Assembly (NCBI GenBank): GCA_035531115.1
Contig: DATKTP010000204.1
Span: 4,155-68,154 of the forward strand
Length of the DNA stretch: 64,000 nucleotides
DNA from: Candidatus Deferrimicrobium sp.
Lineage (GTDB): Archaea > Asgardarchaeota > Lokiarchaeia > Helarchaeales > HEL-GB-A
Direction: 5' to 3'
Below the pieces are notes generated by a model. It saw only the letters and a program-made list of their open reading frames with translations. It did not search any database and was not told the origin of the DNA. This document shows, piece after piece, positions 1 to 64,000 of this stretch. A program made the position numbers and the translations under genes. Position 1 is the first letter of the stretch. Every line of letters starts with the position of its first letter.

Positions 1-78
1 GATTTCGTTGATGAAGGGACCCTCTTGCCGATCCTCCTCCATCGAATCCCAATCCTCCGTATCCCAATCTTTTCCCAT
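1..78 (-). CDS. 5' end of an unidentified CDS running off the left edge (MGKDWDTEDWDSMEEDRQEGPFINEI...)
   Basis: ATG at 78-76 on the minus strand, 14 nt after the stop of the UFC1-like gene and preceded by GGAG. The frame stays open to position 1. Too short for the ORF track. Confidence 0.3.
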   Translation of the reverse strand, partial: MGKDWDTEDWDSMEEDRQEGPFINEI

Positions 79-92
79 CTCCAAACCGCCCC

Positions 93-656
93 TTAGATAC
101 CAATACTCGTATGTTCGATCGCATAATAATATCCAAGAATTACAAGAAAATGTGGTATTCCAAATTTGCCATCTTTCCTCCAGCGACGCGATAATTCACC
201 AAAACACTTATCTCCAATGCTTACGTGCGCCTCGCGAGCTTCTCGCTTCGCCCTTGGAAATTCCTGCGGATACATCATCCCTAACCGAATCTCAATGACA
301 CGCCCACGCTCACGACTATTCTTGCCCATGCGAAAGACCGCTTGCCAGATGCGACTATTGCGTGCTACTTGGGTCAATTCATCGTACACCGGAAATCCCA
401 CTTGCGCTATATACTTCTCCTTTAAAAATTCAAAGATTCGCAGTTCTTCTTCGACTCGTTGGCTCCATTGTGGCGATCGCACCCCTAAGGTATTCTCAAA
501 CAAAGGAAGCTTCTCTAGAATGATTGCCCCTTCAATTTTTAATTGATAAGGGGTGAGAAAATGCACATTAATATAATCTTTATGTACATCTATGGAAATT
601 GAGTCAATAAATTTCCCCAGATCGATGCTGTCCTTATCCTCATCTCTGTTGCTCAA
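93..656 (-). CDS. UFC1-like E2 (UFM1-conjugating-enzyme-like) protein with an N-terminal extension
   Basis: 187 aa. By-eye alignment to human UFC1 as I remember it: 'GVRSPQWSQRVEEELRIF' vs 'GPRDRELWVQRLKEEYQSL'. Also 'IGDKCFGELSRRWRKDGKFGIPHFLVILGYYYAIE' vs '[38 protein letters not shown]', with Cys at the catalytic position. 'YPQEFP' is an E2-flap-like motif. Confidence 0.6.
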   Translation of the reverse strand: MSNRDEDKDSIDLGKFIDSISIDVHKDYINVHFLTPYQLKIEGAIILEKLPLFENTLGVRSPQWSQRVEEELRIFEFLKEKYIAQVGFPVYDELTQVARNSRIWQAVFRMGKNSRERGRVIEIRLGMMYPQEFPRAKREAREAHVSIGDKCFGELSRRWRKDGKFGIPHFLVILGYYYAIEHTSIGI

Positions 657-771
657 TTTCCCATCAAAGACCTTTTTATTTTAATAAATTACTTACTTTA
701 ATCCCTTTGATATTTCCCTCTGAGAAAAAAAGGCATAAAATTAGGATTGTAGAAAAATAACGTTCGTTTAT

Positions 772-1041
772 TTATCCAAGCTGATCTGGCGTGCCAATGA
801 CGTAATGGTTTGTTCTATAACTGTCAATTACTTCTCTAACCGTTTTATCAGACCAATTTTGGACTATCGCGCCATCCTTTGTGGCGATTCCAACACGTTG
901 AGGCACGGGCTGAAAAAGTTGTTTAGCGGCTCGCCCACAAAAGTCTCTCATCAATTCTCCGCTTACCGCAACCACTTGCCATTTCTTATTTTCATTCGCT
1001 GCATTCTCAAAGGTTAAAGTTACAATTTCCTCTTCAGACAT
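772..1041 (-). CDS. UFM1-like ubiquitin-fold modifier ending in a single exposed Gly
   Basis: 89 aa with a beta-grasp-like pattern. 'AAKQLFQPVPQRVGIATKDGAIV' vs human UFM1 'AAEEFKVPAATSAIITNDGIGI' (from memory). C-terminus 'VIGTPDQLG*' vs UFM1 'IIPRDRVG|SC'. Sits directly upstream of the UFC1-like gene on the same strand. Confidence 0.6.
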   Translation of the reverse strand: MSEEEIVTLTFENAANENKKWQVVAVSGELMRDFCGRAAKQLFQPVPQRVGIATKDGAIVQNWSDKTVREVIDSYRTNHYVIGTPDQLG

Positions 1042-1222
1042 TTCACCAACTCACCTAATATTTTAATTGTTCAAAAATAATAATTTTACACGAATCTATA
1101 TTAATCAAGGAAACGGTTTCTTTTAAAGATAAGTATTATCGTTATAGTTCCACTGTATGCTTTCAAAAAGTCGAAAATACCCCCCAATTTCGAGCTAAAA
1201 AAAAGAAAAGAAGAAATGAGAA

Positions 1223-1528
1223 CTAATTCAGATAATCGCGAAGATCGCTCTGTGTTTGTTCATCAACCCCTTTGTCAAGATCCCAGATGTCTTTAATTAG
1301 CTTTAAAATTTTTTCTTTATTCAAAGAATTTATTTTCGATCGTAATTTCTTAATAAGTTCAGATTTTGGATAAAATACGATTTGAGATCCATATTTGTTA
1401 TGAACCAATTGATTAATATCTCCTTTTAACAGATAAATTTCAACCTTCTTCGCCAATAACGGATAAATTACTGTATCTTTTTCTTTAAGACCACCAAAAC
1501 TCCGTTTTACATCAATAATTGTATCCAA
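1223..1528 (-). CDS. hypothetical protein
   Basis: 101-aa ORF from a TTG. The frame stays open about 33 codons further upstream (to ~1624) without any ATG/GTG/TTG, so the true N-terminus is uncertain. Confidence 0.4.
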   Translation of the reverse strand: MDTIIDVKRSFGGLKEKDTVIYPLLAKKVEIYLLKGDINQLVHNKYGSQIVFYPKSELIKKLRSKINSLNKEKILKLIKDIWDLDKGVDEQTQSDLRDYLN

Positions 1529-1670
1529 CTTTTGCCCTTTCTCTAAAAGAATATATTTCCCCTTGATTTTATAAGGATTCTTAGTAAAATCATGAACGAT
1601 ATTATTACAAAAATAGATATGAAATCATAGATATGATTCGATGTCGGTTTGATCTAATCTCTTAAAAACG

Positions 1671-2747
1671 CTAAAAAAATGGGATCACAACACCCGTTCT
1701 TCTTATACATTCAACAGCTTTCATTAAATCTCCTGTCATTTTATACGCAAAGGATAGATTCCGCCACGCTGTATTATTGAAAGGTTCAAGTTCAGTTACC
1801 TTCGTCAAACATCTAATTCCTTCGTTATAATCGCCCATTGATACATAGGCAATCCCTAATAAACTCCAAGCTAAAGCCAATTTTGAATCTATTTTAGTAG
1901 CCTTTTTCGAATATTCTATTACTTTTGACCAGTTTCCCAATTGCTGATAATAAACCCCAATATTAACCAATAATAATGCATTTTCCGGACTCAGTTTTAC
2001 AGCTTTTTCATAAGCTTTTACTGTATCATTTTCTTTTCCCAACTCTCTATAGACATTACCTAAATTATTCCAGGCTTCAAAATTTTTTGGATTGACATCG
2101 ATTGCAATTTTAAATAACAATAGGGCTTCTTTTATTTTCCTTTCGTTGATTGCGGAATTCCCTAATCCAACCCATTCATCTGAATTTTTAGGATCAATTT
2201 GTCCTCCCTCCGTAAAAGCTCTTCTCATATGTTCTTTTGCGGCTTTTTCATCACCTTTATTTAGGCATGAAATAGCTAAATTGTATAATACTATCGGAGT
2301 TTCTTTACTTGATTCTTTGGGGATGACTTCAGCTGCTTTTCTCTGATATTCGAGGGCTAAGTCATATTGCCCAATTCGTTGGTATATGCCACTTAGATTA
2401 TTCCACCAAAGGGCTTGATCAGGTTCAAGCTCTGTGGCCTTTTTACAACATTTTAAAGCATCGTTTACTTTACCTAACCTTTCAAATACTATGCCAAGAC
2501 TTGACCATCCCATCGCATCGTCTGGGTACAGCTCAGTAACCTTTTTATAGTACTCGGAAGCCCTTTTGAAATCTCTCAACATCGTGTAACATGTTCCAAG
2601 ATTAAATAATGCGGATTTATTACCTGAATCAATGTTTATTACTTGTTTAAAAGTTTCAACGGCGAGCGTAATATTATTTTGGTTCATATAACTTTGCGCT
2701 TCTTTGAGTAGCTTCTCAATTTCGGGCTTTTCATTTTTATTAGTCAT
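1671..2747 (-). CDS. tetratricopeptide (TPR) repeat protein
   Basis: 358 aa made almost entirely of 34-aa TPR units, e.g. 'AWNNLGNVYRELGKENDTVKAYEKAVKLSPENA' and 'AWSLLGIAYVSMGDYNEGIRCLTKVTELEPFN'. Confidence 0.9.
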   Translation of the reverse strand: MTNKNEKPEIEKLLKEAQSYMNQNNITLAVETFKQVINIDSGNKSALFNLGTCYTMLRDFKRASEYYKKVTELYPDDAMGWSSLGIVFERLGKVNDALKCCKKATELEPDQALWWNNLSGIYQRIGQYDLALEYQRKAAEVIPKESSKETPIVLYNLAISCLNKGDEKAAKEHMRRAFTEGGQIDPKNSDEWVGLGNSAINERKIKEALLLFKIAIDVNPKNFEAWNNLGNVYRELGKENDTVKAYEKAVKLSPENALLLVNIGVYYQQLGNWSKVIEYSKKATKIDSKLALAWSLLGIAYVSMGDYNEGIRCLTKVTELEPFNNTAWRNLSFAYKMTGDLMKAVECIRRTGVVIPFF

Positions 2748-2776
2748 AATTTCTCATCACCTTTTTTTTCTAATAA

Positions 2777-3238
2777 TTATTTTAATCGCCCTAACCTCTC
2801 TCGTATAGATTCATCATCGCCCATTGCGGCCAAAAAGCGATCAAGTCCTATTGTTATCGAATGCCACTCAATTTGAAAATCCTCAAATTTCCCATGTAAT
2901 GGCATATCTGATTCTATATAAAATTCATTATCGAATACCGAAAAGGTCGTTTCCGGTAGTATGTAGTTTAATTCAAGTCCCAACCGAAACAAAGTCAATA
3001 CTTTATCTGCGGGAAAATCACTAAAGTCCATAATCAAACATTTCGTTACTATCCAATCTTCTAAATTTCGAATTTTCAACCGAAATTTCAAATCTTCATA
3101 TTGAAAAACGGCGTCAATTATGGGAACTGTCTCATTATCACCATTTTTAATATCCTGAAATTGATGATTAATTCTCATTTTCTCTAAAAATTTAGAAATT
3201 TTACCTAGGTTCACTTTTTCTCTCTCATAATTAACCAT
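2777..3238 (-). CDS. hypothetical protein (possibly YbjN/T3SS-chaperone-like fold)
   Basis: 153-aa ORF, 29 nt upstream of the TPR gene on the same strand. The fold suggestion rests only on size and a weak pattern. Confidence 0.5.
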   Translation of the reverse strand: MVNYEREKVNLGKISKFLEKMRINHQFQDIKNGDNETVPIIDAVFQYEDLKFRLKIRNLEDWIVTKCLIMDFSDFPADKVLTLFRLGLELNYILPETTFSVFDNEFYIESDMPLHGKFEDFQIEWHSITIGLDRFLAAMGDDESIRERLGRLK

Positions 3239-3500
3239 CCAATCACCTTCTTGTTTATTCCCTCCAAATTCAGGAGTTTTTTGGTGAGATATATATTTAA
3301 TGTTTTGTTTTATAAATTTATTTAAATGATATCAGCTATCGTTGAATAGAAAAAACCTATAAAAGAGCTGGGGATGTACAAAAATGAAAAAGGACAAGAA
3401 ATGGCTCGTGGGAGTGCTCGTTCTAATCAAACCATTATCTAAATTAATTATCTTTATGTGGCGGAGTGTTTTATTAAGAATTAAATAAATATTAGCAGGG

Positions 3501-3593
3501 ATGTACTCTATGGGAAAAGGAAGGTTTGATCGGGTTTTTGGCATTATCCTTATTACTTTGGGTGCTATTGTTACAATCTTCTGTTTCACGTAA
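3501..3593 (+). CDS. possible small membrane peptide (30 aa)
   Basis: ATG-to-TAA ORF 'MYSMGKGRFDRVFGIILITLGAIVTIFCFT' with one hydrophobic helix. Below the track cutoff. Confidence 0.2.
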   Translation: MYSMGKGRFDRVFGIILITLGAIVTIFCFT

Positions 3594-3617
3594 TTCCTAT
3601 GGCCCAGCATTGACCCG

Positions 3618-3731
3618 ATGGTAGGTCCCGAAATATGGGCACAATACCGAAACATTACCCTCACATTTGCCATTATCGGGTGCGTGGTAATGTCCATCGG
3701 GTTTGTGGCTACCGTCCGATCGCTGAAATAA
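3618..3731 (+). CDS. possible small membrane peptide (37 aa)
   Basis: ATG-to-TAA ORF 'MVGPEIWAQYRNITLTFAIIGCVVMSIGFVATVRSLK' with one hydrophobic helix. More plausible than the antisense 121-aa track ORF. Confidence 0.25.
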   Translation: MVGPEIWAQYRNITLTFAIIGCVVMSIGFVATVRSLK

Positions 3732-3797
3732 ATTAGCGGTATGTTCTCGATCTATAAAGGTAATACCTTGATCCAAGCATTAATCTCAATTCCTTTT

Positions 3798-4901
3798 TTA
3801 TATATCTTTAATTAATTTTAAATAGGATATCGATATTCTTGTTTTGTTTTGAGCGGCAGCAAGGATTTTTTGATTATCTAAAGCAGAGATTTGAAATTCA
3901 TTCTGAATGAGGTTAGCGAGATTGACGATTAAAACTTGATAGGAGCAATTAATTCCGAAATTCATTGAAATAATATGCTGTAAGGTCTTTGTTTCTGCGA
4001 ATGTAAATGCTACTGCCGTTTTTTTTGTGATTGTCTTCACTTCAATGAGTTGAATCGTCTTTAAATATTCACAGTTAATTTGATAATCAATAATTATTTG
4101 ATTGAACCTGCCATCAGAATTATCACTAAGAATATATGGAATTGCTTGAGATAGCGGAAGCATTTCTCCATTAATATCTATATGTGAAACATGAGAACCG
4201 GGGGGTAGGAAATGAAAATAATCGGTAACCTTTTCTTGTTCATCAACAGTAAGGTCGCGTTCATTCTTTAGCGTTGGCTTATATTCTTCCACTAACGGGC
4301 TAATTTCATCCCATTGACTCATATTCTCATTTTCAGATTGGTTTTCACCAATTTTCATTCTTTCTAAAAAAATCTTCTGCAATTTTCGAAGCAAAACGGG
4401 ACAATTTACATCAATACAATGTTGTGGGATCGCAGGATACGATTTTAGTTGGGCTCGAATGTTTTCGGGTGGATTACAAAAGAAACTAAGAAGGTCAAAA
4501 GATATATCGGCACCTGTTCCCGGTGGTCGACTTTTTAGTAGATTCTCGGAGTAACTGTTATCTTCTTGTGGAATTTCAACTCCGTCCTTTCCCACTAGGA
4601 AATATTGCCCCCGCCGCCATACCATCCTATATTCTGGATTAAATTCAACTCTATCCTTTCTTACTGCCAAACTAAGAGATTGTAATGAATGGATTACTTG
4701 ATATGGAATTAGAAGAGCGTGTGGACGTCCGTAATACACTTTTACAAGTGTGGCACTCCAGGGAATTAGAAAGCCTACTTCATTTACCTTTTCACTGAAT
4801 TCTTGAGAGAGATAGCGATATGCTATAAATTCTCCAAGATCGCCTATTAGTCCTGATGGTATTTTGAAATTGAACTTTACTGTGATTCTATTCCGCTCCA
4901 T
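3798..4901 (-). CDS. hypothetical protein with weak PD-(D/E)xK-nuclease-like elements
   Basis: 367 aa. N-terminal 'GDLGEFIAYRYL' and C-terminal 'IQLIEVKT' resemble the helix-1 Glu and E-x-K elements of restriction-endonuclease-fold proteins. The match is weak. Confidence 0.55.
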   Translation of the reverse strand: MERNRITVKFNFKIPSGLIGDLGEFIAYRYLSQEFSEKVNEVGFLIPWSATLVKVYYGRPHALLIPYQVIHSLQSLSLAVRKDRVEFNPEYRMVWRRGQYFLVGKDGVEIPQEDNSYSENLLKSRPPGTGADISFDLLSFFCNPPENIRAQLKSYPAIPQHCIDVNCPVLLRKLQKIFLERMKIGENQSENENMSQWDEISPLVEEYKPTLKNERDLTVDEQEKVTDYFHFLPPGSHVSHIDINGEMLPLSQAIPYILSDNSDGRFNQIIIDYQINCEYLKTIQLIEVKTITKKTAVAFTFAETKTLQHIISMNFGINCSYQVLIVNLANLIQNEFQISALDNQKILAAAQNKTRISISYLKLIKDI

Positions 4902-5092
4902 AATAATTGATTGATTACCTGAATTTTTTTAATATATTTAATTATTTAGGTAAGATCGCTCTTGTAGATTTTTTCAATCCAACTTCTGAAAAAATTTCAC
5001 CCATTGAAAAAGATACAACCCAATTTATCTTTTATTAGAAAAATTAAATAAATTAGTAGAAATTTGATATTATATTACAAATTTTTCCAATA

Positions 5093-5575
5093 AAGAGGGG
5101 AATAAAAATAAACTCAAGGCACGAAAAAATAAAGATATATCAAAAAAAGCTTTCATACCCATTTTCAGAGGAAAAAGCATCAGAAATTATCGATATTTAT
5201 TGGATTTATGCGGAGAATTACGCTATTAACTACCCAGCTTCCACTCCAAGAAGTGGAAAGTGGCTTGTATTCGTAAATAAAAGTAAGATAGACGAAGTAT
5301 GGAAAAAAATAAAAATAGCGACAGAGAAAGGAGAATTGAGTGATTGTGCAAAAGTTTCCACGGCATGCCCGAACTCTAATGCGCAAGATCCGGATAAATA
5401 TGTAATTTGTATTTATACATACGATTCCGATGATATTGATGATGTGAGAAGAGTTCGTGAAAAATTGAGAGATTTAGGTATTACCCATAAAATACCTTAT
5501 AAAACAGATAACGCGACAATGGAAGGGAATTATTTGGTTCGCGGTCATAAAAGAATCAGTAAATATTTTGAATAG
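5093..5575 (+). CDS. DUF1917 (C11orf68/Bles03-like) domain protein; start codon undetermined
   Basis: The conserved pattern 'STPRSGKWLVFVNKSKIDEVWKKIKIATEKGELSDCAKVST...YVICIYTYDSDDIDDVRRVREKLRDLGI...IPYKTDNAT' lies largely upstream of the track start (TTG 5336). The frame is open from 5093, but no ATG/GTG/TTG occurs before 5336. Confidence 0.7.
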   Translation, partial: KRGIKINSRHEKIKIYQKKLSYPFSEEKASEIIDIYWIYAENYAINYPASTPRSGKWLVFVNKSKIDEVWKKIKIATEKGELSDCAKVSTACPNSNAQDPDKYVICIYTYDSDDIDDVRRVREKLRDLGITHKIPYKTDNATMEGNYLVRGHKRISKYFE

Positions 5576-5661
5576 ATATTATTTAAAAATCTTAATGAGA
5601 GAATAGGCAAATATTTAAAACAGTAGGGAGAAGTAGAATAGACAAATTAGGGAGCGATTTT

Positions 5662-6687
5662 ATGTATTATTGCAATATTTGTAAAAAGGAGATCACGAGA
5701 GGAGAATTCTTTTATTCAATGGATAAGTTTGGTAGGGCCCTTTGCAGAGCGCATCAAGAAGCGGAAAGAAGATCTCAAGGGATCTCAGGTCAAAATACAG
5801 AACCGGCAGGTGTAATGGAGGAGCTAGAACCGTCCGAATCTGCTTCTGAAGTGATAAGTGCCTCAGATGAAACCACTAACGATGCGGCGCCAAAGAGCCG
5901 TTGGAGATCGCTCGGCAATACCTTTGTAAAAATGGGCAAAGGGATCGTAAAGGGCGTACGGAAAATTGCGGATTCTTCAAAGAGACGCACTCAAACGCGT
6001 AAATGGAAAGAATCGATTCTTCGTCGGATGACAATAACTCAATTGGAACAGCTCTGTTTTGAGAAAGGAGTCAGTACCAAAAAGAAGGTATTAGAGGAAG
6101 ATAAACGCTCTGATGAGTTCTATTGGAAAGAGGTAAAATGTTCACAAGGCGATCTCGTTGCCCGATTGAAGAGCAAAGTCCCATTAGATATCATAATTTC
6201 CTTCGCTGAGCGGAATTATGTAAATATAAAAGATATCCTTGTCGATATACACCGCACGGAAGCCGCATGGGAATTAAAAGCCCTCGCTGAGAGAAGCAAT
6301 AAAAATGGGGGTAGTATATTACTAGAACTTGAAAAGATAATACGAGAATTCGTTCCTTTGCGCCGATATGATCAAGAACTGTATTACCAAGATACGCTTG
6401 CCCAGTTTTTGCGATCTAAGTTTCATGATACGGAGATAGAAGTCTCTCGCGGTTCTACGCGCCCTGATATTGTCGTGAAAGGCATCGCTATTGAGGTCAA
6501 AGGGCCGACCAGTAATAGAGATTTAGATACCATTGCTAATAAATGCCTTCGATATAGACGATACTTCCCAAGCGGGTTGATATGTGTCCTATTTTCTGTC
6601 AATGTTACTCCACAGTACTACGAAGATTGGTTAAAGGCAATGCAGGAGACGCACCCAGACGTGAGAGTCATAAAGATTCCCCTCTGA
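5662..6687 (+). CDS. zinc-ribbon + PD-(D/E)xK nuclease-like protein
   Basis: 341 aa. N-terminal 'CNICKKE...CRAH' Zn-ribbon. C-terminal 'FLRSKF...EIEVSRGSTRPDIVVKGIAIEVKG' gives the E...D...E-x-K restriction-endonuclease-fold motif. Confidence 0.7.
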   Translation: MYYCNICKKEITRGEFFYSMDKFGRALCRAHQEAERRSQGISGQNTEPAGVMEELEPSESASEVISASDETTNDAAPKSRWRSLGNTFVKMGKGIVKGVRKIADSSKRRTQTRKWKESILRRMTITQLEQLCFEKGVSTKKKVLEEDKRSDEFYWKEVKCSQGDLVARLKSKVPLDIIISFAERNYVNIKDILVDIHRTEAAWELKALAERSNKNGGSILLELEKIIREFVPLRRYDQELYYQDTLAQFLRSKFHDTEIEVSRGSTRPDIVVKGIAIEVKGPTSNRDLDTIANKCLRYRRYFPSGLICVLFSVNVTPQYYEDWLKAMQETHPDVRVIKIPL

Positions 6688-7040
6688 AAGAATTGATAAT
6701 TAGTCTGTTTTTATCTTTACACCTTTTGCATTTTTCTTTAGTTTCTTTAAAATTTCCTTACTCCTAGCGTCTAGTGGATTATCCTGAATTTTTAAAATAA
6801 CTAGATTCGAAAGCTGGGCAAAGGACTCGATAAATCTGGAACGGGATCTTGTGGTAGTACTCTTCGCCTCGGTAGGCTTGAGAAAAAAATAGCTATATTA
6901 GGCGATGATGCAAAAGATAATATTTTAACCTATTTATAACAAGAATAAAATATTTAGAAGGCAAAAAATAGAAAAAAAATATTAAAACTATTTAATGAGG
7001 GAGACCTTATCTACGATTCTTCAGTAAAAATCTAGTAAAT

Positions 7041-8135
7041 CTAACTTTCACTAGACATTTCAACTTTGGAAAGCAAATCATCTAAAATAGTTTGTGATTT
7101 AGAACTATTATTTTTATTTTTATTGGACTCAGCATCAAAAGTAGTAGATTTATCAGAAGATACCTCCGGCTTGATTGAATTAGTGGCAATATCTGTTTTT
7201 TGATTTTCAGGAATTTGGATATTATATTCCATTGAGACAACTGCTTTTTCAGCCATATGTTCTAAATGAGTTAGAAATCTATCTAGTTTGCTTTCTGACC
7301 ATAATTCATTAACTATTGCTTCTATATTATAATTCAATTTGACATTCAAGCTATTTTCTGAATCTAAGCTGGGTAATAATTTTTCAACAGGTGCTGGACT
7401 TTCCTCTGAAAACTTTATTTCAGTATTAGTATCGGGGGAGGGCACTTTAGTTTCTATTTCTTCCTCATGAATAGCGTTTTCTTCATGTTTTTCATTTTCA
7501 GAGGAATGATTAGCAGGATTTTTGAAATCTATCAATTCAAATGAGTCACCGAATGCTCGGATTAATCTAGCTTCAACACAAAGATCAATCCAAAATTTAG
7601 TAGTTACATCGAAGAAGTCATCGTCTTTTATTTCTATATCGGACTCAAGCAATTTCAATCGTAATTTCTCAGAAAGCCCCTTTAAAGTACCTTTACCATC
7701 TGGTTCATTTACAACTAATCCTTTTATAAGCTCGGGAATCGGTTGAGATTCAATCAATGCTCTAAGATCAGTACTTGCATCTGCCCCAAAAATCCATTGA
7801 TGGATCATATTACGTGTCTCCAATTTCCGGTCATAGTAAATTGTCTCACCACTTTTTTTGCGTGTAAGGAAATTTAAATTCACTAAGTAGTTCAATATTC
7901 GTGTAACAGTTTGAGGTCCTATACCTGACTTATCTGAAATTTCTTTTGGGTTCATAGCGCGTTTTTCCTTGCCTAAGGTCATTAATATGGTTTTTGCCTT
8001 GGGCCATGTTATAGATTTGGTCGAAGGTAATTTAATTTGAGATTTTATGGTGGTTTTTTTTATAGCCTTGGTAGAAGTACCACCGGAACTCCCACCAGCA
8101 GGCTGTGTAGGTAAAGTTTGTGTAATTTTTGACAA
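7041..8135 (-). CDS. winged-helix DNA-binding protein with acidic/Ser-rich C-terminal half
   Basis: 364 aa. 'MNPKEISDKSGIGPQTVTRILNYLVNLNFLTRKKSGETIYY' is a typical wHTH. Divergently oriented to the AAA+ operon. Confidence 0.65.
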   Translation of the reverse strand: MSKITQTLPTQPAGGSSGGTSTKAIKKTTIKSQIKLPSTKSITWPKAKTILMTLGKEKRAMNPKEISDKSGIGPQTVTRILNYLVNLNFLTRKKSGETIYYDRKLETRNMIHQWIFGADASTDLRALIESQPIPELIKGLVVNEPDGKGTLKGLSEKLRLKLLESDIEIKDDDFFDVTTKFWIDLCVEARLIRAFGDSFELIDFKNPANHSSENEKHEENAIHEEEIETKVPSPDTNTEIKFSEESPAPVEKLLPSLDSENSLNVKLNYNIEAIVNELWSESKLDRFLTHLEHMAEKAVVSMEYNIQIPENQKTDIATNSIKPEVSSDKSTTFDAESNKNKNNSSKSQTILDDLLSKVEMSSES

Positions 8136-8329
8136 TTTTATGTCACCTAAATATAAAAAAGATATCGCCTATATTTAAATGTTATTGCCTACTAAACCAA
8201 AGTATTGCGCGGTACTATGTTAATAATATAGGACAAAAGTTTTAAAATTGTTTTTTTTGTTAAATTTCGAAGAATTTTTATTTATAATTCTAATAATAAT
8301 TATAGCGTATTTGAGTGAGATGATAGAAT

Positions 8330-9439
8330 TTGTCTCCAGATCCTAAAGAAAATATTAAAAGAATGATTTTAGAAGCACAGAAAACAGAGAAAATACCAGA
8401 GAAATTATGGTATTTAGATTATTTTATAAGAGATCCATTTGATATTCAAGATGAAAGTAAAATAAAAAATTTCTATCACAATCAAGAGGAGATTCAAGAG
8501 GAAATAGCAAAAGATATTGGATATGCTATTAAAGGAACGATAGGTAATATTGCAATTGTCGGAAATCAGGGGATGGGAAAAACAATTTTTTTCGACTTAT
8601 TAAGTTTAGTAATTTCTGATTTAAAACAGACTAATAGAGAGTTTGAGGCAGTAAAATTTGTAACATGCCGGGAGATTGATGAGGAAAATATTAGTAATTT
8701 CATGGATAATAATGTACTAGTCTTAGATGATTGTACAGTTTTTGAAGAAGCAATCTTTTATATACAACGACTTAGAAAAACGAATCATTTGATCATTTCA
8801 TTCTGGAATCCAATATCCTTAGAACCAATAATTTATGAAGAAAAGTATAGATCAATTTTTGATAAACTACTCTTTTTGAAACCAATCGAAGATCTGGATC
8901 AGTTAATTCTTTTTTTAGAATTAAGATTAAAATTTGTAAATTCTACAAAGAATCTATCCGATTTGATAAATAATGATATGCTCTCTTTGATTCTAGAATA
9001 CTCAAAAGGAATACCCCGTGCTATCCTTGAAATTTGTCAATATATTTTTGTAGAAAAATTTAGGAGGGGGGTAAGCAGTATTAAAGAAGAATTTATCAAC
9101 CTTTGTTTAGAAAATCTGGGATACAAACTTTCTGGAGGAGAACTTCCGAATGCTATTAAAAAAACGGCCAAGGAAATTTGTAACTATTATATACAATATC
9201 AAAATTATATCAAATCAACCGACATTAAAGAGGGAATAGGAAGAGATATATCTACTATAAATAAACATTTAACTATACTTGAAAGTCAAAAATTAATCGA
9301 AAGAAGCGAATATGATGGGCGAGGGAAACATTTCCGCCCTAAATTTGCATTATTTGTTCAACTTACAGGGTATAGAGATAAGAAAGGAATTATAGATGAG
9401 ATTTTAATTAAACTTAAGACAATTAAAAGCCAATTATAA
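8330..9439 (+). CDS. Orc1/Cdc6-like AAA+ ATPase with C-terminal winged helix (divergent)
   Basis: 369 aa. Walker A 'GNQGMGKT' and Walker B 'VLVLDD'. Lid/sensor-2-like 'SKGIPRAILEIC' (compare Cdc6 'GDARxAldLL'). C-terminal wHTH 'INKHLTILESQKLIERSEYDGRGKHFRP'. Confidence 0.7.
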   Translation: MSPDPKENIKRMILEAQKTEKIPEKLWYLDYFIRDPFDIQDESKIKNFYHNQEEIQEEIAKDIGYAIKGTIGNIAIVGNQGMGKTIFFDLLSLVISDLKQTNREFEAVKFVTCREIDEENISNFMDNNVLVLDDCTVFEEAIFYIQRLRKTNHLIISFWNPISLEPIIYEEKYRSIFDKLLFLKPIEDLDQLILFLELRLKFVNSTKNLSDLINNDMLSLILEYSKGIPRAILEICQYIFVEKFRRGVSSIKEEFINLCLENLGYKLSGGELPNAIKKTAKEICNYYIQYQNYIKSTDIKEGIGRDISTINKHLTILESQKLIERSEYDGRGKHFRPKFALFVQLTGYRDKKGIIDEILIKLKTIKSQL

Positions 9440-9458
9440 TATATAGTGATGAAATTAT

Positions 9459-10430
9459 ATGACAAGGAATACCAGGTATGCCTATTTTTTTAAAATTCGT
9501 TATAAAAAATTAGATGATGAAAATTTTTTATTGAATCAATTAAATCAATTCGAAAAAGTATCGTATGAAAAAATAAAACAAAAAAGATTATTAGATAGAA
9601 ATACCGGACCGGTAAATTCACTATTCGATTTTACACATTGGCCAGAATATCACGCGATCGAAGCAAAATTTATCTTATCACGTAATACAACTAATATCGC
9701 CACGACGATAAGCTTCTATAACTCAATAATTCCTAAGCAGTTTCAGCATTTTAATTATTCCTCGGAAAAAAGTGTAATACCCGAAAAATTATATGATAAG
9801 AGTTTTGCTTCTCTTATATTCTTCACTTCTCAGAAGATGATATGTGTATTATTTATTCATGATGTTTTTGCTACGGAACAAAATGCTCAAAAAATTTTTG
9901 ATAAATTATTTATCAAAAAATTAACAGGAGGCAGTCTAAGTTCCCCACAAAAAAGGTTACAAGATAATACTCAAAATAAAGCTCAAGATGATAAATTATA
10001 TGAATTATTAAAGTTTAAAGAGGAAGACAAAAAAAAGTTGGCATATTATATAGAAGAAAATAATCTAGGATATGTATTTACCTTTCAAAACACCGAAGGT
10101 GGGGTAAAATCACATCACACGGCCAAAAAAGGAAATATAAAGAAAACAGAAAAATGGGAAAAATTACGAGAAGAATTTGAAAAAAATCAATGGGATAGCC
10201 TCGGACTTGGGATTGGAAAAGAAGAAGATCCGAACTATAACACATTATTTTATGAGAGTAAGCCTAAATCATGTGTAACATTTGATTTTCTGGATAAAAA
10301 TAAAGAAGATGAAATAATAAATTCTTTAAATATATTCATCTCTCATTTACAAAATTCTAAAGAGTTCCAAATTTCACATAGGAAGAAGCAAAAAGGAGAT
10401 TTACGAAGATGGGTTGGTTTTATCGGATAA
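9459..10430 (+). CDS. hypothetical protein (no recognisable domain)
   Basis: 323-aa ORF starting 19 nt after the AAA+ gene on the same strand. Confidence 0.6.
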   Translation: MTRNTRYAYFFKIRYKKLDDENFLLNQLNQFEKVSYEKIKQKRLLDRNTGPVNSLFDFTHWPEYHAIEAKFILSRNTTNIATTISFYNSIIPKQFQHFNYSSEKSVIPEKLYDKSFASLIFFTSQKMICVLFIHDVFATEQNAQKIFDKLFIKKLTGGSLSSPQKRLQDNTQNKAQDDKLYELLKFKEEDKKKLAYYIEENNLGYVFTFQNTEGGVKSHHTAKKGNIKKTEKWEKLREEFEKNQWDSLGLGIGKEEDPNYNTLFYESKPKSCVTFDFLDKNKEDEIINSLNIFISHLQNSKEFQISHRKKQKGDLRRWVGFIG

Positions 10431-10491
10431 TAATTATCCTTAACTGATTAATTACTTAATTAATTAGTTAATTTAAGAGGGATTCGAATTA

Positions 10492-12297
10492 ATGCCACAA
10501 AAACAAAAAATACAAGAAAAAAAGGAAGTTACAAGTAATAAGATTCAAAATAAAAAGTTTTTCTCAAAACCTAAAATTCTTTTAATAGATTTGCCTCCTT
10601 CTGTCTTTGATAGACTCCAAGAATCAGGGTTTAATGTAGTTAAGGGGACATTCGGTAGCCGTTATCAAGTGGAAAAAAGTTCTAATTATTTTCCAATTTA
10701 TATTGATATTGAATTGCCAAATTTTGAAGAACAAGAAATTATATTTATTGATTTAAAAGAACAAGAAATATGCAAATCTCCCAAGGGAGAAAGATTTTCA
10801 CCTTCAGGAGAAATTGGTATGTGGGCAAAATGCAATTTTGGTTATATTAATCCACGTCCTCTTGCTATGCGTATAGTCCGCGATAGTTTTAATCGAATTT
10901 TAAACTATGGAGGCATTTTCGTACTTTTTATATATCCACCTACTATACAAAAAATTAAAAAGGGAAGGGATGTTGAGAACTTTTATGGTTTTGAATTAAC
11001 TGATTCCGAGGATTTGGAAATAAATGATTTATGTTTCTTGAATTGTAGTGATATGCTTGATATAAAAGTAGCTAACGGTAAAGAAGTGAAAGTATTAGAT
11101 TTAAATCCATCATTTAAGTATATATTAAAAAAATTCATGAATGATTTCATTTATGGTGTGATTTTTAATATTAAACCCTATTATGAGGAAGAAGCTGAAT
11201 TTATTCCCCTCTTATTAAATAAATATAATTTTATTATAGGGGGTATTTTAAAACTAAAAAAAGCGGAAGGTTTCATTGTGATTTTGCCACAACTCACAAT
11301 TGAAAAAAAGAATGACTTAATTTATTTATTAGTAACTCAAGCATTACCTGAAATGAGTCCTTCTCTTTTTCCTTTTCATGAGGGGGATAAATGGATTAAG
11401 CGCGGAGACTATAACTTAAAAACGATTCAGACCTTAGAAGATGAATTAATTAAATTAAAAATCGATTATGATAAAAGAATAAATATTATAAAAGATAAAA
11501 TTAACAAGCAGCGAGAAAAATTCAGATTTCTTTATGGATTAATCACAGAAACAAATGCTAAATTAGTTGAATATGTTAAGACCGGTTTTCAAGTTCTTGG
11601 ATTTGGAGATGTCCGAGATATTGATAAAATAGCTGAAGGAACCAATCCATCCATAATAAGACAAGAAGATATCCAAATTCATGATTTAAGTCCAACTCTT
11701 TTAATAGAAATTAAAGGAATAACTGGTAATCCCACCGATGAAGACTGCCTTCAAGTAGTAAAATATATACCAAGGAGAATGAAAGAATGGCAACTGACTG
11801 ATGTAAAGGGGATTACTATTATTAATCATAAGAGGCATATACCCGCCCTGATTAGAGGTGAAGCTTTTACAGACCAGCAGATTCAGGATGCAATTCATCA
11901 GAATATACTACTTTTAACGACATGGGATTTATTTAAATTAATAAAAGGCTTCATAGATCATAATTGGAAGCTTAAAAATATCCAAAATCTATTCTATGAA
12001 ACCGGTAAAATATCTCTATTACCGAAAAATTATATATTAATTGGTAAAATCGAAAAAATTTGGAATCAAGTCAACGTATATGGAGTCAAAATAACTGAAA
12101 ATATTGTTATTAAAATTGGAGACCATTTAGGATATATAATTGATTCAGGATTTTTAGAAGAAGATATTGCTTCACTTCAAATAAATAAAATGGATGTTGA
12201 AGAAGCAAAATTGAATGATCAGGTTGGAATAAAGACGATTTATTCAGAAGGAAATCTTAAAATAGGAGATAGCGTTTATAAAGTAAATAAATGTTGA
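10492..12297 (+). CDS. multidomain protein: N-terminal alpha/beta region, coiled coil, PD-(D/E)xK nuclease-like core, C-terminal beta-barrel
   Basis: 601 aa with GAGGG before the ATG. Coiled coil 'TLEDELIKLKIDYDKRINIIKDKINKQREK'. Nuclease-like 'GFQVLGFGDVRDID...EDIQIHDLSPTLLIEIKGITG'. The C-terminal 'IGDHLGYII...VGIKTIYSEGNLKIGDSVYKV' resembles a translation-factor domain-II type barrel. Confidence 0.7.
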   Translation: MPQKQKIQEKKEVTSNKIQNKKFFSKPKILLIDLPPSVFDRLQESGFNVVKGTFGSRYQVEKSSNYFPIYIDIELPNFEEQEIIFIDLKEQEICKSPKGERFSPSGEIGMWAKCNFGYINPRPLAMRIVRDSFNRILNYGGIFVLFIYPPTIQKIKKGRDVENFYGFELTDSEDLEINDLCFLNCSDMLDIKVANGKEVKVLDLNPSFKYILKKFMNDFIYGVIFNIKPYYEEEAEFIPLLLNKYNFIIGGILKLKKAEGFIVILPQLTIEKKNDLIYLLVTQALPEMSPSLFPFHEGDKWIKRGDYNLKTIQTLEDELIKLKIDYDKRINIIKDKINKQREKFRFLYGLITETNAKLVEYVKTGFQVLGFGDVRDIDKIAEGTNPSIIRQEDIQIHDLSPTLLIEIKGITGNPTDEDCLQVVKYIPRRMKEWQLTDVKGITIINHKRHIPALIRGEAFTDQQIQDAIHQNILLLTTWDLFKLIKGFIDHNWKLKNIQNLFYETGKISLLPKNYILIGKIEKIWNQVNVYGVKITENIVIKIGDHLGYIIDSGFLEEDIASLQINKMDVEEAKLNDQVGIKTIYSEGNLKIGDSVYKVNKC

Positions 12298-12445
12298 ATG
12301 CAGTTAATAATTGATTTTAAAAAATTAACTTACGGTAATAATTCCGATCATATTTTTATTCTCACGAAATAGTTGAACCTTTAAAAATAAGAATTTAAAA
12401 TTAGAGAAGTAAAATTTTGTAAAAAAGAGAAAAATAGGGAGTTGA

Positions 12446-14866
12446 TTACTTCCCAGGGGAAACTTCCTCGAGGATTTTGGGAACGACGATTTTATCCTTG
12501 TATTGGCTGATGAATTCATAAATGGGATTGCGCCAGTAGCCGGGATCGGGATACATGCGGTTCTTGAAAGTGTTGGGACTCGGGATTTCGGGTGAAAGTT
12601 CTTCGCCTGCTTGTTTTTTCCGCGCCCGGATCTCCAGAATTTTCTCTTCTTGGAGGTTTTTAGGCAACATCTGAAAATTCTTAAACTGATAACCGAAGAT
12701 AGCTCGCCCTTGGGTCGAAGATCGAATCTCGTCAGCAATGCCCCCAGTTCCGCCTGTTTCAGATCGTACGGCTTCAGAAGCTGGGATTTCGCCTTCAATT
12801 TCGACATGGTCTCCTGTTTGCTCGGTGTTTACCACTTTACCACGATGTTGGGTGATGATAGTCATAATGGTTCCCATAAATTCAGCGGGCGTTTTTAGAT
12901 CAATGCGTAAAATAGGCTCGAATAATGCAGGATTTGCAGTTAAGAAGGTAATATTCAAGCCTGAAAAGGTCATAACAAATATTTGAGCAGAACGCGTATG
13001 GGAAGGATCTTCATGAATTGTTGCATCTGTAATCACAACTTTGATCCCCATAGCTGGCTCTTTTGCAAGGGCTGACGAAAAGACAAAGTCTCTAAAAGTT
13101 CCGATGATATATCCTTTAATCCGATCTAATCTCTGAACTCCAAGTGTCCCATTTACTAGGATATTCGTACCTTCAATAGCCCAAATTCGTCTTGCTTCTT
13201 TTTTATCCCAGCCTGCATCTCGTAAAAAGGCAGCCCGATCCTTCTCCTCTTGCATCTCTTTGACTTTTCCATCCCTAATTAGTTTGATGGTCTCTTCATT
13301 CAATGGTTCCATATACATTTTCAGTTTATTGTGGCCTTCTGAGCATTTCGTATTGATTTCTATGCCTTTATTTAAAGTGGTTTCATGGTAGACTGTAATT
13401 GGAGTCCCCACCTTAATCGGAATCTCATCTTGGATTCGTTCGATGAGAATTTCAAGTTGAAGGGGATCGATACCGCTCAGAATGTATTCGCCTGATTCCT
13501 CATTCTTCCGAAAAGTCGCGGTAGGGTCGGCAAGTACCCATTTTCTGACTACATCGCCGAGTTTCCCTAGATCCTTGGGATCTTCGGGTTTTATACTGCG
13601 GCTCACGACGGGATCTGAGACATAAAGAATTTTTTCAAATCCTGGAATCTCATCCTTCATCTCAAGGGCCACAAAAGTTTCTCCAGCTGGTTGTATATCC
13701 GGTAATTCCATTGCAAATAAATTCCCTGCGGGAACTTCATCTACTGGTAACAGGCTATCTATTTCCATAACACCTAATCGTCGCACACGTGCCGTTCGTT
13801 TTGCATTTAATAAGTAAATTTCATCCCCTTGCTTCAAGGTTCCACTCCAAATCCGTCCAATAATCGTCGGTCTTTTCGATTTTGGATGAATAAAAATTTT
13901 CGTAATCATCCCTAAGAGTGGTCCGTTTTTATCTACATTAATCAGGGAGTATGCCATGTATTTCTCTGGATCATCCTTAATGGTTGCGGGATCTTTAATA
14001 TCTAACCCCTGCTTGATATCGCCACTCCATAGTTTCAGCATTCGGTATTTTTGAGCCTCCAGCGGGCTTGGAAGATGCTTAATGATTACCTCAAGTAAAG
14101 CTTCGTCTAATGGTAAATTCTTTTTTAACCATTTGATCGGCTCTTTCGTATTTTCTCTAATAGCTTCCGCATATTTTTCCAAGACTAACTTTGCATTCAT
14201 ATCCTTTTGTTTTAATTGGGGAATAGTGAAAGCCCACCCATCTTTTGCGGACCCAAAAACGACATGTCCGAGATCGGGGTTGAGAATCCATTTCTCTTTA
14301 AAGGGCTCTGGAGCAGCCTGCTTTATCTGTACATTAACCTCCTGGATAATTTGCTGAAATTGCTGAATAATTTTATCAGGTGGTAATTTTAACTCCATTA
14401 TTAACCGGTCGACTTTATTTATGAATAGAATAGGTCGACACCATTCTTCTCCCACGCTGAGACCAATATTTGTAATCGTTTGTGTCATACATCCTTCTAA
14501 AGCATCAACCAGAATAACCGCTCCATCACTCCCGCGTAGAGCTCTGGATACTTCTCCAGTGAAGGAGATATGACCTGGAGTATCGTTGATCTCCAGCAAA
14601 TAAGACTTCCCTTCGAATTCATAATTCAGCAAAGCGACACTTGTGAAAATTGTAATGCCCCGTTCCTGCTCCTCATCATCATAATCAGTTAAACGGCGCT
14701 CGCCTTCATAATCATGGCTTAAAAGCCCTGCCCGTCCCATCAAATAATCACACGCAGTGCTTTTTCCATGGTCAATATGCGCCGTAATTGAGAAGATTCG
14801 CCGTAATTCTAACGGGTGCGATTTAATCATTTTTTGAATTTCTTCTACATTCTTTACTTTGACCAT
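12446..14866 (-). CDS. divergent elongation factor 2-family GTPase (aEF-2 paralog-like) with C-terminal extension
   Basis: 806 aa. G1 'AHIDHGKST', G3 'DTPGHISF', G4 'NKVD'. The domain IV loop 'IHEDPSHTRSAQI' departs from the canonical diphthamide loop 'HEDAIHRGxxQ'. About 45 extra C-terminal residues. Confidence 0.9.
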   Translation of the reverse strand: MVKVKNVEEIQKMIKSHPLELRRIFSITAHIDHGKSTACDYLMGRAGLLSHDYEGERRLTDYDDEEQERGITIFTSVALLNYEFEGKSYLLEINDTPGHISFTGEVSRALRGSDGAVILVDALEGCMTQTITNIGLSVGEEWCRPILFINKVDRLIMELKLPPDKIIQQFQQIIQEVNVQIKQAAPEPFKEKWILNPDLGHVVFGSAKDGWAFTIPQLKQKDMNAKLVLEKYAEAIRENTKEPIKWLKKNLPLDEALLEVIIKHLPSPLEAQKYRMLKLWSGDIKQGLDIKDPATIKDDPEKYMAYSLINVDKNGPLLGMITKIFIHPKSKRPTIIGRIWSGTLKQGDEIYLLNAKRTARVRRLGVMEIDSLLPVDEVPAGNLFAMELPDIQPAGETFVALEMKDEIPGFEKILYVSDPVVSRSIKPEDPKDLGKLGDVVRKWVLADPTATFRKNEESGEYILSGIDPLQLEILIERIQDEIPIKVGTPITVYHETTLNKGIEINTKCSEGHNKLKMYMEPLNEETIKLIRDGKVKEMQEEKDRAAFLRDAGWDKKEARRIWAIEGTNILVNGTLGVQRLDRIKGYIIGTFRDFVFSSALAKEPAMGIKVVITDATIHEDPSHTRSAQIFVMTFSGLNITFLTANPALFEPILRIDLKTPAEFMGTIMTIITQHRGKVVNTEQTGDHVEIEGEIPASEAVRSETGGTGGIADEIRSSTQGRAIFGYQFKNFQMLPKNLQEEKILEIRARKKQAGEELSPEIPSPNTFKNRMYPDPGYWRNPIYEFISQYKDKIVVPKILEEVSPGK

Positions 14867-15072
14867 AATAAACCGTCCTGTTCTAATCTGTTTATTTTTT
14901 AAATAAGCGTCAGAATAACTTATAAAATCTTATTCTTTTTCTTAAAAAAAAGGTCTAATCTCACCGTGGTAGCGTTTCCACCATCTTTTAAAACCTTCAA
15001 CTATTTTCAGAAGAGACAAAATTTAAAGTTTATGGATTGCTATAGATCAATTTACTAAGTTTATTTAGATTT

Positions 15073-15942
15073 ATGCTCTTAAATAATATGGAAATTATAA
15101 CAATGAAAATTAAACAAGTTACTGAAAAAAACATTACTCTCACCCTTCCATCAAAACAGCGATATTTGGGATTCATTTTTGTAATTCTCGGATTATTAAT
15201 CCCGCTTCTTATTTATATTTTCAATGGTCATCAAATAATATTGGTGATCGGCTCACCTTTAGCCACAATTCTCTTGAAAATAAGCATCGCTAGTTTTTTG
15301 GGTTATCTTTTTATACAAATTGCAAGTATTTACTATTTCTTTTCAATTAGGAACAATATGACTGCTTATGGGCAGATTATCTTATTAGGTTTAAATATTG
15401 TTGGATATATTGCCTTATATTCCACGATTTTTCTTTTTTCTTCATTTATTATCACCGGAATTTATTTGCTTACGCATTTTAAAACCCTGAATTTCGATAA
15501 AACCACTTCTCTTATTTCCTATCATGAACGTATTTTTGCCCTATTTTATACGAGTAATACCATTCCATTTTCAGAAATCAATGAAATTGTGGTGGAATAT
15601 AAACCAAGATTAGGATTCCGGCAGAAAAAAGGGAATCTGCATCGGGTAAGATTGTATTTTCTTGAAAAAGATCCAGGGATCGCGGATATCCCGACTGATG
15701 ATGAAAAAGAAATAGATACTGTTTTGTTATACCAGCCGCAAATATTGAGAAAAACGCTGATTCATAAACCATTCCTTATTGATTCTTGTTTTTTTAATTT
15801 TAAAGGTTATGAAATGACACGAATTAGTCAATTATTGGAGCAGCTGATACCATTAATTGGATTTTCTTGGTATGCTGACAATATACAGAATAATATTATT
15901 GAAAAGAAATTTAAAGCAGTGAATGTATCTGAGAAAAGCTAA
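15073..15942 (+). CDS. hypothetical membrane protein
   Basis: 289 aa with several hydrophobic helices in the first ~130 residues. Confidence 0.6.
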   Translation: MLLNNMEIITMKIKQVTEKNITLTLPSKQRYLGFIFVILGLLIPLLIYIFNGHQIILVIGSPLATILLKISIASFLGYLFIQIASIYYFFSIRNNMTAYGQIILLGLNIVGYIALYSTIFLFSSFIITGIYLLTHFKTLNFDKTTSLISYHERIFALFYTSNTIPFSEINEIVVEYKPRLGFRQKKGNLHRVRLYFLEKDPGIADIPTDDEKEIDTVLLYQPQILRKTLIHKPFLIDSCFFNFKGYEMTRISQLLEQLIPLIGFSWYADNIQNNIIEKKFKAVNVSEKS

Positions 15943-16729
15943 AGAGTTTGTGAGAAATATGAGCCATTTATGGGAAGTCATTAATAATGTTATTTCGGAT
16001 GCGAATTTAATTCTTGTGGTATTAGATGCTCGAGATCCCTTGGGCACCCGAAGTCCCCAGATTGAAAAAATGATTCTGAATCAGCCAGATAAGAAATTAT
16101 TACTCCTTTTGAATAAAATTGATCTCATACCCAAAGATATTACCCTGAAATGGCAAAAAATCCTAGATAATGAATTTCCCACGCTTATTATAAGCGCAAC
16201 TCGTGGATTTGAACGCACTCTCCGGCTACTACGGAAAAAAATTCTTCAATTCGCTCCAAGTCTCCCTGCGTATGTAGCGGTGGTGGGCTTCACTAATGTT
16301 GGAAAAAGCACGATAATAAACGGGTTAAAAGGCACAAAAATTGTTGGAACCTCCCCTCATGCTGGATTTACACGAGGGAAACAATATGTTAACTTATCAG
16401 ATGATATCCGCCTTATTGATTCGCCTGGGATCATTCCTTTCGAAGGCGATGAGCTAGAGTTAGCTTTAAAAGACCTTATTACACCTGAAAAAATTCAGAA
16501 CGTCGAAGCAGTTGTAAAGGAGATTATTTCACGCATAGGAATGTCCAAAGTATCCTATATTTACAAAATTCAATTTACAAATCTTGATGAACTACTCGAA
16601 AACCTCGCTAAACGCCGTGGTCTACTTATGGCTGGTGGAGAACCGAATACATATGAAGCTGCTAAAGTGGTTATAAGAGATTGGCAGCGAGGACATTTAC
16701 CATTTTACACCCTTCCTCCTTCTGAATGA
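15923..16729 (+). CDS. circularly permuted GTPase (YlqF/YawG, Nug/Lsg1-like ribosome-biogenesis family)
   Basis: 268 aa. Permuted motif order: G4 'NKIDL', then G1 'GFTNVGKST', then G3 'DSPG'. Confidence 0.85.
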   Translation: MYLRKAKEFVRNMSHLWEVINNVISDANLILVVLDARDPLGTRSPQIEKMILNQPDKKLLLLLNKIDLIPKDITLKWQKILDNEFPTLIISATRGFERTLRLLRKKILQFAPSLPAYVAVVGFTNVGKSTIINGLKGTKIVGTSPHAGFTRGKQYVNLSDDIRLIDSPGIIPFEGDELELALKDLITPEKIQNVEAVVKEIISRIGMSKVSYIYKIQFTNLDELLENLAKRRGLLMAGGEPNTYEAAKVVIRDWQRGHLPFYTLPPSE

Positions 16730-16961
16730 AAGATACAAAAATCTATGACGCATTCTAGAATAATCTGTTTTTTATGTACTGAAATTTCTTCTAATTATAA
16801 ATTATCACTCCGTGAATTGTATGAGAATAATGGAGTAATTTTAAAACATGCAAATATTAACTTATTTACATAAGAAAATTTTTTATTTCAGAAGAAAATG
16901 ATTAAAACAATACTTTTTTGAATTGTGATTTATTTAATTCAGAGACCTCGAAGGCGCGAAA

Positions 16962-19436
16962 ATGGCTCAGTTTATGCTTCCAAAACGGTATAATTTCAAG
17001 GAAATTGAACAGAAGTGGATCCAGTATTGGAAGGAGAAAAATATTTACAAATTTGACATCAATGCGAAGGATAAAGAAATTTATTCCATCGATACGCCCC
17101 CTCCTTTCACTTCTGGTACGCTGCATATGGGACATATTCTGAATCATACATGGATTGATTTAGTAGCGCGCTTTAAACGAATGAGCGGCTATAATGTCTA
17201 TTTTCCTCAAGGCTATGATTGCCATGGATTACCTACAGAGTTAAAAGTAGAAAAAGAATTCAAAGTATCCAAGGATGATCGCGAAGAATTCCTGAAAAGA
17301 TGTATTAAATGGACCAATGAAGCAATAAAAAAGATGACATCCCAATTTGATAAGATCGGCTATTCTACAGATTGGCAGTTTACCTATAGGACTATGGACG
17401 AGCGCTATTTGAGAATGGTTCAAAAAACGCTCTTATTTTTTTATGAAAGAGGCTGGTTGTTTCTAGGGGATCATCCCATCCACTGGTGTACGCAATGTCG
17501 GACTGCTCTTGCTAAACAGGAAGTCGGATATATAGATACGAAGGGGAAATTCTGGTATATTAAATTGCCTTTAACTGATAATTCAGGCTATGCCACAATC
17601 GCTACAACGCGCCCTGAACTGATGCCTTCTTGTATGGCAGTTTTAATCCATCCAGATGATAATAGATACTATCATCTATCCCAAAAGAAAGTGAAACTCC
17701 CGATTTTTAACCGTGAAGTTCCTATAATTCAGGATGCGGCAGTTGATATGACCGTCGGAACCGGGATTGTTTATGTTTGCACCTTTGGTGATGAGACCGA
17801 TATTGCATGGCAAAAGAATTATAAACTCCCCATTATCATTTCCATTGATGAGCAGGGAAGAATGACAGAAGCCGCTGGGAAATTTAGGGGGATGCCTATT
17901 GATGAAGCCCGGGAAACAATTGTGAATGACTTAAAAGAAATGAATTTATTAGAAAAAGAAGAAGATATCACGCATAGAGTTATTGTCCATACTGAAAGAA
18001 GTTCTTGTTTAACCCCTATTGAATATTTACCTATAAAACAGTGGTTTATTTCCATTCGCCCCTTTAAGGAAGAAATTCTGGACGCGGCTTATAAGATGAA
18101 TTGGTTTCCCCCTACCATGATTAAACGACTGGAAGATTGGGTAGAATCCCTTGAGTGGGACTGGGTTATAAGTCGGCAGCGCGTTTTTGGAACGCCGATT
18201 CCATTTTATACATGTGAAAAATGTAGTAATGTCATTCCAGCAAAGGATGCGGATATCCCAATTGATCCACGAGTGGATCCGCCCCCACTTTCCAAATGTC
18301 CAAAATGCGGAGGCAAAATTATAGGAACTGTCGATGTCTGTGATTGTTGGATCGACTCCAGTATTACTCCACTCATTATTTCAAAATGGTCCGAGGATGA
18401 GAATTTCTTCAAAAAAACCTATCCTAGTTCTATGAGACCTCAAGGCTATGAAATCATTCGCACGTGGGCGTTCTATACAATTTTTCGATGTCTGAAATTA
18501 ACAAATCTCCCTTGCTTCCGTGACCTTATGATAAATGGGATGGTTGCAGGCACAGATGGCAGGAAAATGAGTAAAAGTTACGGGAATGTTGTTGAACCCG
18601 AAAAGCCTCTTGAAAAATTTGGTGCTGATGCCCTCAGACAATGGGGTGGATTAGGTACTTTGGGTGATGATTATCCCTACAATGATAAAGAAATCGAATA
18701 CAATCTCAAATTTTTAACTAAACTCTGGAATGCCTGTAGATTTACATCCGCTCATTTAAACAATTTTGACATAAAGAAAATCACTGAAGCAAAAATAGAA
18801 TTGACGCCTATCGATGAGTGGATTTTAAGTAAATTAAATAACGTTATCAAAATTGCTACTGAGTCCTTTACCACTTACAATTTCCATACAGGCCTCTCAG
18901 CCTTTAGACAATTTTTTTGGCATGATTTCTGTGATAATTATTTAGAAGCAGTAAAATATCGGCTATATGCAGAAAAAATTGACCCTGCTCAAATAATAGC
19001 GGGGCAATATAGCATCTATAATGTGATTTTGGATTCCCTCAAAATATTTGCTCCAATCGCCCCTTTTATCGTTGAAGAAATTTATCAGTCTATTTATAAG
19101 AAAGATCTCCAGATCCCGAGCATTCATCTTAATTCTTGGCCAACCCCCCGCTATAAGGTGCGCGAACAACTCGACCAAATTGGGGCATTATCAATTAAAA
19201 TCATAGGTGAATTCCGAAAAGAAAAATCCAATAAAGGCATCCCTTTAAATACTCCCATTAAAAAAGCAATTATTCAGATTGCAGGTGATCGAAAAGTGTT
19301 TGATCAAATTGAAAAGGATATTTCAGGTACCCTTAAAATAGACGAACTCATTATTTCTCATGATCCGCCTGCTCGCTTTTTTCATAATAGTTTCGAAATG
19401 CCCGAAGAAAAGATTATAATCCATTGGGAATTATAG
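16962..19436 (+). CDS. valS: valyl-tRNA synthetase
   Basis: 824 aa class I aaRS. 'PPPFTSGTLHMGH' (HIGH), 'KMSKSYGNVVEP' (KMSKS), and a CP1/editing insert. Size and motifs fit archaeal ValRS better than IleRS or LeuRS. Confidence 0.8.
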   Translation: MAQFMLPKRYNFKEIEQKWIQYWKEKNIYKFDINAKDKEIYSIDTPPPFTSGTLHMGHILNHTWIDLVARFKRMSGYNVYFPQGYDCHGLPTELKVEKEFKVSKDDREEFLKRCIKWTNEAIKKMTSQFDKIGYSTDWQFTYRTMDERYLRMVQKTLLFFYERGWLFLGDHPIHWCTQCRTALAKQEVGYIDTKGKFWYIKLPLTDNSGYATIATTRPELMPSCMAVLIHPDDNRYYHLSQKKVKLPIFNREVPIIQDAAVDMTVGTGIVYVCTFGDETDIAWQKNYKLPIIISIDEQGRMTEAAGKFRGMPIDEARETIVNDLKEMNLLEKEEDITHRVIVHTERSSCLTPIEYLPIKQWFISIRPFKEEILDAAYKMNWFPPTMIKRLEDWVESLEWDWVISRQRVFGTPIPFYTCEKCSNVIPAKDADIPIDPRVDPPPLSKCPKCGGKIIGTVDVCDCWIDSSITPLIISKWSEDENFFKKTYPSSMRPQGYEIIRTWAFYTIFRCLKLTNLPCFRDLMINGMVAGTDGRKMSKSYGNVVEPEKPLEKFGADALRQWGGLGTLGDDYPYNDKEIEYNLKFLTKLWNACRFTSAHLNNFDIKKITEAKIELTPIDEWILSKLNNVIKIATESFTTYNFHTGLSAFRQFFWHDFCDNYLEAVKYRLYAEKIDPAQIIAGQYSIYNVILDSLKIFAPIAPFIVEEIYQSIYKKDLQIPSIHLNSWPTPRYKVREQLDQIGALSIKIIGEFRKEKSNKGIPLNTPIKKAIIQIAGDRKVFDQIEKDISGTLKIDELIISHDPPARFFHNSFEMPEEKIIIHWEL

Positions 19437-19447
19437 TACAAATCAGT

Positions 19448-19520
19448 GGGCCAGTAGATCAGCTGGAAGATCGCAAGATTCGCATTCTTGAGGCCGCGGG
19501 TTCAAATCCCGCCTGGTCCA
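19448..19520 (+). tRNA. tRNA-Ala (anticodon CGC)
   Basis: Manual cloverleaf, 73 nt. Acceptor GGGCCAG/CTGGTCC with the Ala identity pair G3:U70. D stem GATC/GATC. Anticodon arm CAAGA-TTCGCAT-TCTTG. T arm GCGGG-TTCAAAT-CCCGC. No encoded CCA. Confidence 0.95.
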
Positions 19521-19596
19521 CTATTTAAATATCTTTAGTAGAATGAAATTTTAACTCTAAAGAAAATAAATTCTCTATAATAGGTAATATCGTAAA

Positions 19597-20853
19597 ATGC
19601 AAGCAAAATACGAAACGACCGTAATTAATCTGATGCAAGCTCTACCTTTTATTAACGCAGTTGTAGTGATTGAGGGAAACGCTGATATTGTTTATTCAAC
19701 GGCTAGTTGGGATATTAAAAAAGATGTTGCGAGCGTCATTTCTAACTGGTTATCTAAGAATGCTGAATCCATAATAATTAATGATATAATCTATACAATT
19801 CGCCTCTGCACGAGCGAGCGATTAGTTGCAACCTCAATGAGCGGGGAGGGGCATATTGTCGGCGCGAAAGATCAAAAAAGAATAATAATTGCTCAACTTG
19901 CGCAAGATGGAATTATAGGCTTTGCATATATTGAGATGGCTAGAGCCTTAATATTATTAAGCGCTAATAAAGTATATCAAGAACAAAAAGCAATCAAAAT
20001 TAAAGAGACCCAACTCCCATCAAAGAAACAACAGGATTTCAATAATGAGAAAATCGCTGTTCCTTTCACTGCCCGCCTCATGGCATATTATCGTGCTCTA
20101 GAATATAAACGGGATTCCCCACTCATCGTTGATCCTTATGCAGAGCGCCTCGCGGGTGATATGACTTCATATCTCAAAGAACATATTCGTTATTCCGAAA
20201 TGGATTATCCAATTGTGCGTTCATATTACATAGAAGAGAATTTATTAACGCCTTGGTGCAATAAGCATCCGAGATCGCAAATAGTTCTTTTAGGGTCCGG
20301 TTTAGATTCGCGGGCTTATCGATTCACCCCCCTTCAAATTAATACCCATACAATCTTCGAGGTTGATTTCCCAAGTATAATCCGCTATAAAGAGGAGCTT
20401 TTGCACAGTGAAGAACCGTTATGTGGTCTTATTCGTTTATCTGCAGACCTCTCCAATCCCGATTGGATGCCTCAACTTAAAAAAAGCGGATTTTCTAGTA
20501 ATATTCCCACTTTCTGGGTATTAGAAGGCCTTGTCTATTATATGGATCGAGAAGTGGTTGCTTCTCTACTTGCTAAAGCAGCAGAGATTAGTGCAAAATC
20601 CAGTCAAATTTTCGTGGATATCTTACAATACTCAAGATGGCTCTCTGATTCTTCTTCATTAAATGGGATTATGGCGGGTCCTTTTTCCACACATTTTAAA
20701 TGGGGGCTTGATATAAAAGATGTTCCATCGTTCTTTTCTAGCGCTGGTTGGAAGGTTTCCTGTTCATTTGCCGATCTGCATGATCAAGGACGCGATGTGG
20801 GGCAGAAGGGGATGATTTTTATTTATGGAGTACGTGCGTATTTAGGTGATTGA
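19597..20853 (+). CDS. fusion protein: N-terminal profilin-like (or roadblock-like) domain + LCMT/O-methyltransferase-family SAM methyltransferase
   Basis: 418 aa. C-terminal ~260 aa: 'FTARLMAYYRALE...IVDPYAERLAG', 'VLLGSGLDSRAYRF', 'FEVDFPSII', 'PTFWVLEGLVYYM' (leucine carboxyl methyltransferase family pattern). N-terminal ~125 aa: 'ASWDIKKD...IIINDIIYTIRLCTSERLVATSMSGEGHIVGAKDQKRIIIAQ', reminiscent of profilin. Confidence 0.75.
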   Translation: MQAKYETTVINLMQALPFINAVVVIEGNADIVYSTASWDIKKDVASVISNWLSKNAESIIINDIIYTIRLCTSERLVATSMSGEGHIVGAKDQKRIIIAQLAQDGIIGFAYIEMARALILLSANKVYQEQKAIKIKETQLPSKKQQDFNNEKIAVPFTARLMAYYRALEYKRDSPLIVDPYAERLAGDMTSYLKEHIRYSEMDYPIVRSYYIEENLLTPWCNKHPRSQIVLLGSGLDSRAYRFTPLQINTHTIFEVDFPSIIRYKEELLHSEEPLCGLIRLSADLSNPDWMPQLKKSGFSSNIPTFWVLEGLVYYMDREVVASLLAKAAEISAKSSQIFVDILQYSRWLSDSSSLNGIMAGPFSTHFKWGLDIKDVPSFFSSAGWKVSCSFADLHDQGRDVGQKGMIFIYGVRAYLGD

Positions 20854-20854
20854 G

Positions 20855-21598
20855 ATGGATAATTCGCATAAAAATCCGGTCGATGAACCGACGAACATGA
20901 AGGAAAGTACAGATAAATTCTCAAAGATCTTCTTCTTTATCATTCCATTTACGGTGCCTCTTATAGTTACCTTAATGACATATTTATTTTATCCCGTGAC
21001 ACTTGCTTCTAATCTTGTCTGGCTCCCCCTCCTGATTATTTATTGGGTAACAATCTGGTGTTTTACATTTCTTTATAGATATAAACGTGGGGGTGTTTTT
21101 AACAAAGAACGCTATAAATTAACGTTAAAATTAAAAGGAGACCGTTTATGGTTACAATATTTACTTGTTTATGGACCATTTGTCTACTCCATTCCATTAT
21201 TTTTTATTAATTATGCTACAGAATTGTCAGTTAATATGTTCTTAGTAATTCTGCTTGCGTCTATCATAAATGGCCCCTCCGAGGAGACCTTCTGGAGAGC
21301 GTGTTTAGACGATGCTGGAAAAAAAGCGGGAGTTTCTGAAAAGAAGCGCCTCATATTTGCACCAATTGCTTTTGCACTTTGGCATACCGCGTTTATCATT
21401 CATCTACTTCCATGGGATCAAACCTGGATTCTATGGTGGGCTGGAACAATGTTGATGACATGGTCAAGTGGGATTATATGGATGTGGGTTATGCATCGCT
21501 CTGGTAGATTAATGCCTCAAACCATTTATCATGCGTGTGCAAACTTTTTAAGCATATTTCCATTATTTCTTGTCACCGTTCTTCATATTTATTTTTAA
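20855..21598 (+). CDS. CPBP-family (CAAX/Abi) intramembrane glutamic protease
   Basis: Motifs 'SEETFWR' (EExxxR), 'FALWH' (FxxxH) and 'YHACAN' (HxxxN) in a polytopic membrane protein. ATG at 20855, 1 nt after the upstream stop (the track start is GTG 20846). Confidence 0.85.
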   Translation: MDNSHKNPVDEPTNMKESTDKFSKIFFFIIPFTVPLIVTLMTYLFYPVTLASNLVWLPLLIIYWVTIWCFTFLYRYKRGGVFNKERYKLTLKLKGDRLWLQYLLVYGPFVYSIPLFFINYATELSVNMFLVILLASIINGPSEETFWRACLDDAGKKAGVSEKKRLIFAPIAFALWHTAFIIHLLPWDQTWILWWAGTMLMTWSSGIIWMWVMHRSGRLMPQTIYHACANFLSIFPLFLVTVLHIYF

Positions 21599-21799
21599 TA
21601 CACTAATGATTAGGTTGCAGCTTCAACTCTTGCCCTGCTCCCCCTTTCCTATCTTGCGGTAATTACAAATTTAATAGGCTTCTATTGTGTATAGAGAAAA
21701 ATTTAAAATTCAGTGCAAGAAAAAATTGCTGAGTAATATTTAAAACTTACAAAACTTAAAGTAGTGATAATTGCCAGAAAGGTAAGATAAGTAATCAAT

Positions 21800-21877
21800 G
21801 GTCCAGTGGCTTAGCTTGGTTAAAGCGCTCGGCTGATAACCGAGAGATCGTGGGTCCGAATCCCACTTGGACCACCA
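21800..21877 (+). tRNA. tRNA-Ile (anticodon GAT) with encoded CCA
   Basis: Manual cloverleaf. Acceptor GGTCCAG/TTGGACC, D arm GCTT-AGCTTGGTTA-AAGC, anticodon arm CTCGG-CTGATAA-CCGAG, T arm GTGGG-TCCGAAT-CCCAC, discriminator A, then CCA. The T loop reads TCC rather than the usual TTC. Confidence 0.9.
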
Positions 21878-21885
21878 TCCTACTT

Positions 21886-22620
21886 TTAAAAAATTGGGGA
21901 TTCTTGCGGTGGATAATATAAAATTCGTCCTTCTCCTGCTAATTGTTCCCAAAGTTGTTCTGCTTTTACATATGATTCTTTTTCCAACTTATCTTCGATT
22001 CCTGAGATAACCGCTCTGATTTTTTTTCTTTCCAATTGATCTTTTCTTCGCATAAGGAGAGCTCGTTCAAAAAAGGGCTTCTGGACCTTATCATTCTCGT
22101 CGATCCCGACAATACCCATTCGTTTATGATAGTTTATACATTCTTCATAGAGTTTTTTATTTTCGACTGATTCGCTGCGTTCTTCCATCCAATGATATAT
22201 ATATCGTGAAATAGTAATCGAATCAAGAGTAGTGTCGTCCGAAGACCCCCACAATTGATTCAAATATCCCTCCAATTGCTTCCCTATCTCATCAAGTTCC
22301 TTATTATGGTAAATAACAAAAGTAGACGCGGTATTCAGGACTGAAAAGGTCTCAAGGAGATCCCAAAACGTCAGTTTCACAATTTTCGAGGGTTCTTTCT
22401 TGTTTTCCTCTGCTTCATCTTCAAGTATAATAGAAAATTCAAAGGGCATAACAATAATTGCTTTCTCAAAATACCGATACTTAAAAAACGGTTCTGCTAT
22501 ATAGATTAAGTTACCATCCGTTTCATCTAGTGTGGGGATAAAATGAATAAATTTATTTTTCAAGTTCTCAAACACCATTATTTTAGGATTTTCCGTTCTA
22601 ATTCGAAAGCTTGATCCCAT
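21886..22620 (-). CDS. hypothetical protein, overlaps and follows the TGT-like gene
   Basis: 244-aa ORF. Its start overlaps the last 43 nt of the upstream TGT-like gene. No recognisable motifs. Confidence 0.6.
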   Translation of the reverse strand: MGSSFRIRTENPKIMVFENLKNKFIHFIPTLDETDGNLIYIAEPFFKYRYFEKAIIVMPFEFSIILEDEAEENKKEPSKIVKLTFWDLLETFSVLNTASTFVIYHNKELDEIGKQLEGYLNQLWGSSDDTTLDSITISRYIYHWMEERSESVENKKLYEECINYHKRMGIVGIDENDKVQKPFFERALLMRRKDQLERKKIRAVISGIEDKLEKESYVKAEQLWEQLAGEGRILYYPPQESPIF

Positions 22621-23576
22621 GTTTTTCGATAATATTTAGAATCCAATTGATTAATCTCATTTTCAATAGTTTGAGCTAACTCCTCCCTATTCTTGCACCC
22701 TTGTATGGCTTTTACCTTCTCTTGCCAAATTGCCAAGTTATGCTTCACCCGCGCAAGCCGATTCGCGTTAAACTCTTCAATGATATTTCCCTCGTAAGTT
22801 CTACAAAACTCACAGGTGCACTTCCACTCTTTCAAATCTCTCACTTTCAATCCCTTTCCAGTAGGTGTATAGATCGTACCCCGCGCGAGCGCGGAAGAAA
22901 CCGGCGTACTTCCATCAACCGAAGTCGCTCCTAAGTACGCAATAATTGGAAGCAAATATAAACTCGAAAGCCCCGAGAGATGGAAGGGTAGATCCTCCAA
23001 GACGCTCCTTGCTCCAATTGTCAGCTCAAAAATTGTTTGCAAGCCTTTTTTCCGGATCTTAGTATCCCGTAAAAACTCAGCGACGCCGCGACAGAAACAT
23101 TCATGCCCTATATCCCGAGCTTTACGAAACCAAACCCGGGCTTCCTCTGTTGTGGAAACTTCTAAAGAACTATAAATGGGGACCTCGACCGTTTTATGCT
23201 CTATCGCCCAGTTCGCATTATCTAGACATTGTTGGATGGCCCGCTCCCTGACTTCTTTCGCGATATTCCAGTATTCATAATTCGTCAAACTCGCAGGGGT
23301 GTTTAGGGACATAAACCCCACCGTTTTCTTAGGTGTATAAAATTTCTCCTGATTTTCTAACACAATTGCCGGCGTTCGCTTCGTGGGATCAATATTCCAC
23401 CAATTTCCTGAATGGATAAAGTGAGTTCCTTTATACTCCTTAAGTAATTTAATATTTTTCGGGTTACACTTTTCATACCCCATTACGATTGGCATCTCTG
23501 AATCTAAATTAGGAACAAATGTTACAAAAAAAGTGAAATTCATTGTTAAACACTCTTTTCTTTTCTTCAAATTCAT
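22578..23576 (-). CDS. tRNA-guanine-transglycosylase-fold protein (TGT/DpdA-like)
   Basis: 332 aa. 'PFHLSGLSSLYLLPIIAYLGATSVDGSTPVSSALARG' matches the TGT 'hLfGvG...GvDxFD...Ptr.ar.G' core including the catalytic-Asp position. Zn site 'CTCEFC...VKHNL' (CxCxxC...H). The start may be the second Met at 23543. Confidence 0.7.
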   Translation of the reverse strand: MNLKKRKECLTMNFTFFVTFVPNLDSEMPIVMGYEKCNPKNIKLLKEYKGTHFIHSGNWWNIDPTKRTPAIVLENQEKFYTPKKTVGFMSLNTPASLTNYEYWNIAKEVRERAIQQCLDNANWAIEHKTVEVPIYSSLEVSTTEEARVWFRKARDIGHECFCRGVAEFLRDTKIRKKGLQTIFELTIGARSVLEDLPFHLSGLSSLYLLPIIAYLGATSVDGSTPVSSALARGTIYTPTGKGLKVRDLKEWKCTCEFCRTYEGNIIEEFNANRLARVKHNLAIWQEKVKAIQGCKNREELAQTIENEINQLDSKYYRKTWDQAFELERKILK

Positions 23577-23699
23577 TGAAGGTTCTTACTTTTTTGGAAG
23601 GTAAATTTTAAAAATCTTCTAAGCATTTTTAACTTAACAAGAATAAAATTATGTCGATTTAATATAAGAAACGAAGATATACAAGCAAAGGCATACCTC

Positions 23700-23815
23700 A
23701 GCGGGATAGGGTAGCCAGGAGATCCCACGGGGCTCATATTTTAGAGATACCCCGAGATCGGTGGTTCAAAAGATTGTTAGATGTCCTAACAATTCTGAGC
23801 GTCCACCTCCCGCTA
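23700..23815 (+). tRNA. initiator-type tRNA-Met (anticodon CAT) interrupted by two introns
   Basis: Acceptor AGCGGGA/TCCCGCT with A1:U72. Anticodon stem CGGGG/CCCCG (three G:C at 29-31:39-41). Anticodon CAT at 23735-23737. About 10 nt extra after position 37 (~23739-23748). About 31 nt extra inside the T loop (~23771-23801) containing the hairpin ATTGTTAG/CTAACAAT. 116 nt minus 41 nt gives a 75-nt cloverleaf. Confidence 0.8.
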
Positions 23816-23878
23816 TTCCTATATCCTCATTCTGCTGTTATTACTTTTAATACCTGACTCGAAGAGAAGATACTAAAC

Positions 23879-24421
23879 ATGCGCTATAATATTTCTAATC
23901 CACGATGGAAAGCGGCTCCTGTTAAACTCTACGTTTATCATGCGAACCAATGTGATCCGAAGAAATGTACTGCCAAAAAATTGGAGAGACATGGATTCGT
24001 AAAAATGATAAAATTGAACCAAATCCCTCAGGGAGCGATCATTTTAAACCCTTTTGCAATGCGCGCCATCTCATCCGAGGATCACGATCAAGTTCTTGAG
24101 AAAGGGATTGTTGGAATTGATTGCTCTTGGCATAAGATTGAAGAGATGCAAACCGTCTTTAAATCCAAAGGAATAAGCAGATCACTTCCCTACTTAATTG
24201 CCAGTAACCCTATTAATTATGGAGTTCCCACTCAATTAAGTACGGTTGAAGCCTTTGCGGCTACGCTATTCATTACGGGATTTGCAGACTATGCCAAAAC
24301 AGTTGTATCTATTTTTAAATGGGGGGCTCATTTCCTTCAATTGAATGCAGACCCCTTGCAAGAATACGCGCAAGCTAAAAATAGTCAAGAGATTGTGGAA
24401 ATTCAAAAAGAATATATTTAA
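23879..24421 (+). CDS. tsr3: Tsr3-type SSU rRNA aminocarboxypropyltransferase (DUF367)
   Basis: 180 aa. N-terminal 'LYVYHANQCDPKKCTAKKLERHG' plus 'GIDCSW' and 'LPYLIASNPINYG', characteristic of Tsr3. Confidence 0.85.
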   Translation: MRYNISNPRWKAAPVKLYVYHANQCDPKKCTAKKLERHGFVKMIKLNQIPQGAIILNPFAMRAISSEDHDQVLEKGIVGIDCSWHKIEEMQTVFKSKGISRSLPYLIASNPINYGVPTQLSTVEAFAATLFITGFADYAKTVVSIFKWGAHFLQLNADPLQEYAQAKNSQEIVEIQKEYI

Positions 24422-24444
24422 TTCAGTTATATTTACCTTAAGAG

Positions 24445-26013
24445 TTGAGAAAAATGAGGCTCTTAGACAATTTCTATCATTTTGATTCAGCTCTGAGTTT
24501 TGGGTTTATTGCATTTCTGTTTATTGAATGGAGCATAATAGTGGCAAACTTTGGCCATATCCTCTATTTCCTGTCACTCATTCTACTAATAATTGGTTGC
24601 TTATCAATATTTTTCCTCGATTGGATATTCTACCGTAAGAAAAAGTGGTTTAGTCTTCAAATCCTTTTCAATATCTTTCAAATTTTATTTTACGGCTTTC
24701 TATTTTTTGGATTAATCATAATCATCATGGGTTATTTCTCTTTTGGGTTTATTCTCCTTCTAACCATATTGATTAGTAAAGTACTTCGATTATTCTTGGT
24801 AATTCAAAAATACTTGCAATGCAGGAGAATGGGACTCTCAACAAGCATTTCATTCAATCTTAAAAAGCGGAAGATCTTTGTGATTCTTTTTATATTTCTA
24901 TTTGTATTCCCTTCAATAGTATTTCTCTTAGGAACAACCTCATATACAGTAGCCAGGAAGGATGTCGATATAAATGATATTATAGGGGCAGACCAAGGTT
25001 CGCAAGCAATTCAATTATCATTTTATGCAACATTATCTAGTTATAATTACTTAACGAATGATACTATCTTAAGAGTGCTGAATGGTACAGATTTCGGTGG
25101 AGGAAGCCTGAACCCGGTGGAAATTCTATTATTATTAGGAGAATATGAACTAACTTCCTCTTCGGACGCCTTGAAATTAGCGCAGATGGTGAATAAATGT
25201 ACTGAAAGTGGCTTACGAGTGTGGATTTGGTTTGTTTATGATACGGTGCTATATGGACATTACCCCTCGTTTCAGAATTACCAGCATTTACCCGAATTTA
25301 AACAAGTATTCGATAACTGGGTTCAAAATTATTCATTGAATATTCATGGCATATTGTTTGACAATGAAATGGATCAAGTGATAGTAGATACTGATCTTTC
25401 GGATATCTTCAGTTATCTTAAAGTTATTTTAAACTATAGAAGAACTGTTCAAGCGGATTGGGTAAATGCCGTGAATATGTATGAATCAGTGGCAAATAAT
25501 TGGAGCGCTCAGGGATATGAAATTGGGTTAATTGGAATGGAGATGACTTTATCCGATTTAAAGGATGGGGATCCTGATATTCAACAGCTGCAAGGGATCG
25601 TAAATAATCCGCCAGATATGTGGGATCGCGTGGGTTTCATGCTCTACAGAGGTTGTGAATATCATCCTACTCCTTATGGGCGAGATTATTTGTATAATCT
25701 AGCCGATCTTCATAAAAAACTATATGGAGAACGTGCAGTGGTCGCTCTAGGGTGTATGGACTATGCTGCCTATAAAACAGTTGATAATATATTGAAAGAT
25801 ATTGCAATACTCAAGAGTTTAAACTATTCAACGGTGGAATTGTTTGAATTTAGAGCTTTTTATGATGCATTTGAGTATAATGGGCTGTTATCTATTTTGA
25901 ATTCGACCTTGAATGGATGGAAATATCCTAGATTTCAAATAAATTTCTATACCGTTGAATATCTACTGAGATCCGCATTGATGTTAGCAGATTTATTTTT
26001 AGATTTCTTTTAG
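24445..26013 (+). CDS. membrane protein with large C-terminal soluble domain (possible TIM-barrel glycosidase-like)
   Basis: 522 aa: ~5 TM helices followed by ~350 aa. 'GILFDNEMD' is only a weak hint of a D-x-E glycosidase-like site. Confidence 0.65.
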   Translation: MRKMRLLDNFYHFDSALSFGFIAFLFIEWSIIVANFGHILYFLSLILLIIGCLSIFFLDWIFYRKKKWFSLQILFNIFQILFYGFLFFGLIIIIMGYFSFGFILLLTILISKVLRLFLVIQKYLQCRRMGLSTSISFNLKKRKIFVILFIFLFVFPSIVFLLGTTSYTVARKDVDINDIIGADQGSQAIQLSFYATLSSYNYLTNDTILRVLNGTDFGGGSLNPVEILLLLGEYELTSSSDALKLAQMVNKCTESGLRVWIWFVYDTVLYGHYPSFQNYQHLPEFKQVFDNWVQNYSLNIHGILFDNEMDQVIVDTDLSDIFSYLKVILNYRRTVQADWVNAVNMYESVANNWSAQGYEIGLIGMEMTLSDLKDGDPDIQQLQGIVNNPPDMWDRVGFMLYRGCEYHPTPYGRDYLYNLADLHKKLYGERAVVALGCMDYAAYKTVDNILKDIAILKSLNYSTVELFEFRAFYDAFEYNGLLSILNSTLNGWKYPRFQINFYTVEYLLRSALMLADLFLDFF

Positions 26014-26047
26014 TTAAAAATGGGTGAATTAAGAGGTTGGATCAAAG

Positions 26048-26425
26048 TTACATTTGCCTTAAAATTTCAATTACACGCTTCTCATACTGAATAAGTTGAA
26101 GTGCAACTAATCCATGATTTCTTATATTTTTTTCAATGGCAATCGTCAGGACGTAGTATTTTTTATCGAAAACAAAACGATATAGGAAGATATTCATTTC
26201 TTGTAAATAATAACACGATCCCGTTAATTTTGGGAGTCTTTTATAGATATCTAGAACATAAATTGCCAATACCCCAAATTCATCTTCATGTAATTTGAAT
26301 TTAGAATAGATTGGAAGACCTTCTGAATCATAGAGTGCCCAGCCACTGAGTATAACATTTGCATTTCTACAAATATCTTCAACGACAAGTCCTCCTCGAC
26401 CTTCTATAATAGATTGCACTTCCAC
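26048..26425 (-). CDS. Roadblock/LC7 (MglB-like) domain protein; start re-assigned to GTG 26425
   Basis: 'GRGGLVVEDICRNANVILSGWALYDSEGLPIYS...FGVLAIYVLDIY...YYVLTIAIE' fits a ~125-aa roadblock pattern. GTG at 26425 is preceded by GGGGGAAAG. The track start (26524) would overlap the RNase P RNA 3' region. Confidence 0.55.
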   Translation of the reverse strand: MEVQSIIEGRGGLVVEDICRNANVILSGWALYDSEGLPIYSKFKLHEDEFGVLAIYVLDIYKRLPKLTGSCYYLQEMNIFLYRFVFDKKYYVLTIAIEKNIRNHGLVALQLIQYEKRVIEILRQM

Positions 26426-26451
26426 CTTTCCCCCATATAAAGGAGATCGGT

Positions 26452-26830
26452 GATCTGGTATGAGTAGAGTAGGCCCTTTTCTGTTCTGGAATTTCAATTG
26501 CTTGAGATTCCTTGACGGTATCAATCTATGCGCCCTACCCGGTCCTCGGCTAGGCTCCTCATTGGACGCTATTTGGGCTTGCTCCCACGACCTTGAGCTG
26601 TTTCAACGATTCCATGCATCTCTTCGGCGGGTTAGCTCATCCAATATCGCTAAAGGACTTCTCGAATTGCTTCTCAGCCGCCTCATCATCATCTAATGCA
26701 TGGGCGTGTCATTTCTGATCTCAGAGAAAGACTCTCGCCTTGTGGCTATAGCCACGCCGTTGCCTAGGAGGGAGAAGGGACCTTCCTCAGACGACCTTCG
26801 TCCGGCAACCGTCCTTACTCTTACCAGATC
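26452..26830 (-). ncRNA. rnpB: RNase P RNA (archaeal type A-like)
   Basis: GC-enriched block. The minus strand reads '...GTCTGAGGAAGGTCCCTTCTCC...' (CR-I GAGGAAAGUCC-like) and '...CCAGAACAGAAAAGGGCCTAC...' (CR-V ACAGAA plus the P4 3' strand, with a bulged U as in bacterial P4). The termini pair as a long P1: 5' GATCTGGTAAGAGTAAGG (26830-26813) with CTCTACTCATACCAGATC (26469-26452). Confidence 0.85.
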
Positions 26831-27102
26831 ACACAATTTATGAAGCTACGGATCTCTTAAGAAAGTTTTGAATTTTTATAAAAAACAAATTATTAATTTA
26901 ATAAATTCTTAACAAAAGAGATAGAAAATTCAGAAAATCGCCTACCTTTATAAAGCTTATCGATTTGAAAACAAACTTTTAAAAGAAACTTAGAATACTA
27001 GAGAAACTGCGTAAATGATTTCTAAATTGATCAAAAACCAGTTGATCATAAAAGCATCTAATTATTTTAAGAAAATGAATATAATCTTTAAAGGAAACAA
27101 GA

Positions 27103-28011
27103 ATGCTCCTAATTTTTTATTCAGGGACTCGTATTTCAAATATTCTTTATAGCATCACGACCTATTTACCTCAAGATAAGTTAGGCTTCGTGATAGATAC
27201 GAGTAATATTCTTAATCTTTCTGGCATCCGAATGAATTTATGTTTCCGTGCCATATTAAATTCTTTAATGCGTGTTCAATATCCCAAAACATATCGCGTC
27301 TATAATTTTCTTAAAAAATTTAAAGATACCCAAATGAATATCCAATTTACGGATCTTGATGTGGCAATCGCTATTTATTTAACGGAAATGCTTTCAAGGG
27401 GAAAAAAAGTCACAGACTTGGAGGATACTATTCGGACGAATTTTTCGATTGATGCCCGTATTATTCCGGTTTGTGATGAAATTCTACCCATTACCGTTAA
27501 AAGCAGCGTCAAAACCATGTTTTATAGCGAATATCTCCATACAAATGCTACAGATTTTAAAATTCAAGAAATTAATTTCAATGGTATTGAAACCAAAAAA
27601 CCAAATGAGAATTTAAAAAAAGTAGCCAATAAATCTGAATATATTTTACTGCTCCCTAATGATTTGGTTGCATTCCATGCAATGCTTCAGGTTCCTGGTG
27701 TAAGAAAAATATTAGAAGATGTTTCCTGTCCAATTTTCGCCATTTTTCCCATTATAGATCGAAGTTATCTATCTACTGAGGAGACAAATATCCTCAATAA
27801 ACTGGGCTATCTGGACATTAATGCAGTCGAATTCTCCAAGACTGTGGAAAATTTAGTCGATATTATTATCATTGATGAAACCCAAAAAATCTATAAGGAA
27901 CAAATCATGAATGCGGGGTTCCAAGTTTATGTCCGGGATTTAAAAATCAAAAACAAGAAAGATGCCTTCGAATTAGCGACCTTTTTATTCAATCTATTTC
28001 CTCTCAAATAA
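27103..28011 (+). CDS. CofD/YvcK (UPF0052)-like protein, degenerate motifs
   Basis: 302 aa. 'LIFYSGTRISN' vs the CofD 'vlsGGtGg' motif; 'FVIDTSNILNLSGIRMN'; 'LLLPNDLVAFHAMLQVPGVRKIL...IFAIFPI' vs 'iGPSNP..SI.PIL.vpGi'. The match is weak. Confidence 0.4.
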   Translation: MLLIFYSGTRISNILYSITTYLPQDKLGFVIDTSNILNLSGIRMNLCFRAILNSLMRVQYPKTYRVYNFLKKFKDTQMNIQFTDLDVAIAIYLTEMLSRGKKVTDLEDTIRTNFSIDARIIPVCDEILPITVKSSVKTMFYSEYLHTNATDFKIQEINFNGIETKKPNENLKKVANKSEYILLLPNDLVAFHAMLQVPGVRKILEDVSCPIFAIFPIIDRSYLSTEETNILNKLGYLDINAVEFSKTVENLVDIIIIDETQKIYKEQIMNAGFQVYVRDLKIKNKKDAFELATFLFNLFPLK

Positions 28012-28058
28012 ATTTCCCCTAACTGTCCTTCAGGTAATAGACTTTATTTTCATAATGG

Positions 28059-29423
28059 ATGATTACTATGGATATTTTTATTAAAAATTGTGAAAAGGTC
28101 TATACTCCTGAAGGGTTTAAAGCTTTGAATATTATTATTGAGGAAGGAAAGATCCGCGAGTTTACATCTGAACTAGTATCTGAAGCGTATGATCGGATTA
28201 TCGATGCATCTAACAAGCTAATTATACCTGGTATCATTGATTTACATGTTCATTTTTATGAGGGACGCGAAACTTGGTTTTCCGGAACAAGTGCTGCAGC
28301 GGGTGGTGGAGTCACAAGTGTATTTGAACAGCCATTCTCAGATCCTCCCACCCTATATCCTCAGGCTTTGAATATTAAAATAAAGCGTGCCACAAAAGAA
28401 GCTTTAATCGATTTCGGGTTCCATGGTGGTGCTACTCCAATTAATATTGACGAAATCGATGACCTTGCTAAATCTGGCGTGAAAACTTTCAAGATTTTCT
28501 TACCAGAAACTTCATATGACTTTCCTGCCCCTGAGGATGATGATTCTTTTCTAGATCTACTCCATGCCATTAAAAAAGCAGAGAGCATAGCGTTGATACA
28601 TGCCGAAAATCGCACCGCTATCAAACTCGGGCAGCAGAAGGCATTGGAAAATGGGAAAATCCAACCCAAAGATTTCCCTGCTGCCCGCCCACCAATGGCG
28701 GAAATTGAAGCAGTTTCACGCACACTAATGCTGGCAGATTTGGCTGAATGTCCAGTTTATTTCGTCCATCTGAGTACAGGCACAGCAGGTGAGATTATTT
28801 CTACAGTGAAAAATAAACAACGTGTGTATGCAGAAACTTGTCCTCAATACCTCCTATTTGACGAATCGGTGTTTGTAGAAAAAGGTCCCTATGCCCGAGT
28901 CATCCCTCCAATGCGTCCTAAGGCGGAAGTGAAGAAATTATGGGGATGTCTAAGCAGCGGCATCATCGATGTCATTGCGACGGACCATTGCGCCTATCCC
29001 AAAATTGAGAAGGAACGGGGATGGCACAACATCTTTTTAGCCAATAACGGGATCCCAGGACTTGAAACCTCCCTTCCTCTAATGCTTACCCAAGTGCATC
29101 AAAATCGTTTAGATTTGGAACGACTTATCCATCTAATGAGCGTCAATCCGGCGAAAATTATGGGTATATATCCTAAAAAAGGGTGTATTCAACCAGGAAG
29201 TGATGCAGATCTAACTCTTATCGATTTCAACCAGAAGACGAAGATAACGATTGATGAACTCCACACTAAGAGTGAATTTACGCTCTATGAGGGATTGGAA
29301 GTGCAGGGGGTCCCTGAAATGACTATTTCTCGGGGAAAAGTAGTGATGGAAAATGGGTATCCGGGCGAGATTATCAGCAAATATAAGGGGCAGGGCGAAT
29401 TTTTAAAAATTCAAGAAGTATGA
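28059..29423 (+). CDS. cyclic amidohydrolase (dihydroorotase/allantoinase/hydantoinase family)
   Basis: 454 aa. Metal ligands 'PGIIDLHVHF', 'FKIFL' (carbamyl-Lys region), 'IHAEN', 'YFVHLS', 'VIATDHCAY'. Confidence 0.85.
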   Translation: MITMDIFIKNCEKVYTPEGFKALNIIIEEGKIREFTSELVSEAYDRIIDASNKLIIPGIIDLHVHFYEGRETWFSGTSAAAGGGVTSVFEQPFSDPPTLYPQALNIKIKRATKEALIDFGFHGGATPINIDEIDDLAKSGVKTFKIFLPETSYDFPAPEDDDSFLDLLHAIKKAESIALIHAENRTAIKLGQQKALENGKIQPKDFPAARPPMAEIEAVSRTLMLADLAECPVYFVHLSTGTAGEIISTVKNKQRVYAETCPQYLLFDESVFVEKGPYARVIPPMRPKAEVKKLWGCLSSGIIDVIATDHCAYPKIEKERGWHNIFLANNGIPGLETSLPLMLTQVHQNRLDLERLIHLMSVNPAKIMGIYPKKGCIQPGSDADLTLIDFNQKTKITIDELHTKSEFTLYEGLEVQGVPEMTISRGKVVMENGYPGEIISKYKGQGEFLKIQEV

Positions 29424-29428
29424 GAACT

Positions 29429-29596
29429 TCAAGAATTATATAATTCTTTAACAATTAAGACTAACAGTAATAAAAGTATGACTTGAGCTGGAATAAATAT
29501 TAAGGAACTGAACCCCATCATAATATCTTGAAGGATAAAAATGATTCCAATTCCTAATGAAAAGATTAATCCAAATTGAAATAAAGCCTTGCGCAT
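29429..29596 (-). CDS. possible small membrane protein (55 aa)
   Basis: ATG-to-TGA ORF 'MRKALFQFGLIFSLGIGIIFILQDIMMGFSSLIFIPAQVILLLLLVLIVKELYNS' with two hydrophobic helices. Below the track cutoff. Confidence 0.35.
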   Translation of the reverse strand: MRKALFQFGLIFSLGIGIIFILQDIMMGFSSLIFIPAQVILLLLLVLIVKELYNS

Positions 29597-29720
29597 CTTC
29601 AATTCTCCCTGCGAATAATTTTTCTAATCATGGATTACAATTTGGCTGGGAAAAAGTTTTTCCTTCTTAATAGCCATATAACTTATATCTTTTATAAAAG
29701 TTAATTATCTAAAAAAATAG

Positions 29721-30077
29721 GTGAGTTATATGCAAAAAGATGATATAGAACGCCTTTGGGATTTAGAAGCCGAGAAAAATAAGCGCCTGTTTAAAAAGGA
29801 AGTATCACAAGACGAATTACATTTCACTGCTCTTGATTATAATGATGAAATCATTATCCTTCGGAGTAAAATTCAAGGGATCTCAGAAACTGGGATTATT
29901 GTGATCATTAATCCTGACCGGGCCGAAAAAGATGGAGAACTTTTCCAACTTATTGACCTTGCCTCTTTAAAATTGGCAATCTTTACGTATAATCTCTCTG
30001 AAGAAGTGATTCTCGAACTTCTAGAAATTGTGGAAGAACCTGAAGAGTCTGAAGATATTGAATATGTTGAAGATTAA
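29721..30077 (+). CDS. hypothetical acidic protein
   Basis: 118-aa ORF with an acidic tail 'EEPEESEDIEYVED'. Lies 12 nt upstream of the MutY-like gene. Confidence 0.5.
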   Translation: MSYMQKDDIERLWDLEAEKNKRLFKKEVSQDELHFTALDYNDEIIILRSKIQGISETGIIVIINPDRAEKDGELFQLIDLASLKLAIFTYNLSEEVILELLEIVEEPEESEDIEYVED

Positions 30078-30089
30078 TGGCGTTATTCA

Positions 30090-30809
30090 ATGGATATCCC
30101 AATAGAGCAAGAAAAGATCCATTTCTTCCAAAACACCCTCATCCTTTGGTTTAAAAAATATGGGCGTGATTTACCTTGGCGTAAAACACGAAACCCCTAT
30201 CATATTCTCATCTCCGAGTTGATGTTACAGCAAACGCAGGTCATACGTGTTGAAAAAGAATACTATTTTCAATTTCTAAATAAGTTTCCATCCATTCAGG
30301 ATTTAGCTAATGCCTCCGAAGAGGACGTCCTTAAAGCATGGGAGGGGCTGGGCTATTATAATCGCGCTAAAAACCTGCATAAAATTGCACAAATGATCGT
30401 CTCGAACTATGACGGAAAATTCCCTGAGGACTATAATCAAATTATAAACCTCCCAGGGATCGGTAAATATACCGCGGGTGCAATTCTCTCCTTTGCCTTC
30501 GAGCGCGATTTTCCGATCGTTGACACCAATGTCGAACGGATTGTAAAAAGAATTTTTCTCTACAAATATAAAATCCCATCTCCTGCGAAGAGAGAAAAAA
30601 CCATTTGGCAAATCTCCGAACAGATTTTACTTAAAAGGGACGCATGGACCTTTAACCAAGCGATTCTAGATTTTGGTGCGCTCATCTGTATCGCACAAAA
30701 ACCCCGCTGCGCAAAATGTCCTATGCGCCCTATCTGTCAATATTTCCAATCTAAAATTTCAAAAAAAGGAAGTATCGTTTATTGGACGAAATCCCCATCA
30801 TCAAAGTAA
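30090..30809 (+). CDS. mutY: A/G-specific adenine DNA glycosylase (MutY-like, no NUDIX-like C-terminal domain)
   Basis: 'LPWRKTRNPYHILISELMLQQTQV', HhH-GPD 'LPGIGKYTAGAILSFAF...VDTNV', and Fe-S loop 'CIAQKPRCAKCPMRPIC'. Confidence 0.85.
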   Translation: MDIPIEQEKIHFFQNTLILWFKKYGRDLPWRKTRNPYHILISELMLQQTQVIRVEKEYYFQFLNKFPSIQDLANASEEDVLKAWEGLGYYNRAKNLHKIAQMIVSNYDGKFPEDYNQIINLPGIGKYTAGAILSFAFERDFPIVDTNVERIVKRIFLYKYKIPSPAKREKTIWQISEQILLKRDAWTFNQAILDFGALICIAQKPRCAKCPMRPICQYFQSKISKKGSIVYWTKSPSSK

Positions 30810-30839
30810 AATTCAAATTTATCTACATTTTGGGCAATT

Positions 30840-31292
30840 TCAGGGAATTGCTATTGCGACTTCGCTGAAAATGGCGGGATTTTGAACAATACTTACTAAC
30901 ATTTTTCCATAAATTTCCTTTTTAGCTTTGCAAACACGTGCAAAATCATCTGGCCATAGCGCAATTATTTCATATCTACCTTCAGCTATTTTAATAAAAA
31001 GAAACCCGCTTTTCATATCTTCGTTAGCAACGCTGGCTAAAATAATTCCGACCGTATTGATTGCTGGTTTCTCCCCTGCTGAAGATTCAACATTTTTTAC
31101 CTTATGTATGGTTTTATAGTGCGACTTATTCTTAAGATTCCATTTTAAACCATCTATATACCTTCTATTCAAGTTGGCTTTTCCGATGATTTCCATTGAG
31201 TCAAAAAAGGTGAGAGTTTCTTCATTACCTTTCCCTAGTTCTTCTCTTTCCAAAGTTATATTCCATGTCTTTGCCATATCTTTTCCTTCCAA
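30840..31292 (-). CDS. hypothetical protein
   Basis: 150-aa ORF with no recognisable motif. Confidence 0.5.
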   Translation of the reverse strand: MEGKDMAKTWNITLEREELGKGNEETLTFFDSMEIIGKANLNRRYIDGLKWNLKNKSHYKTIHKVKNVESSAGEKPAINTVGIILASVANEDMKSGFLFIKIAEGRYEIIALWPDDFARVCKAKKEIYGKMLVSIVQNPAIFSEVAIAIP

Positions 31293-31406
31293 TAAGTTAA
31301 TAATTCAAATACTAATTATTTCTCGCCTTTTATAAAACCTCTATTAAGTTATATTTATACCTTTGTCAGACTACTGACTTAATTTGATTATTATTAGACC
31401 ATATTA

Positions 31407-33218
31407 TTAATCAATATTCTTAGTTAAATCTTGGATTAGATTAAATTGTCTTCTCTGTTTGCTTAAAAGCTCTATAAAGAGCGCATCTCGCTTAAAAGCA
31501 TTTTCCTCCTCGGCGGTTTGGTGATACGCCAAGGTATATATGATCTTTGTCAAAATACGAGTGCTCCGGATTCGACCGATGCTCTGCTCATATTTTGAAA
31601 GGGAAACTGTTGTACCATAATAAACTGCCACATCCGCTTCTGGTAAATCCGTTCCCTTCTCAATTAATCGCTCAGAGGCGAAGAGAATCTTGCTCGCTCC
31701 CCTTTTAAAGTTCATAATTTGGGTATGCTGTAATGCACCGTCCATTTTACCATGTACAAAGGAGGTCTCGTAACCTTGGTCTTGCATCATTTGATGAAGA
31801 TATTGAGTTACTGCTACAAAGCGGCAAAGTACCAGCACCTTTTTCCCTTCATTTATGAACCGTTTCAGCCAAAATAACAGCCGTTCCTCTTTTTTCGAGA
31901 TATAGAGTTTCTCTCCGGCTAGTTCTTCTTGCCGCTCGGTAATTTTCTCCTTGATGTATGTAAAATTGGGATGATTCTGGAGATATGAATTCTTCATACG
32001 CGGAATGAACATCGTGAATGCTCGGAGTGTGTTTTCCAAGAGGTATTGTCTAGCAACAATGCAAAGAAGATATGCGCTACCATGTGTGAGTGCTTGATTC
32101 AGAAAGTTTTCGCCTTTTGCTTCTTTTAATCGCTCTTGGATTTCCTTTTTACCAAGGATATCACTAATAAACAGCATGATCCGATCATTTGGAACTTGAC
32201 TCTTGGAAGTTATTATTTGATATGCCTGATTGATAGTTCTGAGTGTCCCAACCTTTAATTCATTAATTTTTCCATCGATAGCTGTGACCCAATCATCAAA
32301 AACTACTATTTTCTTGAATACGTATTGGGGTGTAAAGTCCTCATAATCCTCTCCTGTTGGATAAATGTGGGCAACCCTTTCGGATCCCCCAAATGTTTTT
32401 GAAAGCAAGTCTATTTTCTCGCGCTGGGTAAAGGAAGCGGTCATCCCTAGAAGAATTTTTTTACTTCCATTCAGGAGCCCTAATAAATTCAAGACCGGTT
32501 CGAATCGTTTATTCAACCGATACTGTTTCGCGGAAAATTCTTGAATTAACCGATTAATAACAAGGTCCCTATCAATGTTATACTGTTGCGATATGTTATC
32601 TACGACCTCGTCAAATTTCACATTATACACTCTTTCAATATAGTCTATCGTCTCTTCTTTCGAACGTTTCATGGCGCTTGAATAACTTTGGGCCAATACA
32701 TCGAGGATCTCATCAATCACGACTAATTTCACTTGTTCTAGCGTGCTTTTTTCGACTTTAATTTGGTTGGGCGTTCTGGCAATGATCGAATTCAAGAGGA
32801 GAATAGGCGTGGCAAAGATGAATTTAGCGATTTTAGCGTGTTCCCGCGTAATCCGCGGGGCAAGCGTGCCTTCCGGTAAAAGAAATAAGTCTCCGTACAT
32901 CCCTAATCCAAAGTTTTGAGACATATCATACAGTTGATGCTTTAATTTTCGATCATTCACCAAAAACAGAACTTTATCATCTTTCTTAATCGTTCCATTT
33001 TCAATGAGGGTCTCAATTGTGAGAGTTATAATGAGCGTTTTACCCATTCCAGTGGGTAATAGTACTAAAATAACATTCTTTCCCTCATCGATTCCCTTGA
33101 TAGCCTGATCCCGTGCATTTATTTGATAAATCCGCGGGATTATTTTCTCAGATCCTTCCATAGAGTAATTCACAGAATTATGATTTTTTATTCTTTGTAT
33201 TTCTTGGATTTTCTTCAA
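31407..33218 (-). CDS. superfamily 2 helicase with large insertion between the RecA domains (Hef/RIG-I/Dicer-like architecture)
   Basis: 603 aa. Motif I 'LLPTGMGKT', motif II 'VVIDEILD', motif III 'GMTAS', helicase-C 'FASERLIEKGTDLPEADVAVYY', motif VI 'QSIGRIRS'. About 200 aa lie between motifs III and IV. Confidence 0.85.
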   Translation of the reverse strand: MKKIQEIQRIKNHNSVNYSMEGSEKIIPRIYQINARDQAIKGIDEGKNVILVLLPTGMGKTLIITLTIETLIENGTIKKDDKVLFLVNDRKLKHQLYDMSQNFGLGMYGDLFLLPEGTLAPRITREHAKIAKFIFATPILLLNSIIARTPNQIKVEKSTLEQVKLVVIDEILDVLAQSYSSAMKRSKEETIDYIERVYNVKFDEVVDNISQQYNIDRDLVINRLIQEFSAKQYRLNKRFEPVLNLLGLLNGSKKILLGMTASFTQREKIDLLSKTFGGSERVAHIYPTGEDYEDFTPQYVFKKIVVFDDWVTAIDGKINELKVGTLRTINQAYQIITSKSQVPNDRIMLFISDILGKKEIQERLKEAKGENFLNQALTHGSAYLLCIVARQYLLENTLRAFTMFIPRMKNSYLQNHPNFTYIKEKITERQEELAGEKLYISKKEERLLFWLKRFINEGKKVLVLCRFVAVTQYLHQMMQDQGYETSFVHGKMDGALQHTQIMNFKRGASKILFASERLIEKGTDLPEADVAVYYGTTVSLSKYEQSIGRIRSTRILTKIIYTLAYHQTAEEENAFKRDALFIELLSKQRRQFNLIQDLTKNID

Positions 33219-33323
33219 TATAAAGAATTTGTGGTAAAACAGGAAAAAATCATAAACTTAAATAGTCAGGACTTTCAAAATATATATGGATATAGCGGAT
33301 TTATTCCCAAAGAAAGGAATCTC

Positions 33324-34571
33324 ATGAAAAAATATATCTGTATCCCGGGAGAATACGTATTAGAAAGGTTAGAAGAAGAAATACTCAACGAGAAGACTCG
33401 TGCTTATTATATTGCCCTTCAACAACTTTATCCCATACCCGTTCTTCTCCAACCCTTTGTCAGTGATTATAAAAGAAAACTTCAACGTCAATTCAACGTG
33501 TTATTTAACACAGCAAAGGAAATCTATGCCAATCCCCAAGATAAAGCGAAATTAGTCCGAAAAAATTTTCCAAAATATTATCAAAAGACCCCTCTTTACT
33601 CAATTCTCCTCCTTCAAATTCCTCCCCTCTTTACTCCCAACTTCATTAGACGGGTTTTAAAACAACTGAAACGCCTAAACTTACGATATTTTAAACGAAG
33701 AATCAATTTCCTCCTCATTCTATTTGCGAAACTTGAATCTATTCAAATAAATTCGATTCAATATCATAATGATTCTGAACTTCTTCGCCGTATGTTTGTA
33801 GATAAACAATTTCTCCAGGAATACATTTATTTACATGTTGAAATTGAGCAGAAGAAATATCACATCCTTAAGAAAGGAGGCGATTGGAATCAGATATCGC
33901 TCCCGGATTATTTCCATGGGTTTATCATAACTTCTGTTTCTTTCTATCAGTACGTTTCAAGTATTTGGAAAACTTTGAGTTATCATCTTACCCAATTTTT
34001 AGAATTAAAGGTTGCAGATTTATATCATGTGCAATTAGAAAATGGCGAATTGGAGATTCTGAAAAATAGAAAGCATCGTTACAAACTTATTAAAGAATTT
34101 CCCCGTCCGCCCAAGATAATGATGGAAATATTTCACGATCCTGAAATTCTTTTAAGAAACTATCCCTCAAAAGGTAAAATTAAGATTGAAAAACTTGCCC
34201 CTGATAGGTTAAGATACACAATTACTGAAAAAGTTCCGCTTATGAAGATTATCCTTCAATATGATCTGGTTTGGTGCTTTAAAGGATATGTTGAGGAATG
34301 GTGGATCGAGAATAGTAATTATATCAAGGAAATGACTGGATTCGCCGTTTACGAGGAAACCCCAGAGGGTAATTGCCGCTACGCAGATATTCTCGTTGAT
34401 TTTTCCCTCGATAATCAATTAAAACCATTCGAGGATATGATAATTCCCGCGCTGGAAAGTATGGGACGTAAAAATATCGAACAATTGATGGAGAATATCT
34501 ATCAAGAACTGCTTGCCCAAGATAGCACTCTACTTCGTATTCCCCGAGATGAATGCAAGGAATCGATTTAA
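33324..34571 (+). CDS. hypothetical protein (start trimmed to ATG 33324)
   Basis: The first 67 codons of the track ORF (33123-) overlap the helicase N-terminus on the other strand. ATG 33324 is preceded by AAAGGAA. No recognisable domain. Confidence 0.6.
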   Translation: MKKYICIPGEYVLERLEEEILNEKTRAYYIALQQLYPIPVLLQPFVSDYKRKLQRQFNVLFNTAKEIYANPQDKAKLVRKNFPKYYQKTPLYSILLLQIPPLFTPNFIRRVLKQLKRLNLRYFKRRINFLLILFAKLESIQINSIQYHNDSELLRRMFVDKQFLQEYIYLHVEIEQKKYHILKKGGDWNQISLPDYFHGFIITSVSFYQYVSSIWKTLSYHLTQFLELKVADLYHVQLENGELEILKNRKHRYKLIKEFPRPPKIMMEIFHDPEILLRNYPSKGKIKIEKLAPDRLRYTITEKVPLMKIILQYDLVWCFKGYVEEWWIENSNYIKEMTGFAVYEETPEGNCRYADILVDFSLDNQLKPFEDMIIPALESMGRKNIEQLMENIYQELLAQDSTLLRIPRDECKESI

Positions 34572-34934
34572 ACAAAAATAATATAATTATATTTTTTGCA
34601 TACATATCCAGGTTATCAATTTTATCAAGTTTGTAGCAGATTATGCTACCCACTTAACATCAATTGTTCTTACGAAGTTTGAACGAGAATCCTTATTCGT
34701 ACAGGCTGAAACCCGTAGCCCCTATCAGCTAGCGTTCCGAAGAACCATTGCTGAATACTAAAATGAAGAAGGACTTGTTCACCATTGCATCTTCCAGTGA
34801 AAAAGAAAATTCAATGGACGCCCTATAAATGAGATGCTGTTCTACAACATCTCTAACTTTTTAAAAGAAAAAGCCTATTTAAAGACCACGGAAAACATAA
34901 TCATTATCAATTTGCAGAAATATGAGTTGACAAA

Positions 34935-36803
34935 ATGAGGGACGATAAAAAATCTCGACAGAAAATGTTGGATCGCTTTCTTGGAGCCAAACAAAGTCCC
35001 TCTACAGTATTAAATTCTAAGGTAATTGAGGATTTGGCAGACATCAAGGTTACCTTTGGGCAGTATTTTACTCCTTTAGAAATTTGTAATTTTATGGTTG
35101 ATCTAATCTCAAAGAAAACAGATGCTCAAATCCTTGAACCCTCCGCAGGAGAAGGAGTATTTATATCTGCCTTATTGAAAAAAGGGTTTAATAGCATTAC
35201 AGCATACGAAATTGATCCTGCGCTTAATTCTTCTATAAAAGGTTTTAAAATTAATCGATGTGATTTCCTTCAATCGGATCCTGATTCAAAATATGATGTT
35301 ATAATTGGAAATCCTCCCTATGTTCATTGGAATAATATTCTTGAATCAACTAGATCTTTTCTTTTAAACCATCCATTTTGGCGGAACTACGTTAATGGTG
35401 AATGGGATCTCCTTTATCCGTTTATTATCTGGTCCATTGAAAAATTAAAGCCCTCCGGTGAACTCATATTCATTGTCCCCTACTTCTGGTTCAATTCCAC
35501 ACATGCTTACAGCCTACGGCAATATGTCATGGAACATGGGTATTTTGAGACAATCATTCATTTTGGCGAATTAAAGTTATTCAAGGATGCATACCCTAAC
35601 AGTATTATTTTTAAATATATAAAAAATAGTCCCTTTAGCATTGATAATAGGAAAGATTATAAAGTTATTGAATATATGCGAAGAACGGGCGAGATTTCTC
35701 AAATACTTCAAAAAATTTATGCTATTTATCAAAATTTTCCAGAAAACAGCGAAACTAGAAAGGATTTTTCTATCTTTTATATGAATCAGTTTGATAATGC
35801 CTTTATGTGGGCTCTAATTCCTCCTCAAACCAAAAAAAATCTTGATCTGGTCGAATACAATGCAACCATAAATATTCCATCAATTACTCTTACAAAATAT
35901 GGCAATCTCCCAATTACTAACCTATTTTCTACTAAAGATCTGAAAATTTTTAATATTTCAAACGTATCTACCAAAAAAATCCGCGCATTTAACTCCACTT
36001 ATCATATTCTTCAATCAAAACCTGATCAAGCCATCCACGGTAACTTTCTTCGTTTAAAACATATTTGTAAAGTAGGAGTAGGGATGGTAACTGGGCTCGA
36101 TGAAGCCTTTGAGTTGAACGAAGAAGAACTCCTAAATCTTAATTCAAATGAACAAAAAAAGCTTATTCCTTTTGTTAAAGCTAAAAATATTAGGCGCTAT
36201 TATGTTGAACGCCCCGCTCTTTTTATTTGGCTTGATGATGTAAAAGAAGAGAAAGATATACTTCAAAAATACCCTCATTTTTATCAAAAATTAATACAAT
36301 ATAAAGAAAAGCTCGAACAACGATTTGAATATAAGGAAGTAAAGTGGTTTCATCACTCGGTTTCTCGAAATTTACAATTATTTCAAGAAATGCTCTATTC
36401 TGAAAAACTCTTTGTGCCTGCTCTGGATCGTGCTAAAATTAGTCGTTTCGCCTTCACTGATCAGCCTTACTACGGAGGCAGCGACTGCATCGTAATTGTC
36501 AAACAGAATCAAATCCTCATAAAGGAAAATATACGATACCTCCTTGCATGGCTTAATTCTACCTTCATCAATCAATGGTACCGCATTAAAGGACCCCATC
36601 GCGGAGAACGTATCCAATATAGTCAGAGTGCATTAGAAGAAATCCCAATGCGGCTTATTAATTGGACTGATATCGACGAAATTAACATACACAACGATAT
36701 ATGTAATTATATCGATGCAATTATCCAGAACGCAGATATTGAATCTCAATATCGCCAGATCATTGATGAAAAAATCGAACTGCTTCTAAAAAAAGCGAAT
36801 TAA
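34935..36803 (+). CDS. N6-adenine DNA methyltransferase (gamma-class, Eco57I/TaqI-like with C-terminal specificity region)
   Basis: 622 aa. 'GQYFTPLEICNFMVDLI' (motif X), 'ILEPSAGEGVFI' (motif I), 'DVIIGNPPYV' (motif IV, NPPY). Confidence 0.85.
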   Translation: MRDDKKSRQKMLDRFLGAKQSPSTVLNSKVIEDLADIKVTFGQYFTPLEICNFMVDLISKKTDAQILEPSAGEGVFISALLKKGFNSITAYEIDPALNSSIKGFKINRCDFLQSDPDSKYDVIIGNPPYVHWNNILESTRSFLLNHPFWRNYVNGEWDLLYPFIIWSIEKLKPSGELIFIVPYFWFNSTHAYSLRQYVMEHGYFETIIHFGELKLFKDAYPNSIIFKYIKNSPFSIDNRKDYKVIEYMRRTGEISQILQKIYAIYQNFPENSETRKDFSIFYMNQFDNAFMWALIPPQTKKNLDLVEYNATINIPSITLTKYGNLPITNLFSTKDLKIFNISNVSTKKIRAFNSTYHILQSKPDQAIHGNFLRLKHICKVGVGMVTGLDEAFELNEEELLNLNSNEQKKLIPFVKAKNIRRYYVERPALFIWLDDVKEEKDILQKYPHFYQKLIQYKEKLEQRFEYKEVKWFHHSVSRNLQLFQEMLYSEKLFVPALDRAKISRFAFTDQPYYGGSDCIVIVKQNQILIKENIRYLLAWLNSTFINQWYRIKGPHRGERIQYSQSALEEIPMRLINWTDIDEINIHNDICNYIDAIIQNADIESQYRQIIDEKIELLLKKAN

Positions 36804-36907
36804 ATAAAATTCTTATAGGGAATACAAAATCGTTAGCTTACAATTTGAAACTTATTGAAATTTGATTGAATTATGAATTTAAGAAGAAAATGAAAGGAGA
36901 TTGTAAA

Positions 36908-38242
36908 ATGGCAAAATCTGAAAATGATATTGTATTTGTGGATGGAGTACGTACCCCTATGGGTAAAAGATATGGAAGCTTAAGTCAAATTCATACCGCT
37001 GCAATGCCATACCAACTTGTTCAGGGACTTTACAAAAGACTTTCTGGTTTTGAAGAACATAAGAATGAGCTCGAGGATGTTATTATTGGGTGTAATTCCC
37101 AAATTGGTGGTGGCGCTTTAGATATTGGGCGTGTCGTTGCCCTCTCATTGGGATTAACACCAGTTCCCGGTCTAGCCATCAATAGGCAATGCGCATCAGG
37201 GCAAACAAGTATGTGGATCGCCTCATCCGCTCTAATAGCAGGGTACGGCAACATGTTCCTTGCTGGTGGTGTCGAACAGCAGTCGAAATACGCGATTGGT
37301 TCTGATGTAGCAGAGTACGAGAAAAAAGAGATCCCAACATACAAGGAAAGTAAAGAAAATCCCGGACTTTTCGAAAAATCTAAAAAAACCCTAGAACTAT
37401 ACAAAATGACCCCAGGTCTTCCATTTGCTCAGGTGCTCAAGAATTATCCCGGTTTCGCGACTCAAATGATTGCCGCGGATCGAATCGCTGAAAAATACGG
37501 ACTAACACGGGAAGTATTAGACCGATATAGTTATCTCAGCCAAGTTAAAGCAACAAAAGCTATGAAAGAGGGAAAATTCAAAAATGAAATTATTCCTGTG
37601 CATATTGATAAGTGGAAAGATCCAAAAACTGGAGAAGTTAAAAAAGACTGGTATTATGATTATGACGAAATTATCCGCCCCGATAGTACTTTGGAAAAAA
37701 TGGCGAAGCTCCCCTTAGTGCCTGGCTGCAAATTCTTGACTCCAGGAAATTCCTGTCCTATTAATGATGGCGCAAGTATAACATTGATAGCAAGAAGAAA
37801 TTATGCCGAAAAGATGGGATGGAAATCCCGCGCGAAGAGTTTGGGCTTTGGCATCGTTGGTTCCGATCCCGAACTTATGCTTACGGGTCCTGCTCCCGCT
37901 ATGGCGAAAGCTTTGAAACGCGTCAATATGACTCTGAAAGATATGAATATTATTGAAATAAATGAGGCATTCTCGTCTGTAGTCGTTGCAGCTGGGAAGA
38001 TCCTAACTGACGAATACGGAATGAAAGCCGATTTCGGGCCTGATGGTGAGCAAGCTGAAGGTGGTCGTTTAAATCGTATGGGTGGTGCCATTGCACTCGG
38101 GCATCCTACCGCTTGTTCAGGATCCCGACTCGTAATAACAATGCTCAATGAGATGGATCGTCAAAAATATTCTTATGGTATTGCCTCTCTCTGTGTCGGC
38201 TTAGGAATGGGTATTGCCTGCGTAATCGAACGCGAAGGATAA
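36908..38242 (+). CDS. acetyl-CoA acetyltransferase (thiolase)
   Basis: 'VDGVRTPMGK', active-site 'NRQCASGQ', 'GGAIALGHPTACSGSR', 'CVGLGMG'. ATG 36908 is preceded by GGAGA (the track start, TTG 36866, is less likely). Confidence 0.9.
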   Translation: MAKSENDIVFVDGVRTPMGKRYGSLSQIHTAAMPYQLVQGLYKRLSGFEEHKNELEDVIIGCNSQIGGGALDIGRVVALSLGLTPVPGLAINRQCASGQTSMWIASSALIAGYGNMFLAGGVEQQSKYAIGSDVAEYEKKEIPTYKESKENPGLFEKSKKTLELYKMTPGLPFAQVLKNYPGFATQMIAADRIAEKYGLTREVLDRYSYLSQVKATKAMKEGKFKNEIIPVHIDKWKDPKTGEVKKDWYYDYDEIIRPDSTLEKMAKLPLVPGCKFLTPGNSCPINDGASITLIARRNYAEKMGWKSRAKSLGFGIVGSDPELMLTGPAPAMAKALKRVNMTLKDMNIIEINEAFSSVVVAAGKILTDEYGMKADFGPDGEQAEGGRLNRMGGAIALGHPTACSGSRLVITMLNEMDRQKYSYGIASLCVGLGMGIACVIEREG

Positions 38243-38270
38243 ATATCCTTCTTTTTTTTCTTTTTTTTTT
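38234..38270 (+). terminator. hairpin plus long T-tract after the thiolase gene
   Basis: GAAGGAT/ATCCTTC 7-bp stem spanning the stop codon, followed by a ~22-nt run that is almost all T. Confidence 0.4.
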
Positions 38271-38476
38271 GAATTCGTTACTTGTAAGCGCACTTCTTTT
38301 TTATCTAAATTCATTATAACTAATAAGAATCTGGTTGAATTTTTGGAAATGAAAAATTGATATCGATACTTGATTCCGTTTTACTCAAGTTATAAATTTA
38401 TGAAGGTTTAAAAAATATAATATCATTAAAAAAGTAATTAATGCTATTATGAATTTTATATAGGAAGCTGGGAAAG

Positions 38477-39151
38477 ATGGAAATCTCAGATTTTGCTCTA
38501 ATTTTATGGATTATTAATTTAATTGAAATGTTGATCGTCGCATATATCTTTTACAGAGAATATAAATTGCATGGGACGAGATTCTATATAGGTGTTGCAT
38601 TATTTTATGTTTTATTCGTTTTTGCAAGACTATCTGAACTAATCCGATTCTATCTTTATCCTAGTTCATTTCCGCCCTATTATACGTTAGATTTGAATTT
38701 TTGGTTAAAAACAACTTATACCATGCTATCATACATTGGATTAACGATAATTTACTTTGTCTTAGAGCGCTATATTTTCAAAGGCACGAAATATTTTTTT
38801 ACTATCCTTGTTCCTATTACGACCGTTTTATCTATTTGGATGACGGTCAGTGTTGCATATTATGACTTGATATTCAGTTTTGTCATTCCTCTTTATCTTC
38901 TGATTCTCTTTGGCATTATTTGTATGTACATATACTTAGCAATAAAAACCAGCGGTGAAGTTCGTAAAAACTCTATTATGATCATCTTTGGGATCCTTTT
39001 ATTTGAATTAGGTCTAGTATTCGCTTTACCTGAAGCCCAAAAAAGTATTTGGGCTGCAATTCCCACAGAAATCATAATATTATTAGCTCCTATATTCTCT
39101 ATTATAGGCGTACTTCTACAAATTCGTGGTTTTAAGACCTCCATCTCTTAA
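38477..39151 (+). CDS. polytopic membrane protein (about 7 TM)
   Basis: 224 aa, hydrophobic throughout. Confidence 0.6.
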   Translation: MEISDFALILWIINLIEMLIVAYIFYREYKLHGTRFYIGVALFYVLFVFARLSELIRFYLYPSSFPPYYTLDLNFWLKTTYTMLSYIGLTIIYFVLERYIFKGTKYFFTILVPITTVLSIWMTVSVAYYDLIFSFVIPLYLLILFGIICMYIYLAIKTSGEVRKNSIMIIFGILLFELGLVFALPEAQKSIWAAIPTEIIILLAPIFSIIGVLLQIRGFKTSIS

Positions 39152-39205
39152 ATTTCCTCTATTTTTTCTATATTTTAATAATTAGATACGGATTCAGTTT
39201 TTCCT

Positions 39206-39727
39206 ATGTTATTAGATTTCAACTTTACCTATTTATACTGGTTTTTGCTTTATGGAGTGATGATCGCCTTTATTCTATTTTTATACCACCGAAAACGCCC
39301 GGAAAGAGATGAATGGCAAAAAATCATTTGTATCAGCTTGTTTTTTGAAATACCTTACCAAATTTTTAATATCTTAGGGATTACCGTATTCAATCTCTGG
39401 CAAAACAATGCAAATTCTCCCTTTCCTACACTTTTTGGCTCGCCTCTTGAGACGATTCCCTTTGCATTTCTTGGGGCAGTCCTCAGTCTATTATTGTTCC
39501 GCTTCGCGAAAAATTGGAAAGAAAAGGGAATTTTATGGGTTTTTATCGGACTTCTATGCGCCCTTCAAGCTTATCTTTCAACTCTACTTGGGTTCCTTAC
39601 CTGGTTAAACTGGAATTTTCTTGCTAGTTTTTTATTTTGGTTGGGACTAATAGGAATTTTAATAGGGCTGGACTATATACCAAAAATGGGAAATAAATTA
39701 AAATTAAATGGAGCGAAAATTGAATGA
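39206..39727 (+). CDS. polytopic membrane protein
   Basis: 173 aa with ~5 hydrophobic helices. 4-nt overlap with the next gene. Confidence 0.6.
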   Translation: MLLDFNFTYLYWFLLYGVMIAFILFLYHRKRPERDEWQKIICISLFFEIPYQIFNILGITVFNLWQNNANSPFPTLFGSPLETIPFAFLGAVLSLLLFRFAKNWKEKGILWVFIGLLCALQAYLSTLLGFLTWLNWNFLASFLFWLGLIGILIGLDYIPKMGNKLKLNGAKIE

Positions 39728-40809
39728 ATTTCACTTTTATAATTCCCCTTTCTGCTGCCGTAGTTTTATTTTCCTTGGTAGTTTTAATTTTCAGGGCTTT
39801 CTTGAAAACAAGATTAAGTACTTTATTATTTCTTGCAATAATTCCTCTAAGTTTTGGAGTATGGATGGTGGATCGCACAATTTCTGCCGTATCTCCAATT
39901 TATATTGATTTATTTCGAATTTCCAATCTCTGTTACATCATAGGACCAATGTTTCTCTTGTATTTCGTTGATTTAATATCCAAAGGGTTTTTTTCATGGA
40001 AAAGTATTGTTTTGACTTTCTATGGGGGAATGTTGGCAGTAGGGGCTCTATTTGTAGACGCCTATAGTGTGTCATGGAATCCAAATTCGGGATGGGTACA
40101 AACGGTATGGGAAGAACCAATTTTCTATATATTTTTATATCTCTATATCCTTATTATCGTCTTAATATTTGAGGGGCACTTATTTACAGCCTACTCAAAA
40201 AATAAAGGTGATAATAAACAATTTTTAAAACGAATCAATATAGTTTTTCTTATTTCTATTGTGGGAATTTTCATTTTCAATGCTGCCAGATCACTCAGAT
40301 TAATTGATTACCCCTATCTTAATAGCATTGATACCCTCTTTATTGCTTTAGGGTTCGGTACACTTTCCTGGTGGTACTTGAAACGCTCATATCTCTTTCA
40401 CTTGGATCTTTTAGATGTCCAATTAATTGGATTACTTGTCTTTGATAACAATGGGCCCTTATTATATTCTTATGAATTCCAGTCAGAGGGAATAAGATCC
40501 AATAAAGACTTATTTGTAGGCGCTTTGGCAGGGATCGATTCACTTTTTAAAGAGGTTTTAGAGAGTGAACAGCCGTTAAAGGAAGTTAGACAGGAATCGA
40601 AAATAATTATTCTTGAAAGTGGAAAGGGAATAACTATTGGGCTCGTTACAAACCTCTCCACAATAATGACACGAAATTGGGTGTTCCAATTTAGAGTTGC
40701 ATTTGAAAAAGAATTTAAAGAAGATTTAGAAAATTTCTTTTTAACAGGTCTCGTTGGATTCGAAAATAAACCCGATCCCCTCGTAAAACGAATATTCCTC
40801 TACCAGTAG
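39724..40809 (+). CDS. 7TM-type membrane protein with C-terminal roadblock/longin-like domain
   Basis: 361 aa. ~230 aa of TM helices, then 'LIGLLVFDNNGPLLYSYEFQS...DLFVGALAGIDSLFKEVL...IIILESGKGITIGLVTN'. Confidence 0.65.
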   Translation: MNFTFIIPLSAAVVLFSLVVLIFRAFLKTRLSTLLFLAIIPLSFGVWMVDRTISAVSPIYIDLFRISNLCYIIGPMFLLYFVDLISKGFFSWKSIVLTFYGGMLAVGALFVDAYSVSWNPNSGWVQTVWEEPIFYIFLYLYILIIVLIFEGHLFTAYSKNKGDNKQFLKRINIVFLISIVGIFIFNAARSLRLIDYPYLNSIDTLFIALGFGTLSWWYLKRSYLFHLDLLDVQLIGLLVFDNNGPLLYSYEFQSEGIRSNKDLFVGALAGIDSLFKEVLESEQPLKEVRQESKIIILESGKGITIGLVTNLSTIMTRNWVFQFRVAFEKEFKEDLENFFLTGLVGFENKPDPLVKRIFLYQ

Positions 40810-40828
40810 ATTAAAAAAGAAAAAAAGT

Positions 40829-41785
40829 TTATCTATTTATCCCTTTATTTTCTCGCTGAATAAACTCTTCTACTTCTTGTTTCGTTAAAATAGCAAAATC
40901 TCCGGGTATTGAAAATTTCAAGGCTGACATCGCCTCCCCATATTTTATTGCTTTCTCGATGTCCCCTAAAAGATACCCATATAAGAAACCTGCATCGAAT
41001 GCATCCCCTGCCCCGATTCTATCCACCAAATTTGGCGTGTTACCTTTACCAAAATGCTCTTTCCCATTTTCCTCCAATATATAGGGTGGATTTGGGCCTC
41101 GTGTTAAAATAATGATTTTTAAAGAGAACTTTTCCAGTAATTTCGTGCATTTTTCTTTTAAATCAGCTTTCTCTTTAAATATTAAGTCTATATCTTTCTC
41201 TGAGCTAAATAAAATATCCACCTGTGGTAAAATTTCAATTAATTGTTTTAATGCTTTTTTAGGTGTTGTTAGTTTCGCTCTAAAATTAATATCAAATGAA
41301 GTTAATTTTCCTTTTTCCTTTATAAATTCTAAACACTTTTTTACCGCAACTTCACAATTTTGACTTAGTACAACTGTAATTCCGGAAGTATGAAAGAGTT
41401 TACACGAATTTAAATAAGTCCAATCAATTTCTTCTAACTTGATATTGGAAAAAGCCGAAAACTCTCGATCATAAATAATATTGGTTGGTCTTGGATCACT
41501 CCCAAATTCCGCATAATAAGTCCCTACCCTGTAATCTGGCGTCCAAATGATTCCATTAACATCAACATTCCAACGTCTTAATTCATTCTCAACTCTTCTC
41601 CCAAGCGAATTATCAGTGAGTTTAGATATCCACCCTACCTTCATTCCTAATCGTGAGAGTGCAACTGCGACATTTGACTCTGACCCACCTATCTTTAAAT
41701 CCAGTTTCGTTGTAAATTCTAATCTCTCATAATTTGGAGGTGAAAGCCTGAGCATGGTTTCCCCCATTGTAATTACATCTAGCAT
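40829..41785 (-). CDS. PfkB-family sugar kinase (KDG kinase/ribokinase-like)
   Basis: 'GGSESNVAVALSRLG' and 'GAGDAFDAGFLYG' PfkB signatures. Confidence 0.85.
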   Translation of the reverse strand: MLDVITMGETMLRLSPPNYERLEFTTKLDLKIGGSESNVAVALSRLGMKVGWISKLTDNSLGRRVENELRRWNVDVNGIIWTPDYRVGTYYAEFGSDPRPTNIIYDREFSAFSNIKLEEIDWTYLNSCKLFHTSGITVVLSQNCEVAVKKCLEFIKEKGKLTSFDINFRAKLTTPKKALKQLIEILPQVDILFSSEKDIDLIFKEKADLKEKCTKLLEKFSLKIIILTRGPNPPYILEENGKEHFGKGNTPNLVDRIGAGDAFDAGFLYGYLLGDIEKAIKYGEAMSALKFSIPGDFAILTKQEVEEFIQRENKGINR

Positions 41786-41817
41786 TTTTCCACGTCCTTC
41801 AATTTAAAAAATACTAT

Positions 41818-43185
41818 TTATGATTTTTCGAAACTTATTGCCCACTTGCAGGCATTTGCTCCCAACGCTTTACACTCAACTTCTTCCACTTTTAACAGTA
41901 TAGACTGCTCTACCATCTGTTTGCTCTTGCAAAAATTAAACACTCCGTTAATTAACCCCGTTGTAAAATAGCAAAGGGGCTCGTAAAAACGGAAATTATG
42001 ACATTCAAAGCAGTCTCTAATGATTATATTCAGCATTTTCCCTGAAAAGGTATGATCAATAAATTTATGAAAGAATTTTATCACTTCAATAATCACATCA
42101 GTCATGTTACCGAACCACATGCCCTCCGATTCATAGATAAGATCCGTTTTTTGACAGAAATCTGTTGCTGCATTCATCCCAGCATTAAAAAATGTTTTTA
42201 ATAAATCTCCCATATCCTCTCCTTTCGCCATTTTTAAAGCGTATGAATATATAGCTATTGGAGTATTTTTTAAATCAACCAGAGAAGGTGCTTTTTCAGC
42301 CCCTACTTTCTCAATATAATCACTCACAAGGAAGTAAGCCGCCATCTTCTTAGCGGTATTCAGATCGATTCCTGAAAGTTCAGCAAGATCCCTTATAGTT
42401 AGCCCGCCTTTATTTAATTTCAGGAATTCCAGACCCTTCTCACCAAAGGTACTTTCAACAATCTGTTTCTCAAGTGAATCCGCAAAAAACAAATTAATAT
42501 CTTTCGTTTTGAAAATATCTGTATCATGAACGACCGGCTGAATAAACAGTCTCAATAAATTATGCCAAACTAATAAAGAGATAAATTCAATAACCTTTTC
42601 AGAAGGAATCTGGATAATTTCTGATATTTCCTCAATCATTCGTTGTCCATTAATGTGCCTTAAAATCATTCGTTGTTGATTTGTTATCCCGTAATTTATT
42701 CCCCCCAATTCTACAGAGTTAAGTTCACCGTTGATTATGCGATAAATCAAATTAGCATCAATAATTTCAGGAATATGCTTTGGGATAATTAATTGTGATG
42801 GAAATTTACTGAGTATAAAATTCTTGAATTCTTGAAATTCTCCGACTTCTCCATTAAAATTTATTAATTTATTCTTATACCGTCTATCAAATTCTGCTAT
42901 TATTTCGATTAATTTCCGGCGAACTTCCACATCTTCCTTTTCACTGATTACGATTCCAAAAATATCTGTTTCTTTTTGATGTTCGATGAGAAGTTTAAAA
43001 TCCCCACGATCTAATGATTTAATACTTTGAGCATCCCCTATTGGCAGGACATCGCGCATAAATTGTTGAATTGCACTAAAGAACCCTCCTACCAAATCAG
43101 AATCGACTTCAATAGATCCGAATTTTTGGTGAAGTAAGCATAATCCGTCTCGATTAATTACATAAAGGTCATACAGGCGCGTCAT
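41818..43185 (-). CDS. roadblock/longin-like N-terminal domain + wHTH-like middle + C-terminal V4R domain protein
   Basis: 455 aa. 'LYVINRDGLCLLHQKFGS...DLVGGFFSAIQQFMRDVL...FKLLIEH...IFGIVIS'. C-terminus 'CFECHNF...EPLCYFTTGLINGVFNFC...VEEVECKALGANACKW' (V4R Cys pattern). Confidence 0.65.
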   Translation of the reverse strand: MTRLYDLYVINRDGLCLLHQKFGSIEVDSDLVGGFFSAIQQFMRDVLPIGDAQSIKSLDRGDFKLLIEHQKETDIFGIVISEKEDVEVRRKLIEIIAEFDRRYKNKLINFNGEVGEFQEFKNFILSKFPSQLIIPKHIPEIIDANLIYRIINGELNSVELGGINYGITNQQRMILRHINGQRMIEEISEIIQIPSEKVIEFISLLVWHNLLRLFIQPVVHDTDIFKTKDINLFFADSLEKQIVESTFGEKGLEFLKLNKGGLTIRDLAELSGIDLNTAKKMAAYFLVSDYIEKVGAEKAPSLVDLKNTPIAIYSYALKMAKGEDMGDLLKTFFNAGMNAATDFCQKTDLIYESEGMWFGNMTDVIIEVIKFFHKFIDHTFSGKMLNIIIRDCFECHNFRFYEPLCYFTTGLINGVFNFCKSKQMVEQSILLKVEEVECKALGANACKWAISFEKS

Positions 43186-43351
43186 TCGAAGATCTATTGA
43201 CTCTGATCATAATTAAATTTTATTATCTTTTAAAAAGAGTATAGAAATTTTAAAGACGCCAATTCAATCAATTGCTGCTTATTTGTATGAAACGCTCAAG
43301 AAATTAAAATAAAGGGGGACCTCTGAATAGATGCATATCGATAATTTACTC

Positions 43352-44167
43352 CTAAAATAGAAAAGTTACAATCTGTTTTGCAATATTCATTTTTGTTGCT
43401 TCTTCGGCTCCCCTAAACCCTGGAATTGTATTCCACTCAAGCAAATAGACTTTTCCCTCCTTAGAAGGAAGCATATCGACTCCAACTATATCTAATTCCG
43501 CGACTTTCCCGATTTCTTTGGCAACTTGAGAGGAAATGTCAGTAAAATGTTTAATATCAGGATCAATTTCCATCATTGCATCTATCGGTTTTGGAATCGC
43601 ACCAAAATGAAGATTTTTCAGAAATTTTTTTGGGTTATATCGGGCATATTGTACAACGATCCGGTCGCCTATCACTAAGATCCGAAGATCATAACCACGA
43701 TCAATGATTAATTCTTGGAGAAATAACGCATAATATTCTTCCAGTAATTCTTTCAAACGATTTTCAGTTTCAACCAACTCAATCCCAAGTCCTTGCGAAC
43801 TACTGATCGGTTTAAAAACCACTCTTTTATATTTTTTTAAGAATTTAATCCCGATCTCTAAATTTATAGTACAAAGAGTATCCGGCATAGAAATTTTATC
43901 TTTTAAACACCGGTTCCAGATCAAATAATTCGCAAATTTATCACTATTATATAAAGCTTTTAAAGAAGGAATAATTGTTACTCCTGCTCGCGTCAATTCT
44001 TCCAAAACACATAATCCGTAAATAAAATCATCTCGATGTTGCATAATGTCTAAAAAGAAGATCATTACATATTTTGGGTATCTCTCTAACGGGAAATTTA
44101 AATCCCCCCACCCAATTATTTGATACGATTTTCCTAAACGATTTAATTCTTCACTGATTCTCTGCAT
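43352..44167 (-). CDS. ATP-grasp ligase (RimK-like)
   Basis: 271 aa. 'VVFKPISSSQGLGIELV', 'LQELIIDRGYDLRILVIGDRIV', 'YLLEWNTIPGFRG'. Confidence 0.8.
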   Translation of the reverse strand: MQRISEELNRLGKSYQIIGWGDLNFPLERYPKYVMIFFLDIMQHRDDFIYGLCVLEELTRAGVTIIPSLKALYNSDKFANYLIWNRCLKDKISMPDTLCTINLEIGIKFLKKYKRVVFKPISSSQGLGIELVETENRLKELLEEYYALFLQELIIDRGYDLRILVIGDRIVVQYARYNPKKFLKNLHFGAIPKPIDAMMEIDPDIKHFTDISSQVAKEIGKVAELDIVGVDMLPSKEGKVYLLEWNTIPGFRGAEEATKMNIAKQIVTFLF

Positions 44168-44281
44168 TTCATAATTTTTCTTGCCAAATAACCAAATATC
44201 TGCTTCACTAATGTCATGAAACCTCCAAAAAAGAATAGTTTATTATAGGTATAATAATTCTTAATTCTTGTTGAGGAAATC

Positions 44282-45757
44282 ATGGTCTCGGAAGAAAAGA
44301 ACGAATTGAAACGGGTCCTCTGTAAAATAGTAGAGTTATTCGAATTTGAAGGGAAAAAAATTAAATTAACACAGGAAGCGCTTTCCCTTTTAGAGATAAA
44401 AAGTAAGCAGTTCTCTAGTAATTATGGTCTAATCAGTTTGCAAATTGATCCCAATTTATCACCTAGTTTCAATATAAAATTAAGCACCGAAATGGCTAAA
44501 AAGATTGGTATCTCAGTTAATGATTTCATTGATATCATTCTAATAGATAATTTACTCTACCTTATTCCAATTCCATCCTGTAATTTAATTTCTTATTTCT
44601 TGCAGGTAAGCGGATCTGAAAAACCACGGATAATTCTTTTATCATCGCATCCTAAATTTGAGCGCTATACTCGTGAAATTGCGACTCGGATCCATTCTCA
44701 GCTACAAGTTTTGTCCATCCCCTCGCTTAGAATAGAAATTCAAAAACATTTTATCGAATCTGAACAAAAAATTGATATTACTCTCTCTCGTTTTGAAGTG
44801 GATCTCACTAGAAATCATGGTGACCCACAGATTATCGCGAAGAAATTGGTGAATAAAAATCCCTCCTATAGAATTGTAGCAGAATTATATTTTCAATTGC
44901 TTGGCAAATACCTTTCATCCGAGAGGCAATGCGTCGTTGTAGATATACATGGAATTGCTAAGGGTTCTTCTAGTGGAATTCTACATCCAATGATGCTCGT
45001 CGGAGATGCTCTTATGAGAAATCCGATTGTTGAAACTTTTACCAACTTTATTATCAAATCTAGTCAGGTAGAATTCCCTAATTTATGGATTGTATATCGT
45101 CCCCCTTGGGGTTCCGTTGAATATAGCCTTCAACTAGTAAAAAATTCTGGAAATATTCCTATTATTATTGAAATCCGACAAGATTTACGCCATGATCCTA
45201 AGGCTCGAAAAAAAATTATCGATATAATTACAAATGCTTTGGTAAAAATAGCAGAAAATCTCCCTTTGAATGAAGTGATTACTACTAAACGAATTTTCTA
45301 TCGTCAATTCAATATTGAAGATCTGAATGATATCCTTTTTATCTACCGCCAAGGATATGCTTTATTGTATGGGAATGAAGTAAAAAAACACGCTGAACAG
45401 TTTATCGAATTATTTCAAGCAGCGTTGAGAGAAGGAGTTGAGGGCGAAATGTTTATAGCTGAAAAATACAATAATCTCATAGGATTTGCGATTATACATA
45501 AGGAAGCAAGTGGCAACTGGAAATTTGGACCCATTGCTGTCCTTCCCGCTAAACAAAATCGCGGAATTGGAAGTCATCTTCTGCAATTATGTATAAACTT
45601 CGCCCGCGTAAAACAAGTTAAGCAATTTTATTTGAAAGTCCATGAGCATAACCAAAATGCCATCAATTTGTATAAAAAATTTAATTTTACTATTATTGAT
45701 ACTGTTCCGAGCGATTTAGAAGGGAAAAAATATCTCAAGATGATCTACAACCTTTGA
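44282..45757 (+). CDS. multidomain protein with C-terminal GNAT acetyltransferase domain
   Basis: 491 aa. C-terminal 'IGFAIIH...IAVLPAKQNRGIGSHLLQLCINFA...LKVHEHNQNAINLYKKFNF' (GNAT motif A). The middle region 'CVVVDIHG' is only weakly N-formylglutamate-amidohydrolase-like. Confidence 0.7.
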   Translation: MVSEEKNELKRVLCKIVELFEFEGKKIKLTQEALSLLEIKSKQFSSNYGLISLQIDPNLSPSFNIKLSTEMAKKIGISVNDFIDIILIDNLLYLIPIPSCNLISYFLQVSGSEKPRIILLSSHPKFERYTREIATRIHSQLQVLSIPSLRIEIQKHFIESEQKIDITLSRFEVDLTRNHGDPQIIAKKLVNKNPSYRIVAELYFQLLGKYLSSERQCVVVDIHGIAKGSSSGILHPMMLVGDALMRNPIVETFTNFIIKSSQVEFPNLWIVYRPPWGSVEYSLQLVKNSGNIPIIIEIRQDLRHDPKARKKIIDIITNALVKIAENLPLNEVITTKRIFYRQFNIEDLNDILFIYRQGYALLYGNEVKKHAEQFIELFQAALREGVEGEMFIAEKYNNLIGFAIIHKEASGNWKFGPIAVLPAKQNRGIGSHLLQLCINFARVKQVKQFYLKVHEHNQNAINLYKKFNFTIIDTVPSDLEGKKYLKMIYNL

Positions 45758-45875
45758 TTTTCAAAGGGGTTCTATTTTTTTTACAAACCTCGCTTAATAC
45801 GATTCTATATACAAATCCCTTAAAACTCCAGCTTATCTTATAATTGATATCTGTTATGTGCTTTGAATTAACACA

Positions 45876-47075
45876 GTGATTATTGTGGATTTAAAGAAAT
45901 TATTAATTGCGTACGCTGCGGCGTTTATTGGACCGTTTGGGGGAAATGCCATCATTTCTCTCTTTAAAGTACTTGAGACAGAACTAAGCACTTCTTACCA
46001 ATTAATTACGTTATCTATAACTTTTATGATGATTCCCTTCGCAATTATCCAATTCTTTTCAGGAACCCTCTCTGATCTCTTCAATCGCCAATATGTATGC
46101 GTTACGGGTCTTCTTACTTACAGCTTAGGCGCCTTTTTAGTAAGTATCTCCCGAACATTTGAATTTTTGATTTTCGGTCGCATCATTCAGGGCATTGGTT
46201 ATGGGATCTTATTTCCTGTTATCGTGGCATTAATAGGCGATTTATCGAGTTCTAACAAAAGAGGTAAAGTAATGGGATTTCTTGGTGCATCTACCACCGC
46301 AGGTGTTGCATTTGGTCCTCTCTGTGCTGGGTTTCTAGTTGGTTCTGGATGGCAAATTATTTTCTATATTATTTCAGCTGGTTCACTCCTCATTGCTATC
46401 CTATTTGGATTTATATATAGGAATTTTTCACCACCTCCTGCCACAGAAAAACAAGGCATGCGAAATTTTTTCTCTCAAATTAAAAAAACTCTTACTTGGA
46501 ATATTCTATTATTTAGTATCGTTGGATTTGTTGTATTTATCAGCTATATTGGGATGAATGTTTCGATTGGTGATCGTTATGCGATGCTCTTCCCCGTATT
46601 ATCAGAGCAAGAAGTGAGTTTTTATACTGGAATTATTATTTCTTTCGCTGGTATCTCTGGGATCATCGCTTCTCCTCTAGCTGGAATTGCTATCGATAAA
46701 CTAGGGCGAAAAAAAACGATTTATATCGGTGCAATCATTCTTGCTATCACCCTCTCCATTTTCATCTTCGGCAACTCCTTCCTTTCCTTTCTCCTGCTTT
46801 TTTATTGTCTTGGGACTGGTGCTGCTATTTTATGGGCTTCCTATAATACAATCTCTGTCGAACTCGATCCGACAGCTCGAGGAACTGTCTCTTCGATTTC
46901 AAGTGGCTTCCGATTCTTTGGCTATTCTCTTGCTTCCCCGATTTACATTTTATTTGGAATTCCCAACCTCTATTTTGCCTGCATCATTTTTTCATTTATC
47001 ACTCTGGGCTTCCTCTTCTTCTTACAAGTACCCCGGCAATCTTCTGCATTAGTTACTAGTTCTGCATTCCCATAA
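45876..47075 (+). CDS. major facilitator superfamily transporter
   Basis: 399 aa, ~12 TM helices, MFS loop motif 'GTLSDLFNRQ' / 'GDLSSSNKRGKVMG'. Confidence 0.85.
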   Translation: MIIVDLKKLLIAYAAAFIGPFGGNAIISLFKVLETELSTSYQLITLSITFMMIPFAIIQFFSGTLSDLFNRQYVCVTGLLTYSLGAFLVSISRTFEFLIFGRIIQGIGYGILFPVIVALIGDLSSSNKRGKVMGFLGASTTAGVAFGPLCAGFLVGSGWQIIFYIISAGSLLIAILFGFIYRNFSPPPATEKQGMRNFFSQIKKTLTWNILLFSIVGFVVFISYIGMNVSIGDRYAMLFPVLSEQEVSFYTGIIISFAGISGIIASPLAGIAIDKLGRKKTIYIGAIILAITLSIFIFGNSFLSFLLLFYCLGTGAAILWASYNTISVELDPTARGTVSSISSGFRFFGYSLASPIYILFGIPNLYFACIIFSFITLGFLFFLQVPRQSSALVTSSAFP

Positions 47076-47118
47076 TTAGACCGCTTATATTAAGAAAAAA
47101 TAGTCATCGATTTTCTCC

Positions 47119-47223
47119 TAATAATTACCCAACCAGCCCAAATCATTCAATTGTGGTCCAAAATGTTCACAACTGTCGTTACCCTTTTCTCATTACCGTT
47201 AACTAGCTGAATTACATGTTGTA
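47119..47223. repeat. copy A of a ~105-nt direct repeat: orphan duplicate of the 3' end of gene 48353-48685
   Basis: The core 47157-47223 matches 48393-48459 with 3 mismatches in 67 nt (manual alignment); the flanking ~38 nt are more diverged. On the minus strand it encodes '...LQHVIQLVNGNEKRVTTVVNILDHN*' vs the intact gene's '...LQHVIQLVNGNEKRVTTVVNILDENQ...'. Confidence 0.8.
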
Positions 47224-47469
47224 ACCCTTCCATCCAAACAATACCGTTCAGGACACTCCTTCTAAGCGATCAAAAATGATGATTTGAACCTTAACTAGCC
47301 TTTCATTTTTTCTTAAATTGAGGTTAATTATCAATCTTTTTAAACACTAAATCCCATAAATCTTAAAATATATCTATTTCTCTATAAAATTTGGATTGTG
47401 CAAAATATTAGAGTGTTTTTACAAGATTCATGCAATTGTTAAATTGAATTATGACTAAGGTGTTGATTT

Positions 47470-48291
47470 ATGATTAATATCTTGGAGGAATTAATAGTGA
47501 AGGATTTTAAAAATTGGGGGAATGTTTACTCTGTAAATGATTTTATTGAAGTAGTAAAGAAAAGTCTTGGGGCAAATAATTTCAATAAAGACAATTCGAG
47601 GCTTGTTTTTAGTGTTTGTTCTGATGATGTTAACAGACTTGAAGGGATTGAAACGGTTGAGAATGCTTTGACAAAAGAATATAATAGGGAGTTTCACTTA
47701 GGAGGGCTTGGGGCTTATCCTATAGGAGGTGTTTCAGGCATAATAGCGGCAAGCCATCATCCTCCTGATAATTTAAAAAAAGGAGATAGAAACCAGGGAA
47801 ATTTGATTTTTTTTATTAGCCCTCACATGGGGCTTATTGAAAAAGAAGGGGATTTCATTTTTGGGAAGATAATTCGTCCAGGACAGGAACGGATCACAGC
47901 AGCTTGTGGTGTGATGATGGAATTCTTAGTTCAATTAGTAAAATCTGGTAATTTAAAAAATCTTAAAGTATTATCAGATGATCTAGACATAGAACCAACT
48001 AGAACGATTCTTTACCAAGAATTAATTAACAAGTATTCTAATGAATTAAACGAGATTTTGATGTACAAAGATAAGAATCAACAAATAATTGAATTATTTA
48101 AACTAAATTACACAGCGGTTAAAAATAAATTAGACCAAATGATAGAGGCCTTTTTAAAAAAAGAGACAGATCATTTTCAGGGGAATATTGCCGTTGTGGG
48201 TGGAATAACACTCAATACGAGAGAAGATTATTATTTATTCCCTGGAAAGGATTATTTCATCTTAAAAGAGATTTCATTCCCCATTTGTTAA
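47470..48291 (+). CDS. hypothetical protein (possible LCIB-like beta-carbonic-anhydrase fold; Cys/His/Cys triad)
   Basis: 273 aa. 'FSVCSDDVNR' (C50), 'FFISPHMG' (H119), 'ITAACGVM' (C146). The spacing recalls the C-H-C zinc triad of LCIB-family proteins. From memory only. Confidence 0.6.
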   Translation: MINILEELIVKDFKNWGNVYSVNDFIEVVKKSLGANNFNKDNSRLVFSVCSDDVNRLEGIETVENALTKEYNREFHLGGLGAYPIGGVSGIIAASHHPPDNLKKGDRNQGNLIFFISPHMGLIEKEGDFIFGKIIRPGQERITAACGVMMEFLVQLVKSGNLKNLKVLSDDLDIEPTRTILYQELINKYSNELNEILMYKDKNQQIIELFKLNYTAVKNKLDQMIEAFLKKETDHFQGNIAVVGGITLNTREDYYLFPGKDYFILKEISFPIC

Positions 48292-48352
48292 TTTTTATAC
48301 ACATTTTCAAATTAAAGCTTGTTGATTATTTTATTTTCTGGAAAAGGAAATG

Positions 48353-48685
48353 TTAATAATTTCCCAACCAACCGAGATCATTCTGATTCTCATCCAAAAT
48401 ATTCACCACTGTCGTTACCCTTTTCTCATTACCATTAACTAGCTGAATTACATGTTGTAGCCGAATATAAAAAATATTATTGCATTGTAAGCATTGGATC
48501 TTATAATCCACCGTTTCCTTAAAGCCCTCTTCATGTTCCACCCTTGGACGCACAATTTTTTCCAATAAATTTAACCCAGTCTGTGCATCGTTCCCGCATT
48601 GAGAACATTGCTTCGGATTTACGGGATCAAACCCCCGCCGCCCCAGCGAAACAAAAATTTTATCTGGAATCTCCTTTAAACTCAT
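48353..48685 (-). CDS. zinc-ribbon protein
   Basis: 110 aa with 'CSQCGN' and 'CLQCNN' CxxC pairs. Its last ~35 codons (48353-48459) are copy B of the direct repeat. Confidence 0.6.
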   Translation of the reverse strand: MSLKEIPDKIFVSLGRRGFDPVNPKQCSQCGNDAQTGLNLLEKIVRPRVEHEEGFKETVDYKIQCLQCNNIFYIRLQHVIQLVNGNEKRVTTVVNILDENQNDLGWLGNY

Positions 48686-48896
48686 TGCGATTCAGTCCTC
48701 ATATCAAATCCTTATCAACCTATTAAAATTACTAAACTCGTATTGCTATTTCTTATGGGGAGTATTTTTAATTTTACATTGCGTTTTTTCTGAAAAAATT
48801 TTTATTCCCTTTATTTATGTCGTTAAGTAGAAAATCCTAACGATGAATAATTTCAAACCAGATAAGATAAACGCGTGATGTTAAAGGTGTTTTAAA

Positions 48897-50498
48897 ATGG
48901 TTAAAAAAGTACCGAGTTATAATAAGGTTGATGAAAATATAGTTACGAAATTGAAAGCAATCGTCGGTGAAGAGTATGTCATGGCGGATAATCCCCCCAT
49001 GATGTACAGCTATATGTCGCGTGGAATTATGGGTTTACGTGCAGGACCACCTGATTGTGTGGTTCGCCCTATCAATGCTCAAGAAGTTTCTCAAATTCTG
49101 AAGCTCTGCACTGAAAATAAGATACCTGTTACTCCGATGGCCGGCGGTCTGAGCGGCGGGTTTGCCCTCCCCCTCCTTGAAAATGGGGGCGTGCTCCTCG
49201 AATGTTCCCGTATGAATAAAATCATTGAAGTCAATACGGATGCCCGCTTTGTTATCGTTGAGCCAGGTGTTCGCGCCGGGGAAGTCTGGGCTTACTTCAA
49301 AAAATATTATCCGGAATGGGCCCCCCCTATCGCAGATGGCGCGCCTCCTGCTGCTACCATTATGGGCGATGCCATCGAACGGGGCTTTTCCCTTGTTACG
49401 GGACGCTTCGGACCACAGGCTGATATGGTCATGGGTATGGAAGTGGTCCTTCCTACGGGCGAAATCTTGCACACAGGCTCTTGGGGATTAGGTGGTGTGA
49501 ACGAAAAATATCAAGGTGCAAAACAGGATGGGCATGCCAAACCCTTCTATAAATATGGGCTGGGTCCTGACCTTCATAGCCTGTTTTTCGGTTCCCAAGG
49601 CGCTATGGGTGTTGTCACGCGGGCTGCCTTAAAAATTGTACCACATTGTCACTATAAAACAGTCCTCGCATTTGGCTTTGAAAATTGGGCGGATCTCTGC
49701 GATGCAACTCTAATGGCATCAAAATATGAATGTGGAATCTCGGATAATATGGTTATGGTGCAATCTGGCAACTGGTGGTTAGTGCCTACAAGGTTTCAAA
49801 AGGAAAAAATTCCAAAAACATATGATTATTGGGCCAAGTTAGGGATTCCCGCATATTTCACAAATTTCGAGTGTTGGGCCCATTCCCAAGAAGAACTGGA
49901 TTTTGTTACAACAAAGCTACGGAAGATAATCCTCGAAGATTTTGCTAAAATTGCCAAAGCGAAAGTTACTGAACAGAAATTACATCCCATTCAAATTGCT
50001 TCCCGTTTAAAGAAACCTAATAAGATTGCTATCCCTTATGGGCAATGGGAACAAGGGTTCCTCTTTATTACCTGGTACGTCCCATGGGCGGAAGCTGCTG
50101 AATGTGTGGAACTCTATTGCAGTAAAATGGAAGAATATAAATTCCCACCCGTGATGTGGATCGCCTCTATTGATCACTGCCGCGAATGCATCGTTATGCC
50201 AATCTTCTGCTTCGATTCTCGCAATATAGACGATTTTGAACGGCTCGAGGCGTGCGAGACTGATTGTACCAAACTCTTCTTGGAACGCGGCTGGGTAAAT
50301 TACCGACCAGATCCCACAATTCATGCTCCCCTGACTTATGCGAAGGCGCCTACTGAATATAAAATCCTGCGTAAAATAAAAGAACTTATTGACCCCGCAA
50401 TGATTATGCATCCTGGGCGGTTAGCATGGATTAAAGGTGTTGAAGATCCCTTAGAAATTCCACAATATATTTTAGGATTCAGAAAACAGGAGGTATAA
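48897..50498 (+). CDS. FAD-linked oxidase (GlcD/D-lactate dehydrogenase-like, PCMH-type FAD domain)
   Basis: 533 aa. 'VVRPINAQEVSQILKLCTENKIPVTPMAGGLSGGFA' is the typical FAD_binding_4 N-terminus. Confidence 0.85.
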   Translation: MVKKVPSYNKVDENIVTKLKAIVGEEYVMADNPPMMYSYMSRGIMGLRAGPPDCVVRPINAQEVSQILKLCTENKIPVTPMAGGLSGGFALPLLENGGVLLECSRMNKIIEVNTDARFVIVEPGVRAGEVWAYFKKYYPEWAPPIADGAPPAATIMGDAIERGFSLVTGRFGPQADMVMGMEVVLPTGEILHTGSWGLGGVNEKYQGAKQDGHAKPFYKYGLGPDLHSLFFGSQGAMGVVTRAALKIVPHCHYKTVLAFGFENWADLCDATLMASKYECGISDNMVMVQSGNWWLVPTRFQKEKIPKTYDYWAKLGIPAYFTNFECWAHSQEELDFVTTKLRKIILEDFAKIAKAKVTEQKLHPIQIASRLKKPNKIAIPYGQWEQGFLFITWYVPWAEAAECVELYCSKMEEYKFPPVMWIASIDHCRECIVMPIFCFDSRNIDDFERLEACETDCTKLFLERGWVNYRPDPTIHAPLTYAKAPTEYKILRKIKELIDPAMIMHPGRLAWIKGVEDPLEIPQYILGFRKQEV

Positions 50499-50503
50499 AC
50501 AAA

Positions 50504-52051
50504 ATGACGGAAATTAAAGCTGAATCGAAAACAAAGAGAGAAAATGTAGGTGGATTGAAGAAACTAGAAGAACTGAAAGAAGATCTCTATCGCTGCATCC
50601 ATTGCCGCGCCTGCCGCTTCTCCTATAGTGGCGAACCTGACCGCGAAGGCATTGGCGAACATAAAGGCATCCTCTATGAAGGAATGCTCGAAGGTTGCCC
50701 TGCCGGACACTTTTACGGTTGGGAAGGCTACTGGAATGCTGGACGTATGTGGATGGCGCGAGCGGTTCTTGAAGGCGACCTTGATCTCCAAGATCCTAAA
50801 ATCCGACAACAACTTTACGATATCCTCTTCCACTGTCCTACATGTGGAAACTGCTCTATGCAATGCGAAAATAATCTTCCTACTGTCGATATTAACGAAG
50901 CACTGCGTGCATGCCTTTATGAAGCCGGTGTTGAAATGGCCCCTAAGCATGAAGGCATCCGCAAGTTAGTAGATTCATTAAATAACCCCTATAATGAACC
51001 TCATGCCCACCGCACTGATTGGGTACCTGATAAATCAGTTATAAATAATCCAAATGCCAAAATCGCCTACTATGTCGGTTGTACCGCTTCTTATCGTATG
51101 CAAGCTATGGCAAAGGCTTCCTTCGAACTATTGTCGAAAATGGTCAAGAAGGGACTCATGCCCCAATTCTCAATTGTAACAGATGAAGTCTGTTGTGGTT
51201 CCCCCATCTTTCGCACAGGTCAATGGGATGTGGCGAAGAAAGTATGTAATACAAATATAGAGACTTTCAACAAATTTGATCTAGTCATATTCAGCTGCGC
51301 GGGTTGCTACCGAACCTTTAAAATTGATTACCCTAAATATGGAAACATAGATATCAAATTCAAACCGATGCATATGATTGATTTCATCGGCGATTTTATG
51401 ACTCTTCACTGTCCTGCTTGTGGTCAATACAACCCGATAGATGCACAACATTGCGCCAATCTCTTCTGTCCTAAATATGCCGACCCTGTAAAATCCCCAT
51501 TGAAAAAAGGCGACCCGTTCCCTGCTGATTTCCACGAAAAGAAACTCAAAATTACGAAGAAATGGGATAAAGGGCTAGTCACTTGGCATGATCCATGTCA
51601 CTTAATCCGTCATATGGCACATGTAATGAAGGATGAGGCAATCGAGAAGACCACAGGTGAAGGGGATAATAATATGTGGAAAATATACGTTCCCAGCCAG
51701 TTCGAAAGACAGCGGTATATCGAACTCCCAAGAGCTATCATGCGAGCGATTCCTGGGTTACAGGTGAAAGAAATGTACCGTACCGGCGATAATTCGCTCT
51801 GTTGCGGTGCCGGTGGAGGCGTCAAAGCGCAATATCCTGACTTTGCCTATAAAGCAGCGAAAGAACGGTTAGAGGAAGCTGATGCTACGGGCGCAGACGT
51901 TATATTAACCGCCTGTCCATTCTGCGAGCTTAACCTAGGGCAAGCAGCTCGCGAAGGCGAGGATGGCAAGCCTGAAGGGGCCTCTGTCGGGGGTAAATAT
52001 AAAGGTAAAGTCCTGGACCTCATCGAAATCTTAAATGAAATGGTCGACTAA
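50504..52051 (+). CDS. Fe-S oxidoreductase with two CCG domains (GlcF/GlpC/HdrD-like)
   Basis: 515 aa. Ferredoxin motifs 'CIHCRACRF' and 'CPTCGNCSMQC'. CCG motifs 'EVCCGSP' and 'SLCCGAGGG...CPFC'. Starts 5 nt after the FAD oxidase gene. Confidence 0.85.
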   Translation: MTEIKAESKTKRENVGGLKKLEELKEDLYRCIHCRACRFSYSGEPDREGIGEHKGILYEGMLEGCPAGHFYGWEGYWNAGRMWMARAVLEGDLDLQDPKIRQQLYDILFHCPTCGNCSMQCENNLPTVDINEALRACLYEAGVEMAPKHEGIRKLVDSLNNPYNEPHAHRTDWVPDKSVINNPNAKIAYYVGCTASYRMQAMAKASFELLSKMVKKGLMPQFSIVTDEVCCGSPIFRTGQWDVAKKVCNTNIETFNKFDLVIFSCAGCYRTFKIDYPKYGNIDIKFKPMHMIDFIGDFMTLHCPACGQYNPIDAQHCANLFCPKYADPVKSPLKKGDPFPADFHEKKLKITKKWDKGLVTWHDPCHLIRHMAHVMKDEAIEKTTGEGDNNMWKIYVPSQFERQRYIELPRAIMRAIPGLQVKEMYRTGDNSLCCGAGGGVKAQYPDFAYKAAKERLEEADATGADVILTACPFCELNLGQAAREGEDGKPEGASVGGKYKGKVLDLIEILNEMVD

Positions 52052-52054
52052 CCC

Positions 52055-52074
52055 TTTTTCTTTTTTTTCTTTCT
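52055..52074 (+). terminator. T-rich tract after the Fe-S oxidoreductase gene
   Basis: 'CTTTTTCTTTTTTTTCTTTC' immediately after the stop. Oligo-T is the usual archaeal termination signal. Confidence 0.35.
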
Positions 52075-52141
52075 GCAAAATTGTTAGTATTCTAATCGAG
52101 AAACCGAAGAATCTGTTTAGTTTTATTTTTTAATTTCCAAA

Positions 52142-52948
52142 TTATTTTAGATACAATCGTTTATAGAGCAGAATCACTGTAATGAAAGCGACGCCTGTGG
52201 CGAAAAGGACATCAGAGGTGTAATGGGCGCCCACAAGGACCCGAGATAGGCCAACGAAGAACCCCCAGCCGAGTATAAGAATGCTCCCAATCAGTTTCAT
52301 GGTTAATTCCTTATCCCGAAGAGGAATTAAAAGGGGAAGGAGCATCCACCCCATCGCCGTGTGACCACTGGGGAAGGATAAATTCTCTAAATCGAATCCG
52401 GGTGGGTGATACCAGGGGGTATAGCCAATATAATCAGGAGGGATTAGATCCCTAAATCGAATCCTCCCACATAATGGTTTCGTGATATTTACAAATAATA
52501 TAGGGTTAATGATAGCCAGCAGCAGAATCACTAAAGCGATGGTTCGATAGGGCCGCCAATCTTTGTTATAAGTAATACTAGTGAATGCGATGAGCGAAAA
52601 GCCGATGGTTCCTCCGAGTTCCATTAGAGTTCCGGAGTCGATAAGAATTCCAACGATACCCAATATGATTGCGAGGATAATGAATATAAAGGCTCCAATC
52701 TTCTGCTTTTTGAGATTTGAATTGTAGCTTCCGATCAGAACCACGATCGCAATACCAATGAGCGCATAACCTGGAATCTCACCATAATCTGCCCCAAAAA
52801 CGCCGAATGGATTCGTTTGGTTTACCATTGCGATGGAAATCTGTAAATCAAAAATACTAAAAACTAACGCAAGAACAATCCATCCTATTAGCACACCGAA
52901 TATTAATTTCCATGTAATAGAATCTTTCCAGCTGCTTTTTTCTGACAT
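52142..52948 (-). CDS. PAP2-family membrane phosphatase
   Basis: 268 aa. 'SFPSGHTAMG' and 'SRVLVGAHYTSDVL' (PAP2 motifs C2/C3) in a polytopic protein. Confidence 0.85.
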   Translation of the reverse strand: MSEKSSWKDSITWKLIFGVLIGWIVLALVFSIFDLQISIAMVNQTNPFGVFGADYGEIPGYALIGIAIVVLIGSYNSNLKKQKIGAFIFIILAIILGIVGILIDSGTLMELGGTIGFSLIAFTSITYNKDWRPYRTIALVILLLAIINPILFVNITKPLCGRIRFRDLIPPDYIGYTPWYHPPGFDLENLSFPSGHTAMGWMLLPLLIPLRDKELTMKLIGSILILGWGFFVGLSRVLVGAHYTSDVLFATGVAFITVILLYKRLYLK

Positions 52949-53013
52949 ATAACTAACTTCAATTAGTCCTTTTATCTATAATATAGATTTTGGCATTTTT
53001 AAATGCATTCAAT

Positions 53014-53523
53014 TCAAATTAAGGATTTTGCAAACTCCTTGGCATTATTCAGATGGTGTTCATTAGGATGGTTTTTTAGTATTGCAATAGATTCTTCCGC
53101 CTTTTTCCGCTCTTCAGGTGATAGTTTTTGCAATCGTTGCTGTAATTCTTCCTCTGACACTTTTTGTTCCCCTAGACACTCAAATTCACCGCATATCTTG
53201 CAGCCCCCTGTTTCTAGAATTTTTCGAATATCGCGAGGAAATGGACGATAGGTTTCAGGATCCTGCGTGGCATGAGTATAAAATAAGACGACCTTAAGCG
53301 GAAGTTCAAGTGCCTCTTTTAAGAGTTTTTTAACGGTTTTATGAGACCGTGCCGCATAAATTCCTGACCCTATTAAAACGAGATCATATGACTTTAATGT
53401 AAGGGGATCAATATCTTCAATGCGTTTCAAAATAACTTATTGGTCAGTTAAGGCTTCATACATACCTTTTGCAATAAGTTCTGTATTTCCTGTCATCGAA
53501 TAATACGCAATCAAAATCTTCAT
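53014..53523 (-). pseudogene. flavodoxin-like protein interrupted by an in-frame TAA
   Basis: ATG 53523 gives 'MKILIAYYSMTGNTELIAKGMYEALTDQ', then TAA at 53439-53437. The same frame continues 'VILKRIEDIDPLTLKSYDLVLIGSGIYA...' (track ORF 53014-53430). The flavodoxin signature 'YYSMTGNTE' lies on the 5' piece. Confidence 0.7.
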
Positions 53524-53568
53524 ACATATCACTCTGTTTTACCTTTGACGGAGTCATTTCCAACTATC

Positions 53569-53790
53569 TCACTTATTCAAACCTTGTTTCGATTTGATAC
53601 GGCGAATGCCGTAACCGAGGGCGAGAATTCCAAAGATTAAGCCGAAACAAATTCCCATTGTGATACCATAAGCTAGAGAACTGTTTGAAAACTTGTCTTC
53701 TATAACGTAAATATATAGGAAAATAGTAATAATACCACTCATAACGACCGTAATCGTGAGAAATATAAATTCTAATCGTGAGAGACTCAT
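53569..53790 (-). CDS. small membrane protein
   Basis: 73 aa with two hydrophobic helices. Confidence 0.45.
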   Translation of the reverse strand: MSLSRLEFIFLTITVVMSGIITIFLYIYVIEDKFSNSSLAYGITMGICFGLIFGILALGYGIRRIKSKQGLNK

Positions 53791-53887
53791 CTATTAATCC
53801 TCATATTCCTATGGAAAATTATAATTTAAAAAGATGCTTATTCGTATTAGGCACCATTTCTTTTTTTGAAAGCATATAATTGGAGCG

Positions 53888-53960
53888 GGCACCGCCCCAA
53901 ATAAAAATGAAATCTTGGGAGGGTGGAGGGGAATAAAAAACAGCATTTTGGGGCGGTACC
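53888..53960. other. GC-rich long-stem inverted repeat (possible small structured RNA or terminator)
   Basis: GGCACCGCCCCAAA (53888-53901) pairs with TTTGGGGCGGTACC (53947-53960), 13 of 14 positions, around a 45-nt G-rich loop 'CTTGGGAGGGTGGAGGGG'. Sits in an AT-rich intergenic region. Confidence 0.3.
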
Positions 53961-54077
53961 TTTCGCTTAAACTAGTTTTCTGTCCTTTTTCTCCTATAAT
54001 TCACTCTTCTATAGTCTACAAGTGATTCATGGTTCCTTTAAAAAATATATGAAAATATTGCCGATATTGGAACTTCT

Positions 54078-54899
54078 TTAAGAGGGGTATTCAATTCGTT
54101 TCCGCCAGATATAGAAATATGATAAGACTCCCGAAAGAATTATGATGGCAAGAACTATATACATACGAAAATCACTTAATTCAAAGGGGATTAAGTTGAG
54201 GAAAGGAAGATCAATGCCATTTAAGCGAAAAAAATTATAGAATTGTTCATTCATAAAATCTTGAGTAATGAAATAAATGCCTAATATTAAAACAATATTG
54301 AATAGGATCCCCCAAAACTTCTTCAAACTCTGGTTTCTGATCCAATTGATATTATAGGAAATTAGAATAACGGATGCACAGAGAAAAAAACCCGCAAACC
54401 CGTGATGCATTCCTAGATGAACGGCAGGTAAATTATCTTCCCAGGGAATGGCTTGGTTGCTCATGAAGAAATTCAATCCTGGAATGTCCCCTACAAAGAC
54501 CCCAACTAACGCGAAGATCCATGGGAGCGAAACAAATATCAATATTATAATTGCAATCATTCTAAATTTATCCTTATAAAACGGCTTTGTCATTTTTTGA
54601 CTGAGGTTCAAGTCTCTTTGGTGCGTAAATTCTGATTCTTTAGCGGAACCGATTCTATGATCTATTAAAAGTATAATCGTCCAAAGGATGGGTATTAATC
54701 CGAAAGTACTGAAAAATTCTAAGCTCCAATGCAACCCTGCGTCTACTGAACCAATCGGTTCTCGTTCATACATCGCCCACGAATCATTTATTAACCAATA
54801 ACAGAAAAATGTTGCTAAAACTGTAAAAATCATTAGTGCCCACATTAAAATTAGGGCAGTTCTAAATCTTCGAGGTGAATACAGGTTTGACATGTTCAA
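54078..54899 (-). CDS. polytopic membrane protein, last gene of the AOR cluster
   Basis: 273 aa, ~7 TM helices. Its start overlaps the AOR stop by 4 nt. Confidence 0.6.
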   Translation of the reverse strand: MNMSNLYSPRRFRTALILMWALMIFTVLATFFCYWLINDSWAMYEREPIGSVDAGLHWSLEFFSTFGLIPILWTIILLIDHRIGSAKESEFTHQRDLNLSQKMTKPFYKDKFRMIAIIILIFVSLPWIFALVGVFVGDIPGLNFFMSNQAIPWEDNLPAVHLGMHHGFAGFFLCASVILISYNINWIRNQSLKKFWGILFNIVLILGIYFITQDFMNEQFYNFFRLNGIDLPFLNLIPFELSDFRMYIVLAIIILSGVLSYFYIWRKRIEYPS

Positions 54900-56818
54900 T
54901 CCAATCCATCTGAAAATTCTAATAATCCTAACTCTTCTAATTTCTTTTTTGAGGGTATTCCATACTTATTCCACCCGCGCTCTTCATAATAATCATCCAA
55001 TAAGCGCTCAACATCTGCTTCTGTAAGTTCCCGCTCTTGATGATAATCCATGAGTTTTTTAGGCCCATCTGGTGTTTCACGGGGCGTGAGCCAGATGCGC
55101 GAAATTTTATCCCGGGACTTGAATCCTTCACGAATATTCAAGAGTTTATATAGTGTGAAATTGCGTTCCCCATACTTCTTTAATTGTTGCGGGGTGAGTT
55201 GAATTCCAATACAAGCTGAATATAGTGCAGCAAGGCGCTCAATATGAATAATTTCAGTTCCAAAGAGGGTATATACGATGCACGTCCCCAAGCTATTATG
55301 AACTGCCATTGCATCTTCCGCATGCTTTGCATAGCGACCCGCGTTGAATTTTCCATAGGTGGGAGTAGGTGTGAAGGTCCGCTTGAATTCTTCAGAGGAA
55401 AGCCCGAGGTGGCTGGCATCATCCATCAACGTTTTCAGTGTCATTTTTGGAAGCGTATAGATGGATTGAGTTCCCCCGTGATGCGGTCTTGGATTAGTAA
55501 TATAGGTGAACCGTTGCGGGTCAATTGTGGTAGTCCGTCCATCCTGAATCGCATCTGCACCTTTAAACAGCCCAGTGCCCTCGAAAAAGGCATCTGGATC
55601 GAGTTCCAACTTTTTTGAGAGGGGATACCACCCATCTGCAAGAAATTTTCCCAGATTCTCTTTTGAAATTATTTGTTCGAATAAATTCATATATGCGGGA
55701 AATTCGCGCGGTAATATCTCGGGTGCACAACGGCTTATCCAATTTAACAAGCCTCCGATCGTAAAAAAACAGACCCCTGCTCTATTACATGCATCTAATA
55801 ACTTAATAATTTGAGGAGGATCTTGGATCCCGAGTCGGAGCGCCACACGTGCCGGGAGATAATGGTGTCCCGTGAACGTGGTTACGCCTTGATATGGACC
55901 ATCGGGGACATAATAATCAGTACGGCAAGCAATCATACACCCATTGCAAGCAAGATTATGTTTGAATTTATGTTTTTTCCAAGTTTTTGGACCAAAGTTT
56001 TTTTTCCAAGTTCGATAGGGTAAATTTCCCTCATAGACGAGGGGTGCTTGTAGATCCCACCCAGCAGTAATGCCCATATCTTGAAAATTTGCTAACATGG
56101 GGACATTTTTCACTGTAGTACGGAATTCACGCACCAATTTCAAGAATTCGGAAGGATGTGCAACTTGTATACCCTTGGTTCCGTACGTTACAATGGCTTT
56201 CAAGTTTTTAGATCCCATCACCGCTCCAAAGCCGAATTTCCCAAGATGCCCACTATAATCCACCAGTGCAAGTGCATACCGTACTAAGTTTTCCCCAGCT
56301 TTTCCAATTGCAATTACTCCATTAAGTGGATTTTCCTTGATAAAATAATCCGTAGTTTCGTAAATATCCAAATTTCGCCAGAATTTATCTGCAGAATTGA
56401 TTTGAACTTCCTCATCCGTGACTTGGAGAAAAACTGGGTGCTCAGCTTTACCCGTAATAATTAGATGATCATACCCTGCATTTTTAAGCATTGGACCAAA
56501 CCGTCGGCTTCCCGCAACCGCATTATCGATAAAATGGAGTCCCGCAGGCGAGGCAACAATGGGCGATTTGGTGGTCGCAATAACTTTTCCCGCCCCTGGA
56601 ATTAGGGTTCCAACAAGTGGACCGGTCCCCAAGATAATCGTATTTTCTGGTGCAAAAGGATCCACGTTTGGAGATTGATAATCCCAGAAAAGGCGGTTAT
56701 TTATTCCATAGCCTCCAACGAATTTTGAAATATAAGATTCGGGGAGTGGAAAGCTTCGTATTTTCTGGGAGCTTAAATCTACATGTAATATTTTTCCAGC
56801 GTAACCATAGTAATTCAA
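54896..56818 (-). CDS. aor: aldehyde:ferredoxin oxidoreductase family (tungstopterin enzyme)
   Basis: 640 aa. N-terminus 'YGYAGKILHVDLSSQKI' plus length and overall pattern are typical of AOR-family enzymes. Confidence 0.85.
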   Translation of the reverse strand: MNYYGYAGKILHVDLSSQKIRSFPLPESYISKFVGGYGINNRLFWDYQSPNVDPFAPENTIILGTGPLVGTLIPGAGKVIATTKSPIVASPAGLHFIDNAVAGSRRFGPMLKNAGYDHLIITGKAEHPVFLQVTDEEVQINSADKFWRNLDIYETTDYFIKENPLNGVIAIGKAGENLVRYALALVDYSGHLGKFGFGAVMGSKNLKAIVTYGTKGIQVAHPSEFLKLVREFRTTVKNVPMLANFQDMGITAGWDLQAPLVYEGNLPYRTWKKNFGPKTWKKHKFKHNLACNGCMIACRTDYYVPDGPYQGVTTFTGHHYLPARVALRLGIQDPPQIIKLLDACNRAGVCFFTIGGLLNWISRCAPEILPREFPAYMNLFEQIISKENLGKFLADGWYPLSKKLELDPDAFFEGTGLFKGADAIQDGRTTTIDPQRFTYITNPRPHHGGTQSIYTLPKMTLKTLMDDASHLGLSSEEFKRTFTPTPTYGKFNAGRYAKHAEDAMAVHNSLGTCIVYTLFGTEIIHIERLAALYSACIGIQLTPQQLKKYGERNFTLYKLLNIREGFKSRDKISRIWLTPRETPDGPKKLMDYHQERELTEADVERLLDDYYEERGWNKYGIPSKKKLEELGLLEFSDGLD

Positions 56819-57075
56819 ACATGATCCCCCGTATATTCCAATGCATCATAAGCGCATTCTTGAGTGCACAGCCAACAACTTGGTTTACAACTCTCCAAAA
56901 AGATAATTTCTGTAGAAATCCACGTTTTTTCGCTGAAATGTCCTGGAAAAATTTTTATATGTGCTTTTGACGGATTAAACGATTTGGAATGAATAAAAGA
57001 ACAAATCAACATACAACTCAAGCATTGAGCACAGTTTTCGGCATGAATTTTAATATTTTCCTTGATTGTTTGCAA
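56815..57075 (-). CDS. small ferredoxin-like 4Fe-4S protein
   Basis: 86 aa. 'CAQCLSCMLIC' and 'CKPSCWLCTQEC' cysteine clusters. 4-nt overlap with the AOR start. Confidence 0.65.
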   Translation of the reverse strand: MQTIKENIKIHAENCAQCLSCMLICSFIHSKSFNPSKAHIKIFPGHFSEKTWISTEIIFLESCKPSCWLCTQECAYDALEYTGDHV

Positions 57076-57098
57076 TCTATTAAGACATCCTCGTATTT

Positions 57099-57890
57099 CT
57101 ATTTTCGAAATATATTATATTTTCTGCAATAATTCTTAAAATGGGGAGTGCCTCCATCTTCAGCAATAATTTGTAAGACTTTTAAAGGATTTAATACCTG
57201 CATACCGCTCACCATCGTTACATTCCGATCAAAGAGCGAGTCAGGGATTATCCCTGCTGAAGGTCCAACCAATATGATTTCTCTCGCATTCATAATCCAA
57301 GACAATACAGTTTCAAGTGTATTATTAACTATCGTCGACCCGGTAATAAGAACAACATCTGCTTGATTCAAACAACTTTGAGAGGACTCAAGGGTATTAA
57401 AGGTTGGTGATTGAATATTTTTTAATCTATCATCAATAATAGTAATATTTTGAATTTGGCGCTGTAATTTTTGAAAAATTCCTCCAATATATCCAACCAT
57501 TACTACCTTATCTGGCGAGTTAAACTGAATATGCTCGATAGGGTCTCCATCAAAGAGAAGATTATATTGATCCATTTTATTCTTAATAATATGCTGCGAA
57601 ACCGCATTTAAGACTGAAATACCAAGAACTTTTTCGATATTAATCTCTTCATTACCTGCAAATTGAAGCACTTTTCCTATATCTAAATCCATAACACTAG
57701 AAGCTGTTTTTATGCATTCTACCGAATCAAGGGGCTCCTGATTAAAGACGGAAAAACACAGACCACACGATTCATCGTCAAGCATCGTACAAGTAAATCG
57801 AAATCCTTTACTCAGGGCCTTAATTCTTAAGGTATTCAGATCAATCTCCTCTAAAATCCGTGTTATTAAGTCCTCAATAAGTTTACCCAC
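57099..57890 (-). CDS. DUF4213/DUF364 protein (putative cofactor/metal-handling Rossmann-like protein)
   Basis: 263 aa. 'VVMVGYIGG...ADVVLITGSTIVNNTLETVL...IILVGPSAGIIPDSLFDRNVTMVSGMQV' matches the DUF364 pattern as I recall it. Confidence 0.7.
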   Translation of the reverse strand: MGKLIEDLITRILEEIDLNTLRIKALSKGFRFTCTMLDDESCGLCFSVFNQEPLDSVECIKTASSVMDLDIGKVLQFAGNEEINIEKVLGISVLNAVSQHIIKNKMDQYNLLFDGDPIEHIQFNSPDKVVMVGYIGGIFQKLQRQIQNITIIDDRLKNIQSPTFNTLESSQSCLNQADVVLITGSTIVNNTLETVLSWIMNAREIILVGPSAGIIPDSLFDRNVTMVSGMQVLNPLKVLQIIAEDGGTPHFKNYCRKYNIFRK

Positions 57891-58373
57891 GTCATTAACT
57901 CCATTTGATTAACATGAAAATCTCTTGATAATAAATAAGTAAGTTCAAAATTTTAATACTGATCTTAAAAAAAGAAGTTAGAATGTAATTGCTGTTGATG
58001 CTCTTTTCCAAGCAGCCCAAAGTCTATAAGCGAATCGTCGATAAGTTGAGTGATGATGCGTATTACTTTTCGCATCTGCTCTATTTCGATTACGGGAAAA
58101 ATCAGTGTCTGGTAGGAGAAACATTGCATCATCAAATTTTTCAGTTTGAATCAATGTCTTTTTTTGCCGTTTTACGCTTCTGACTTTGTTATGATTCCAT
58201 AAATTCCCCGAATGTCGCCTTTTTTTAATTCGCTTCTTTTTCCTTTTCGCGCACATAGTCAATATGGCATAATAAAAAGCACCAGAGTAAATAATGAACC
58301 ATTATATTTAAAATACTCCTCCTATCCCTTTGGATTCAAAAATGATTTTATAAAGCCCTAATTTCAAACGCTT

Positions 58374-59609
58374 TTATAGTAAATCGACGATCAATGTTGA
58401 CCAACCAAAATTTTTTGCTCCGTAGGGCTTCCCCGTTATTGGATTATATTGTTCGCGGAATCCTGATTTTTCAATCATTTCACACATCTTTATAATAATC
58501 TCTTTTGCTAAATCATTAAATCCTTGCTGTTGTAAGCCCTTAATACTATACCAATTTGTGCAAAACCATGTGGGACCACGCCAGAGTAACAGTGAAGACC
58601 CTTTCGGATTGAATTTTGGTGAAGATTTTGCTACAGATGGGATAGGAAAGGGAAGCCAAAATTCCTCCTCATTTAATAGATGCTCCTTCACTAAACGCTC
58701 TGCTTTTTCATTACCTATTTCTAATAATAATGGAAATAAGCCAGTAACTGATATTTCTGGTAAAATAACATCATCTAATGATCGAATCGAATAAAAGAAA
58801 CCAACTTTATCATCCCAACATTTGTTAATTAGAGCACTCTGTGCCTTTTCTGCTCGTAACAACAATATTTTTTTCTTTTCCTTCTGTCCTAGAATCGCAC
58901 AGAGATTTGCTAATACCTTTAAATTTATTATATAAATTACATTGAACGCCACGTCTTTTACGAAAAATAGATTCCTCTCCTTCATTTTTTCAATATTCCA
59001 AGCTACCTTATTGTATTCCTTAATTAAATTTCTCAGCCAGAACCCCGTTCGAATCGTAAAAAGCCTTCTAATTCCATGAATATGATCCCAGACCGGCAAT
59101 AAATCCATTCCACTCTCCCATGGGTGGATAATAGAAACCAATCCATCGCCTGTAATTTGTTCGTTTCGCTCATCATGAAGCCAATCATAATATTTTATAA
59201 GAGATGGAAGCATTGATTCAAGGAAGTTGGTGTCATTGGTGGTTTCATAGACTTTTAAAACGGCTTCTGCAAGTAACGGCGGTTGAGTGATATGAGTTCT
59301 ATCGTTTTCTGGAAATAACCTCTTAAAAAACCAATCTGTTAGTCTTGGGAATGCTCCTTTTGCTCTTTTCCAATATAATGTATGGGGTATCATACCGTTC
59401 TCGAATTGCTTTTTGATTAGTGTATGCAATTCTTTTTTAGCGTTTTCTGGATTGAAATATGACCAAATAATCGCATGAAAGCAGCTATCCCAAAGCCATT
59501 GATGTTGATATGTCCCTGTGCTTGGGCACGTATAGAAATACTCTTCATTCTGAACAATGTTTCCCTCCAATACTCGTTTCGCTTTTTCTTTAATCCTATT
59601 GATATCCAT
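58374..59609 (-). CDS. (alpha/alpha)6-barrel glycoside hydrolase, GH63-like (glucosidase I / mannosylglycerate hydrolase-like)
   Basis: 411 aa. 'YQHQWLWDSCFHAIIW', 'IIHPWESGMDLLPVWD', 'NFGWSTLIVDLL'. Confidence 0.75.
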   Translation of the reverse strand: MDINRIKEKAKRVLEGNIVQNEEYFYTCPSTGTYQHQWLWDSCFHAIIWSYFNPENAKKELHTLIKKQFENGMIPHTLYWKRAKGAFPRLTDWFFKRLFPENDRTHITQPPLLAEAVLKVYETTNDTNFLESMLPSLIKYYDWLHDERNEQITGDGLVSIIHPWESGMDLLPVWDHIHGIRRLFTIRTGFWLRNLIKEYNKVAWNIEKMKERNLFFVKDVAFNVIYIINLKVLANLCAILGQKEKKKILLLRAEKAQSALINKCWDDKVGFFYSIRSLDDVILPEISVTGLFPLLLEIGNEKAERLVKEHLLNEEEFWLPFPIPSVAKSSPKFNPKGSSLLLWRGPTWFCTNWYSIKGLQQQGFNDLAKEIIIKMCEMIEKSGFREQYNPITGKPYGAKNFGWSTLIVDLL

Positions 59610-59734
59610 GTTGTATTCAAATCCGTAATCTTTTAAGAGTATATTTAATTATAAAAAATATCAATGAAGTTATTAATAATTTTAAAACAATTTGAAAAGT
59701 GTTAAGAGTGCAATAAAGTAGTAGGGTTATAAGT

Positions 59735-60982
59735 ATGGAGAAGATTAATGAAATTCTTAATAATTTTGAAATAACTCTCAAACAAACCATTGAAATAACT
59801 CTTATAAAAAAATTAGAGAGTAATGTAACATCTTTAAAAACCTTAATTAATCAAATCTCTGAAAAAAAGCAAGCAATAGAGGCTACAATGAAAGGAAAAG
59901 AAAAAGGGTTTAATTTTGAGGAATATATTAATACTATCAGTCGAGAAATTAATGGAATAAATGATAAAATCCCCAACTTGATTGATTTAACTAAGAAGTT
60001 GGAGACCGACGCAGCTGTAAAGCAATTTTTGCTCCAGAAGTCCGATGAGATTTTTTCAAGAATATCTGATGAAGCCTCACGGGAGTTTAATTTATCCACG
60101 TTTAAAATTTACAGTGAAATTTTAGATAATTTGAAATTTGAAATGGAGAAAAATTTTCTGGAAGGGCTAGATAAAGAACTTTTTGGAATTAAAACAGAAT
60201 TAGGTGAATTCCAAAAGATCTATGAAGTTGCGAGTCCTCAATTTATGGCGATCCAGAAATCTCTAGAAGAGATGCAAAATAAATACCAGACTCAATATCA
60301 GAACCAAATAGAATTACTCAAGAGCGAAAGTGAAATTGTTGAGGGATCCTTTCCTCAAATAATGGTATTTACTAATAATTTAACTCAAGATTATGACGCA
60401 CTTCAAAAAGAAATTGGTAATAAACTGATAAATATCTATCAAACACCATTGCACCTTCTAAGCGATCTGCGAGTTGCCCTTCATTTCTATGAAAAAAATC
60501 TGACATCTCAACATACTAAATTACAGACCGACTTGGAATCCACCCATAAAAAAATAGAAAACATCTCTTTGGACTCGAAAGACTCGTTGAGAGTAGCTGA
60601 ACAACTGAAACAGGAAAACGCACAATTGAAAGCTGAAAATCTACGCATGAAATCTGATTTAGACCATGTATCAAAAGAACTGGATAAACTTTCTCAAGAT
60701 TTTGTGCACATGTCTAAAGCACAAGATAGAAAAGTTGAAATGCGAGAAGTATTAGCTTTAGTTATGACGTTGTTAGTTGAAGTATTTGGTGCTCAACCCC
60801 ATTCTAAGTTACTATACTTGTTACATGGTCAAAAAGTTGATATGAGTCGCGATGCATTAACAAAAGCATCTGGTATTGCTGGAGCGATCGTGCGGAAAGC
60901 TCTTGCAGATTTGGACGCTGCAAACCTTGTCGAATACGATGTTGTATCAGGAAATGTGAAATTATTAAAGCGAATCTATTAA
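59735..60982 (+). CDS. long coiled-coil protein with C-terminal winged helix
   Basis: 415 aa. Heptad-rich sequence through ~residue 330 (e.g. 'LKQENAQLKAENLRMKSDLDHVSKELDKLSQ'), then 'MSRDALTKASGIAGAIVRKALADLDAANLVEYD'. First gene of the Rag-like operon. Confidence 0.65.
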   Translation: MEKINEILNNFEITLKQTIEITLIKKLESNVTSLKTLINQISEKKQAIEATMKGKEKGFNFEEYINTISREINGINDKIPNLIDLTKKLETDAAVKQFLLQKSDEIFSRISDEASREFNLSTFKIYSEILDNLKFEMEKNFLEGLDKELFGIKTELGEFQKIYEVASPQFMAIQKSLEEMQNKYQTQYQNQIELLKSESEIVEGSFPQIMVFTNNLTQDYDALQKEIGNKLINIYQTPLHLLSDLRVALHFYEKNLTSQHTKLQTDLESTHKKIENISLDSKDSLRVAEQLKQENAQLKAENLRMKSDLDHVSKELDKLSQDFVHMSKAQDRKVEMREVLALVMTLLVEVFGAQPHSKLLYLLHGQKVDMSRDALTKASGIAGAIVRKALADLDAANLVEYDVVSGNVKLLKRIY

Positions 60983-61013
60983 GAATCTGTTTCTTCTGCT
61001 TTCTCAAAAAATA

Positions 61014-61964
61014 GTGGATTTCAAAAAAGGAAGAACATTCATGGTCGAATTAAAAGCAAAAGCGCCCTTCAAAATTATTTTTACGGGATTAGATGATAGC
61101 GGGAAGACATCCAGTCTTTATGTCTTGGAAGATAAATTCAGTTTATTGAATCCTCCTCCGACTATTGGAATAGAAAGAGAAACTTTTGAAGTTTTAGGAT
61201 TTCCAATTATACGCTGGGATTTAGGGGGCCAATCTAAATTCCGCCAATCATATTTGGAGCAAGAATATACTTTTGCAGATACAGATCTTCTCTTCTATAT
61301 AATTGATATACAAAATCGCTCACGTTTCGGAGAATCTATCGATTATTTTGAACATATTCTAACGATGTTCAAAAAAGTTGGTCAAAAACCCCCCATATTT
61401 TTATGTCTTCATAAATTTGATCCCGATTTAAAAACAGATGATCGTATTCTATCGAATGTAGAACTTGCTAAACAGATTTTTCGGCGGAAATCCTTCGGTT
61501 TTGAAGTTGAAATGTGTGAAACCACTATTTTTGAGAAGTGGTCGTTAACAGTCGCTTTTTCCAAAGCTTTATCGAAGCTTTCACCCAAATCTCACATCCT
61601 TGATCAACAACTTGAGGCTTTTGCAAATCAAATTCAGTCTGAAACTGTCCTCCTCCTGGATGAAAACGCGTTGCTTTTCGGACAATATTTCAAGAACTTA
61701 GAATGCTATGATATATGTAAAATAATTTCCCCGCATCTAGCGACTATGGCCGATAAAATAATCAAATATGGCACGAATTTTGAAATATTCCAAGTGAAAG
61801 TCAAAGAAAGAGGATGGGTTTTTTTCCGTGATTTACAAATAGCGAATAAGCAATATTATCTAATCATCCACAATAATCAAGTTAGCAGTATTAAACTAAT
61901 AGATGAAAATATTCCCCAATTTATCGCGAAAATCTCAAATGTAATTCAATCTTTTTTTACATAG
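61014..61964 (+). CDS. Rag/Gtr-like small GTPase with C-terminal roadblock-like domain (paralog 1)
   Basis: 316 aa. G1 'GLDDSGKTS', G3 'WDLGGQ', G4 'LHKFD' (HKxD as in RagA/Gtr1). 'TTIFEKWSLTVAFSKALSKLSPKSHILDQQLEAFANQIQSETVLLLDENALLF' parallels RagA '[51 protein letters not shown]' (from memory). Confidence 0.8.
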   Translation: MDFKKGRTFMVELKAKAPFKIIFTGLDDSGKTSSLYVLEDKFSLLNPPPTIGIERETFEVLGFPIIRWDLGGQSKFRQSYLEQEYTFADTDLLFYIIDIQNRSRFGESIDYFEHILTMFKKVGQKPPIFLCLHKFDPDLKTDDRILSNVELAKQIFRRKSFGFEVEMCETTIFEKWSLTVAFSKALSKLSPKSHILDQQLEAFANQIQSETVLLLDENALLFGQYFKNLECYDICKIISPHLATMADKIIKYGTNFEIFQVKVKERGWVFFRDLQIANKQYYLIIHNNQVSSIKLIDENIPQFIAKISNVIQSFFT

Positions 61965-61983
61965 CTACTAGGAGGTAAAATAT

Positions 61984-62898
61984 ATTTCAAATAAAACGCC
62001 AACATTCAAAATAGCATTTTGTGGGTTAGATAACAGCGGAAAAACAAGTATATTACTGGTTCTTGAACATAAATTTAGTCTATTAACAAACATTTCTCCA
62101 ACAAAAGGCGTTGATCGGCAAGAATTCGATGTCTTAGGGCATCCTATTATCAAATGGGATTTCGGTGGACAACAGCAATTTCGTGAAAACTATTTTAAAA
62201 CAAATCAGTTGGAATCTACCGATCTCATATTTTATGTAATAGATATGCAAGATTCAAAAAGATTCGCAGAATCCTTTCAATATTTTTCTGAAATCATTGA
62301 TTTTTTTAAGAAAATCAATCAAAAATTTCCCCATCTTGTCATTTGTCTTCATAAGGTAGATCCTGACCTTGTTAATAATCCTCAAATCCAAGCAAATATC
62401 CAAGAATGTGAAAAAACATTACAGGATCTTATTGATGTTAATTGTATTACTTTTCAGACCACCATTTATAACAATTGGAGCGTAAGGAAAGCCTTTTCAA
62501 AAGGTCTTTTGAAACTATCCCCTAAATCGACTCTACTTGATACTATCCTTGAAGATTTTCTTTCGATCACAAAGTCAGATACTGTTTTACTTTTGGATAC
62601 CGATGCTCTTGTTTTTAGTGAAATGACGCATGATCCTGAATCTTATCAAATATCTAACATTCTTTCACCCCATCTAGCTACTATGGCAGATAAATTATTA
62701 AAATATGGAAAAGAGATTGAAGTCTTTGAAGGGAAAATTGGAGGATGGATCTATTTTAAGCCTCTCTTTATCCGGCAAAAGACCTTCTATCTCGTTATTT
62801 TTAATAAAAAAAGCGATAGCTTTGAAGAAATAAATTTCGCGCTCCCCCAACTTACTGAGAAAATTGCGAATACACTTCAAACATTTTTTGTTGGTTAA
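61984..62898 (+). CDS. Rag/Gtr-like small GTPase with C-terminal roadblock-like domain (paralog 2); probable non-canonical ATT start
   Basis: The track ORF starts at 62209, but the same frame (open from 61972) encodes the P-loop 'FKIAFCGLDNSGKTS' and G3 'WDFGGQ' upstream. G4 is 'LHKVD'. No ATG/GTG/TTG lies between 61972 and 62208. ATT 61984 sits 7 nt after GGAGGT. Confidence 0.75.
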   Translation: MSNKTPTFKIAFCGLDNSGKTSILLVLEHKFSLLTNISPTKGVDRQEFDVLGHPIIKWDFGGQQQFRENYFKTNQLESTDLIFYVIDMQDSKRFAESFQYFSEIIDFFKKINQKFPHLVICLHKVDPDLVNNPQIQANIQECEKTLQDLIDVNCITFQTTIYNNWSVRKAFSKGLLKLSPKSTLLDTILEDFLSITKSDTVLLLDTDALVFSEMTHDPESYQISNILSPHLATMADKLLKYGKEIEVFEGKIGGWIYFKPLFIRQKTFYLVIFNKKSDSFEEINFALPQLTEKIANTLQTFFVG

Positions 62899-62938
62899 TT
62901 AACTTATACTATTTCCCTAATCCTATGAATATTCACTG

Positions 62939-63286
62939 GTGAGTAAAATGCCTAAAAATGAAGATAAAAAAGGAAAGGAACGGATATTACGCATTGCTTA
63001 TGAAGCTCTTGAGGAATGTAACACCCTGTATGAACGCACCGGTCGAAATAAAATACCCTTAGATGAAGTCGCTGGAAATTTAGCTATTAGTAAAGAAGAA
63101 ATCCAAAATAGTTTCGACCAGTTAGTGCAAGAAGGTGTTATTGGAGATGATGGCGATCGCGAACATATGAATTATGATGAAAGTGGCGCATTAATGGAAT
63201 TGATATTGCAACTTCTCACGAAACTTCTCAAAGAAAAAGAGGAATCTAAGGAAGAGAAGGAAGAAAATCTGATTCAATATACTTAA
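62939..63286 (+). CDS. small winged-helix-like protein with acidic/Lys-rich tail
   Basis: 115 aa (GTG start; ATG at 62948). 'LDEVAGNLAISKEEIQNSFDQLVQEGVI'. Last gene of the Rag-like operon. Confidence 0.5.
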   Translation: MSKMPKNEDKKGKERILRIAYEALEECNTLYERTGRNKIPLDEVAGNLAISKEEIQNSFDQLVQEGVIGDDGDREHMNYDESGALMELILQLLTKLLKEKEESKEEKEENLIQYT

Positions 63287-63491
63287 AGCCTTAGATATTC
63301 TCTCTATCATATATATAGACATAACAGGGTTGTTAGATAAATATTATTAAAGAAAAGAGGCTAATCGGGAGAAGGATAATAGCGTAATGAATTATACATA
63401 AAAATGATAATTCTGTATAAAAAACACAATCTAAATTAAAATTGCATACAAATTAAAACGCAATTTATCACTTCAAAAATAGTTTTTTTAT

Positions 63492-63563
63492 ATAAACTGA
63501 AATTTATTGGCATTTAAACCGCGTTAATAGGTTTAATGAAAATTTAAATAAACTGAAATTTAT
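63492..63563. repeat. two exact copies of ATAAACTGAAATTTAT, 56 nt apart
   Basis: 63492-63507 and 63548-63563 are identical 16-mers with palindromic ends (ATAAA...TTTAT). They lie in the ~480-nt AT-rich intergenic region upstream of the RHH gene. Confidence 0.5.
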
Positions 63564-63771
63564 GGAAAGAATTTCTAGTAATCTTTTTTTTTATTCTCCC
63601 TATATATGAATAGAAACTATGGATAATCAAGAAGTAGAAAATATGTTTTTTTACTCTATATTTTAAAAAAAGAAATCGACGAAAATATCAAGGGTATCTT
63701 TTAAAAAGGCAAAGTTATAGTGAATGTAAAATTATTCCTTATAGAAAATTAACAGGGGTGGATTTCATACA

Positions 63772-63981
63772 ATGAAAACCATATCCGTAAATGTCCCCGA
63801 AACTTTCGTCAAAGGGCTTGAAGATCTCGTACAAAAAGGTATGTATGCAAATAGAAGCGAGGCTATTCGAGTTGCCATCCGCGATCTTTTAAAACGCGAG
63901 TTATATGAAACCGAGGTTTCATATAATTCGGTTAGAGATAAAAACGAAAAATATGTTAAAGAAGAAATTGTCACAATTTAA
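63772..63981 (+). CDS. ribbon-helix-helix (CopG/Arc/MetJ-family) DNA-binding protein
   Basis: 69 aa. 'ISVNVPETFVKGLEDLVQKGMYANRSEAIRVAIRDLLKRE' is a textbook RHH. The antisense track ORF 63765-63974 is rejected. Confidence 0.8.
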   Translation: MKTISVNVPETFVKGLEDLVQKGMYANRSEAIRVAIRDLLKRELYETEVSYNSVRDKNEKYVKEEIVTI

Positions 63982-64000
63982 ATGATAGACGGTAAATTCT

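Follow-up and report, generated by a model that had tools for sequence, protein, structure and literature searches.

One edge of the stretch of DNA analyzed here (64,000 nucleotides; the window) holds the promoter-proximal end of a five-gene cassette from a Helarchaeales archaeon. In our judgment, this cassette probably encodes a UFM1-type system for ubiquitin-like conjugation, with a chemistry that is predicted. It comprises genes for a ubiquitin-like tag (Ubl), an E2-like protein (E2a), a JAB/MPN+-like protein, an E1 that has UBA5 as its closest match of solved structure, and a further E2-like protein (E2b). What we observed are the folds and homologies of these products, the alignment of their catalytic residues, and the conserved linkage of their genes.

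Gene order at the window edge

The window belongs to a contig of 109.5 kb from the Helarchaeales (Asgard), ENA contig k141_2578251, and the reverse complement of its positions 1 to 10000 is an exact match to locus L010. On the contig, the genes run in the order Ubl (tag), E2a, JAB, E1, and E2b, with gaps of 115, 14, 23, and -1 nt; the features that fall within the window are listed in Table 1. An earlier note on this DNA, made from its letters alone, had described adjacent tag and E2 genes with a third gene beginning 14 nt further on, and all of these open reading frames (ORFs) are indeed present on the minus strand. The 26 residues encoded at 1..78 match the beginning of P0090 at every position, and the remainder of the 425-aa JAB gene lies outside the window, at positions 10079-11278 of L010. 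Extension of the contig beyond the edge, where the note had expected more genes of the pathway, recovered the JAB/MPN+-like gene and, after it, a ThiF-family E1 gene (274 aa) and the second E2-like gene (173 aa). Because the 89-aa and 187-aa genes have at least 28 homologues each (47-94% identity) and their order is kept in many independent contigs, these ORFs are real genes rather than chance. The E2a gene has a TTG start; its homologues have ATG at the same position.

Table 1. Features of the cassette within the window, in window positions
Feature	Positions	Strand	Remarks
Region upstream of tag gene (putative promoter and ribosome-binding site)	1042..1222	-	A/T-rich boxes (TTAAAATATT); GGTGA Shine-Dalgarno-like motif ~10 nt before ATG
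Tag gene, 89-aa ubiquitin-like protein	772..1041	-	ATG start; ends ...VIGTPDQLG then stop
Spacer between tag gene and E2a, 115 nt	657..771	-	Read from sequence
E2a gene, 187-aa UFC1-like E2	93..656	-	TTG start; single Cys is C151
Spacer between E2a and JAB gene, 14 nt	79..92	-	GGGGCGGTTTGGAG; GGAG immediately 5' of ATG
JAB/MPN+-like gene, first 26 of 425 codons	1..78	-	ATG at 78; product begins MGKDWDTEDWDSMEEDRQEGPFINEI

The tight spacing of E2a and the JAB gene points to co-transcription. The description of the locus as an operonic unit holds for the four downstream genes, which are closely packed, and holds less well for the tag gene, which is set apart by the 115-nt spacer. This spacer contains T-tracts (TTATTTTTCT, CCTTTTTTTCTC) followed by an A/T-rich stretch (TTTATTAAAATAAAAAGG), and from its sequence it may combine a partial archaeal terminator with an internal promoter. 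A spacer between the tag and E2a genes is also found in L001, L003, and L005, where it measures 63-116 nt. The palindrome GCGATCGC had raised the idea of a cyanobacterial source; it occurs just twice in the whole window, and we rejected that idea.

The tag and its E2-like partners

Beta-grasp folds are hard to distinguish from one another. The AF2 model of the 89-aa protein is a confident beta-grasp (pLDDT 94.4), the fold that had been read from its sequence pattern. In a Foldseek search against the PDB, UFM1 chains were the best solved structures, taking 7 of the top nine places among the 50 matches listed, with target-normalized TM scores of 0.70-0.85, an rmsd of 1.8-4.2 Å, and modest E values of ~1e-3 (for the UFM1 chain 6h77_Q, E 9.6e-4, TM 0.85, and rmsd 1.8 Å). 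Ubiquitin, SUMO, NEDD8, and ISG15 reached target-normalized TM scores of 0.38-0.71 among the matches listed, and Caldiarchaeum ubiquitin stood at rank 13 with a TM of 0.65.

As the earlier note had stated, the tag of the window closes with a single Gly followed directly by the stop codon, with no tail. The C-terminal PDQLG and its Gly are invariant among the homologues, and half of these (14/28) carry residues after the terminal Gly. The tags of the Frey (L018), Njord, and L015 loci are also tailed, and the tails range overall from 1 to 58 residues. The Njordarchaeales tag, for instance, ends in ...LLG-DDF, and P0053 is another tailed version. Tails of this kind behind an invariant Gly are the hallmark of a tag that is processed and conjugated. 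When the tag was aligned with human UFM1 using hhalign, P was weak (0.003-0.03), and in the alignment at P = 0.003 G89 paired with G83 in register. Searches by sequence profile gave no match: Pfam Ufm1 (PF03671) hit 0 of 28 tag homologues at E values up to 10, a profile of close Helarchaeales homologues (A2) found no PDB sequence, and neither did a wider profile (A6) to which the L018, L013, and L015 tags had been added. Profile A6 brought the hhalign comparison with UFM1 only to P = 0.003. The note's assignment of the small protein to Ufm1 is thus one that no profile makes; its refuting case, a protein of the ThiS, MoaD, or SAMP type, is not borne out by the fold search, with none of these and no Urm1 among the 50 matches listed. 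The UFM1 assignment is supported by the modeled fold, the gene context, and the weak in-register profile alignment.

For E2a, the AF2 model is of moderate confidence (mean pLDDT 64.5, pTM 0.68), with 10-residue blocks of the core at 58-87 and the first 35 residues below 50. In the PDB, Foldseek placed UFC1 from human and Leishmania at every one of the first 29 ranks (E 1.7e-5 to 1.6e-3, target-normalized TM 0.59-0.70), and generic E2s came in from rank 30 onward, at E values of 1.3e-2 or weaker and TM ≤0.44. By sequence, the link between E2a and UFC1 surfaced only once the family was widened. When the tag and E2a were scanned directly with Pfam, NCBIfam, and PADLOC, nothing meaningful came back, E2a itself had no Pfam UFC1 match even at E values up to 10, and a narrow profile of close Helarchaeales homologues (A1) found nothing among PDB sequences. 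An exhaustive HMM search of representatives then defined an E2a family of 29 members, and its profile (A3) retrieved UFC1 of both human and Leishmania, with E values between 1e-10 and 1e-9 (44 bits), versus E 7.6e-6 and ≤28.8 bits for the best non-UFC1 E2. Pfam UFC1 (PF08694) matches 8 of the 29 members at E 0.01 or better; UQ_con matches 2 of 29, more weakly. P0028, which shares 47% identity with E2a, reaches 26.7 bits with Pfam UFC1, above the gathering cutoff of 25 bits. Because E2a itself falls below Pfam detection, its sequence link to UFC1 is transitive, by way of the enlarged family, and beyond this the link is structural. The model and the family profile together support an E2 fold for E2a that is specifically UFC1-like. 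This agrees with the earlier proposal of a UFC1-like protein rather than a generic UBC E2, with the qualification that the UFC1 family HMM recognizes eight relatives and not E2a.

The sole cysteine of E2a, C151, is invariant in 29 homologues and aligned to UFC1 Cys116 by both hhalign and MAFFT. The loop that the note had written as G.K.C is G-D-K-C in the actual sequence; its Cys is the one aligned with Cys116, and its Lys is unaligned. The helix motif W.QR..EE (W64-E71) is present in the 187-aa protein, and the quoted motif KFGIPHFLVILG is present as well. UFC1 has a TAK motif in place of the canonical HPN of E2s (title of PDB entry 9i9m). The HPN motif is absent from the E2a sequence, and E142-A143-H144 sit where UFC1 has T106-A107-K108: TAK is not conserved, and H144 is invariant only inside the Helarchaeales subfamily. 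An N-terminal extension had been put at ~60 aa, which was too long; residue 46 of E2a pairs with residue 9 of UFC1, leaving ~37-45 residues. This extension of ~40 aa, not found in eukaryotic UFC1, is conserved, and D12, I20, D23, Y28, I29, and F33-P36 within it are invariant. The second E2-like protein, E2b (173 aa), matches Pfam UFC1 at E 2.3e-4, and its only cysteine, Cys125, was aligned in the same comparison as that of E2a.

The E1, the JAB/MPN+-like protein, and a predicted pathway

An E1-like gene had been expected in the neighborhood, and one was found two genes downstream of E2a. Its 274-aa product belongs to the ThiF family (Pfam ThiF E 1.5e-42), and in a phmmer search of the PDB it scored 91 bits with UBA5, 79 with E. 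coli ThiF, and 65 with MoeB; for the orthologue in L003, the phmmer comparison gave 92 versus 63. The protein consists of an adenylation domain only, with a zinc site formed by C183, C186, C268, and C271. Its segment VPC214GASLATT aligned with GVCAASLPTT of UBA5, which places Cys214 within the adenylation domain and makes it the putative catalytic Cys. The chain terminates at residue 274, straight after the CPAC zinc motif, with no UBA5 C-terminal tail and no rhodanese domain. In human UBA5, this tail carries the UFM1-interacting and UFC1-binding sequences.

The third gene had been left as a possible E1, E3, or protease. It is not an E1, UFL1, or UFSP; the product appears to be JAB/MPN+-like, and it would fill the protease slot. 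Weak E values and a motif point in this direction. Seven JAB orthologues share invariant E46, H103-K-H105, S112, and D115 (numbering of the window genome), a JAMM-type motif in which the H-to-S spacing is the canonical one minus one residue. The best solved match is the Caldiarchaeum Rpn11 homologue 6fjv, at a weak E of 0.017; matches to Pfam Prok-JAB (E 0.05-0.15) and PADLOC BilC (E 4.5e-4) are also weak, and JGI annotates one relative as RPN8/RPN11. A profile of the 7 sequences retrieved nothing significant from the PDB, and a large protein search returned orthologues only, without Pfam annotation. The C-terminal region of ~270 aa has no recognized fold, and the chain ends in LDYFI. By eye, it seemed to contain ubiquitin-like domains, and we rejected these after hhalign found nothing against either the tag family or ubiquitin.

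From these components we infer the chemical steps, the roles of E2a and E2b, and the targets. The UBA5-like E1 would adenylate Gly89 of the tag and then hold the tag as a thioester. The tag would next move to an E2 cysteine, Cys151 of E2a and/or Cys125 of E2b, and the E2 would hand it on to lysines of target proteins, on which the expected tag remnant would be DQLG after AspN or TNHYVIGTPDQLG after trypsin. The putative JAB/MPN+ metalloprotease would strip the tag from its targets and, in lineages with residues after the Gly, would also mature the precursor; in the window genome, the tag would be made already activation ready.

Related systems, rival readings, and origin

The likeness to the eukaryotic UFM1 pathway runs through all three core components. 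The tag is a UFM1-like beta-grasp with a single C-terminal Gly aligned to Gly83, and many of its homologues are precursors that carry a short tail beyond this residue; E2a has a UFC1-like fold, the W.QR..EE helix, an aligned catalytic Cys, and no HPN; and the E1 is closest to UBA5, with its Cys inside the adenylation domain. The differences are also considerable. Unlike their eukaryotic counterparts, the Asgard genes are clustered in an operon-like manner and include two UFC1-like paralogues; E2a has its N-terminal extension and E-A-H where UFC1 has T-A-K; the E1, at 274 aa, is without the UBA5 tail; and the putative protease is of the JAB/MPN+ type, whereas UFSP is a cysteine protease. Genes for UFL1 and DDRGK1 are missing from the vicinity of the cassette: among 40 window ORFs (cutoffs 1e-3 to 1e-6) and in the 7-kb left flank, there was no Pfam match for UFL1, DDRGK1, or UFSP. 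Identity between the Asgard and eukaryotic proteins is ~16-19%, and Pfam Ufm1 misses the tag.

Ubiquitin operons of Caldiarchaeum subterraneum and of Asgard archaea comprise ubiquitin, E1, E2, a RING E3, and an Rpn11-like JAB enzyme that carries out both precursor maturation and deconjugation (PMC6043591). We weighed whether the cassette might be one more prokaryotic conjugation operon of the generic Caldiarchaeum, Bil, or Bub kind, with Ubl, E1, E2, and JAB genes but no special tie to UFM1, its resemblances being due to deep superfamily homology or convergence, and consider this unlikely. The gene set and layout do fit those systems: the archaeal operons encode the same Ubl, E1, E2, and JAB sets, and bacterial Bil (BilABCD) and Bub place the four functional classes in one operon. 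The putative protease is of the JAB type and matches the Caldiarchaeum Rpn11 homologue and BilC, if weakly; no sequence profile connects the tag with Ufm1; and the E1 also matches CBASS E1-E2 models (~50 bits) and Citrobacter BubCD (39 bits). These E1 scores are, however, far lower than the 91 bits for UBA5, which also exceeds the 79 bits for ThiF, and a UFM1-pathway member is the best solved relative of each of the three core components independently. For the E2, the family profile gives UFC1 44 bits and no other E2 more than 28.8, the first 29 Foldseek matches are UFC1 throughout, and Pfam UFC1 reaches 8 of 29 family members against 2 of 29, more weakly, for UQ_con. For the tag, UFM1 is the top fold match (TM 0.85), and Caldiarchaeum ubiquitin follows at rank 13 (TM 0.65). 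The cassette further departs from the Caldiarchaeum type in having UFC1-type rather than UBC-type E2s, a UBA5-type E1, no RING E3, and the extra C-terminal region of ~270 aa on its JAB protein. It departs from Bil and Bub in that PADLOC matches neither the tag nor the E2s and in that its host is archaeal, with a conserved chromosomal context.

This context bears on a second alternative, a Bil-like module for defense against viruses or stress, which would put its tag on the proteins of invaders and have no housekeeping role; we regard this as quite improbable. Defense functions are known for bacterial operons with Ubl, E1, E2, and JAB genes, BilC is a weak match of the JAB protein, and beside the cassette the window genome has a variable block of 11 kb that includes an NB-ARC/NACHT-like ATPase. 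Yet the place of the cassette on the chromosome, beside an EF-2 paralogue, is stable across several genomes of the Helarchaeales, its identity between genomes is 47-94%, consistent with vertical descent, and the tag, E2a, and E2b are all unmatched in PADLOC. It is also spread over three Asgard lineages. The cassette occurs in six or more contigs of the Helarchaeales (L001, L003, L005/6, L007, L008, and L010/11), in a Freyarchaeota/Jordarchaeia metagenome-assembled genome (MAG) (L018) with the order unchanged, and in a Njordarchaeales MAG (L013/14) in which it is rearranged to JAB, E1, E2, and Ubl; contig L015 carries it as well. A scan of GTDB species-representative genomes with A1 gave three loci only, because the search patterns are Helarchaeales specific. 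AAA ATPase and SMC genes lie downstream in several Helarchaeales contigs; these were considered as parts of the cassette and rejected; the window contig has a histone gene there instead.

A sulfur carrier of the ThiS, MoaD, or SAMP/Urm1 type, thiocarboxylated by a ThiF-family enzyme for cofactor or tRNA thiolation, is highly implausible: a ThiF/MoeB-family E1 (E. coli ThiF, 79 bits) and a beta-grasp protein with a C-terminal Gly would suit it, whereas sulfur carriers have no need of the two single-Cys E2-like proteins and the JAB protein encoded here, ThiS, MoaD, and Urm1 are missing from the 50 fold matches listed for the tag, the tag ends in one Gly and not Gly-Gly, and the E1 ends at residue 274 without a rhodanese domain.

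For the UFM1-type conjugation cassette, we tentatively propose an origin, at somewhat less than even confidence. The cassette would be the surviving prokaryotic core of the UFM1 machinery, and eukaryotes would have received UFM1, UBA5, and UFC1 from an Asgard ancestor as a single unit encoded by one operon. In that ancestor, the JAB enzyme would have done both maturation and deconjugation, later the work of UFSP, and transfer would have been E3 independent, or assisted by E2a and E2b, before the advent of UFL1-DDRGK1.

In a 2023 phylogenomic study, UFM1, UFC1, and UFSP2 were eukaryote only; Asgard homologues of UFL1 and DDRGK1 were reported there and concluded to predate UFM1 and perhaps to act without it (PMC10183829). 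Structure-based searches in another study have since brought up Ufm1-like proteins of low sequence similarity in nine clades of Asgard archaea, with none reported from other prokaryotes (Kostlbacher et al., bioRxiv 2024; Nat Microbiol 2026; PMC12962969). That study bears out the earlier remark that UFM1-pathway homologues are known in Asgard archaea, and the 89-aa tag, which shows the same detection behavior, probably belongs to its Ufm1-like set. The main text of the study makes no mention of UFC1, UBA5, or UFL1 and describes no linked E2s, E1, or JAB gene. We found no prior description of Asgard UFC1-like E2s or of a UFMylation cassette in a search of the openly accessible literature, supplementary tables aside.

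In three Asgard lineages, the cassette physically links a Ufm1-like gene to UFC1-like E2s, a UBA5-like E1, and a putative deconjugating protease. It is the missing link between Asgard Ufm1-like proteins and their candidate enzymes. If the biochemistry holds, the core of UFMylation, made up of E1, E2, and tag, is older than eukaryotes, and its origin becomes testable with four small recombinant proteins. Two steps on the way to eukaryotes could then be dated, namely the replacement of JAB by UFSP and, later, the recruitment of UFL1-DDRGK1. If descent from an Asgard ancestor is true, it would overturn the published view of UFC1 (and, until 2024, also of UFM1) as a eukaryotic invention, and it would provide a minimal four-enzyme system for ancestral UFMylation in vitro.

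The cassette and its continuation beyond the window

The window opens with adjoining genes for a UFM1-like ubiquitin-like protein (Ubl; hereafter the tag) and a UFC1-like E2 (E2a), followed by the start of a third gene, just as the earlier note had observed (see the table). Tag and E2a each have at least 28 homologues (identity 47-94%); where these are named, the source is a Helarchaeota or Promethearchaeota MAG. Both genes are real and conserved, and they belong to an Asgard archaeon.

A profile search with orthologues of the third gene retrieved P0090, a protein whose residues 1-26 are identical to the product cut by the window edge. It is encoded on a contig of 109,515 bp (ENA ERZ27256847 k141_2578251; L010). 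Because the reverse complement of window positions 1-10000 is present in L010 with zero mismatches, L010 is the true leftward continuation of the window. The extension proposed in the earlier note thus yielded a five-gene order: tag (89 aa), E2a (187 aa), a JAB/MPN+-like protein (JAB, 425 aa), a ThiF-family, UBA5-like protein (E1, 274 aa), and a second UFC1-like E2 (E2b, 173 aa). The earlier note thought that the third gene could encode an E1, E3 or protease; its product is a probable JAB-type protease, and the E1 and the second E2 come fourth and fifth. The gaps are, in order, 115, 14, 23 and -1 nt, with the genes from E2a to E2b translationally packed. In the 115-nt spacer a pair of T-tracts precedes an A/T-rich box; this arrangement may represent partial termination and an internal promoter.

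On L010, P0090 carries the NCBI name 'Candidatus Deferrimicrobium sp.', which is bacterial, yet all relatives are Helarchaeota and an archaeal histone gene follows E2b on the opposite strand. The contig is probably mis-binned.

Coordinates of the cassette genes and neighbouring features (L-numbers are contigs: L010, source contig of the window; L003-L009, Helarchaeales-type loci)
Feature	Location	Strand	Remarks
Tag gene	window 772-1041	minus	ATG start; GGTGA ~10 nt upstream; ends ...VIGTPDQLG, then stop
E2a gene	window 93-656	minus	TTG start; ATG at the same place in homologues
JAB gene, start	window 1-78	minus	ATG at 78, 14 nt past E2a; exits window after 26 codons
JAB gene, complete	L010 10001-11278		
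Histone gene	L010 12694-12906		opposite strand to cassette
Block between tag and EF-2 paralogue	window 1042-12445		~11.4 kb
TPR protein	window 1671-2747		in block
MarR-like	window 7041-8135		in block
NB-ARC/NACHT-like ATPase	window 8330-9439		in block
EF-2 paralogue	window 12446-14866	minus	
LCM and Rce1-like genes	window 19597-21598	plus	8-nt overlap
Extra UFC1-like genes, Hel_GB_B type	L009 7341-8762; L004 3912-5333	minus	
Profilin-like gene	L003 1320-1694		
Post-cassette gene regions	L003 5699-10816; L005 9712-12558; L004 5560-7580; L008 10685-12331; L009 8911-10593		

The tag and E2a

The tag is modelled as a beta-grasp fold (pLDDT 94.4). UFM1 chains make up seven of its top nine Foldseek matches in the PDB (6h77_Q: E 9.6e-4, TM 0.85, rmsd 1.8 A); target-normalised TM is 0.38-0.71 for Caldiarchaeum ubiquitin, ISG15, SUMO and NEDD8, and neither ThiS nor MoaD is among the 50 matches listed. 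Pfam Ufm1 matched none of 28 tag homologues, and neither a narrow nor a wider tag profile (A2, A6) found UFM1 among PDB sequences. With human UFM1, hhalign aligned the tag family over 68 columns (P = 0.003) and in register, pairing AAKQLF..VGIATKDG with AAEEFK..AIITNDG and Gly89 with Gly83. What carries the earlier note's UFM1 assignment is fold plus gene context; sequence profiles do not confirm it.

The C-terminal PDQLG is invariant. In 14 of 28 homologues, 1-58 residues follow the Gly, as in the tags of a Freyarchaeota/Jordarchaeia MAG (L018, LG-N), a Njordarchaeales MAG (L013, LG-DDF) and a further contig (L015, LG-G). Such tails are as expected for a tag matured by cleavage and conjugated through Gly. 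The tag of the window genome, with stop directly after its single Gly, is predicted to be made already mature, in agreement with the earlier reading.

Direct scans of E2a against Pfam, NCBIfam and PADLOC were empty, and a profile of its close homologues had zero matches among PDB sequences. For the AlphaFold2 model (pTM 0.68; core pLDDT 58-87 in 10-residue blocks, residues 1-35 below 50), Foldseek ranks 1-29 in the PDB are all human or Leishmania UFC1 chains (E 1.7e-5 to 1.6e-3, target-normalised TM 0.59-0.70), and generic E2s appear only from rank 30 (E ≥1.3e-2, TM ≤0.44). When 1.84 billion cluster representatives were searched exhaustively by HMM, an E2a family of 29 members emerged at E ≤1e-3. 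The alignment of this wide family (A3) matched UFC1 of both human and Leishmania (E 1e-10 to 1e-9, 42-44 bits), against 28.8 bits for the best non-UFC1 E2. Eight of the 29 members matched Pfam UFC1 directly (best E 4.2e-7); just two matched UQ_con, and did so more weakly. With 26.7 bits, P0028 (47% identical to E2a) exceeds the gathering score of 25 set for UFC1. Family HMMs thus recover UFC1 through the wider E2a family, but not through E2a itself, and do not recover Ufm1.

The sole cysteine of E2a, C151, is invariant among homologues and aligns with UFC1 Cys116. An HPN motif is absent from the sequence, and E-A-H stands at the position of UFC1's T-A-K. The N-terminal extension without UFC1 counterpart measures ~40 residues, rather than the ~60 of the earlier note. 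It is strongly conserved (D12, I20, D23, Y28, I29, F33-L34-T35-P36) and modelled with low confidence, a combination typically found where a region becomes ordered on binding a partner. Since the E1 lacks the UBA5 tail, we propose this extension as a candidate docking element.

E1, E2b and the JAB protein

Pfam places the E1 in the ThiF family (E 1.5e-42). Among proteins of known structure, UBA5 scores highest (91 bits), followed by E. coli ThiF (79), MoeB (65), MccB (61) and canonical E1s (≤46); the L003 orthologue likewise scored best with UBA5, 92 vs 63 bits. Cys214 aligns with the cysteine of UBA5 GVCAAS. The protein ends directly past a zinc motif of the usual type (C183, C186, C268, C271), and is therefore without the long C-terminal tail of UBA5. 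E2b matches Pfam UFC1 (E 2.3e-4), has its single cysteine, residue 125, at the aligned position, and ends in a basic tail, RRSKRKSK.

The N-terminal domain of JAB is JAB/MPN+-like, with E46, H103-x-H105, S112 and D115 invariant in seven orthologues and weak matches to the Caldiarchaeum Rpn11 homologue (E 0.017), Prok-JAB (E 0.05-0.15) and BilC (E 4.5e-4). The remaining ~270 residues had no relatives detectable by profile against the PDB or by hhalign against the tag family and ubiquitin; the latter found no ubiquitin-like domain in the C-terminal half. That half carries an amphipathic motif, L(L/Q)PI(F/L)KNF..FL..I..I, twice (residues 315 and 366), then a Lys/Glu-rich linker and a conserved C-terminal LDY(F/Y)(I/T), LDYFI in the window genome. 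This layout resembles docking motifs held on a tether.

Distribution, relation to known systems and proposed mechanism

The cassette is present in many Helarchaeales contigs, Hel_GB_A included. L018 has the five genes in the order of the window genome, and the Njordarchaeales MAG (L013/14) has JAB, E1, E2, tag. In the Hel_GB_B lineage E2a, JAB and E1 are retained without an adjoining tag gene; two further UFC1-like genes (276-278 and ~177 aa) lie after E1 on the opposite strand, which brings the possible number of UFC1-like paralogues in one genome to three. Between lineages, identity falls to 28-41% for the tag and ~24-36% for the E2; the linkage is therefore an old one within Asgard archaea rather than the product of recent transfer.

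In L001 (a 94%-identical relative), L005/6 and Hel_GB_A (L008), an EF-2 paralogue immediately precedes the tag gene, so the block separating the two in the window genome, which also contains a 101-aa ORF and several ORFs without Pfam match, looks like an insertion. The EF-2 paralogue, upstream in several Helarchaeales genomes, and the basic tail of E2b are two weak pointers to translation; neither amounts to evidence. One Helarchaeota MAG has a profilin-like gene just upstream of the tag, its Pfam Profilin match (E 8.6e-4) falling short of the cut-off. In several Helarchaeales genomes a single-domain AAA ATPase (~545 aa) follows the cassette, and further downstream come a ~1180-aa SMC-domain gene (L003, L005) or a long unannotated gene (L004); this linkage probably reflects synteny rather than function, because on L010 the histone gene follows instead. 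Elsewhere in the window, leucine carboxyl methyltransferase (LCM) and Rce1-like CAAX prenyl endopeptidase genes recall, in both functions, eukaryotic protein C-terminus processing. Within the A3 family, fusions to Ras/Roc/Arf small GTPase domains, Roadblock/LC7, HEAT repeats and a zinc ribbon (P0063, P0077, P0080, P0074) may hint that E2s of this type are linked to GTPase signalling; domains were allocated to proteins by alignment and one NCBI name (HEAT, P0080), Pfam giving member counts only.

In layout the cassette follows prokaryotic operons that combine Ubl, E1, E2 and JAB genes (Caldiarchaeum, Bil); in its tag, E1 and E2 it resembles the eukaryotic UFM1 cascade. It falls short of the full eukaryote-type pathway: no UBA5 tail is present on the E1, E2a lacks TAK, the tag is unrecognised by Pfam Ufm1, and no UFSP, UFL1 or DDRGK1 gene was found by Pfam in the ~71 kb of window ORFs and left flank. 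UFM1, UFC1 and UFSP2 have been stated to be exclusively eukaryotic (PMC10183829); Ufm1 homologues are described in nine Asgard clades, with UFC1 and UBA5 unmentioned in the main text (PMC12962969 and a 2024 preprint). Searches of full-text literature outside subscription journals and supplementary tables turned up neither an Asgard UFC1 nor such a cassette. The tag is probably already known, and the linked UFC1-like E2s and cassette architecture are apparently new to the literature.

The Foldseek matches to UFM1 and UFC1, the A3 match to UFC1 and the UBA5-like E1 support, with corrections, the UFM1/UFC1 cassette of the earlier note, and in our judgement these genes quite probably form a UFM1-type Ubl conjugation cassette of a Helarchaeales archaeon. 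How it works we infer as follows. E1 would adenylate Gly89 of the tag and take it as a thioester on Cys214; the tag would be handed to Cys151 of E2a, Cys125 of E2b, or both, and then transferred to target lysines. JAB would deconjugate the tag and, where tails exist, also mature it.

Follow-up and report, generated by a model that had tools for sequence, protein, structure and literature searches.

A widespread, previously unnamed family of putative stand-alone nucleases from defence islands, with a member in an AT-rich islet of an archaeal chromosome

In END nucleases, sensor and nuclease are modular within a single polypeptide (PMC12191111). Type IV Mrr-like and END nucleases combine a restriction-endonuclease-fold domain with non-catalytic recognition domains (inactive EndoIII, SRA, PUA or wHTH readers), reside in defence islands without a cognate methyltransferase and show a patchy distribution driven by horizontal transfer. 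PrrC and RloC carry an ABC-type ATPase and an anticodon-nuclease domain, and in EcoprrI prrC occupies the operon position between hsdS and hsdR. The pairing of an ATPase with a nuclease is a common grammar of defence systems.

Here, we describe a locus within a 64,000-nt stretch of DNA (the window) in which 8.3-12.3 kb is an AT-rich accessory islet of an archaeal chromosome that is two different things in one: a member of a widespread nuclease-like family (g3) and two genes, g1 and g2, which, by guilt by association, may form a pair of their own, unrelated to g3, with an uncharacterised role in defence or another accessory function. The g3 protein resembles the Mrr-like and END nucleases in its domain logic, genomic setting and distribution. 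It differs from them in its accessory domains, which are flavodoxin/GATase-like and EF-Tu-domain-II-like, and in matching no Pfam or PADLOC model, being known from its sequence and a predicted structure. The four ORFs and the two short gaps lie exactly where a first-pass annotation had placed them, and the motifs are as described there (Table 1). As the longest ORF spans 606 codons against a mean of 86 and a maximum of 143 in 300 shuffles of 8200-12400, the ORFs in this region are not due to chance.

Table 1. Features of the islet and of the divergent gene, in window coordinates
Feature	Position	Strand	Description	Basis
wHTH gene	7041..8135	-	364 aa; MarR/ArsR-type winged helix, N-terminal, aa ~47-104	ORF
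Divergent intergenic region, wHTH gene/g1	8136..8329	.	194 nt, AT-rich	sequence read
g1	8330..9439	+	369 aa, P-loop NTPase with C-terminal wHTH	ORF, motifs, sub-threshold matches
g1 Walker A	8561-8584	+	GNQGMGKT, aa 78-85	motif
g1 Walker B	8714-8731	+	VLVLDD, aa 129-134	motif
g1 wHTH recognition helix	about 9251-9304	+		weak wHTH matches, aa 276-336
g1-g2 gap	9440-9458		19 nt
g2	9459..10430	+	323 aa, ORFan without recognisable domain	ORF
g2 C-terminal ~90 residues	10134-10406	+	sole part with relatives (two)	HMMER scan
g2-g3 gap	10431-10491		61 nt
g3	10492..12297	+	601 aa, widespread unnamed family	ORF, homologues, AlphaFold model
g3 N-terminal domain	10555..11391	+	aa 22-300; flavodoxin-like/class-I-glutamine-amidotransferase-like alpha/beta, large beta insertions
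g3 helical linker	11392..11547	+	one ~34-residue helix, aa 310-343, then a short helix	model
g3 PD-(D/E)xK nuclease domain	11548..12006	+	aa 353-505	conservation, model, weak matches
g3 E392-D393	11665-11670	+	catalytic candidates	conservation
g3 E406-x-K408	11707-11715	+	catalytic candidates	conservation
g3 Q421xxK424Y425	11752-11766	+	conserved	conservation
g3 C-terminal beta-barrel	12019..12291	+	aa 510-600; EF-Tu/IF2 domain II ('translation protein') type

Spread and predicted domains of the g3 family

At least 167 full-length homologues of g3 were found, about 590 aa long and 22-44% identical (35-44% among the 120 listed, whose annotation is uninformative: hypothetical or, once, 'protein gp37'). 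They occur in Methanophagales, Methanothrix, about ten bacterial phyla and a few plasmids, and 53 loci in GTDB species genomes span Halobacteriota and about ten bacterial phyla. Distant full-length homologues are carried by plasmids of Synechocystis, Klebsiella and Serratia. Viral collections yielded one member among 2.9 million IMG/VR contigs and one among 50,697 phage records. No family member scored above threshold against Pfam, NCBIfam, PADLOC or PHROG models, and no named system matched, in keeping with the initial view of the gene combination.

The AlphaFold model of g3 (pLDDT 89.9) consists of an alpha/beta N-domain, a long helix, a nuclease core and a C-terminal barrel. The N-domain, modelled with high confidence (pLDDT 93.9, pTM 0.91), bears out the alpha/beta region that had been read from the sequence. 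Its best Foldseek matches in the PDB are weak (E 4e-3 to 3e-2, TM ~0.38) and comprise 3fij lin1909, a GH42 trimerisation domain, PabA and GMP synthase. Conserved acidic and polar residues gather at the C-termini of strands (D33, N48, Y58, N77, E80, Q81, E82, D87, D120, R122, E198, K244 and Q267); none of the conserved positions in the domain is Cys or His, and the Cys/His triad is absent. The coiled coil proposed earlier is present as a long helix, whose coiled-coil role is only possible: the one match of the linker, to the BCR coiled coil, is non-significant (E 0.11), and the element may serve in dimerisation or as a coiled coil.

The nuclease domain has the element order alpha-beta-beta-alpha-beta in the model and carries the motif 'EDIQI...LLIEIKG' at aa 392-409. 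The proposal of a nuclease motif in g3 is upheld by its conservation, as D393, K408, K424 and R455 are invariant among the homologues, while E392, E406 (96%), Q421, N445 and H446 are conserved in at least 94%, all of which are retained in the plasmid homologues, at only 22-29% identity (Klebsiella 22%). Y425 and R429 are conserved as well. The residue order D393, E406xK408, Q421xxxY425 is like that of HsdR/RecB-type nuclease domains (D...ExK...QxxxY). Among the matches in BFVD are proteins annotated as 'Restriction endonuclease' or as Mrr-type (E 2.5e-4 to 2e-3, low TM), and Pfam HSDR_N_2 weakly matches 3 of 72 family members. Profile-profile comparison (hhalign) of g3 with the N-termini of neighbouring HsdR proteins was not significant (probability 0.3, E 0.2). 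The tie of the domain to specific known nucleases is weak.

For the C-terminal barrel, all of the top 50 Foldseek matches in the PDB are EF-Tu, IF2, SelB, eIF5B or aIF2-gamma (E from 2.5e-6, probability 0.91-1.0), and GTP_EFTU_D2 of Pfam is matched by 23 of 72 members, the best at E 2.8e-4, which agrees with its first description as a barrel resembling domain II of translation factors. In the PDB, the g3 profile aligned with EF-1alpha aa 253-313 at E 0.75.

Neighbourhoods of g3 homologues

Neighbour clustering across 66 loci revealed no fixed partner of g3 homologues. The only recurrent neighbours were type I restriction/modification (R-M) genes, with HsdR in 8, HsdM in 7 and HsdS in 6 loci. 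Many homologues lack an adjacent co-directional gene, and most are monocistronic or lie inside unrelated defence operons, embedded through overlapping or <=20-nt junctions in L039, L018, L023, L024 and L045. In L001, DISARM DrmA/B/C flank the homologue on one side and PDC-S11 and an OLD-type ATPase on the other, and in Klebsiella michiganensis it lies directly 3' of pifC-pifA, near an Abi gene. Other neighbours are an MmeI-like enzyme and the HEPN protein ApeA (L063), a Fic gene (L065), Nmad2/3 and PIN (L066), SNF2, 2OG-Fe and MmeI-like genes (L037), a PLD nuclease (L006) and toxin-antitoxin genes (L002, L062).

As a control, we compared the two ORFs that flank each g3 homologue on either side, 132 ORFs from 38 loci, with 132 ORFs of these loci that lie at a distance of at least 6.5 kb. 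The near ORFs gave 469 PADLOC model matches, including MTase_I (n = 7), REase_I (n = 4) and Specificity_I (n = 4), and the far ORFs 35, with no type I R-M, a contrast that is inflated by redundant R-M models; the near set was also larger (49.0k vs 39.7k residues), and ORF calling was naive. The defence-like setting first proposed is supported by the homologues, which occupy defence islands. In the window itself, no recognised defence gene adjoins the locus and the flanks hold an EF-2-like GTPase and unannotated ORFs.

The steep drop in PADLOC matches with distance bears on whether g3 is a defence gene at all. It might instead be a selfish or maintenance gene of mobile elements, or a nuclease of DNA repair or recombination, whose association with defence islands merely reflects shared integration hot spots; the plasmid copies, the IMG/VR and phage-labelled contigs (one each), the integrase domains among the neighbours and some chromosomal copies among housekeeping genes (L064, L004) would fit. 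We consider this unlikely given that drop, the homologues embedded in R-M operons, where stop and start codons overlap, the great rarity in viral collections and a patchy taxonomic spread that is atypical for repair genes.

The enrichment of R-M genes and the absence of a cognate methyltransferase beside the homologue at most loci agree with a more specific version of our preferred explanation, in which g3 proteins are modification-dependent (type IV-like) or solitary restriction endonucleases. The barrel, the N-domain or both would read a feature of the DNA, for example a modified base or an end, and cutting of the DNA would fall to the PD-(D/E)xK domain, with the modular build of END nucleases as a parallel and the 'Restriction endonuclease' and 'type IV Mrr' entries among the BFVD matches as further support. 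This version is possible but tentative, as no modified-base reader fold (SRA, PUA/EVE, YTH or DUF3427-type) was detected in g3, its barrel resembles those of translation factors and no match to Mrr_cat or another REase Pfam model exceeded its threshold.

A subset of homologues takes the place of PrrC/RloC in the hsdS-hsdR operon slot, where they could be translationally coupled to their neighbours. The order hsdM-hsdS-X-hsdR with overlapping junctions occurs in L039 (Pfam-verified), L018, L023 and L012. This raises the idea of a PrrC-like back-up ('guard') effector which the R-M complex would silence and which phage inhibition of R-M would activate to cleave tRNA or other translation-associated RNA, recognised via the barrel. 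EF-Tu domain II, whose fold the barrel has, binds the aminoacyl-acceptor end of tRNA, but the fold by itself is no proof of RNA binding and PD-(D/E)xK enzymes are mostly DNases. Moreover, type I R-M genes occur in only about 8 of 66 loci, with most copies, including that of the window, far from them, and the domains of g3 are unrelated to those of PrrC/RloC, having neither the ABC-type ATPase nor the PrrC anticodon-nuclease motif. A guard role is therefore highly unlikely.

The genes beside g3

Nowhere in the window is the DNA richer in AT than in the g1-g3 region. The GC and GC3 of the three genes are the lowest in the window and nearly identical (GC 0.285-0.289; GC3 0.20-0.225 vs 0.25-0.43 in the 20 other window genes), which suggests joint acquisition. 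Neither annotated spacer contains an oligo-T run, and the three genes are probably co-transcribed. With the g2 start used by NCBI (TTG 9531, 299 aa), the g1-g2 spacer grows to 91 nt with T7 and T6 runs, so that the operon link between g1 and g2 is less sure than the 19-nt gap implies. The intergenic region upstream of g1 presumably holds the promoters of g1 and the wHTH gene.

The g1 protein (358 aa from M12 at 8363 according to other gene callers) has the Walker A and B motifs and the C-terminal winged helix first ascribed to it, although all its domain matches are below curated cut-offs: NB-ARC (E 4.6e-4), NACHT (7e-4) and Orc1 (0.011) for the P-loop, TIGR03015 for the lid region at aa 192-260 (E 5.3e-7) and a weak match to the CasR/Csa3 wHTH. 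Within about 360 aa, g1 combines a Walker A/B P-loop with a helical lid and, at the C-terminus, a winged helix, and in this it resembles Orc1/Cdc6 and STAND (NB-ARC/NACHT) NTPases, but it has no sensor or effector domain and scores far below the cut-offs of these families. From these features, g1 appears to be an ORFan P-loop NTPase with a C-terminal wHTH, which could be classed as AAA+ (ORC/Cdc6-ExeA type) or as a minimal STAND-like module. A bona fide Orc1/Cdc6 replication initiator, already doubted in the first-pass annotation, was rejected, since g1 scores 12.4 bits against TIGR02928 (cut-off 181.3) and 14.5 against NF001625 (cut-off 501) and no ORB-like (origin) repeats are found nearby. 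Among 5.8 billion protein clusters, g1 found only itself, and there was no match in the PDB, plasmids, phages or IMG/VR.

No domain was recognised in g2, as first noted, in Pfam, NCBIfam, PADLOC, PHROGs or the PDB. A word-seeded search returned only g2 itself, and when 1.84 billion representatives were scanned exhaustively with HMMER, two short fragments matching aa 226-316 were added: P0130, with 86 aa and 56% identity, and P0131, with 110 aa and 46%. The sole placeable fragment is a 114-aa ORF adjoining an rRNA operon (L058), with neither g1 nor g3 nearby. The ORFan status of g1 and g2 may partly stem from poor sampling of the archaeal lineage.

The divergent 364-aa wHTH protein is confirmed, just reaching the cut-off of Pfam MarR_2 (27.1 bits vs 27), with MarR at 25.2, HTH_IclR at 23 and an NCBIfam ArsR/SmtB match under its cut-off. 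Its C-terminal half is long, of low complexity and acidic/Ser-rich. The gene is lineage-specific, its 90% cluster having two members from one organism.

The first-pass annotation had read the trio as one immune system: the g1 ATPase-wHTH, g2 and the g3 nuclease would act together under the divergent wHTH regulator. The genes are indeed co-directional with short gaps, their composition is shared, and the identical arrangement recurs in a second assembly, though this is probably the same organism. However, tblastn found no relative of g1, g2 or the wHTH gene in any of the 65 other g3-homologue loci, and beyond the two g2 fragments g1 and g2 have no homologues. Because the genes co-occur nowhere else, the three-gene system is largely refuted and, with the T runs between g1 and g2 also speaking against it, quite improbable. 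Elsewhere, members of the g3 family are complete and conserved and mostly stand alone, so that the nuclease does not need g1 or g2 as partners. Probably, g1, g2 and the wHTH gene are lineage-specific ORFans adjacent to g3 and not conserved partners, although the low GC/GC3 common to g1-g3 and the spacers free of oligo-T would allow for local functional coupling.

Proposed role of g3

On balance, we favour g3 as a single-gene defence module, one copy of a mobile nuclease family that happens to sit beside the ORFans g1, g2 and the wHTH gene. The PD-(D/E)xK site, intact by conservation and predicted fold (D393/E406-x-K408 with Q421xxK424Y425), would provide the nuclease activity, and dimerisation is probably through the long helix. 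The invariant acidic/polar pocket of the N-domain and the EF-Tu-domain-II-like barrel may form the part for sensing or substrate recognition, which would license the enzyme to cut the nucleic acid of invaders, most likely their DNA. Genes of the family insert beside or inside other defence operons, with hsdM-hsdS-X-hsdR as the best example.

The g3 family is horizontally mobile and previously unnamed. The main result is g3 itself, as a new family of stand-alone putative nucleases of defence islands.

Layout and composition of the islet

The three co-directional genes g1, g2 and g3 make up an AT-rich islet and are flanked by a divergent gene encoding a winged helix-turn-helix (wHTH) protein. 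ORF re-calling returned the positions of these genes and the intergenic gaps of 19 nt (g1-g2) and 61 nt (g2-g3) exactly as the first-pass annotation had given them. The four ORFs far exceed chance length for such AT-rich DNA, the longest having 606 codons, whereas the longest ORF per shuffle had a mean of 86 and a maximum of 143 in 300 shuffles.

Coordinates of the islet, of the parts of the g3 product and of other features in the window and at related loci
Feature	Position	Strand	Description
ORF at window start	93-656	-	187 aa; no Pfam match at E <= 1e-5
ORF at window start	772-1041	-	89 aa
ORF	3798-4901	-	367 aa; C-terminal LIEVKT motif; no family match
ORF	5336-5575	+	79 aa; partial Bles03 match
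ORFan	5662-6687	+	341 aa; N-terminal CxxC, zinc-ribbon-like
wHTH gene	7041-8135	-	364 aa
g1	8330-9439	+	369 aa; start at 8363 in other callers
g2	9459-10430	+	323 aa; NCBI start is TTG 9531
g3	10492-12297	+	601 aa
g3 N-domain	aa 22-300		alpha/beta, flavodoxin/GATase-like (modelled)
g3 linker	aa 310-343		single 34-residue helix after the N-domain (modelled)
g3 nuclease domain	aa 353-505		PD-(D/E)xK element order (modelled)
g3 C-terminal barrel	aa 510-600		EF-Tu/IF2/SelB domain II type (modelled)
EF-2/EF-G-type GTPase	12446-14866	-	806 aa; convergent to g3
RNase P RNA	26458-26824		archaeal; 159.7 bits
Second restriction-modification-like cluster	31407-36803
Helicase	within 31407-36803		ResIII/DEAD/Helicase_C; 603 aa
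Uncharacterised ORF	within 31407-36803		482 aa
Methyltransferase	within 31407-36803		Eco57I/N6_Mtase/TaqI_C; 622 aa
g2-relative ORF, locus L058	5855-6199		114 aa; metagenome contig Ga0315285_10021000
ORF overlapping the g3-homologue stop codon, locus L001	9791-10948		385 aa; PADLOC candidate PDC-S11, E 6e-12
ORF overlapping the g3-homologue stop codon, locus L063	9721-10701		326 aa; unannotated

Within the window, AT content peaks at 8-12 kb. A GC content of 0.285-0.289 and a GC3 of 0.20-0.225 are common to the trio, and both values lie below those of every one of the 20 other genes measured (GC3 0.25-0.43). No credible att-like direct repeats flank the islet in 2500-15500, no integrase lies inside it, and the tRNA genes are 7-9 kb away. 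Only one further assembly contains these genes, in the identical arrangement, and no islet-free strain was found; a variant of the wHTH protein (P0125) was looked for and could not be placed.

In the first-pass annotation, g1 (an ATPase with a wHTH), g2 (of no recognised type) and g3 (a nuclease) had been read as one defence-like operon. A three-gene system is not supported by the comparative evidence, as homologues of g1, g2 and g3 co-occur in no other genome searched. The co-occurrence check by tblastn found no relative of g1 or g2 at any of the 65 other g3-homologue loci, and queries with the wHTH protein and with both upstream ORFs were equally negative there. The points favouring coupling are local only, namely the extreme low GC and GC3, the shared orientation and the absence of oligo-T runs from the 19- and 61-nt spacers as called here. 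Against coupling, two of the trio (g1 and g2) are ORFans, and the NCBI start of g2 brings T7 and T6 runs into the g1-g2 spacer. Close spacing and a plausible ATPase-plus-nuclease grammar in a single genome are insufficient for calling a multi-gene system, as is illustrated here by a trio in which two genes are ORFans.

The window is archaeal, since it carries an archaeal RNase P RNA. The public (NCBI) record names the contig 'Candidatus Deferrimicrobium sp.', which is bacterial, and the contig is probably mis-binned in its MAG.

Seven consecutive unannotated genes occupy 3.8-12.3 kb. Among the ORFs of this stretch, the C-terminal 'RPDIVVKGIAIEVKG' motif of the 341-aa ORFan resembles a second PD-(D/E)xK nuclease, a reading backed by one weak PHROG 'nuclease' match (E 0.012). 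The 79-aa ORF aligns solely with the final ~57 positions of Bles03 (PF08939, E 2e-9), a eukaryote-type domain, and appears to be either a gene remnant or the product of a wrongly called start.

The genes g1 and g2 and their divergent neighbour

When the four proteins and the two upstream ORFs were compared with Pfam, NCBIfam, PADLOC and PHROG, the only match above threshold was to a MarR-type wHTH. This match belongs to the product of the divergent gene, which scores right at the Pfam threshold and bears out its original description as a wHTH protein. In PADLOC-DB 2.0.0, g1 and the wHTH protein gave generic wHTH matches only (CasR/CARF/Csa3, E of at least 1.8e-5). Searches of solved structures (phmmer/profile) with g1, g2 and the g3 family returned nothing significant.

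The Walker A (GNQGMGKT, aa 78-85) and Walker B (VLVLDD, aa 129-134) motifs that had been claimed for g1 were found. Its lid region matches the ExeA-like model TIGR03015 below threshold (E 5e-7), and aa 276-336 give weak, sub-threshold wHTH matches. By its sequence, g1 is predicted to be a P-loop NTPase that combines a lid with a winged helix. The earlier view that it is not a true replication initiator holds, as g1 scores far under the cut-offs of the Orc1/Cdc6 models TIGR02928 (12.4 bits, cut-off 181.3) and NF001625 (14.5 bits, cut-off 501), the alignment to these models covers aa 43-118 only, and g1 has no relatives in the collections searched. Nor is there an ORB-like repeat family near g1 in 2500-15500, where just short two-copy AT-rich matches were seen. 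Assignment to the STAND NTPases is not supported either, with NB-ARC at 20.0 bits (cut-off 23.5) and NACHT at 19.9 bits (cut-off 26.7), both under the gathering thresholds, and with sensor repeats and an effector domain absent.

A search of 5.8 billion clusters returned g1 itself only, and no relative was present in plasmid, phage and IMG/VR collections. As the first-pass annotation had indicated, g2 has no recognisable domain, giving no match in Pfam, NCBIfam, PADLOC, PHROG or the PDB. It too matched only itself in a word-seeded search of the 5.8 billion clusters, and HMMER, run exhaustively on 1.84 billion representatives, adds only two short proteins (86 and 110 aa), which both align to its last ~90 residues. 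The sole g2-relative locus that could be recovered, L058, encodes a 114-aa ORF which matches the same C-terminal ~90 residues and immediately adjoins an apparent rRNA operon, with no g1- or g3-like genes nearby. This suggests a small domain that is mobile or confined to the lineage, and not a full-length g2 family. Both g1 and g2 are thus classed as ORFans on these searches, and they may form an accessory or defence pair of their own, specific to this lineage.

Predicted architecture and active site of g3

An AlphaFold2 model of g3 built on a 72-sequence alignment has a mean pLDDT of 89.9 and a pTM of 0.59, and therefore the relative orientation of its domains is uncertain. The model agrees with the domains first proposed from the sequence: an alpha/beta N-terminal region, a coiled coil (a long helix in the model), a restriction-endonuclease-fold motif and a barrel like domain II of translation factors.

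Full-length Foldseek searches were dominated by the C-terminal barrel, so the N-domain was modelled separately (pLDDT 93.9, pTM 0.91). Its best PDB matches are lin1909 (3fij), the GH42 trimerisation domain, PabA and GMP synthase, which are class-I-glutamine-amidotransferase-like folds matched weakly (E 4e-3 and above, TM ~0.38). Thirteen N-domain residues are invariant or nearly so (D33, N48, Y58, N77, E80, Q81, E82, D87, D120, R122, E198, K244 and Q267). Several of the conserved acidic or polar residues lie at strand C-termini, where alpha/beta folds of this kind usually bind their ligands. In aa 22-300, no column that is invariant or at least 90% conserved holds a Cys or His, and a catalytic class I glutamine amidotransferase was therefore rejected; the Cys-His-Glu triad is absent and the likeness is one of fold.

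In the nuclease domain, where pLDDT exceeds 90 (aa 350-500), the model has a helix (355-368), strands (394-396 and 402-409), a second helix (416-433) and a further strand (438-445). In the motif EDIQI...LLIEIKG (aa 392-409), D393 falls at the first of the core strands, and the second carries E406-x-K408. Conservation of the nuclease motif among homologues, on which the nuclease claim had depended, was borne out: D393, K408, K424 and R455 are invariant across 72-120 sequences and E406 is 96% conserved, and E392, E406, Q421, Y425, N445 and H446 all reach at least 94%. The nuclease residues are kept in plasmid homologues with 22-29% identity, and the Klebsiella plasmid proteins, at 22%, keep every one of them. 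Several 'Restriction endonuclease' or 'type IV Mrr' proteins are among the structures matched in BFVD (E 2.5e-4 to 2e-3). Pfam HSDR_N_2 touches three of the 72 family members, and hhalign of the g3 nuclease against HsdR N-termini was not significant. A specific HsdR/RecB kinship was dropped after this profile-profile test, and for the same reason we claim membership of the PD-(D/E)xK superfamily only, for which g3 has the residues and the predicted fold.

The top 50 Foldseek PDB hits of the barrel are all translational GTPases (probability 0.91-1.0), and GTP_EFTU_D2 matches 23 of the 72 family members below threshold, with E down to 2.8e-4. Despite this domain II barrel, g3 lacks a GTPase domain and was rejected as a translation factor. 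The convergent 806-aa GTPase, labelled 'GTP-binding protein' by NCBI, has its own GTP_EFTU_D2 domain, which shows no sequence relationship to the barrel of g3. It exceeds typical archaeal EF-2 in length and may be an EF-2 paralogue.

The g3 family among defence genes

The g3 protein has 167 significant homologues, nearly all of full length (~590 aa). Among the 120 matches listed, identity to g3 is 34-44% and no annotation is informative, all being 'hypothetical' save one 'protein gp37'; Methanophagales, ANME-1, Halobacteriota, Desulfuromonadales and Planctomycetaceae are among the names of their sources. A scan seeded with a sequence pattern, run on a single genome for each GTDB species, located 53 loci, archaeal (Methanophagales, Methanothrix) as well as bacterial (Planctomycetota, Verrucomicrobiota, Acidobacteriota, Pseudomonadota, Actinomycetota, Cyanobacteriota, Ignavibacteriota, Caldisericota, Myxococcota and others), with Noviherbaspirillum sp. 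ST 5-3, Chitinimonas sp. JJ19, Dyella flava and Actinomadura soli as cultured carriers. Full-length copies with 22-29% identity are carried on plasmids of Synechocystis PCC 6714, Klebsiella and Serratia, those of Klebsiella having no DNA-level homologue in E. coli complete genomes. Homologues are very rare in viral collections, where a single phage-labelled 7.5-kb contig and a single IMG/VR contig carry them.

Clustering of neighbouring ORFs gave no fixed partner for g3 homologues, and many have no adjacent co-directional gene. Their only recurrent neighbours are subunits of type I restriction-modification (R-M) systems, namely HsdR (8 loci), HsdM (7) and HsdS (6), and g3 homologues often lie within these R-M operons, with junctions that overlap or span at most 20 nt. 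The order is HsdM-HsdS-g3-HsdR in the Pfam-verified locus L039, with g3 placed much the same in L018, L023 and L012, and HsdR-g3-HsdM-HsdS in L024 and L045.

Other defence-related genes neighbour further homologues. Locus L001 has DISARM DrmA/B/C upstream, and the PDC-S11 candidate and an OLD-type ATPase downstream. An MmeI-like enzyme occurs with HEPN ApeA in L063, and with SNF2 and a 2OG-Fe oxygenase in L037. Fic, RadC and HATPase_c_3 are found in L065, Nmad2/3 and PIN in L066, a PLD nuclease in L006, and toxin-antitoxin genes in L002 and L062. On a Klebsiella plasmid (L061), the homologue directly follows pifC-pifA, with an Abi gene nearby. A few homologues sit among housekeeping genes. The ORFs overlapping the stop codons of the homologues at the bacterial loci L001 and L063 do not fall into one cluster.

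Two control sets of 132 ORFs each were compared, comprising two ORFs on each side of g3 homologues (38 loci) and ORFs at least 6.5 kb away in the same loci. The near set gave 469 PADLOC model matches, including MTase_I (7), REase_I (4) and Specificity_I (4), versus 35 and no type I R-M in the far set, a contrast which is inflated by redundant R-M models and slightly unequal residue totals and is clear qualitatively. Pfam matches of the near set are led by ResIII, SWI2_SNF2, T1RH-like_C, N6_Mtase, HSDR_N and Methylase_S.

On this evidence, g3 behaves like a self-contained single-gene module of defence islands, which moves horizontally and tends to settle beside or within other defence operons. 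From the computed active site and folds we infer, as the most likely course, that g3 would dimerise through its long helix, that the N-domain pocket and/or the translation-factor-like barrel would serve in recognition or activation, and that the PD-(D/E)xK site would cleave invading nucleic acid, most likely DNA. In a narrower form of this reading, g3 may be a modification-dependent, type IV-like endonuclease.

About four homologues (L039, L018, L023 and L012) occupy the slot between hsdS and hsdR, the place looked for in a PrrC-like effector embedded in a type I R-M operon, and four more adjoin hsdR; the g3 of the window and most homologues do not occupy this slot. It is improbable, in our estimate, that g3 is a PrrC-like, RNA-targeting guard of an R-M or other defence operon. 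The joint claim would be that the g3 family is a new single-protein immune system common to archaea and bacteria, with the flavodoxin/GATase-like domain, its invariant acidic pocket and the EF-Tu domain II barrel as the sensor; in the boldest version, activated g3 would cut tRNA or ribosome-bound RNA rather than DNA. However, the ABC-type NTPase and anticodon-nuclease domains that characterize PrrC are absent from the g3 of the window and from the 72 family members (Pfam, PADLOC). END nucleases (PMC12191111) are an analogue of g3 with a different sensor domain and form a separate family.

We rate g3, on its sequence and model, as a putative stand-alone sensor-nuclease defence gene of new domain architecture. 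Newness was judged against Pfam, NCBIfam, PHROGs, PADLOC-DB 2.0.0 (to 2023) and the literature. No family member reaches threshold in Pfam, NCBIfam or PADLOC models, and g2, g3 and five g3 homologues gave no match at all in PADLOC-DB 2.0.0. This agrees with the initial impression that no named system corresponds, with systems later than 2023 covered through the literature, where accession numbers and descriptive terms found no account of the family. As far as the databases and literature searched can tell, the predicted combination of a GATase-like domain, a PD-(D/E)xK domain and an EF-Tu-domain-II barrel is undescribed for a nuclease.

The nesting of g3 homologues in type I R-M operons would provide an entry point for studying layered, 'back-up' immunity, and the cultured carriers and Klebsiella plasmid copies make the family directly testable. 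If confirmed, g3 would define a new candidate single-gene defence family, one that spans the boundary between archaea and bacteria and is missing from Pfam, NCBIfam, PADLOC and PHROGs.

Follow-up and report, generated by a model that had tools for sequence, protein, structure and literature searches.

The locus and the G domain of the encoded protein

The sole open reading frame noted at the locus lies on the reverse strand of the window, by which we mean the whole stretch of 64,000 nucleotides that was analysed, and encodes a protein of 806 amino acids followed by a TAA stop codon. A TATA-like region on its 5' side and a T-rich stretch on its 3' side, both read from the sequence only, suggest that the gene is transcribed as a unit of its own.

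12446..14866 (-): coding sequence of aEF-2, long-form type of dph-less Asgard archaea (domain search, profile, structure matches, AF2 model)
14867..14930 (-): putative promoter region, TTTATAA-like and with A/T-rich boxes 5' of the ATG
12405..12445 (-): putative archaeal terminator, T-rich and directly 3' of the TAA

The source assembly is a draft MAG of 3.67 Mb in 282 contigs, rated 82% complete. Pfam searches with the 806-amino-acid protein yielded the domains GTP_EFTU, D2, EFG_III, EFG_IV and EFG_C, and, together with the fold matches of the AF2 model, they indicate the five-domain architecture G(G')-II-III-IV-V. The top NCBIfam model was TIGR00490 (aEF-2) with 597.7 bits, which misses the curated equivalog cut-off of 738.45. 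Among solved structures, archaeal EF-2 (8hl1, 5e-160) was matched better than eEF2 (~1e-88), followed by Snu114 (~5e-65). The AF2 model of the whole protein, built with 76 sequences, reached a pLDDT of 85.8 and a pTM of 0.78, and its best fold matches in Foldseek are archaeal EF-2 structures with a TM-score of 0.86 normalised to the target. The named homologs, sharing 61-88% identity, stem from MAGs of Helarchaeota, Lokiarchaeota and Promethearchaeota, and the window protein and its homologs align from residue 1 at the N-terminus. An exact peptide-pattern search of the genome contigs returned bacterial G-domain matches only.

The motifs G1 to G5 are complete, and the catalytic His99 of the DxxGH motif is intact and invariant in the alignment of 76 homologs.

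14756..14782 (-), residues 29-37: G1 (P-loop) AHIDHGKST, with GKST for GKTT, still a valid Walker A motif
14648..14662 (-), residues 69-73: G2 (switch I) RGITI; R69, I71, T72 and I73 invariant in the 76 sequences
14561..14584 (-), residues 95-102: G3 (switch II) DTPGHISF, catalytic His99 retained, VDF changed to ISF
14408..14419 (-), residues 150-153: G4 NKVD; N150, K151 and D153 invariant in the 76 homologs
14243..14254 (-), residues 205-208: G5 GSAK; S206, A207 and K208 invariant in the 76 homologs

The deviations from the canonical motifs are shared with relatives. GKST occurs in every member of the long form (the ~800-amino-acid subclade described below) that covers the motif, as opposed to GKTT in 66 of the 69 other Asgard aEF-2 sequences. 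Likewise, DTPGH[IL]SF is present in all best Asgard aEF-2 homologs covering the motif, whereas the paralog aEF-2p carries DTPGH[VL]DF.

Tip loops of domain IV, diphthamide genes and placement among EF-2 proteins

Three loops at the tip of domain IV hold the residues that distinguish the EF-2 types.

13328..13345 (-), residues 508-513: loop 2, CSEGHN (canonical SPxKHN); the K584 equivalent is Gly (G511), the S581 equivalent Cys
13118..13141 (-), residues 576-583: loop 3, GVQRLDRI; R582 lies at the E660 position in the alignment with 8hl1
12992..13015 (-), residues 618-625: tip (diphthamide) loop, HEDPSHTR; His623 is kept, T624 corresponds to R702T and R625 to G703R

Thus, the canonical loops HxDxxHRG and SPxKHN are absent from the window protein, in which the His is retained and the RG pair and K584 are lost. 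H618, D620, H623 and T624 are invariant across the 76 sequences, and R582 is nearly so. At position 703, the long-form members covering the motif carry Arg or Lys, other lineages G, S, Q or T; position 581 is Cys in all long-form members covering it. The observations on which the original prediction was built hold: GKST, DTPGHISF and the tip HEDPSHTR are found in the translated reading frame (within AHIDHGKST at 29-37, at 95-102 and at 618-625), and the alignment places T624 and R625 next to H623, in agreement with a tip His that is kept and an Arg-Gly context that is lost.

The bona fide aEF-2 of dph-less Asgard archaea was shown to keep H701 and to carry R702T together with a non-conserved K584, and the change of E660 to R or K is correlated with R702T (Narrowe et al. 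2018, Genome Biol Evol 10:2380, PMC6143161). This signature is present in full in the window protein (H623, T624, R582 and G511), which is therefore assigned to the aEF-2 type. The dph gene search that had been proposed along with the original prediction was performed, and Dph2, Dph5 and Dph6 were undetected in the source assembly, which is 82% complete; in addition, Dph2 was found in 0 of the 41 sampled genomes of the class. As the same search detects Dph2 at E<=5e-58 in 22 of 151 genomes across the phylum, the absence from the class is not a sensitivity problem. According to Eme et al. (2023), the Hodarchaeales are the only Asgard archaea that keep dph together with a single canonical EF-2. 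Since dph genes are not detectable, the tip His623 is very probably unmodified. The suspected link to the Asgard pattern of EF-2 paralogs and diphthamide loss was hence borne out by both the Narrowe signature and the dph search. The combination of a dph-less Asgard genome with an EF-2 whose diphthamide loop is altered is in itself already known (Narrowe et al. 2018, PMC6143161).

The phylogeny points in the same direction. In a tree of 99 sequences the window protein falls into the long-form clade (support 100%), which is nested in the clade of 'HT'-type Asgard aEF-2 (support 100%); the latter is separate from the aEF-2p clade (97%) and from the clade of eukaryote-like eEF-2 (100%). A careful mixture-model tree agrees with this placement. 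Moreover, an alignment of 55 EF-2-type proteins of the class splits cleanly into two groups, and a gene of the group A type is found in 104 of 151 Asgard genomes at E<=1e-200.

Group A (including the window protein): switch II DTPGHISF, tip HEDxxHT., loop 2 ..HN[KR], ~747-806 amino acids
Group B: switch II DTPGH[LV]DF, tip loop lost, loop 2 lost, ~729 amino acids

Most likely, the window gene is thus of the aEF-2 type of dph-less Asgard archaea, and its source a Helarchaeales-type Asgard archaeon.

Comparison with known systems is consistent with this assignment. The aEF-2 of dph-less Asgard archaea and Korarchaeota (Narrowe et al. 2018, PMC6143161) shares with the window protein the five domains, H701, R702T, the change of E660 to R/K and a non-conserved K584, as well as the absence of dph, the clade and the occurrence of a loop-less aEF-2p in relatives. 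It differs in that the ~800-amino-acid subclade of the window protein has Arg/Lys at 703, Cys at 581, GKST, three inserts and a 31-amino-acid extension, and in that the gene tree of this subclade conflicts with taxonomy. The subclade is mentioned neither in Narrowe et al. 2018 (PMC6143161) nor in Eme et al. 2023. Canonical archaeal EF-2 (P. horikoshii 5h7j, M. nitroreducens 6u45 and the Crenarchaeota ribosome complex 8hl1) has the same fold, domain order, G motifs and catalytic His at ~33-40% identity; unlike the window protein, it has the loops HxDxxHRG and SPxKHN, diphthamide, DTPGHVDF and a length of ~730 amino acids. The paralog aEF-2p (Narrowe et al. 2018, PMC6143161), ~32-34% identical to the window protein, belongs to the same superfamily and occurs in the same genomes, yet both its diphthamide loop and loop 2 are gone, and it has GKTT, DTPGH[VL]DF, ~729 amino acids and a faster evolution. 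As the window protein retains both tip loops, an identity with aEF-2p was rejected.

EFL1/Ria1 and Snu114 are likewise EF-2-like five-domain GTPases, and Snu114 structures match with a TM-score of ~0.75. However, they form a separate clade and give far weaker sequence matches, and the Snu114-like representatives carry DTPGHVNF. Pfam and structure matches revealed neither the large insertion of the EFL1 type nor the N-terminal domain of Snu114 in the window protein. An affinity to EFL1 or Snu114 was rejected on the tree placement, with 0 labelled EFL1 sequences in the placement tree, and on the matches to Snu114 (~5e-65) as compared to aEF-2 (5e-160).

Inserts, C-terminal extension and gene tree of the long form

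The length of the window protein is distributed over several elements.

14138..14158 (-), residues 237-243: 7-amino-acid long-form-specific insert RENTKEP in the G' region (G' boundaries by analogy to P. horikoshii EF-2, PhoEF-2)
13970..14017 (-), residues 284-299: 16-amino-acid long-form-specific insert after the LWSGD motif, at the junction of G and domain II (alignment)
12743..12769 (-), residues ~700-708: variable Gly-rich loop of domain V, in the closest families only; pLDDT <50 at 703-707
12542..12661 (-), residues 736-775: C-terminal helix and tail, IRxRK...P.P.TFKxRMYPD, common to all Asgard aEF-2 and part of domain IV
(-), residues 751-755: 5-amino-acid long-form-specific insert within the shared tail (alignment)
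12449..12541 (-), residues 776-806: 31-amino-acid long-form-specific C-terminal extension with two amphipathic helices (conservation, AF2)

The extra length noticed in the original prediction is therefore real and recurs in 47 clusters, but it is not all tail: the true extension comprises the 31 residues 776-806, and the rest is made up of the inserts and the Gly-rich loop. Of the C-terminal tail regarded as additional, only 776-806 is extra, since the part up to ~775 is common to all Asgard aEF-2; its pattern RKRK..P..P..[FW]..R.Y resembles the ending RKRKGL..P....F.DKL of a/eEF-2 representatives. The last 35 residues of PhoEF-2 belong to domain IV (Tanzawa 2018), and the extension 776-806 thus grows from domain IV. 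In the full-length AF2 model, helices are predicted in the tail at 764-770, 775-787 and 796-802 with a pLDDT of ~90; when residues 500-806 were modelled alone, on a shallower alignment (16 instead of 76 sequences), the helices were retained and the pLDDT dropped from ~90 to 60-80. The insert 284-299 is modelled as two short helices with a pLDDT of ~87-89.

Within the protein, conservation is lowest in the extension, at a mean pairwise identity of 31% versus 71% for the body. Omega is 0.10 for the extension and 0.03 for the body in the comparison of G003 with G005, the only pair for which dN/dS is usable, synonymous sites being saturated in every other pair. Given this purifying selection combined with low conservation, we read the 31-amino-acid extension as selectively maintained but fast-evolving, and most likely as a peripheral structural decoration; a direct role in the decoding centre is possible, though not favoured. 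The draft state of the genome, a MAG in 282 contigs, might lead one to suspect that extension and inserts are an artefact of assembly, of a frameshift or of stop-codon read-through. We consider this extremely improbable, as the long-form features recur in 47 full-length, independent homolog clusters with 61-88% identity, as extension and inserts are present in 13 genomes from four lineages, and in view of the omega of ~0.1 in the single informative pair and of the pLDDT of ~90 of the extension in the full-length model. An artefactual or read-through origin of the tail was accordingly rejected on its conservation across independent assemblies.

In a phylum-wide search, long-form proteins with 64-71% identity turned up in the families f9, f15 and f19, which lie outside the GTDB class of the window. 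The sister order within the class (families f4/f5, Lokiarchaeales-type) has a form of ~750 amino acids with 52-57% identity only. In the careful tree, from which the columns of the extension and the inserts were left out, Helarchaeales together with f9, f15 and f19 form a clade with 100/100 support, and the f4/f5 genes fall, together with 14 sequences of 12 other Asgard families, into a clade supported at 98/98. Correspondingly, the AU test rejects a monophyly of the aEF-2 of the class (delta lnL 311, p 1.4e-11). The Helarchaeales have been described as the sister group of the Lokiarchaeales (Eme et al. 2023). In a control with RpoA' of the same genomes, the best tree places Helarchaeales with f4/f5 at weak support (58/67), and the grouping of Helarchaeales with f9/f15/f19 is disfavoured (p-AU 0.026). 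A second control with aEF-2p is compatible with the grouping by class (p 0.22) and disfavours that by long form (p 0.011). These data suggest, with poorly resolved control trees and modest p-values, that the aEF-2 gene tree is discordant with the organismal relationships. Since the class grouping is rejected by the AU test for aEF-2, in contrast to RpoA' and aEF-2p, a lateral replacement of an essential translocase gene is suggested; the discordance would be accounted for by such a replacement or, alternatively, by ancient paralogy followed by differential loss. Judged by the literature that could be searched, the long-form subclade with its extension, its basic position 703 and its distribution across classes appears to be new.

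Probable translocase function and the paralog aEF-2p

The EF-2 paralog aEF-2p, which lacks the loops, was judged unlikely to translocate, and its presence correlates with the loss of dph (Narrowe et al. 2018, PMC6143161). Among the 41 genomes of the class, 31 contain both genes, 8 group A only and 2 aEF-2p only. Judging by the listed completeness of these genomes, any single-copy gene should be missing by chance from ~2.3 of them; the number of genomes with aEF-2p only fits chance, and the number with group A only exceeds it. Of the eight latter genomes, four have a rated completeness of 98-99%. In all 66 genome pairs compared, conservation is higher for group A than for aEF-2p, as exemplified by G003 versus G005 (86% versus 66%). 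In genus g8 the P-loop of aEF-2p is lost, with KHIDNYHLFAIETT replacing AHIDHGKTT, and stops are located upstream. Conversely, G022, rated 100% complete, has aEF-2p alone in its assembly; here, one syntenic flank ends ~450 nt before the end of a contig, and the other shows a different gene order.

As the original prediction had proposed, we searched for a second EF-2 in the source assembly (82% complete), and none was found; tblastn with aEF-2p of three related genomes against this assembly returned the window gene only. Three genes flank aEF-2p in the sister genus (G001), coding for a methyltransferase, an RNase Z-like MBL protein and a DUF2100 protein, and the source assembly contains orthologs of none of them. 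The universal gene RpoA' is missing from it as well. Among the 6 other genomes of the order, at least 5 carry aEF-2p alongside the group A gene. For these reasons, the absence of aEF-2p is probably an assembly gap rather than a real loss.

Annotation does not separate the two types. The TIGR00490 cut-off is reached by 0 genes in the 41 genomes of the class, but by aEF-2p in f18 and f19, and is thus non-discriminating in the phylum. The TIGR00490 score is often higher for aEF-2p than for the translocase-type aEF-2, and the NCBI name of the latter is often merely 'GTP-binding protein'.

Taken together, comparison at the sequence level makes it likely that the window gene encodes the ribosomal translocase aEF-2 of the organism in its diphthamide-loss form. 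By homology, GTP-bound aEF-2 would associate with the ribosome and bring about tRNA-mRNA translocation by inserting its domain IV tip into the decoding centre, with His623 retained at the tip and very probably devoid of diphthamide. The lost salt bridge between R702 and E660 may be offset by the correlated pair T624/R582, and the 31-amino-acid helical extension would act as a peripheral decoration of domain IV. In favour of a translocase are the five-domain architecture and fold, the signature residues, the invariance of the G motifs and of H618, D620, H623 and T624, the 100% clade support, the undetected dph genes, the occurrence of the type in 104 of 151 Asgard genomes, the stronger constraint in all 66 pairs and the genomes with group A only; the last of these, together with the loss of the P-loop in g8, also speaks for the dispensability of aEF-2p. 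Observations that point the other way are the score below the TIGR00490 cut-off, often exceeded by that of aEF-2p, the switch II altered from VDF to ISF, and the two relatives with aEF-2p only in their assemblies, one of them rated 100% complete.

The same low profile score, the non-canonical switch II and tip loops, and the extra length would fit the reading of the original prediction as a specialised EF-2 paralog with an EFL1- or Snu114-like role, for instance in ribosome biogenesis, leaving translocation to another protein; so would the canonical GKTT and DTPGHVDF of aEF-2p and its higher aEF-2 profile score. This reading is very unlikely. It is aEF-2p that lacks both tip loops including the His, whereas those of the window protein are kept and invariant in 76 sequences; the phylogeny that had been called for places the window protein in the aEF-2 clade of Narrowe et al. 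and apart from eukaryote-like sequences; the window type is the more constrained one in 66 of 66 pairs; other EF-2-type genes were not found in the source assembly (82% complete); and neither the large EFL1 insertion nor the N-terminal domain of Snu114 is present. With no such feature found and Snu114 matched at ~5e-65 as against ~5e-160 for aEF-2, the EFL1-/Snu114-like role was abandoned, and in view of the bona fide aEF-2 signature and the 100% clade support the assignment was reversed: the candidate for a specialised paralog is the loop-less aEF-2p of ~729 amino acids. Alternatively, both proteins might be needed for elongation, the window protein being a partial translocase dependent on aEF-2p. 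Their co-occurrence in 31 of 41 genomes of the class and in no fewer than 5 of the 6 further genomes of the order, the correlation of the paralog with dph loss (Narrowe et al. 2018, PMC6143161) and the complementary degeneration, with G-domain motifs affected in one protein and tip loops in the other, are in line with such a division of labour. We nevertheless regard it as quite unlikely given the eight genomes with the window type only, some of which are rated 98-99% complete, the P-loop of aEF-2p lost in genus g8 and the much faster evolution of aEF-2p.

The preferred reading, a translocase in its diphthamide-loss form, can be extended speculatively. The long form might be a self-sufficient, diphthamide-independent translocase, in which a basic side chain at 703, adjacent to the unmodified His, would combine with the helical extension of domain IV to assume some of the part that diphthamide plays in keeping the reading frame, and which would have displaced the resident aEF-2 by lateral spread in at least four Asgard lineages (Helarchaeales, f9, f15 and f19); in this full form we consider the proposal unlikely.

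A literature search on aEF-2p and on structures of Asgard ribosomes and EF-2 identified only Narrowe et al. 2018 (PMC6143161) and Eme et al. 2023 as relevant. Against this background, the present analysis corrects the reading of the two genes, in that the translocase is likely to be the one whose loop is unusual, and the paralog the one that looks canonical. [quoted passage not shown] Finally, the long form provides a concrete candidate for studying translation fidelity without diphthamide.

Profile scores and gene type

When scored against TIGR00490, the curated aEF-2 profile, the loop-less paralog aEF-2p of four genomes from two Asgard families (loci L127-L130: G067 of f18; G092, G085 and G077 of f19) reached 770-811 bits and exceeded the cut-off of 738.45 bits, whereas the aEF-2 with tip loops that these genomes also encode yielded 590-707 bits and fell below it. 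Therefore, automatic annotation will label the wrong gene as EF-2.

Genes beside aEF-2 and gene absences

A 289-aa protein without a Pfam match is divergently transcribed from aEF-2 in the window, and its ORF overlaps the first of two further genes:

15923-16729 (+), MMR_HSR1/RsgA-type GTPase, 268 aa
16962-19436 (+), class I aminoacyl-tRNA synthetase, 824 aa

The gene order around aEF-2 is the same in the Helarchaeales relative G001, where ORFs of 275 and 260 aa are present.

Two universal genes, RpoA' (TIGR02390) and an RNase Z ortholog, were not found in the whole assembly of the window, and gene absences in this MAG call for cautious reading. Elsewhere, the open frames that contain RpoA' matches are very long, at 1389-2317 aa (L121/L125, G077:C5; L122/L126, G003:C111; L101, G001:C75), and in G077 and G003 the match is split into two in-frame pieces approximately 1.5 kb apart. 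The long frames and split matches suggest an insertion, possibly an intein, in addition to fused A'/A'' subunits in Helarchaeales, as the supplement of Eme et al. 2023 notes.

In two Lokiarchaeales-type genomes, G022 (contig C21) and G035 (C29), we observed aEF-2p alone and found no tip-loop-bearing aEF-2. One of them, G022, is rated 100% complete; on one flank its expected aEF-2 site coincides with a contig end, and on the other flank the genes stand in a different order. Among about a dozen sampled genomes of the Asgard family f15, a single one carries a gene for the diphthamide-synthesis protein Dph2 (G120:C186:218-1108), located close to the start of its contig, and contamination is possible.

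Apparent degeneration and neighbourhood of aEF-2p

The P-loop is gone from aEF-2p of genus g8 (L067-L070, corresponding to G008 C272, G036 C188, G023 C539 and G009 C151), which reads KHIDNYHLFAIETT where AHIDHGKTT is expected, and stop codons lie a short distance upstream. In this genus, aEF-2p is apparently either in decay or no longer dependent on GTP. Moreover, the aEF-2p gene of G006 (L043, G006:C6:79000-82300) matches as two pieces, with an in-frame TAA and a break near residue 98-100, and could be a pseudogene or reflect a sequencing error.

In three Helarchaeales genomes aEF-2p is immediately adjoined by a metallo-beta-lactamase/tRNase Z-type gene of 307-310 aa, the G001 copy being the one checked with Pfam:

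G001, L007:3858-4778, metallo-beta-lactamase/tRNase Z-type gene
G003, L022:3670-4599, metallo-beta-lactamase/tRNase Z-type gene
G005, L011:551-1474, metallo-beta-lactamase/tRNase Z-type gene

This kept tRNase Z-type neighbour might hint that aEF-2p is tied to RNA processing.

Follow-up and report, generated by a model that had tools for sequence, protein, structure and literature searches.

Described Asgard profilins and LCM methyltransferases

Asgard profilins that occur as free-standing proteins have been described in detail (Akil & Robinson 2018; Survery et al. 2021, PMC8410842). They are small, 120 to 150 aa long, and provide one of the main lines of evidence for actin regulation in the archaeal relatives of eukaryotes. 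In the profilin topology, a three-strand motif replaces half of the central helix of the roadblock fold and forms the part that contacts actin, and the C-terminal helix packs against the N-terminal helix, with beta strands 1 and 2, a short helix, and two further strands also belonging to the fold (PMC10933270).

The enzymes sharing the leucine-carboxyl-methyltransferase (LCM) domain (Pfam ID PF04072) include the eukaryotic LCMT1/PPM1 proteins (PDB IDs 3IEI, 3P71, and 1RJD), which methylate the C-terminal leucine of PP2A. The characterized family members LCMT1, TYW4, and TcmP form methyl esters on carboxyl groups. The mycobacterial TIGR00027 enzymes ML2640c (PDB IDs 2CKD and 2UYO) and Rv0731c (PDB ID 6ID6) are single-domain proteins of about 300 aa, without a profilin or helical accessory domain; the structural paper on ML2640 reportedly points to small or hydrophobic molecules, and not to proteins, as the likely substrates of both.

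In general terms, the domains of eukaryotic signature proteins (ESPs) are heavily shuffled in Asgard archaea, and the multidomain ESP fusions place Roadblock, longin, and profilin domains in lineage-restricted architectures that are absent from eukaryotes (Liu et al. 2021, 10.1101/2020.10.19.343400). The gene described here follows the same pattern, with a profilin domain that, in contrast to the known free-standing profilins, forms the N-terminal part of an enzyme. We found no description of a profilin-methyltransferase architecture in the literature searched. The initial annotation had called the architecture unfamiliar. We regard it as a new, conserved, and lineage-restricted combination of two known families, with a predicted function.

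Gene and domain organization

The window, the whole stretch of 64,000 nucleotides analyzed, encodes on its forward strand an uninterrupted open reading frame of 418 aa with an ATG start (positions 19597 to 20853). The initial annotation gave exactly these coordinates, and the peptide it quoted is found in the translation. The features of the gene and its immediate surroundings are the following.

19522 to 19596, + strand: AT-rich upstream region with the TATA-like sequences tttaaata and tctataata (direct sequence reading)
19597 to 19971, + strand: predicted profilin-fold domain, residues 1 to 125 (AlphaFold2, Foldseek, and phmmer)
19780 to 19863, + strand: block best conserved with respect to actin-binding Asgard profilins, with ..IYTIR.. 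(residues 62 to 70), ERLVATS (74 to 80), and GEGHIVG (83 to 89) (alignment to the Odin profilin 5ZZA and comparison of clade consensus sequences)
19900 to 19950, + strand: loop and start of the C-terminal helix, AQDGIIGF and YIEMARAL (alignment A2 and consensus comparison)
19972 to 20061, + strand: K/Q/E-rich flexible interdomain linker, residues 126 to 155 (pLDDT and alignment A1)
20062 to 20853, + strand: LCM/TIGR00027 class I SAM-dependent O-methyltransferase domain, residues 156 to 418 plus the stop codon (Pfam and NCBIfam)
20629 to 20640, + strand: YSRW loop, residues 345 to 348 (alignment A1, columns 490 to 515, and alignment A2)
20846 to 21598, + strand: Rce1-like CPBP intramembrane protease gene (Pfam ID PF02517, E-value 3.3e-12)

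The N-terminal domain resembles Asgard profilins

The AlphaFold2 model of the N-terminal domain, predicted from an alignment of 63 orthologues, shows a confident fold (pLDDT 89.9, pTM 0.85), in agreement with the separate alpha/beta domain that had been proposed for the first ~125 residues. The model is composed of a helix, two strands, a short helix, five strands that include the profilin three-strand motif, and a C-terminal helix. DSSP assigns a helix to residues 2 to 15, strands to residues 19 to 26 and 30 to 34, a helix to residues 41 to 52, and a strand to residues 59 to 61 in the first half of the domain, followed by strands at residues 64 to 71, 75 to 80, 86 to 91, and 95 to 101 and a helix at residues 107 to 122 in the second half. 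This is the profilin topology as defined for the fold (PMC10933270).

The phmmer search against the PDB sequences yields the Odin profilin (PDB ID 5ZZA) as the best match, with an E-value of 9.6e-10 and 29% identity in the structural alignment, followed by the Thor profilin (7PBH, 2.2e-6), Loki profilin-2 (5ZZB, 8.9e-4), and Loki profilin-1 (5YED, 4.4e-3). The Foldseek search of the model against the PDB returns only profilins at ranks 1 to 29, led by the Odin, Loki-2, Loki-1, and Thor structures in this order, with E-values of 2e-9 to 1e-5 and TM scores of 0.7 to 0.8 for these four. For the top match (5ZZA_P), the E-value is 2.1e-9 and the TM score is 0.82 when normalized by target length and 0.71 when normalized by query length. 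Eukaryotic profilins from yeast, Acanthamoeba, and plants appear from rank 7, and roadblock structures appear from rank 30 only (E-value 3.7e-4). The fold, topology, and three-strand motif are the same as in the solved Asgard profilins (5ZZA, 5YED/5YEE, 5ZZB, 7PBH, and the Heimdall profilin 6YRR), and the motifs NWD, G-x-K-Y, ERL-x-AT, and G-x-G-H-I-V are common to the solved Asgard proteins and this domain.

The initial annotation had left the domain as profilin-like or roadblock-like and proposed a Foldseek comparison of the residue 1 to 130 region. That comparison places profilins at the top, and the ranking, together with the profilin-specific three-strand motif, resolves the description to profilin; phmmer agrees with this, and the roadblock half of the description falls away. 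Sequence matches and the structure model alike place the domain firmly within the Asgard profilin family. An assignment as a roadblock/LC7 domain of the MglB-like type was considered separately and rejected; the central helix is short (residues 41 to 52) and is followed by the three-strand motif, and the roadblock matches stand at rank 30 or beyond.

Residues 1 to 148 are not recognized by Pfam or NCBIfam, and the Pfam Profilin family (Pfam ID PF00235) does not match the window protein at an E-value of ≤1. PF00235 is a model made from eukaryotic profilins, and the relatives of the domain score 18 to 24 bits against it, below the gathering score of 25 bits. A profile built from 122 Asgard profilin domains likewise failed to align human profilin-1, and mapping the eukaryotic actin-contact residues through this profile gave no meaningful alignment. 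The homologues carry database names such as "class I SAM-dependent methyltransferase" and "TIGR00027 family," and PF04072 is their sole precomputed domain. The profilin domain is thus not an already annotated part of this methyltransferase family, a possibility that had been raised earlier.

The linker and the methyltransferase domain

The two domains are separated by about 30 residues that are predicted to be flexible, with a pLDDT below 50 from residue 132 onward. The length and sequence of this linker vary among orthologues, as seen from gap-rich, unconserved columns in alignment A1.

The C-terminal domain matches Pfam LCM at residues 161 to 327 (E-value 1.9e-32; 113.1 bits against a cut-off of 22.3) and NCBIfam TIGR00027 at residues 158 to 396 (E-value 2.3e-41; 142 bits against a curated cut-off of 93.55), as expected from the LCM-family methyltransferase first read at residues ~150 to 418. 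The class I SAM-binding motifs, taken as a G-x-G-x-D loop, an acidic residue after beta2, a D-L/W motif, and E-G-L-x-x-Y, are found as VLLGSGLDSRAYRF (residues 230 to 243), FEVDFP (254 to 259), SADLSNPDW (282 to 290), and FWVLEGLVYYM (306 to 316). All four are invariant or nearly so across the 34 homologues in alignment A1 and align with ML2640 (2CKD), and the SAM motifs of Rv0731c align as well. A further conserved element, the YSRW loop, is specific to the profilin-fused methyltransferases and missing in the form with a helical accessory domain described below (alignment A1); its S, R, and W residues are nearly invariant in the profilin-fused clade (alignment A2, 64 sequences).

The best solved relatives of the domain are M. 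leprae ML2640 (E-value 7.3e-16) and M. tuberculosis Rv0731c (1.1e-13). Matches to the human and yeast LCMT1 have E-values of 6.4e-6 to 1e-5 in single-sequence searches and 1.1e-7 with a profile, and these alignments are confined to about 50 to 130 residues of the SAM-binding core; closeness to LCMT1 does not extend over the full catalytic domain and the lid that binds PP2A in LCMT1. With intact SAM motifs, a score above the curated cut-off, and ML2640 and Rv0731c as its closest solved relatives, the domain can credibly be taken for an active methyltransferase that belongs to the bacterial-type TIGR00027 branch and is not an LCMT1 orthologue. The family chemistry suggests, by analogy, that the fused enzyme forms carboxyl methyl esters, presumably the same reaction as that of LCMT1/PPM1.

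Distribution and origin of the fusion

The profilin domain lies ahead of the methyltransferase in 69 of the 120 best homologues, which are 45 to 80% identical to the window protein, and about 70 orthologues with the two-domain reading frame are known from independent metagenomic and MAG sequences (NCBI, JGI, ENA, and Logan). All close homologues of the fusion come from Asgard archaea, with Promethearchaeota, Helarchaeota, and Promethearchaeia among the names given. The source genome itself is a fragmented MAG (282 contigs, 82% complete), and a chimeric assembly or two genes read as one would be the trivial explanation for a single such sequence. The frame is uninterrupted, however, the orthologues stem from independent samples and assemblers, and the phylogenies of both domains are congruent, each with a single clade. 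The recurrence of the two-domain frame in about 70 independent sequences rules out chance or misassembly; an artifact is effectively refuted by the orthologues and keeps only a vanishing probability, and we are all but certain that the architecture is real.

A six-frame scan covering 201 genomes of the phylum detects the full-length architecture in only 6 of them, all belonging to the class of the window. Most genomes of this class lack the enzyme and encode a protein of about 205 aa with a profilin domain 45 to 52% identical to the fused one, and other Asgard families have the methyltransferase without the profilin domain. Among named MAGs, about 15 carry the full-length fusion as well, and one of these is from Helarchaeota. 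The fusion is restricted to a minority of Lokiarchaeia.

The tree of 122 profilin domains groups the methyltransferase-fused domains into one clade (support 98/89), in which the few unlabeled rows are fragments or fusions missed by the motif filter. Their nearest relatives are TrmB-fused profilins and profilins with a helical tail, and these three groups stand apart (96/94) from the canonical short profilins. The Odin, Thor, and Loki-2 profilins, which have solved structures and bind actin, fall into the canonical clade, together with a 126-aa profilin from the source genome. In the tree of the methyltransferase domain, a single branch (SH-aLRT 99) separates the profilin-fused enzymes from all others. 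Since the fused proteins form a single clade in both trees, the phylogenies indicate that the fusion arose, or was swapped in, once.

The same methyltransferase, with 55 to 65% identity, is found in Hod-, Heimdall-, Thor-, Odin-, and Hermodarchaeota and in some Lokiarchaeia. Instead of the profilin domain, these homologues carry a domain of about 150 residues ("type B") at the N- or C-terminus, and some carry none. The type B domain is predicted to fold into an all-helical bundle (pLDDT 90.9), with no Pfam match and no fold match in the PDB at an E-value below 1 (best E-value 1.0). It is almost exclusive to the LCM enzyme, with 15 of its 17 matches in the 201 genomes falling in reading frames of 421 to 463 aa. 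Because other lineages have this unrelated helical domain at either end, or no accessory domain, the comparison presents the profilin domain as an exchangeable accessory module and the methyltransferase as the core conserved across Asgard classes.

We also considered a strict mutual exclusion of the two forms and rejected it, since two MAGs have both a profilin-fused enzyme and a second copy (loci L028 and L057, and L030 and L059), so that the forms can coexist. When distant Asgard LCM paralogues are used as the outgroup, the root falls inside the helical-domain group, which suggests that the profilin-fused form is derived; the outgroup branches, at about 9 to 10 substitutions per site, are too long for this rooting to be trusted.

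Sister fusions of the same profilin clade

A search with residues 1 to 148 finds 90 representative proteins, short profilins included, and the related profilin domains are combined with Ras GTPases, TrmB-type winged-helix regulators, Sir2, MIT, and zinc ribbon domains. The profilin domain is at the C-terminus in the Ras-family GTPase fusions, and there are at least ten fusions with TrmB-type winged-helix regulators. The source genome encodes four profilin-domain genes. Besides the methyltransferase fusion and the canonical profilin, which is encoded on contig C91, these are an 802-aa coiled-coil protein with a C-terminal profilin domain after a proline-rich tract and a 740-aa multi-winged-helix protein, in which a proline-rich tract again precedes a C-terminal profilin domain.

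These relationships place the fused domain in a profilin paralogue clade expanded in Loki, whose other fusion partners include TrmB, Ras, and Sir2. The sister proteins (the ~205-aa helical-tail, profilin-TrmB, Ras-profilin, profilin-Sir2, 740-aa, and 802-aa proteins) belong to the same paralogue family and mostly share a flexible or proline-rich linker to the profilin domain. They differ in the partner, which is a methyltransferase here; among the sisters, only the Sir2 fusion also contains an enzyme. The initial annotation had further pointed to small-GTPase biology, for which we found no support in the profilin-methyltransferase protein.

Possible binding partners and function

The blocks with the highest conservation among the fused domains (G-x-K-Y, [ED]RL-x-A-[ST], G-x-G-H-I-V, and P-D-G) are also kept in the canonical clade, which includes the Odin and Loki profilins crystallized with actin. 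The shared blocks map to the three-strand motif and to the loop ahead of the C-terminal helix, and the fusion clade shows no variation at residues D104, G105, and E113 (alignment A2, 64 sequences). The source genome encodes a lokiactin (E-value 5e-133) with the C-terminus ...VVHRCF, on the minus strand of contig C170 at positions 29081 to 30187, and two actin-related proteins. The strand motifs in common with actin-binding profilins make actin targeting by the fused domain plausible. The paralogue clade of the fused domain is, on the other hand, split from all experimentally actin-binding Asgard profilins and may have lost actin binding. That actin is the partner of the fused domain is possible, with the balance tipping somewhat toward doubt.

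The conserved enzymatic core, the exchangeable N-terminal domain, the disordered and variable linker, and the membership in a genuine profilin family make it likely that the profilin domain serves as a targeting or regulatory module and not as part of catalysis. We propose a two-domain enzyme in which the profilin domain, tethered through the flexible linker to the LCM/TIGR00027 SAM-dependent O-methyltransferase, would dock the enzyme on actin, as a monomer or at the barbed end of a filament, or on a different ligand of profilin. In this way, methylation would be restricted to the actin cytoskeleton or come under its control. We give this targeting of methylation to actin or another profilin ligand nearly even chances. 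The fusion of the same paralogue clade to Sir2, TrmB, and Ras is as expected of a general adaptor and speaks for actin targeting; the nearest solved enzymes are not known protein methyltransferases, no actin-related gene is a conserved neighbor, and the window protein lacks a match to the Pfam Profilin family, all of which speak against it.

The main competing explanation is that the profilin-fold domain no longer binds actin and acts as a generic regulatory or interaction module, comparable to its roadblock, longin, and GAF relatives, by dimerizing, by sensing a ligand or a lipid, or by binding a partner that is proline-rich or a GTPase. The substrate of the methyltransferase would then be a small molecule or lipid, as for the related mycobacterial TIGR00027 enzymes. 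The separation of the clade from the tested profilins, its promiscuous fusion to TrmB, Ras, Sir2, MIT, and zinc ribbon partners, the proximity of the enzyme to ML2640 and Rv0731c, the heavy shuffling of Asgard ESP domains (10.1101/2020.10.19.343400), and the downstream membrane hydrolase genes of two lineages, namely CPBP (the window) and DUF4184/YdjM (loci L018 to L022), are all consistent with such a module. Against this, the actin-facing strand blocks of the canonical Asgard profilins are kept in the fusion clade, some of them invariant, and roadblock-type dimerization proceeds through the long central helix that is here replaced by the three-strand motif (PMC10933270). We consider the generic module a serious contender, which we would nevertheless sooner doubt than believe. 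An Asgard counterpart of LCMT1, methylating the C-terminal carboxylate of a PP2A-like phosphatase, is in turn suggested by the Pfam family name and the weak LCMT1 matches, and the initial annotation had implied this analogy. It does not hold up well, as the LCMT1 matches do not go beyond the SAM core, the scores of ML2640 and Rv0731c are far higher, the curated cut-off of the bacterial-type family is passed, and no phosphatase gene is a conserved neighbor in the 46 related loci, leaving the LCMT1 counterpart very improbable.

The gene neighborhood bears on one more explanation, in which the fusion would act with the Rce1-like CPBP protease as a CAAX-like C-terminal processing pair, with cleavage followed by carboxyl methylation of the new C-terminus. 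The likely ATG start of the CPBP gene (position 20855) is 1 nt past the fusion stop codon, a ribosome-binding-like site AGGTGA (20843 to 20848) lies ahead of it within the 3' end of the fusion, and in loci L002 and L003 the genes next to the orthologue on its flanks encode a PEMT/ICMT-like protein and an Arf/Ras GTPase. In the neighborhood survey, however, which covers the encoding contigs of homologues, five regions from the genomes of relatives, and 46 related loci, a CPBP gene lies beside an orthologue in none of the 46 loci and in none of L001 to L004 and L009 to L013, and the pairing is found in the window only. All-against-all clustering of the neighbors gives no partner family in more than 6 of the 46 loci, and the same survey shows no conserved actin-related neighbor. 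The genomes concerned encode many CPBP proteases and small GTPases, which makes a chance adjacency likely. A processing pair is accordingly a far-fetched explanation; the CPBP gene is presumably co-transcribed context only and not a conserved partner.

A broader and rather speculative extension, which we hold improbable, is that the Lokiarchaeial profilin paralogue acts as a portable actin-sensing or docking adaptor for effectors and that this fusion possibly methylates the actin C-terminus or an actin-bound partner. The effectors would be the LCM methyltransferase, the Sir2 deacylase, the TrmB transcription factors, and the Ras GTPases. The profilin-binding site of actin is the cleft that separates its subdomains 1 and 3, adjoining the actin C-terminus, and LCM-type enzymes make C-terminal carboxyl methyl esters, so that the fusion could be a profilin-guided methyltransferase of the actin C-terminus. 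To our knowledge, no profilin-guided system modifying the actin C-terminus is known.

Asgard profilins have so far been studied only as small free proteins, and a conserved one that is fused to an enzyme offers a testable handle on further roles of profilin-type modules in these cells; the fusion itself may connect methylation with the actin cytoskeleton. If this domain does bind actin, this would be the first actin-targeted methyltransferase built on profilin, and the TrmB, Ras, and Sir2 sister fusions would hint that cytoskeletal state was wired to modification, transcription, and signaling before eukaryotes. If it does not, the profilin fold would have been reused as a general adaptor, a caution against taking every profilin match as evidence of actin regulation.

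Local setting of the gene

The window is AT-rich, with 31 to 45% G+C. The fusion gene follows valS (16962 to 19436) and a tRNA-Ala gene (19448 to 19521) and is followed by the CPBP protease gene and a tRNA-Ile gene. Judging from its upstream sequence, the fusion gene probably has its own promoter. The AT-rich region with the two TATA-like sequences fills the gap between the tRNA-Ala gene and the ATG of the fusion.

Accessory domains of the methyltransferase

In most other lineages, the same Asgard methyltransferase bears a predicted all-helical domain of about 150 residues (type B) in place of the profilin domain, with one example being

L004 (locus from a relative), 5001-5510: type B homologue P0092

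The methyltransferase homologues P0091, P0096, P0112, and P0120 also carry the helical domain, which sits on either the N-terminal or the C-terminal side of the methyltransferase. Searches of the type B domain against Pfam and against PDB folds gave no match, and its occurrence is almost confined to the Asgard methyltransferase found in the fusion. It is an undescribed accessory domain dedicated to this enzyme.

Two MAGs (one represented by loci L028 and L057, the other by L030 and L059) each encode a profilin-fused copy and a second methyltransferase copy without the profilin domain. Because both forms are held together in these MAGs, the profilin-fused and profilin-less forms are not strictly alternative.

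Other proteins with the profilin domain

The Loki-expanded profilin paralogue domain, to whose clade the domain of the fusion belongs, is also joined to other partners. At least 10 representatives are fusions with TrmB-type winged-helix regulators (P0131, P0133, P0141, P0145, P0150, P0164, P0171, P0173, P0178, and P0196). The domain is further found with Ras-family GTPases, where it is C-terminal (P0128 and P0152), with a Sir2 domain (P0149), with a MIT domain (P0197), and with a zinc ribbon (P0176).

The genome of the window itself encodes two large proteins with a long proline-rich tract followed by a terminal profilin domain:

Contig C1, about 28946-31351, reverse strand: 802-aa open frame, C-terminal profilin domain
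Contig C150: 740-aa open frame, C-terminal profilin domain

One of them contains a long coiled coil and the other repeated winged-helix modules. The combination of proline-rich tract and profilin in these two proteins recalls the FH1-profilin logic of formins.

Genes adjoining the fusion

The gene directly downstream of the fusion probably starts at an ATG (20855) 1 nt past the fusion stop codon, with an upstream AGGTGA site lying within the 3' end of the fusion:

Window 20846-21598, forward strand: Rce1-like CPBP intramembrane protease

No other genome shows this tight coupling, which is not kept in the 46 related loci. In a subclade of five loci (L018 to L022, with L020 as the example below), the profilin-methyltransferase gene is immediately followed by one for a DUF4184/YdjM-type membrane hydrolase, so that two different kinds of membrane hydrolase adjoin the fusion. 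One orthologue (L002/L003) has two flanking genes, in an arrangement not conserved at other loci:

L020, 6399-7046: DUF4184/YdjM-type membrane hydrolase
L002/L003, 3900-4775, reverse strand, upstream: PEMT/ICMT-like membrane methyltransferase
L002/L003, 6529-7041, forward strand, downstream: Arf/Ras small GTPase

Two further ORFs of the window overlap each other, and the longer only weakly resembles tRNA-guanine transglycosylase, in the C-terminal portion of that enzyme:

Window 21886-22620, reverse strand: 244-aa ORF, no family match
Window 22578-23576, reverse strand: 332-aa ORF, weak PF01702 match (E 0.044)
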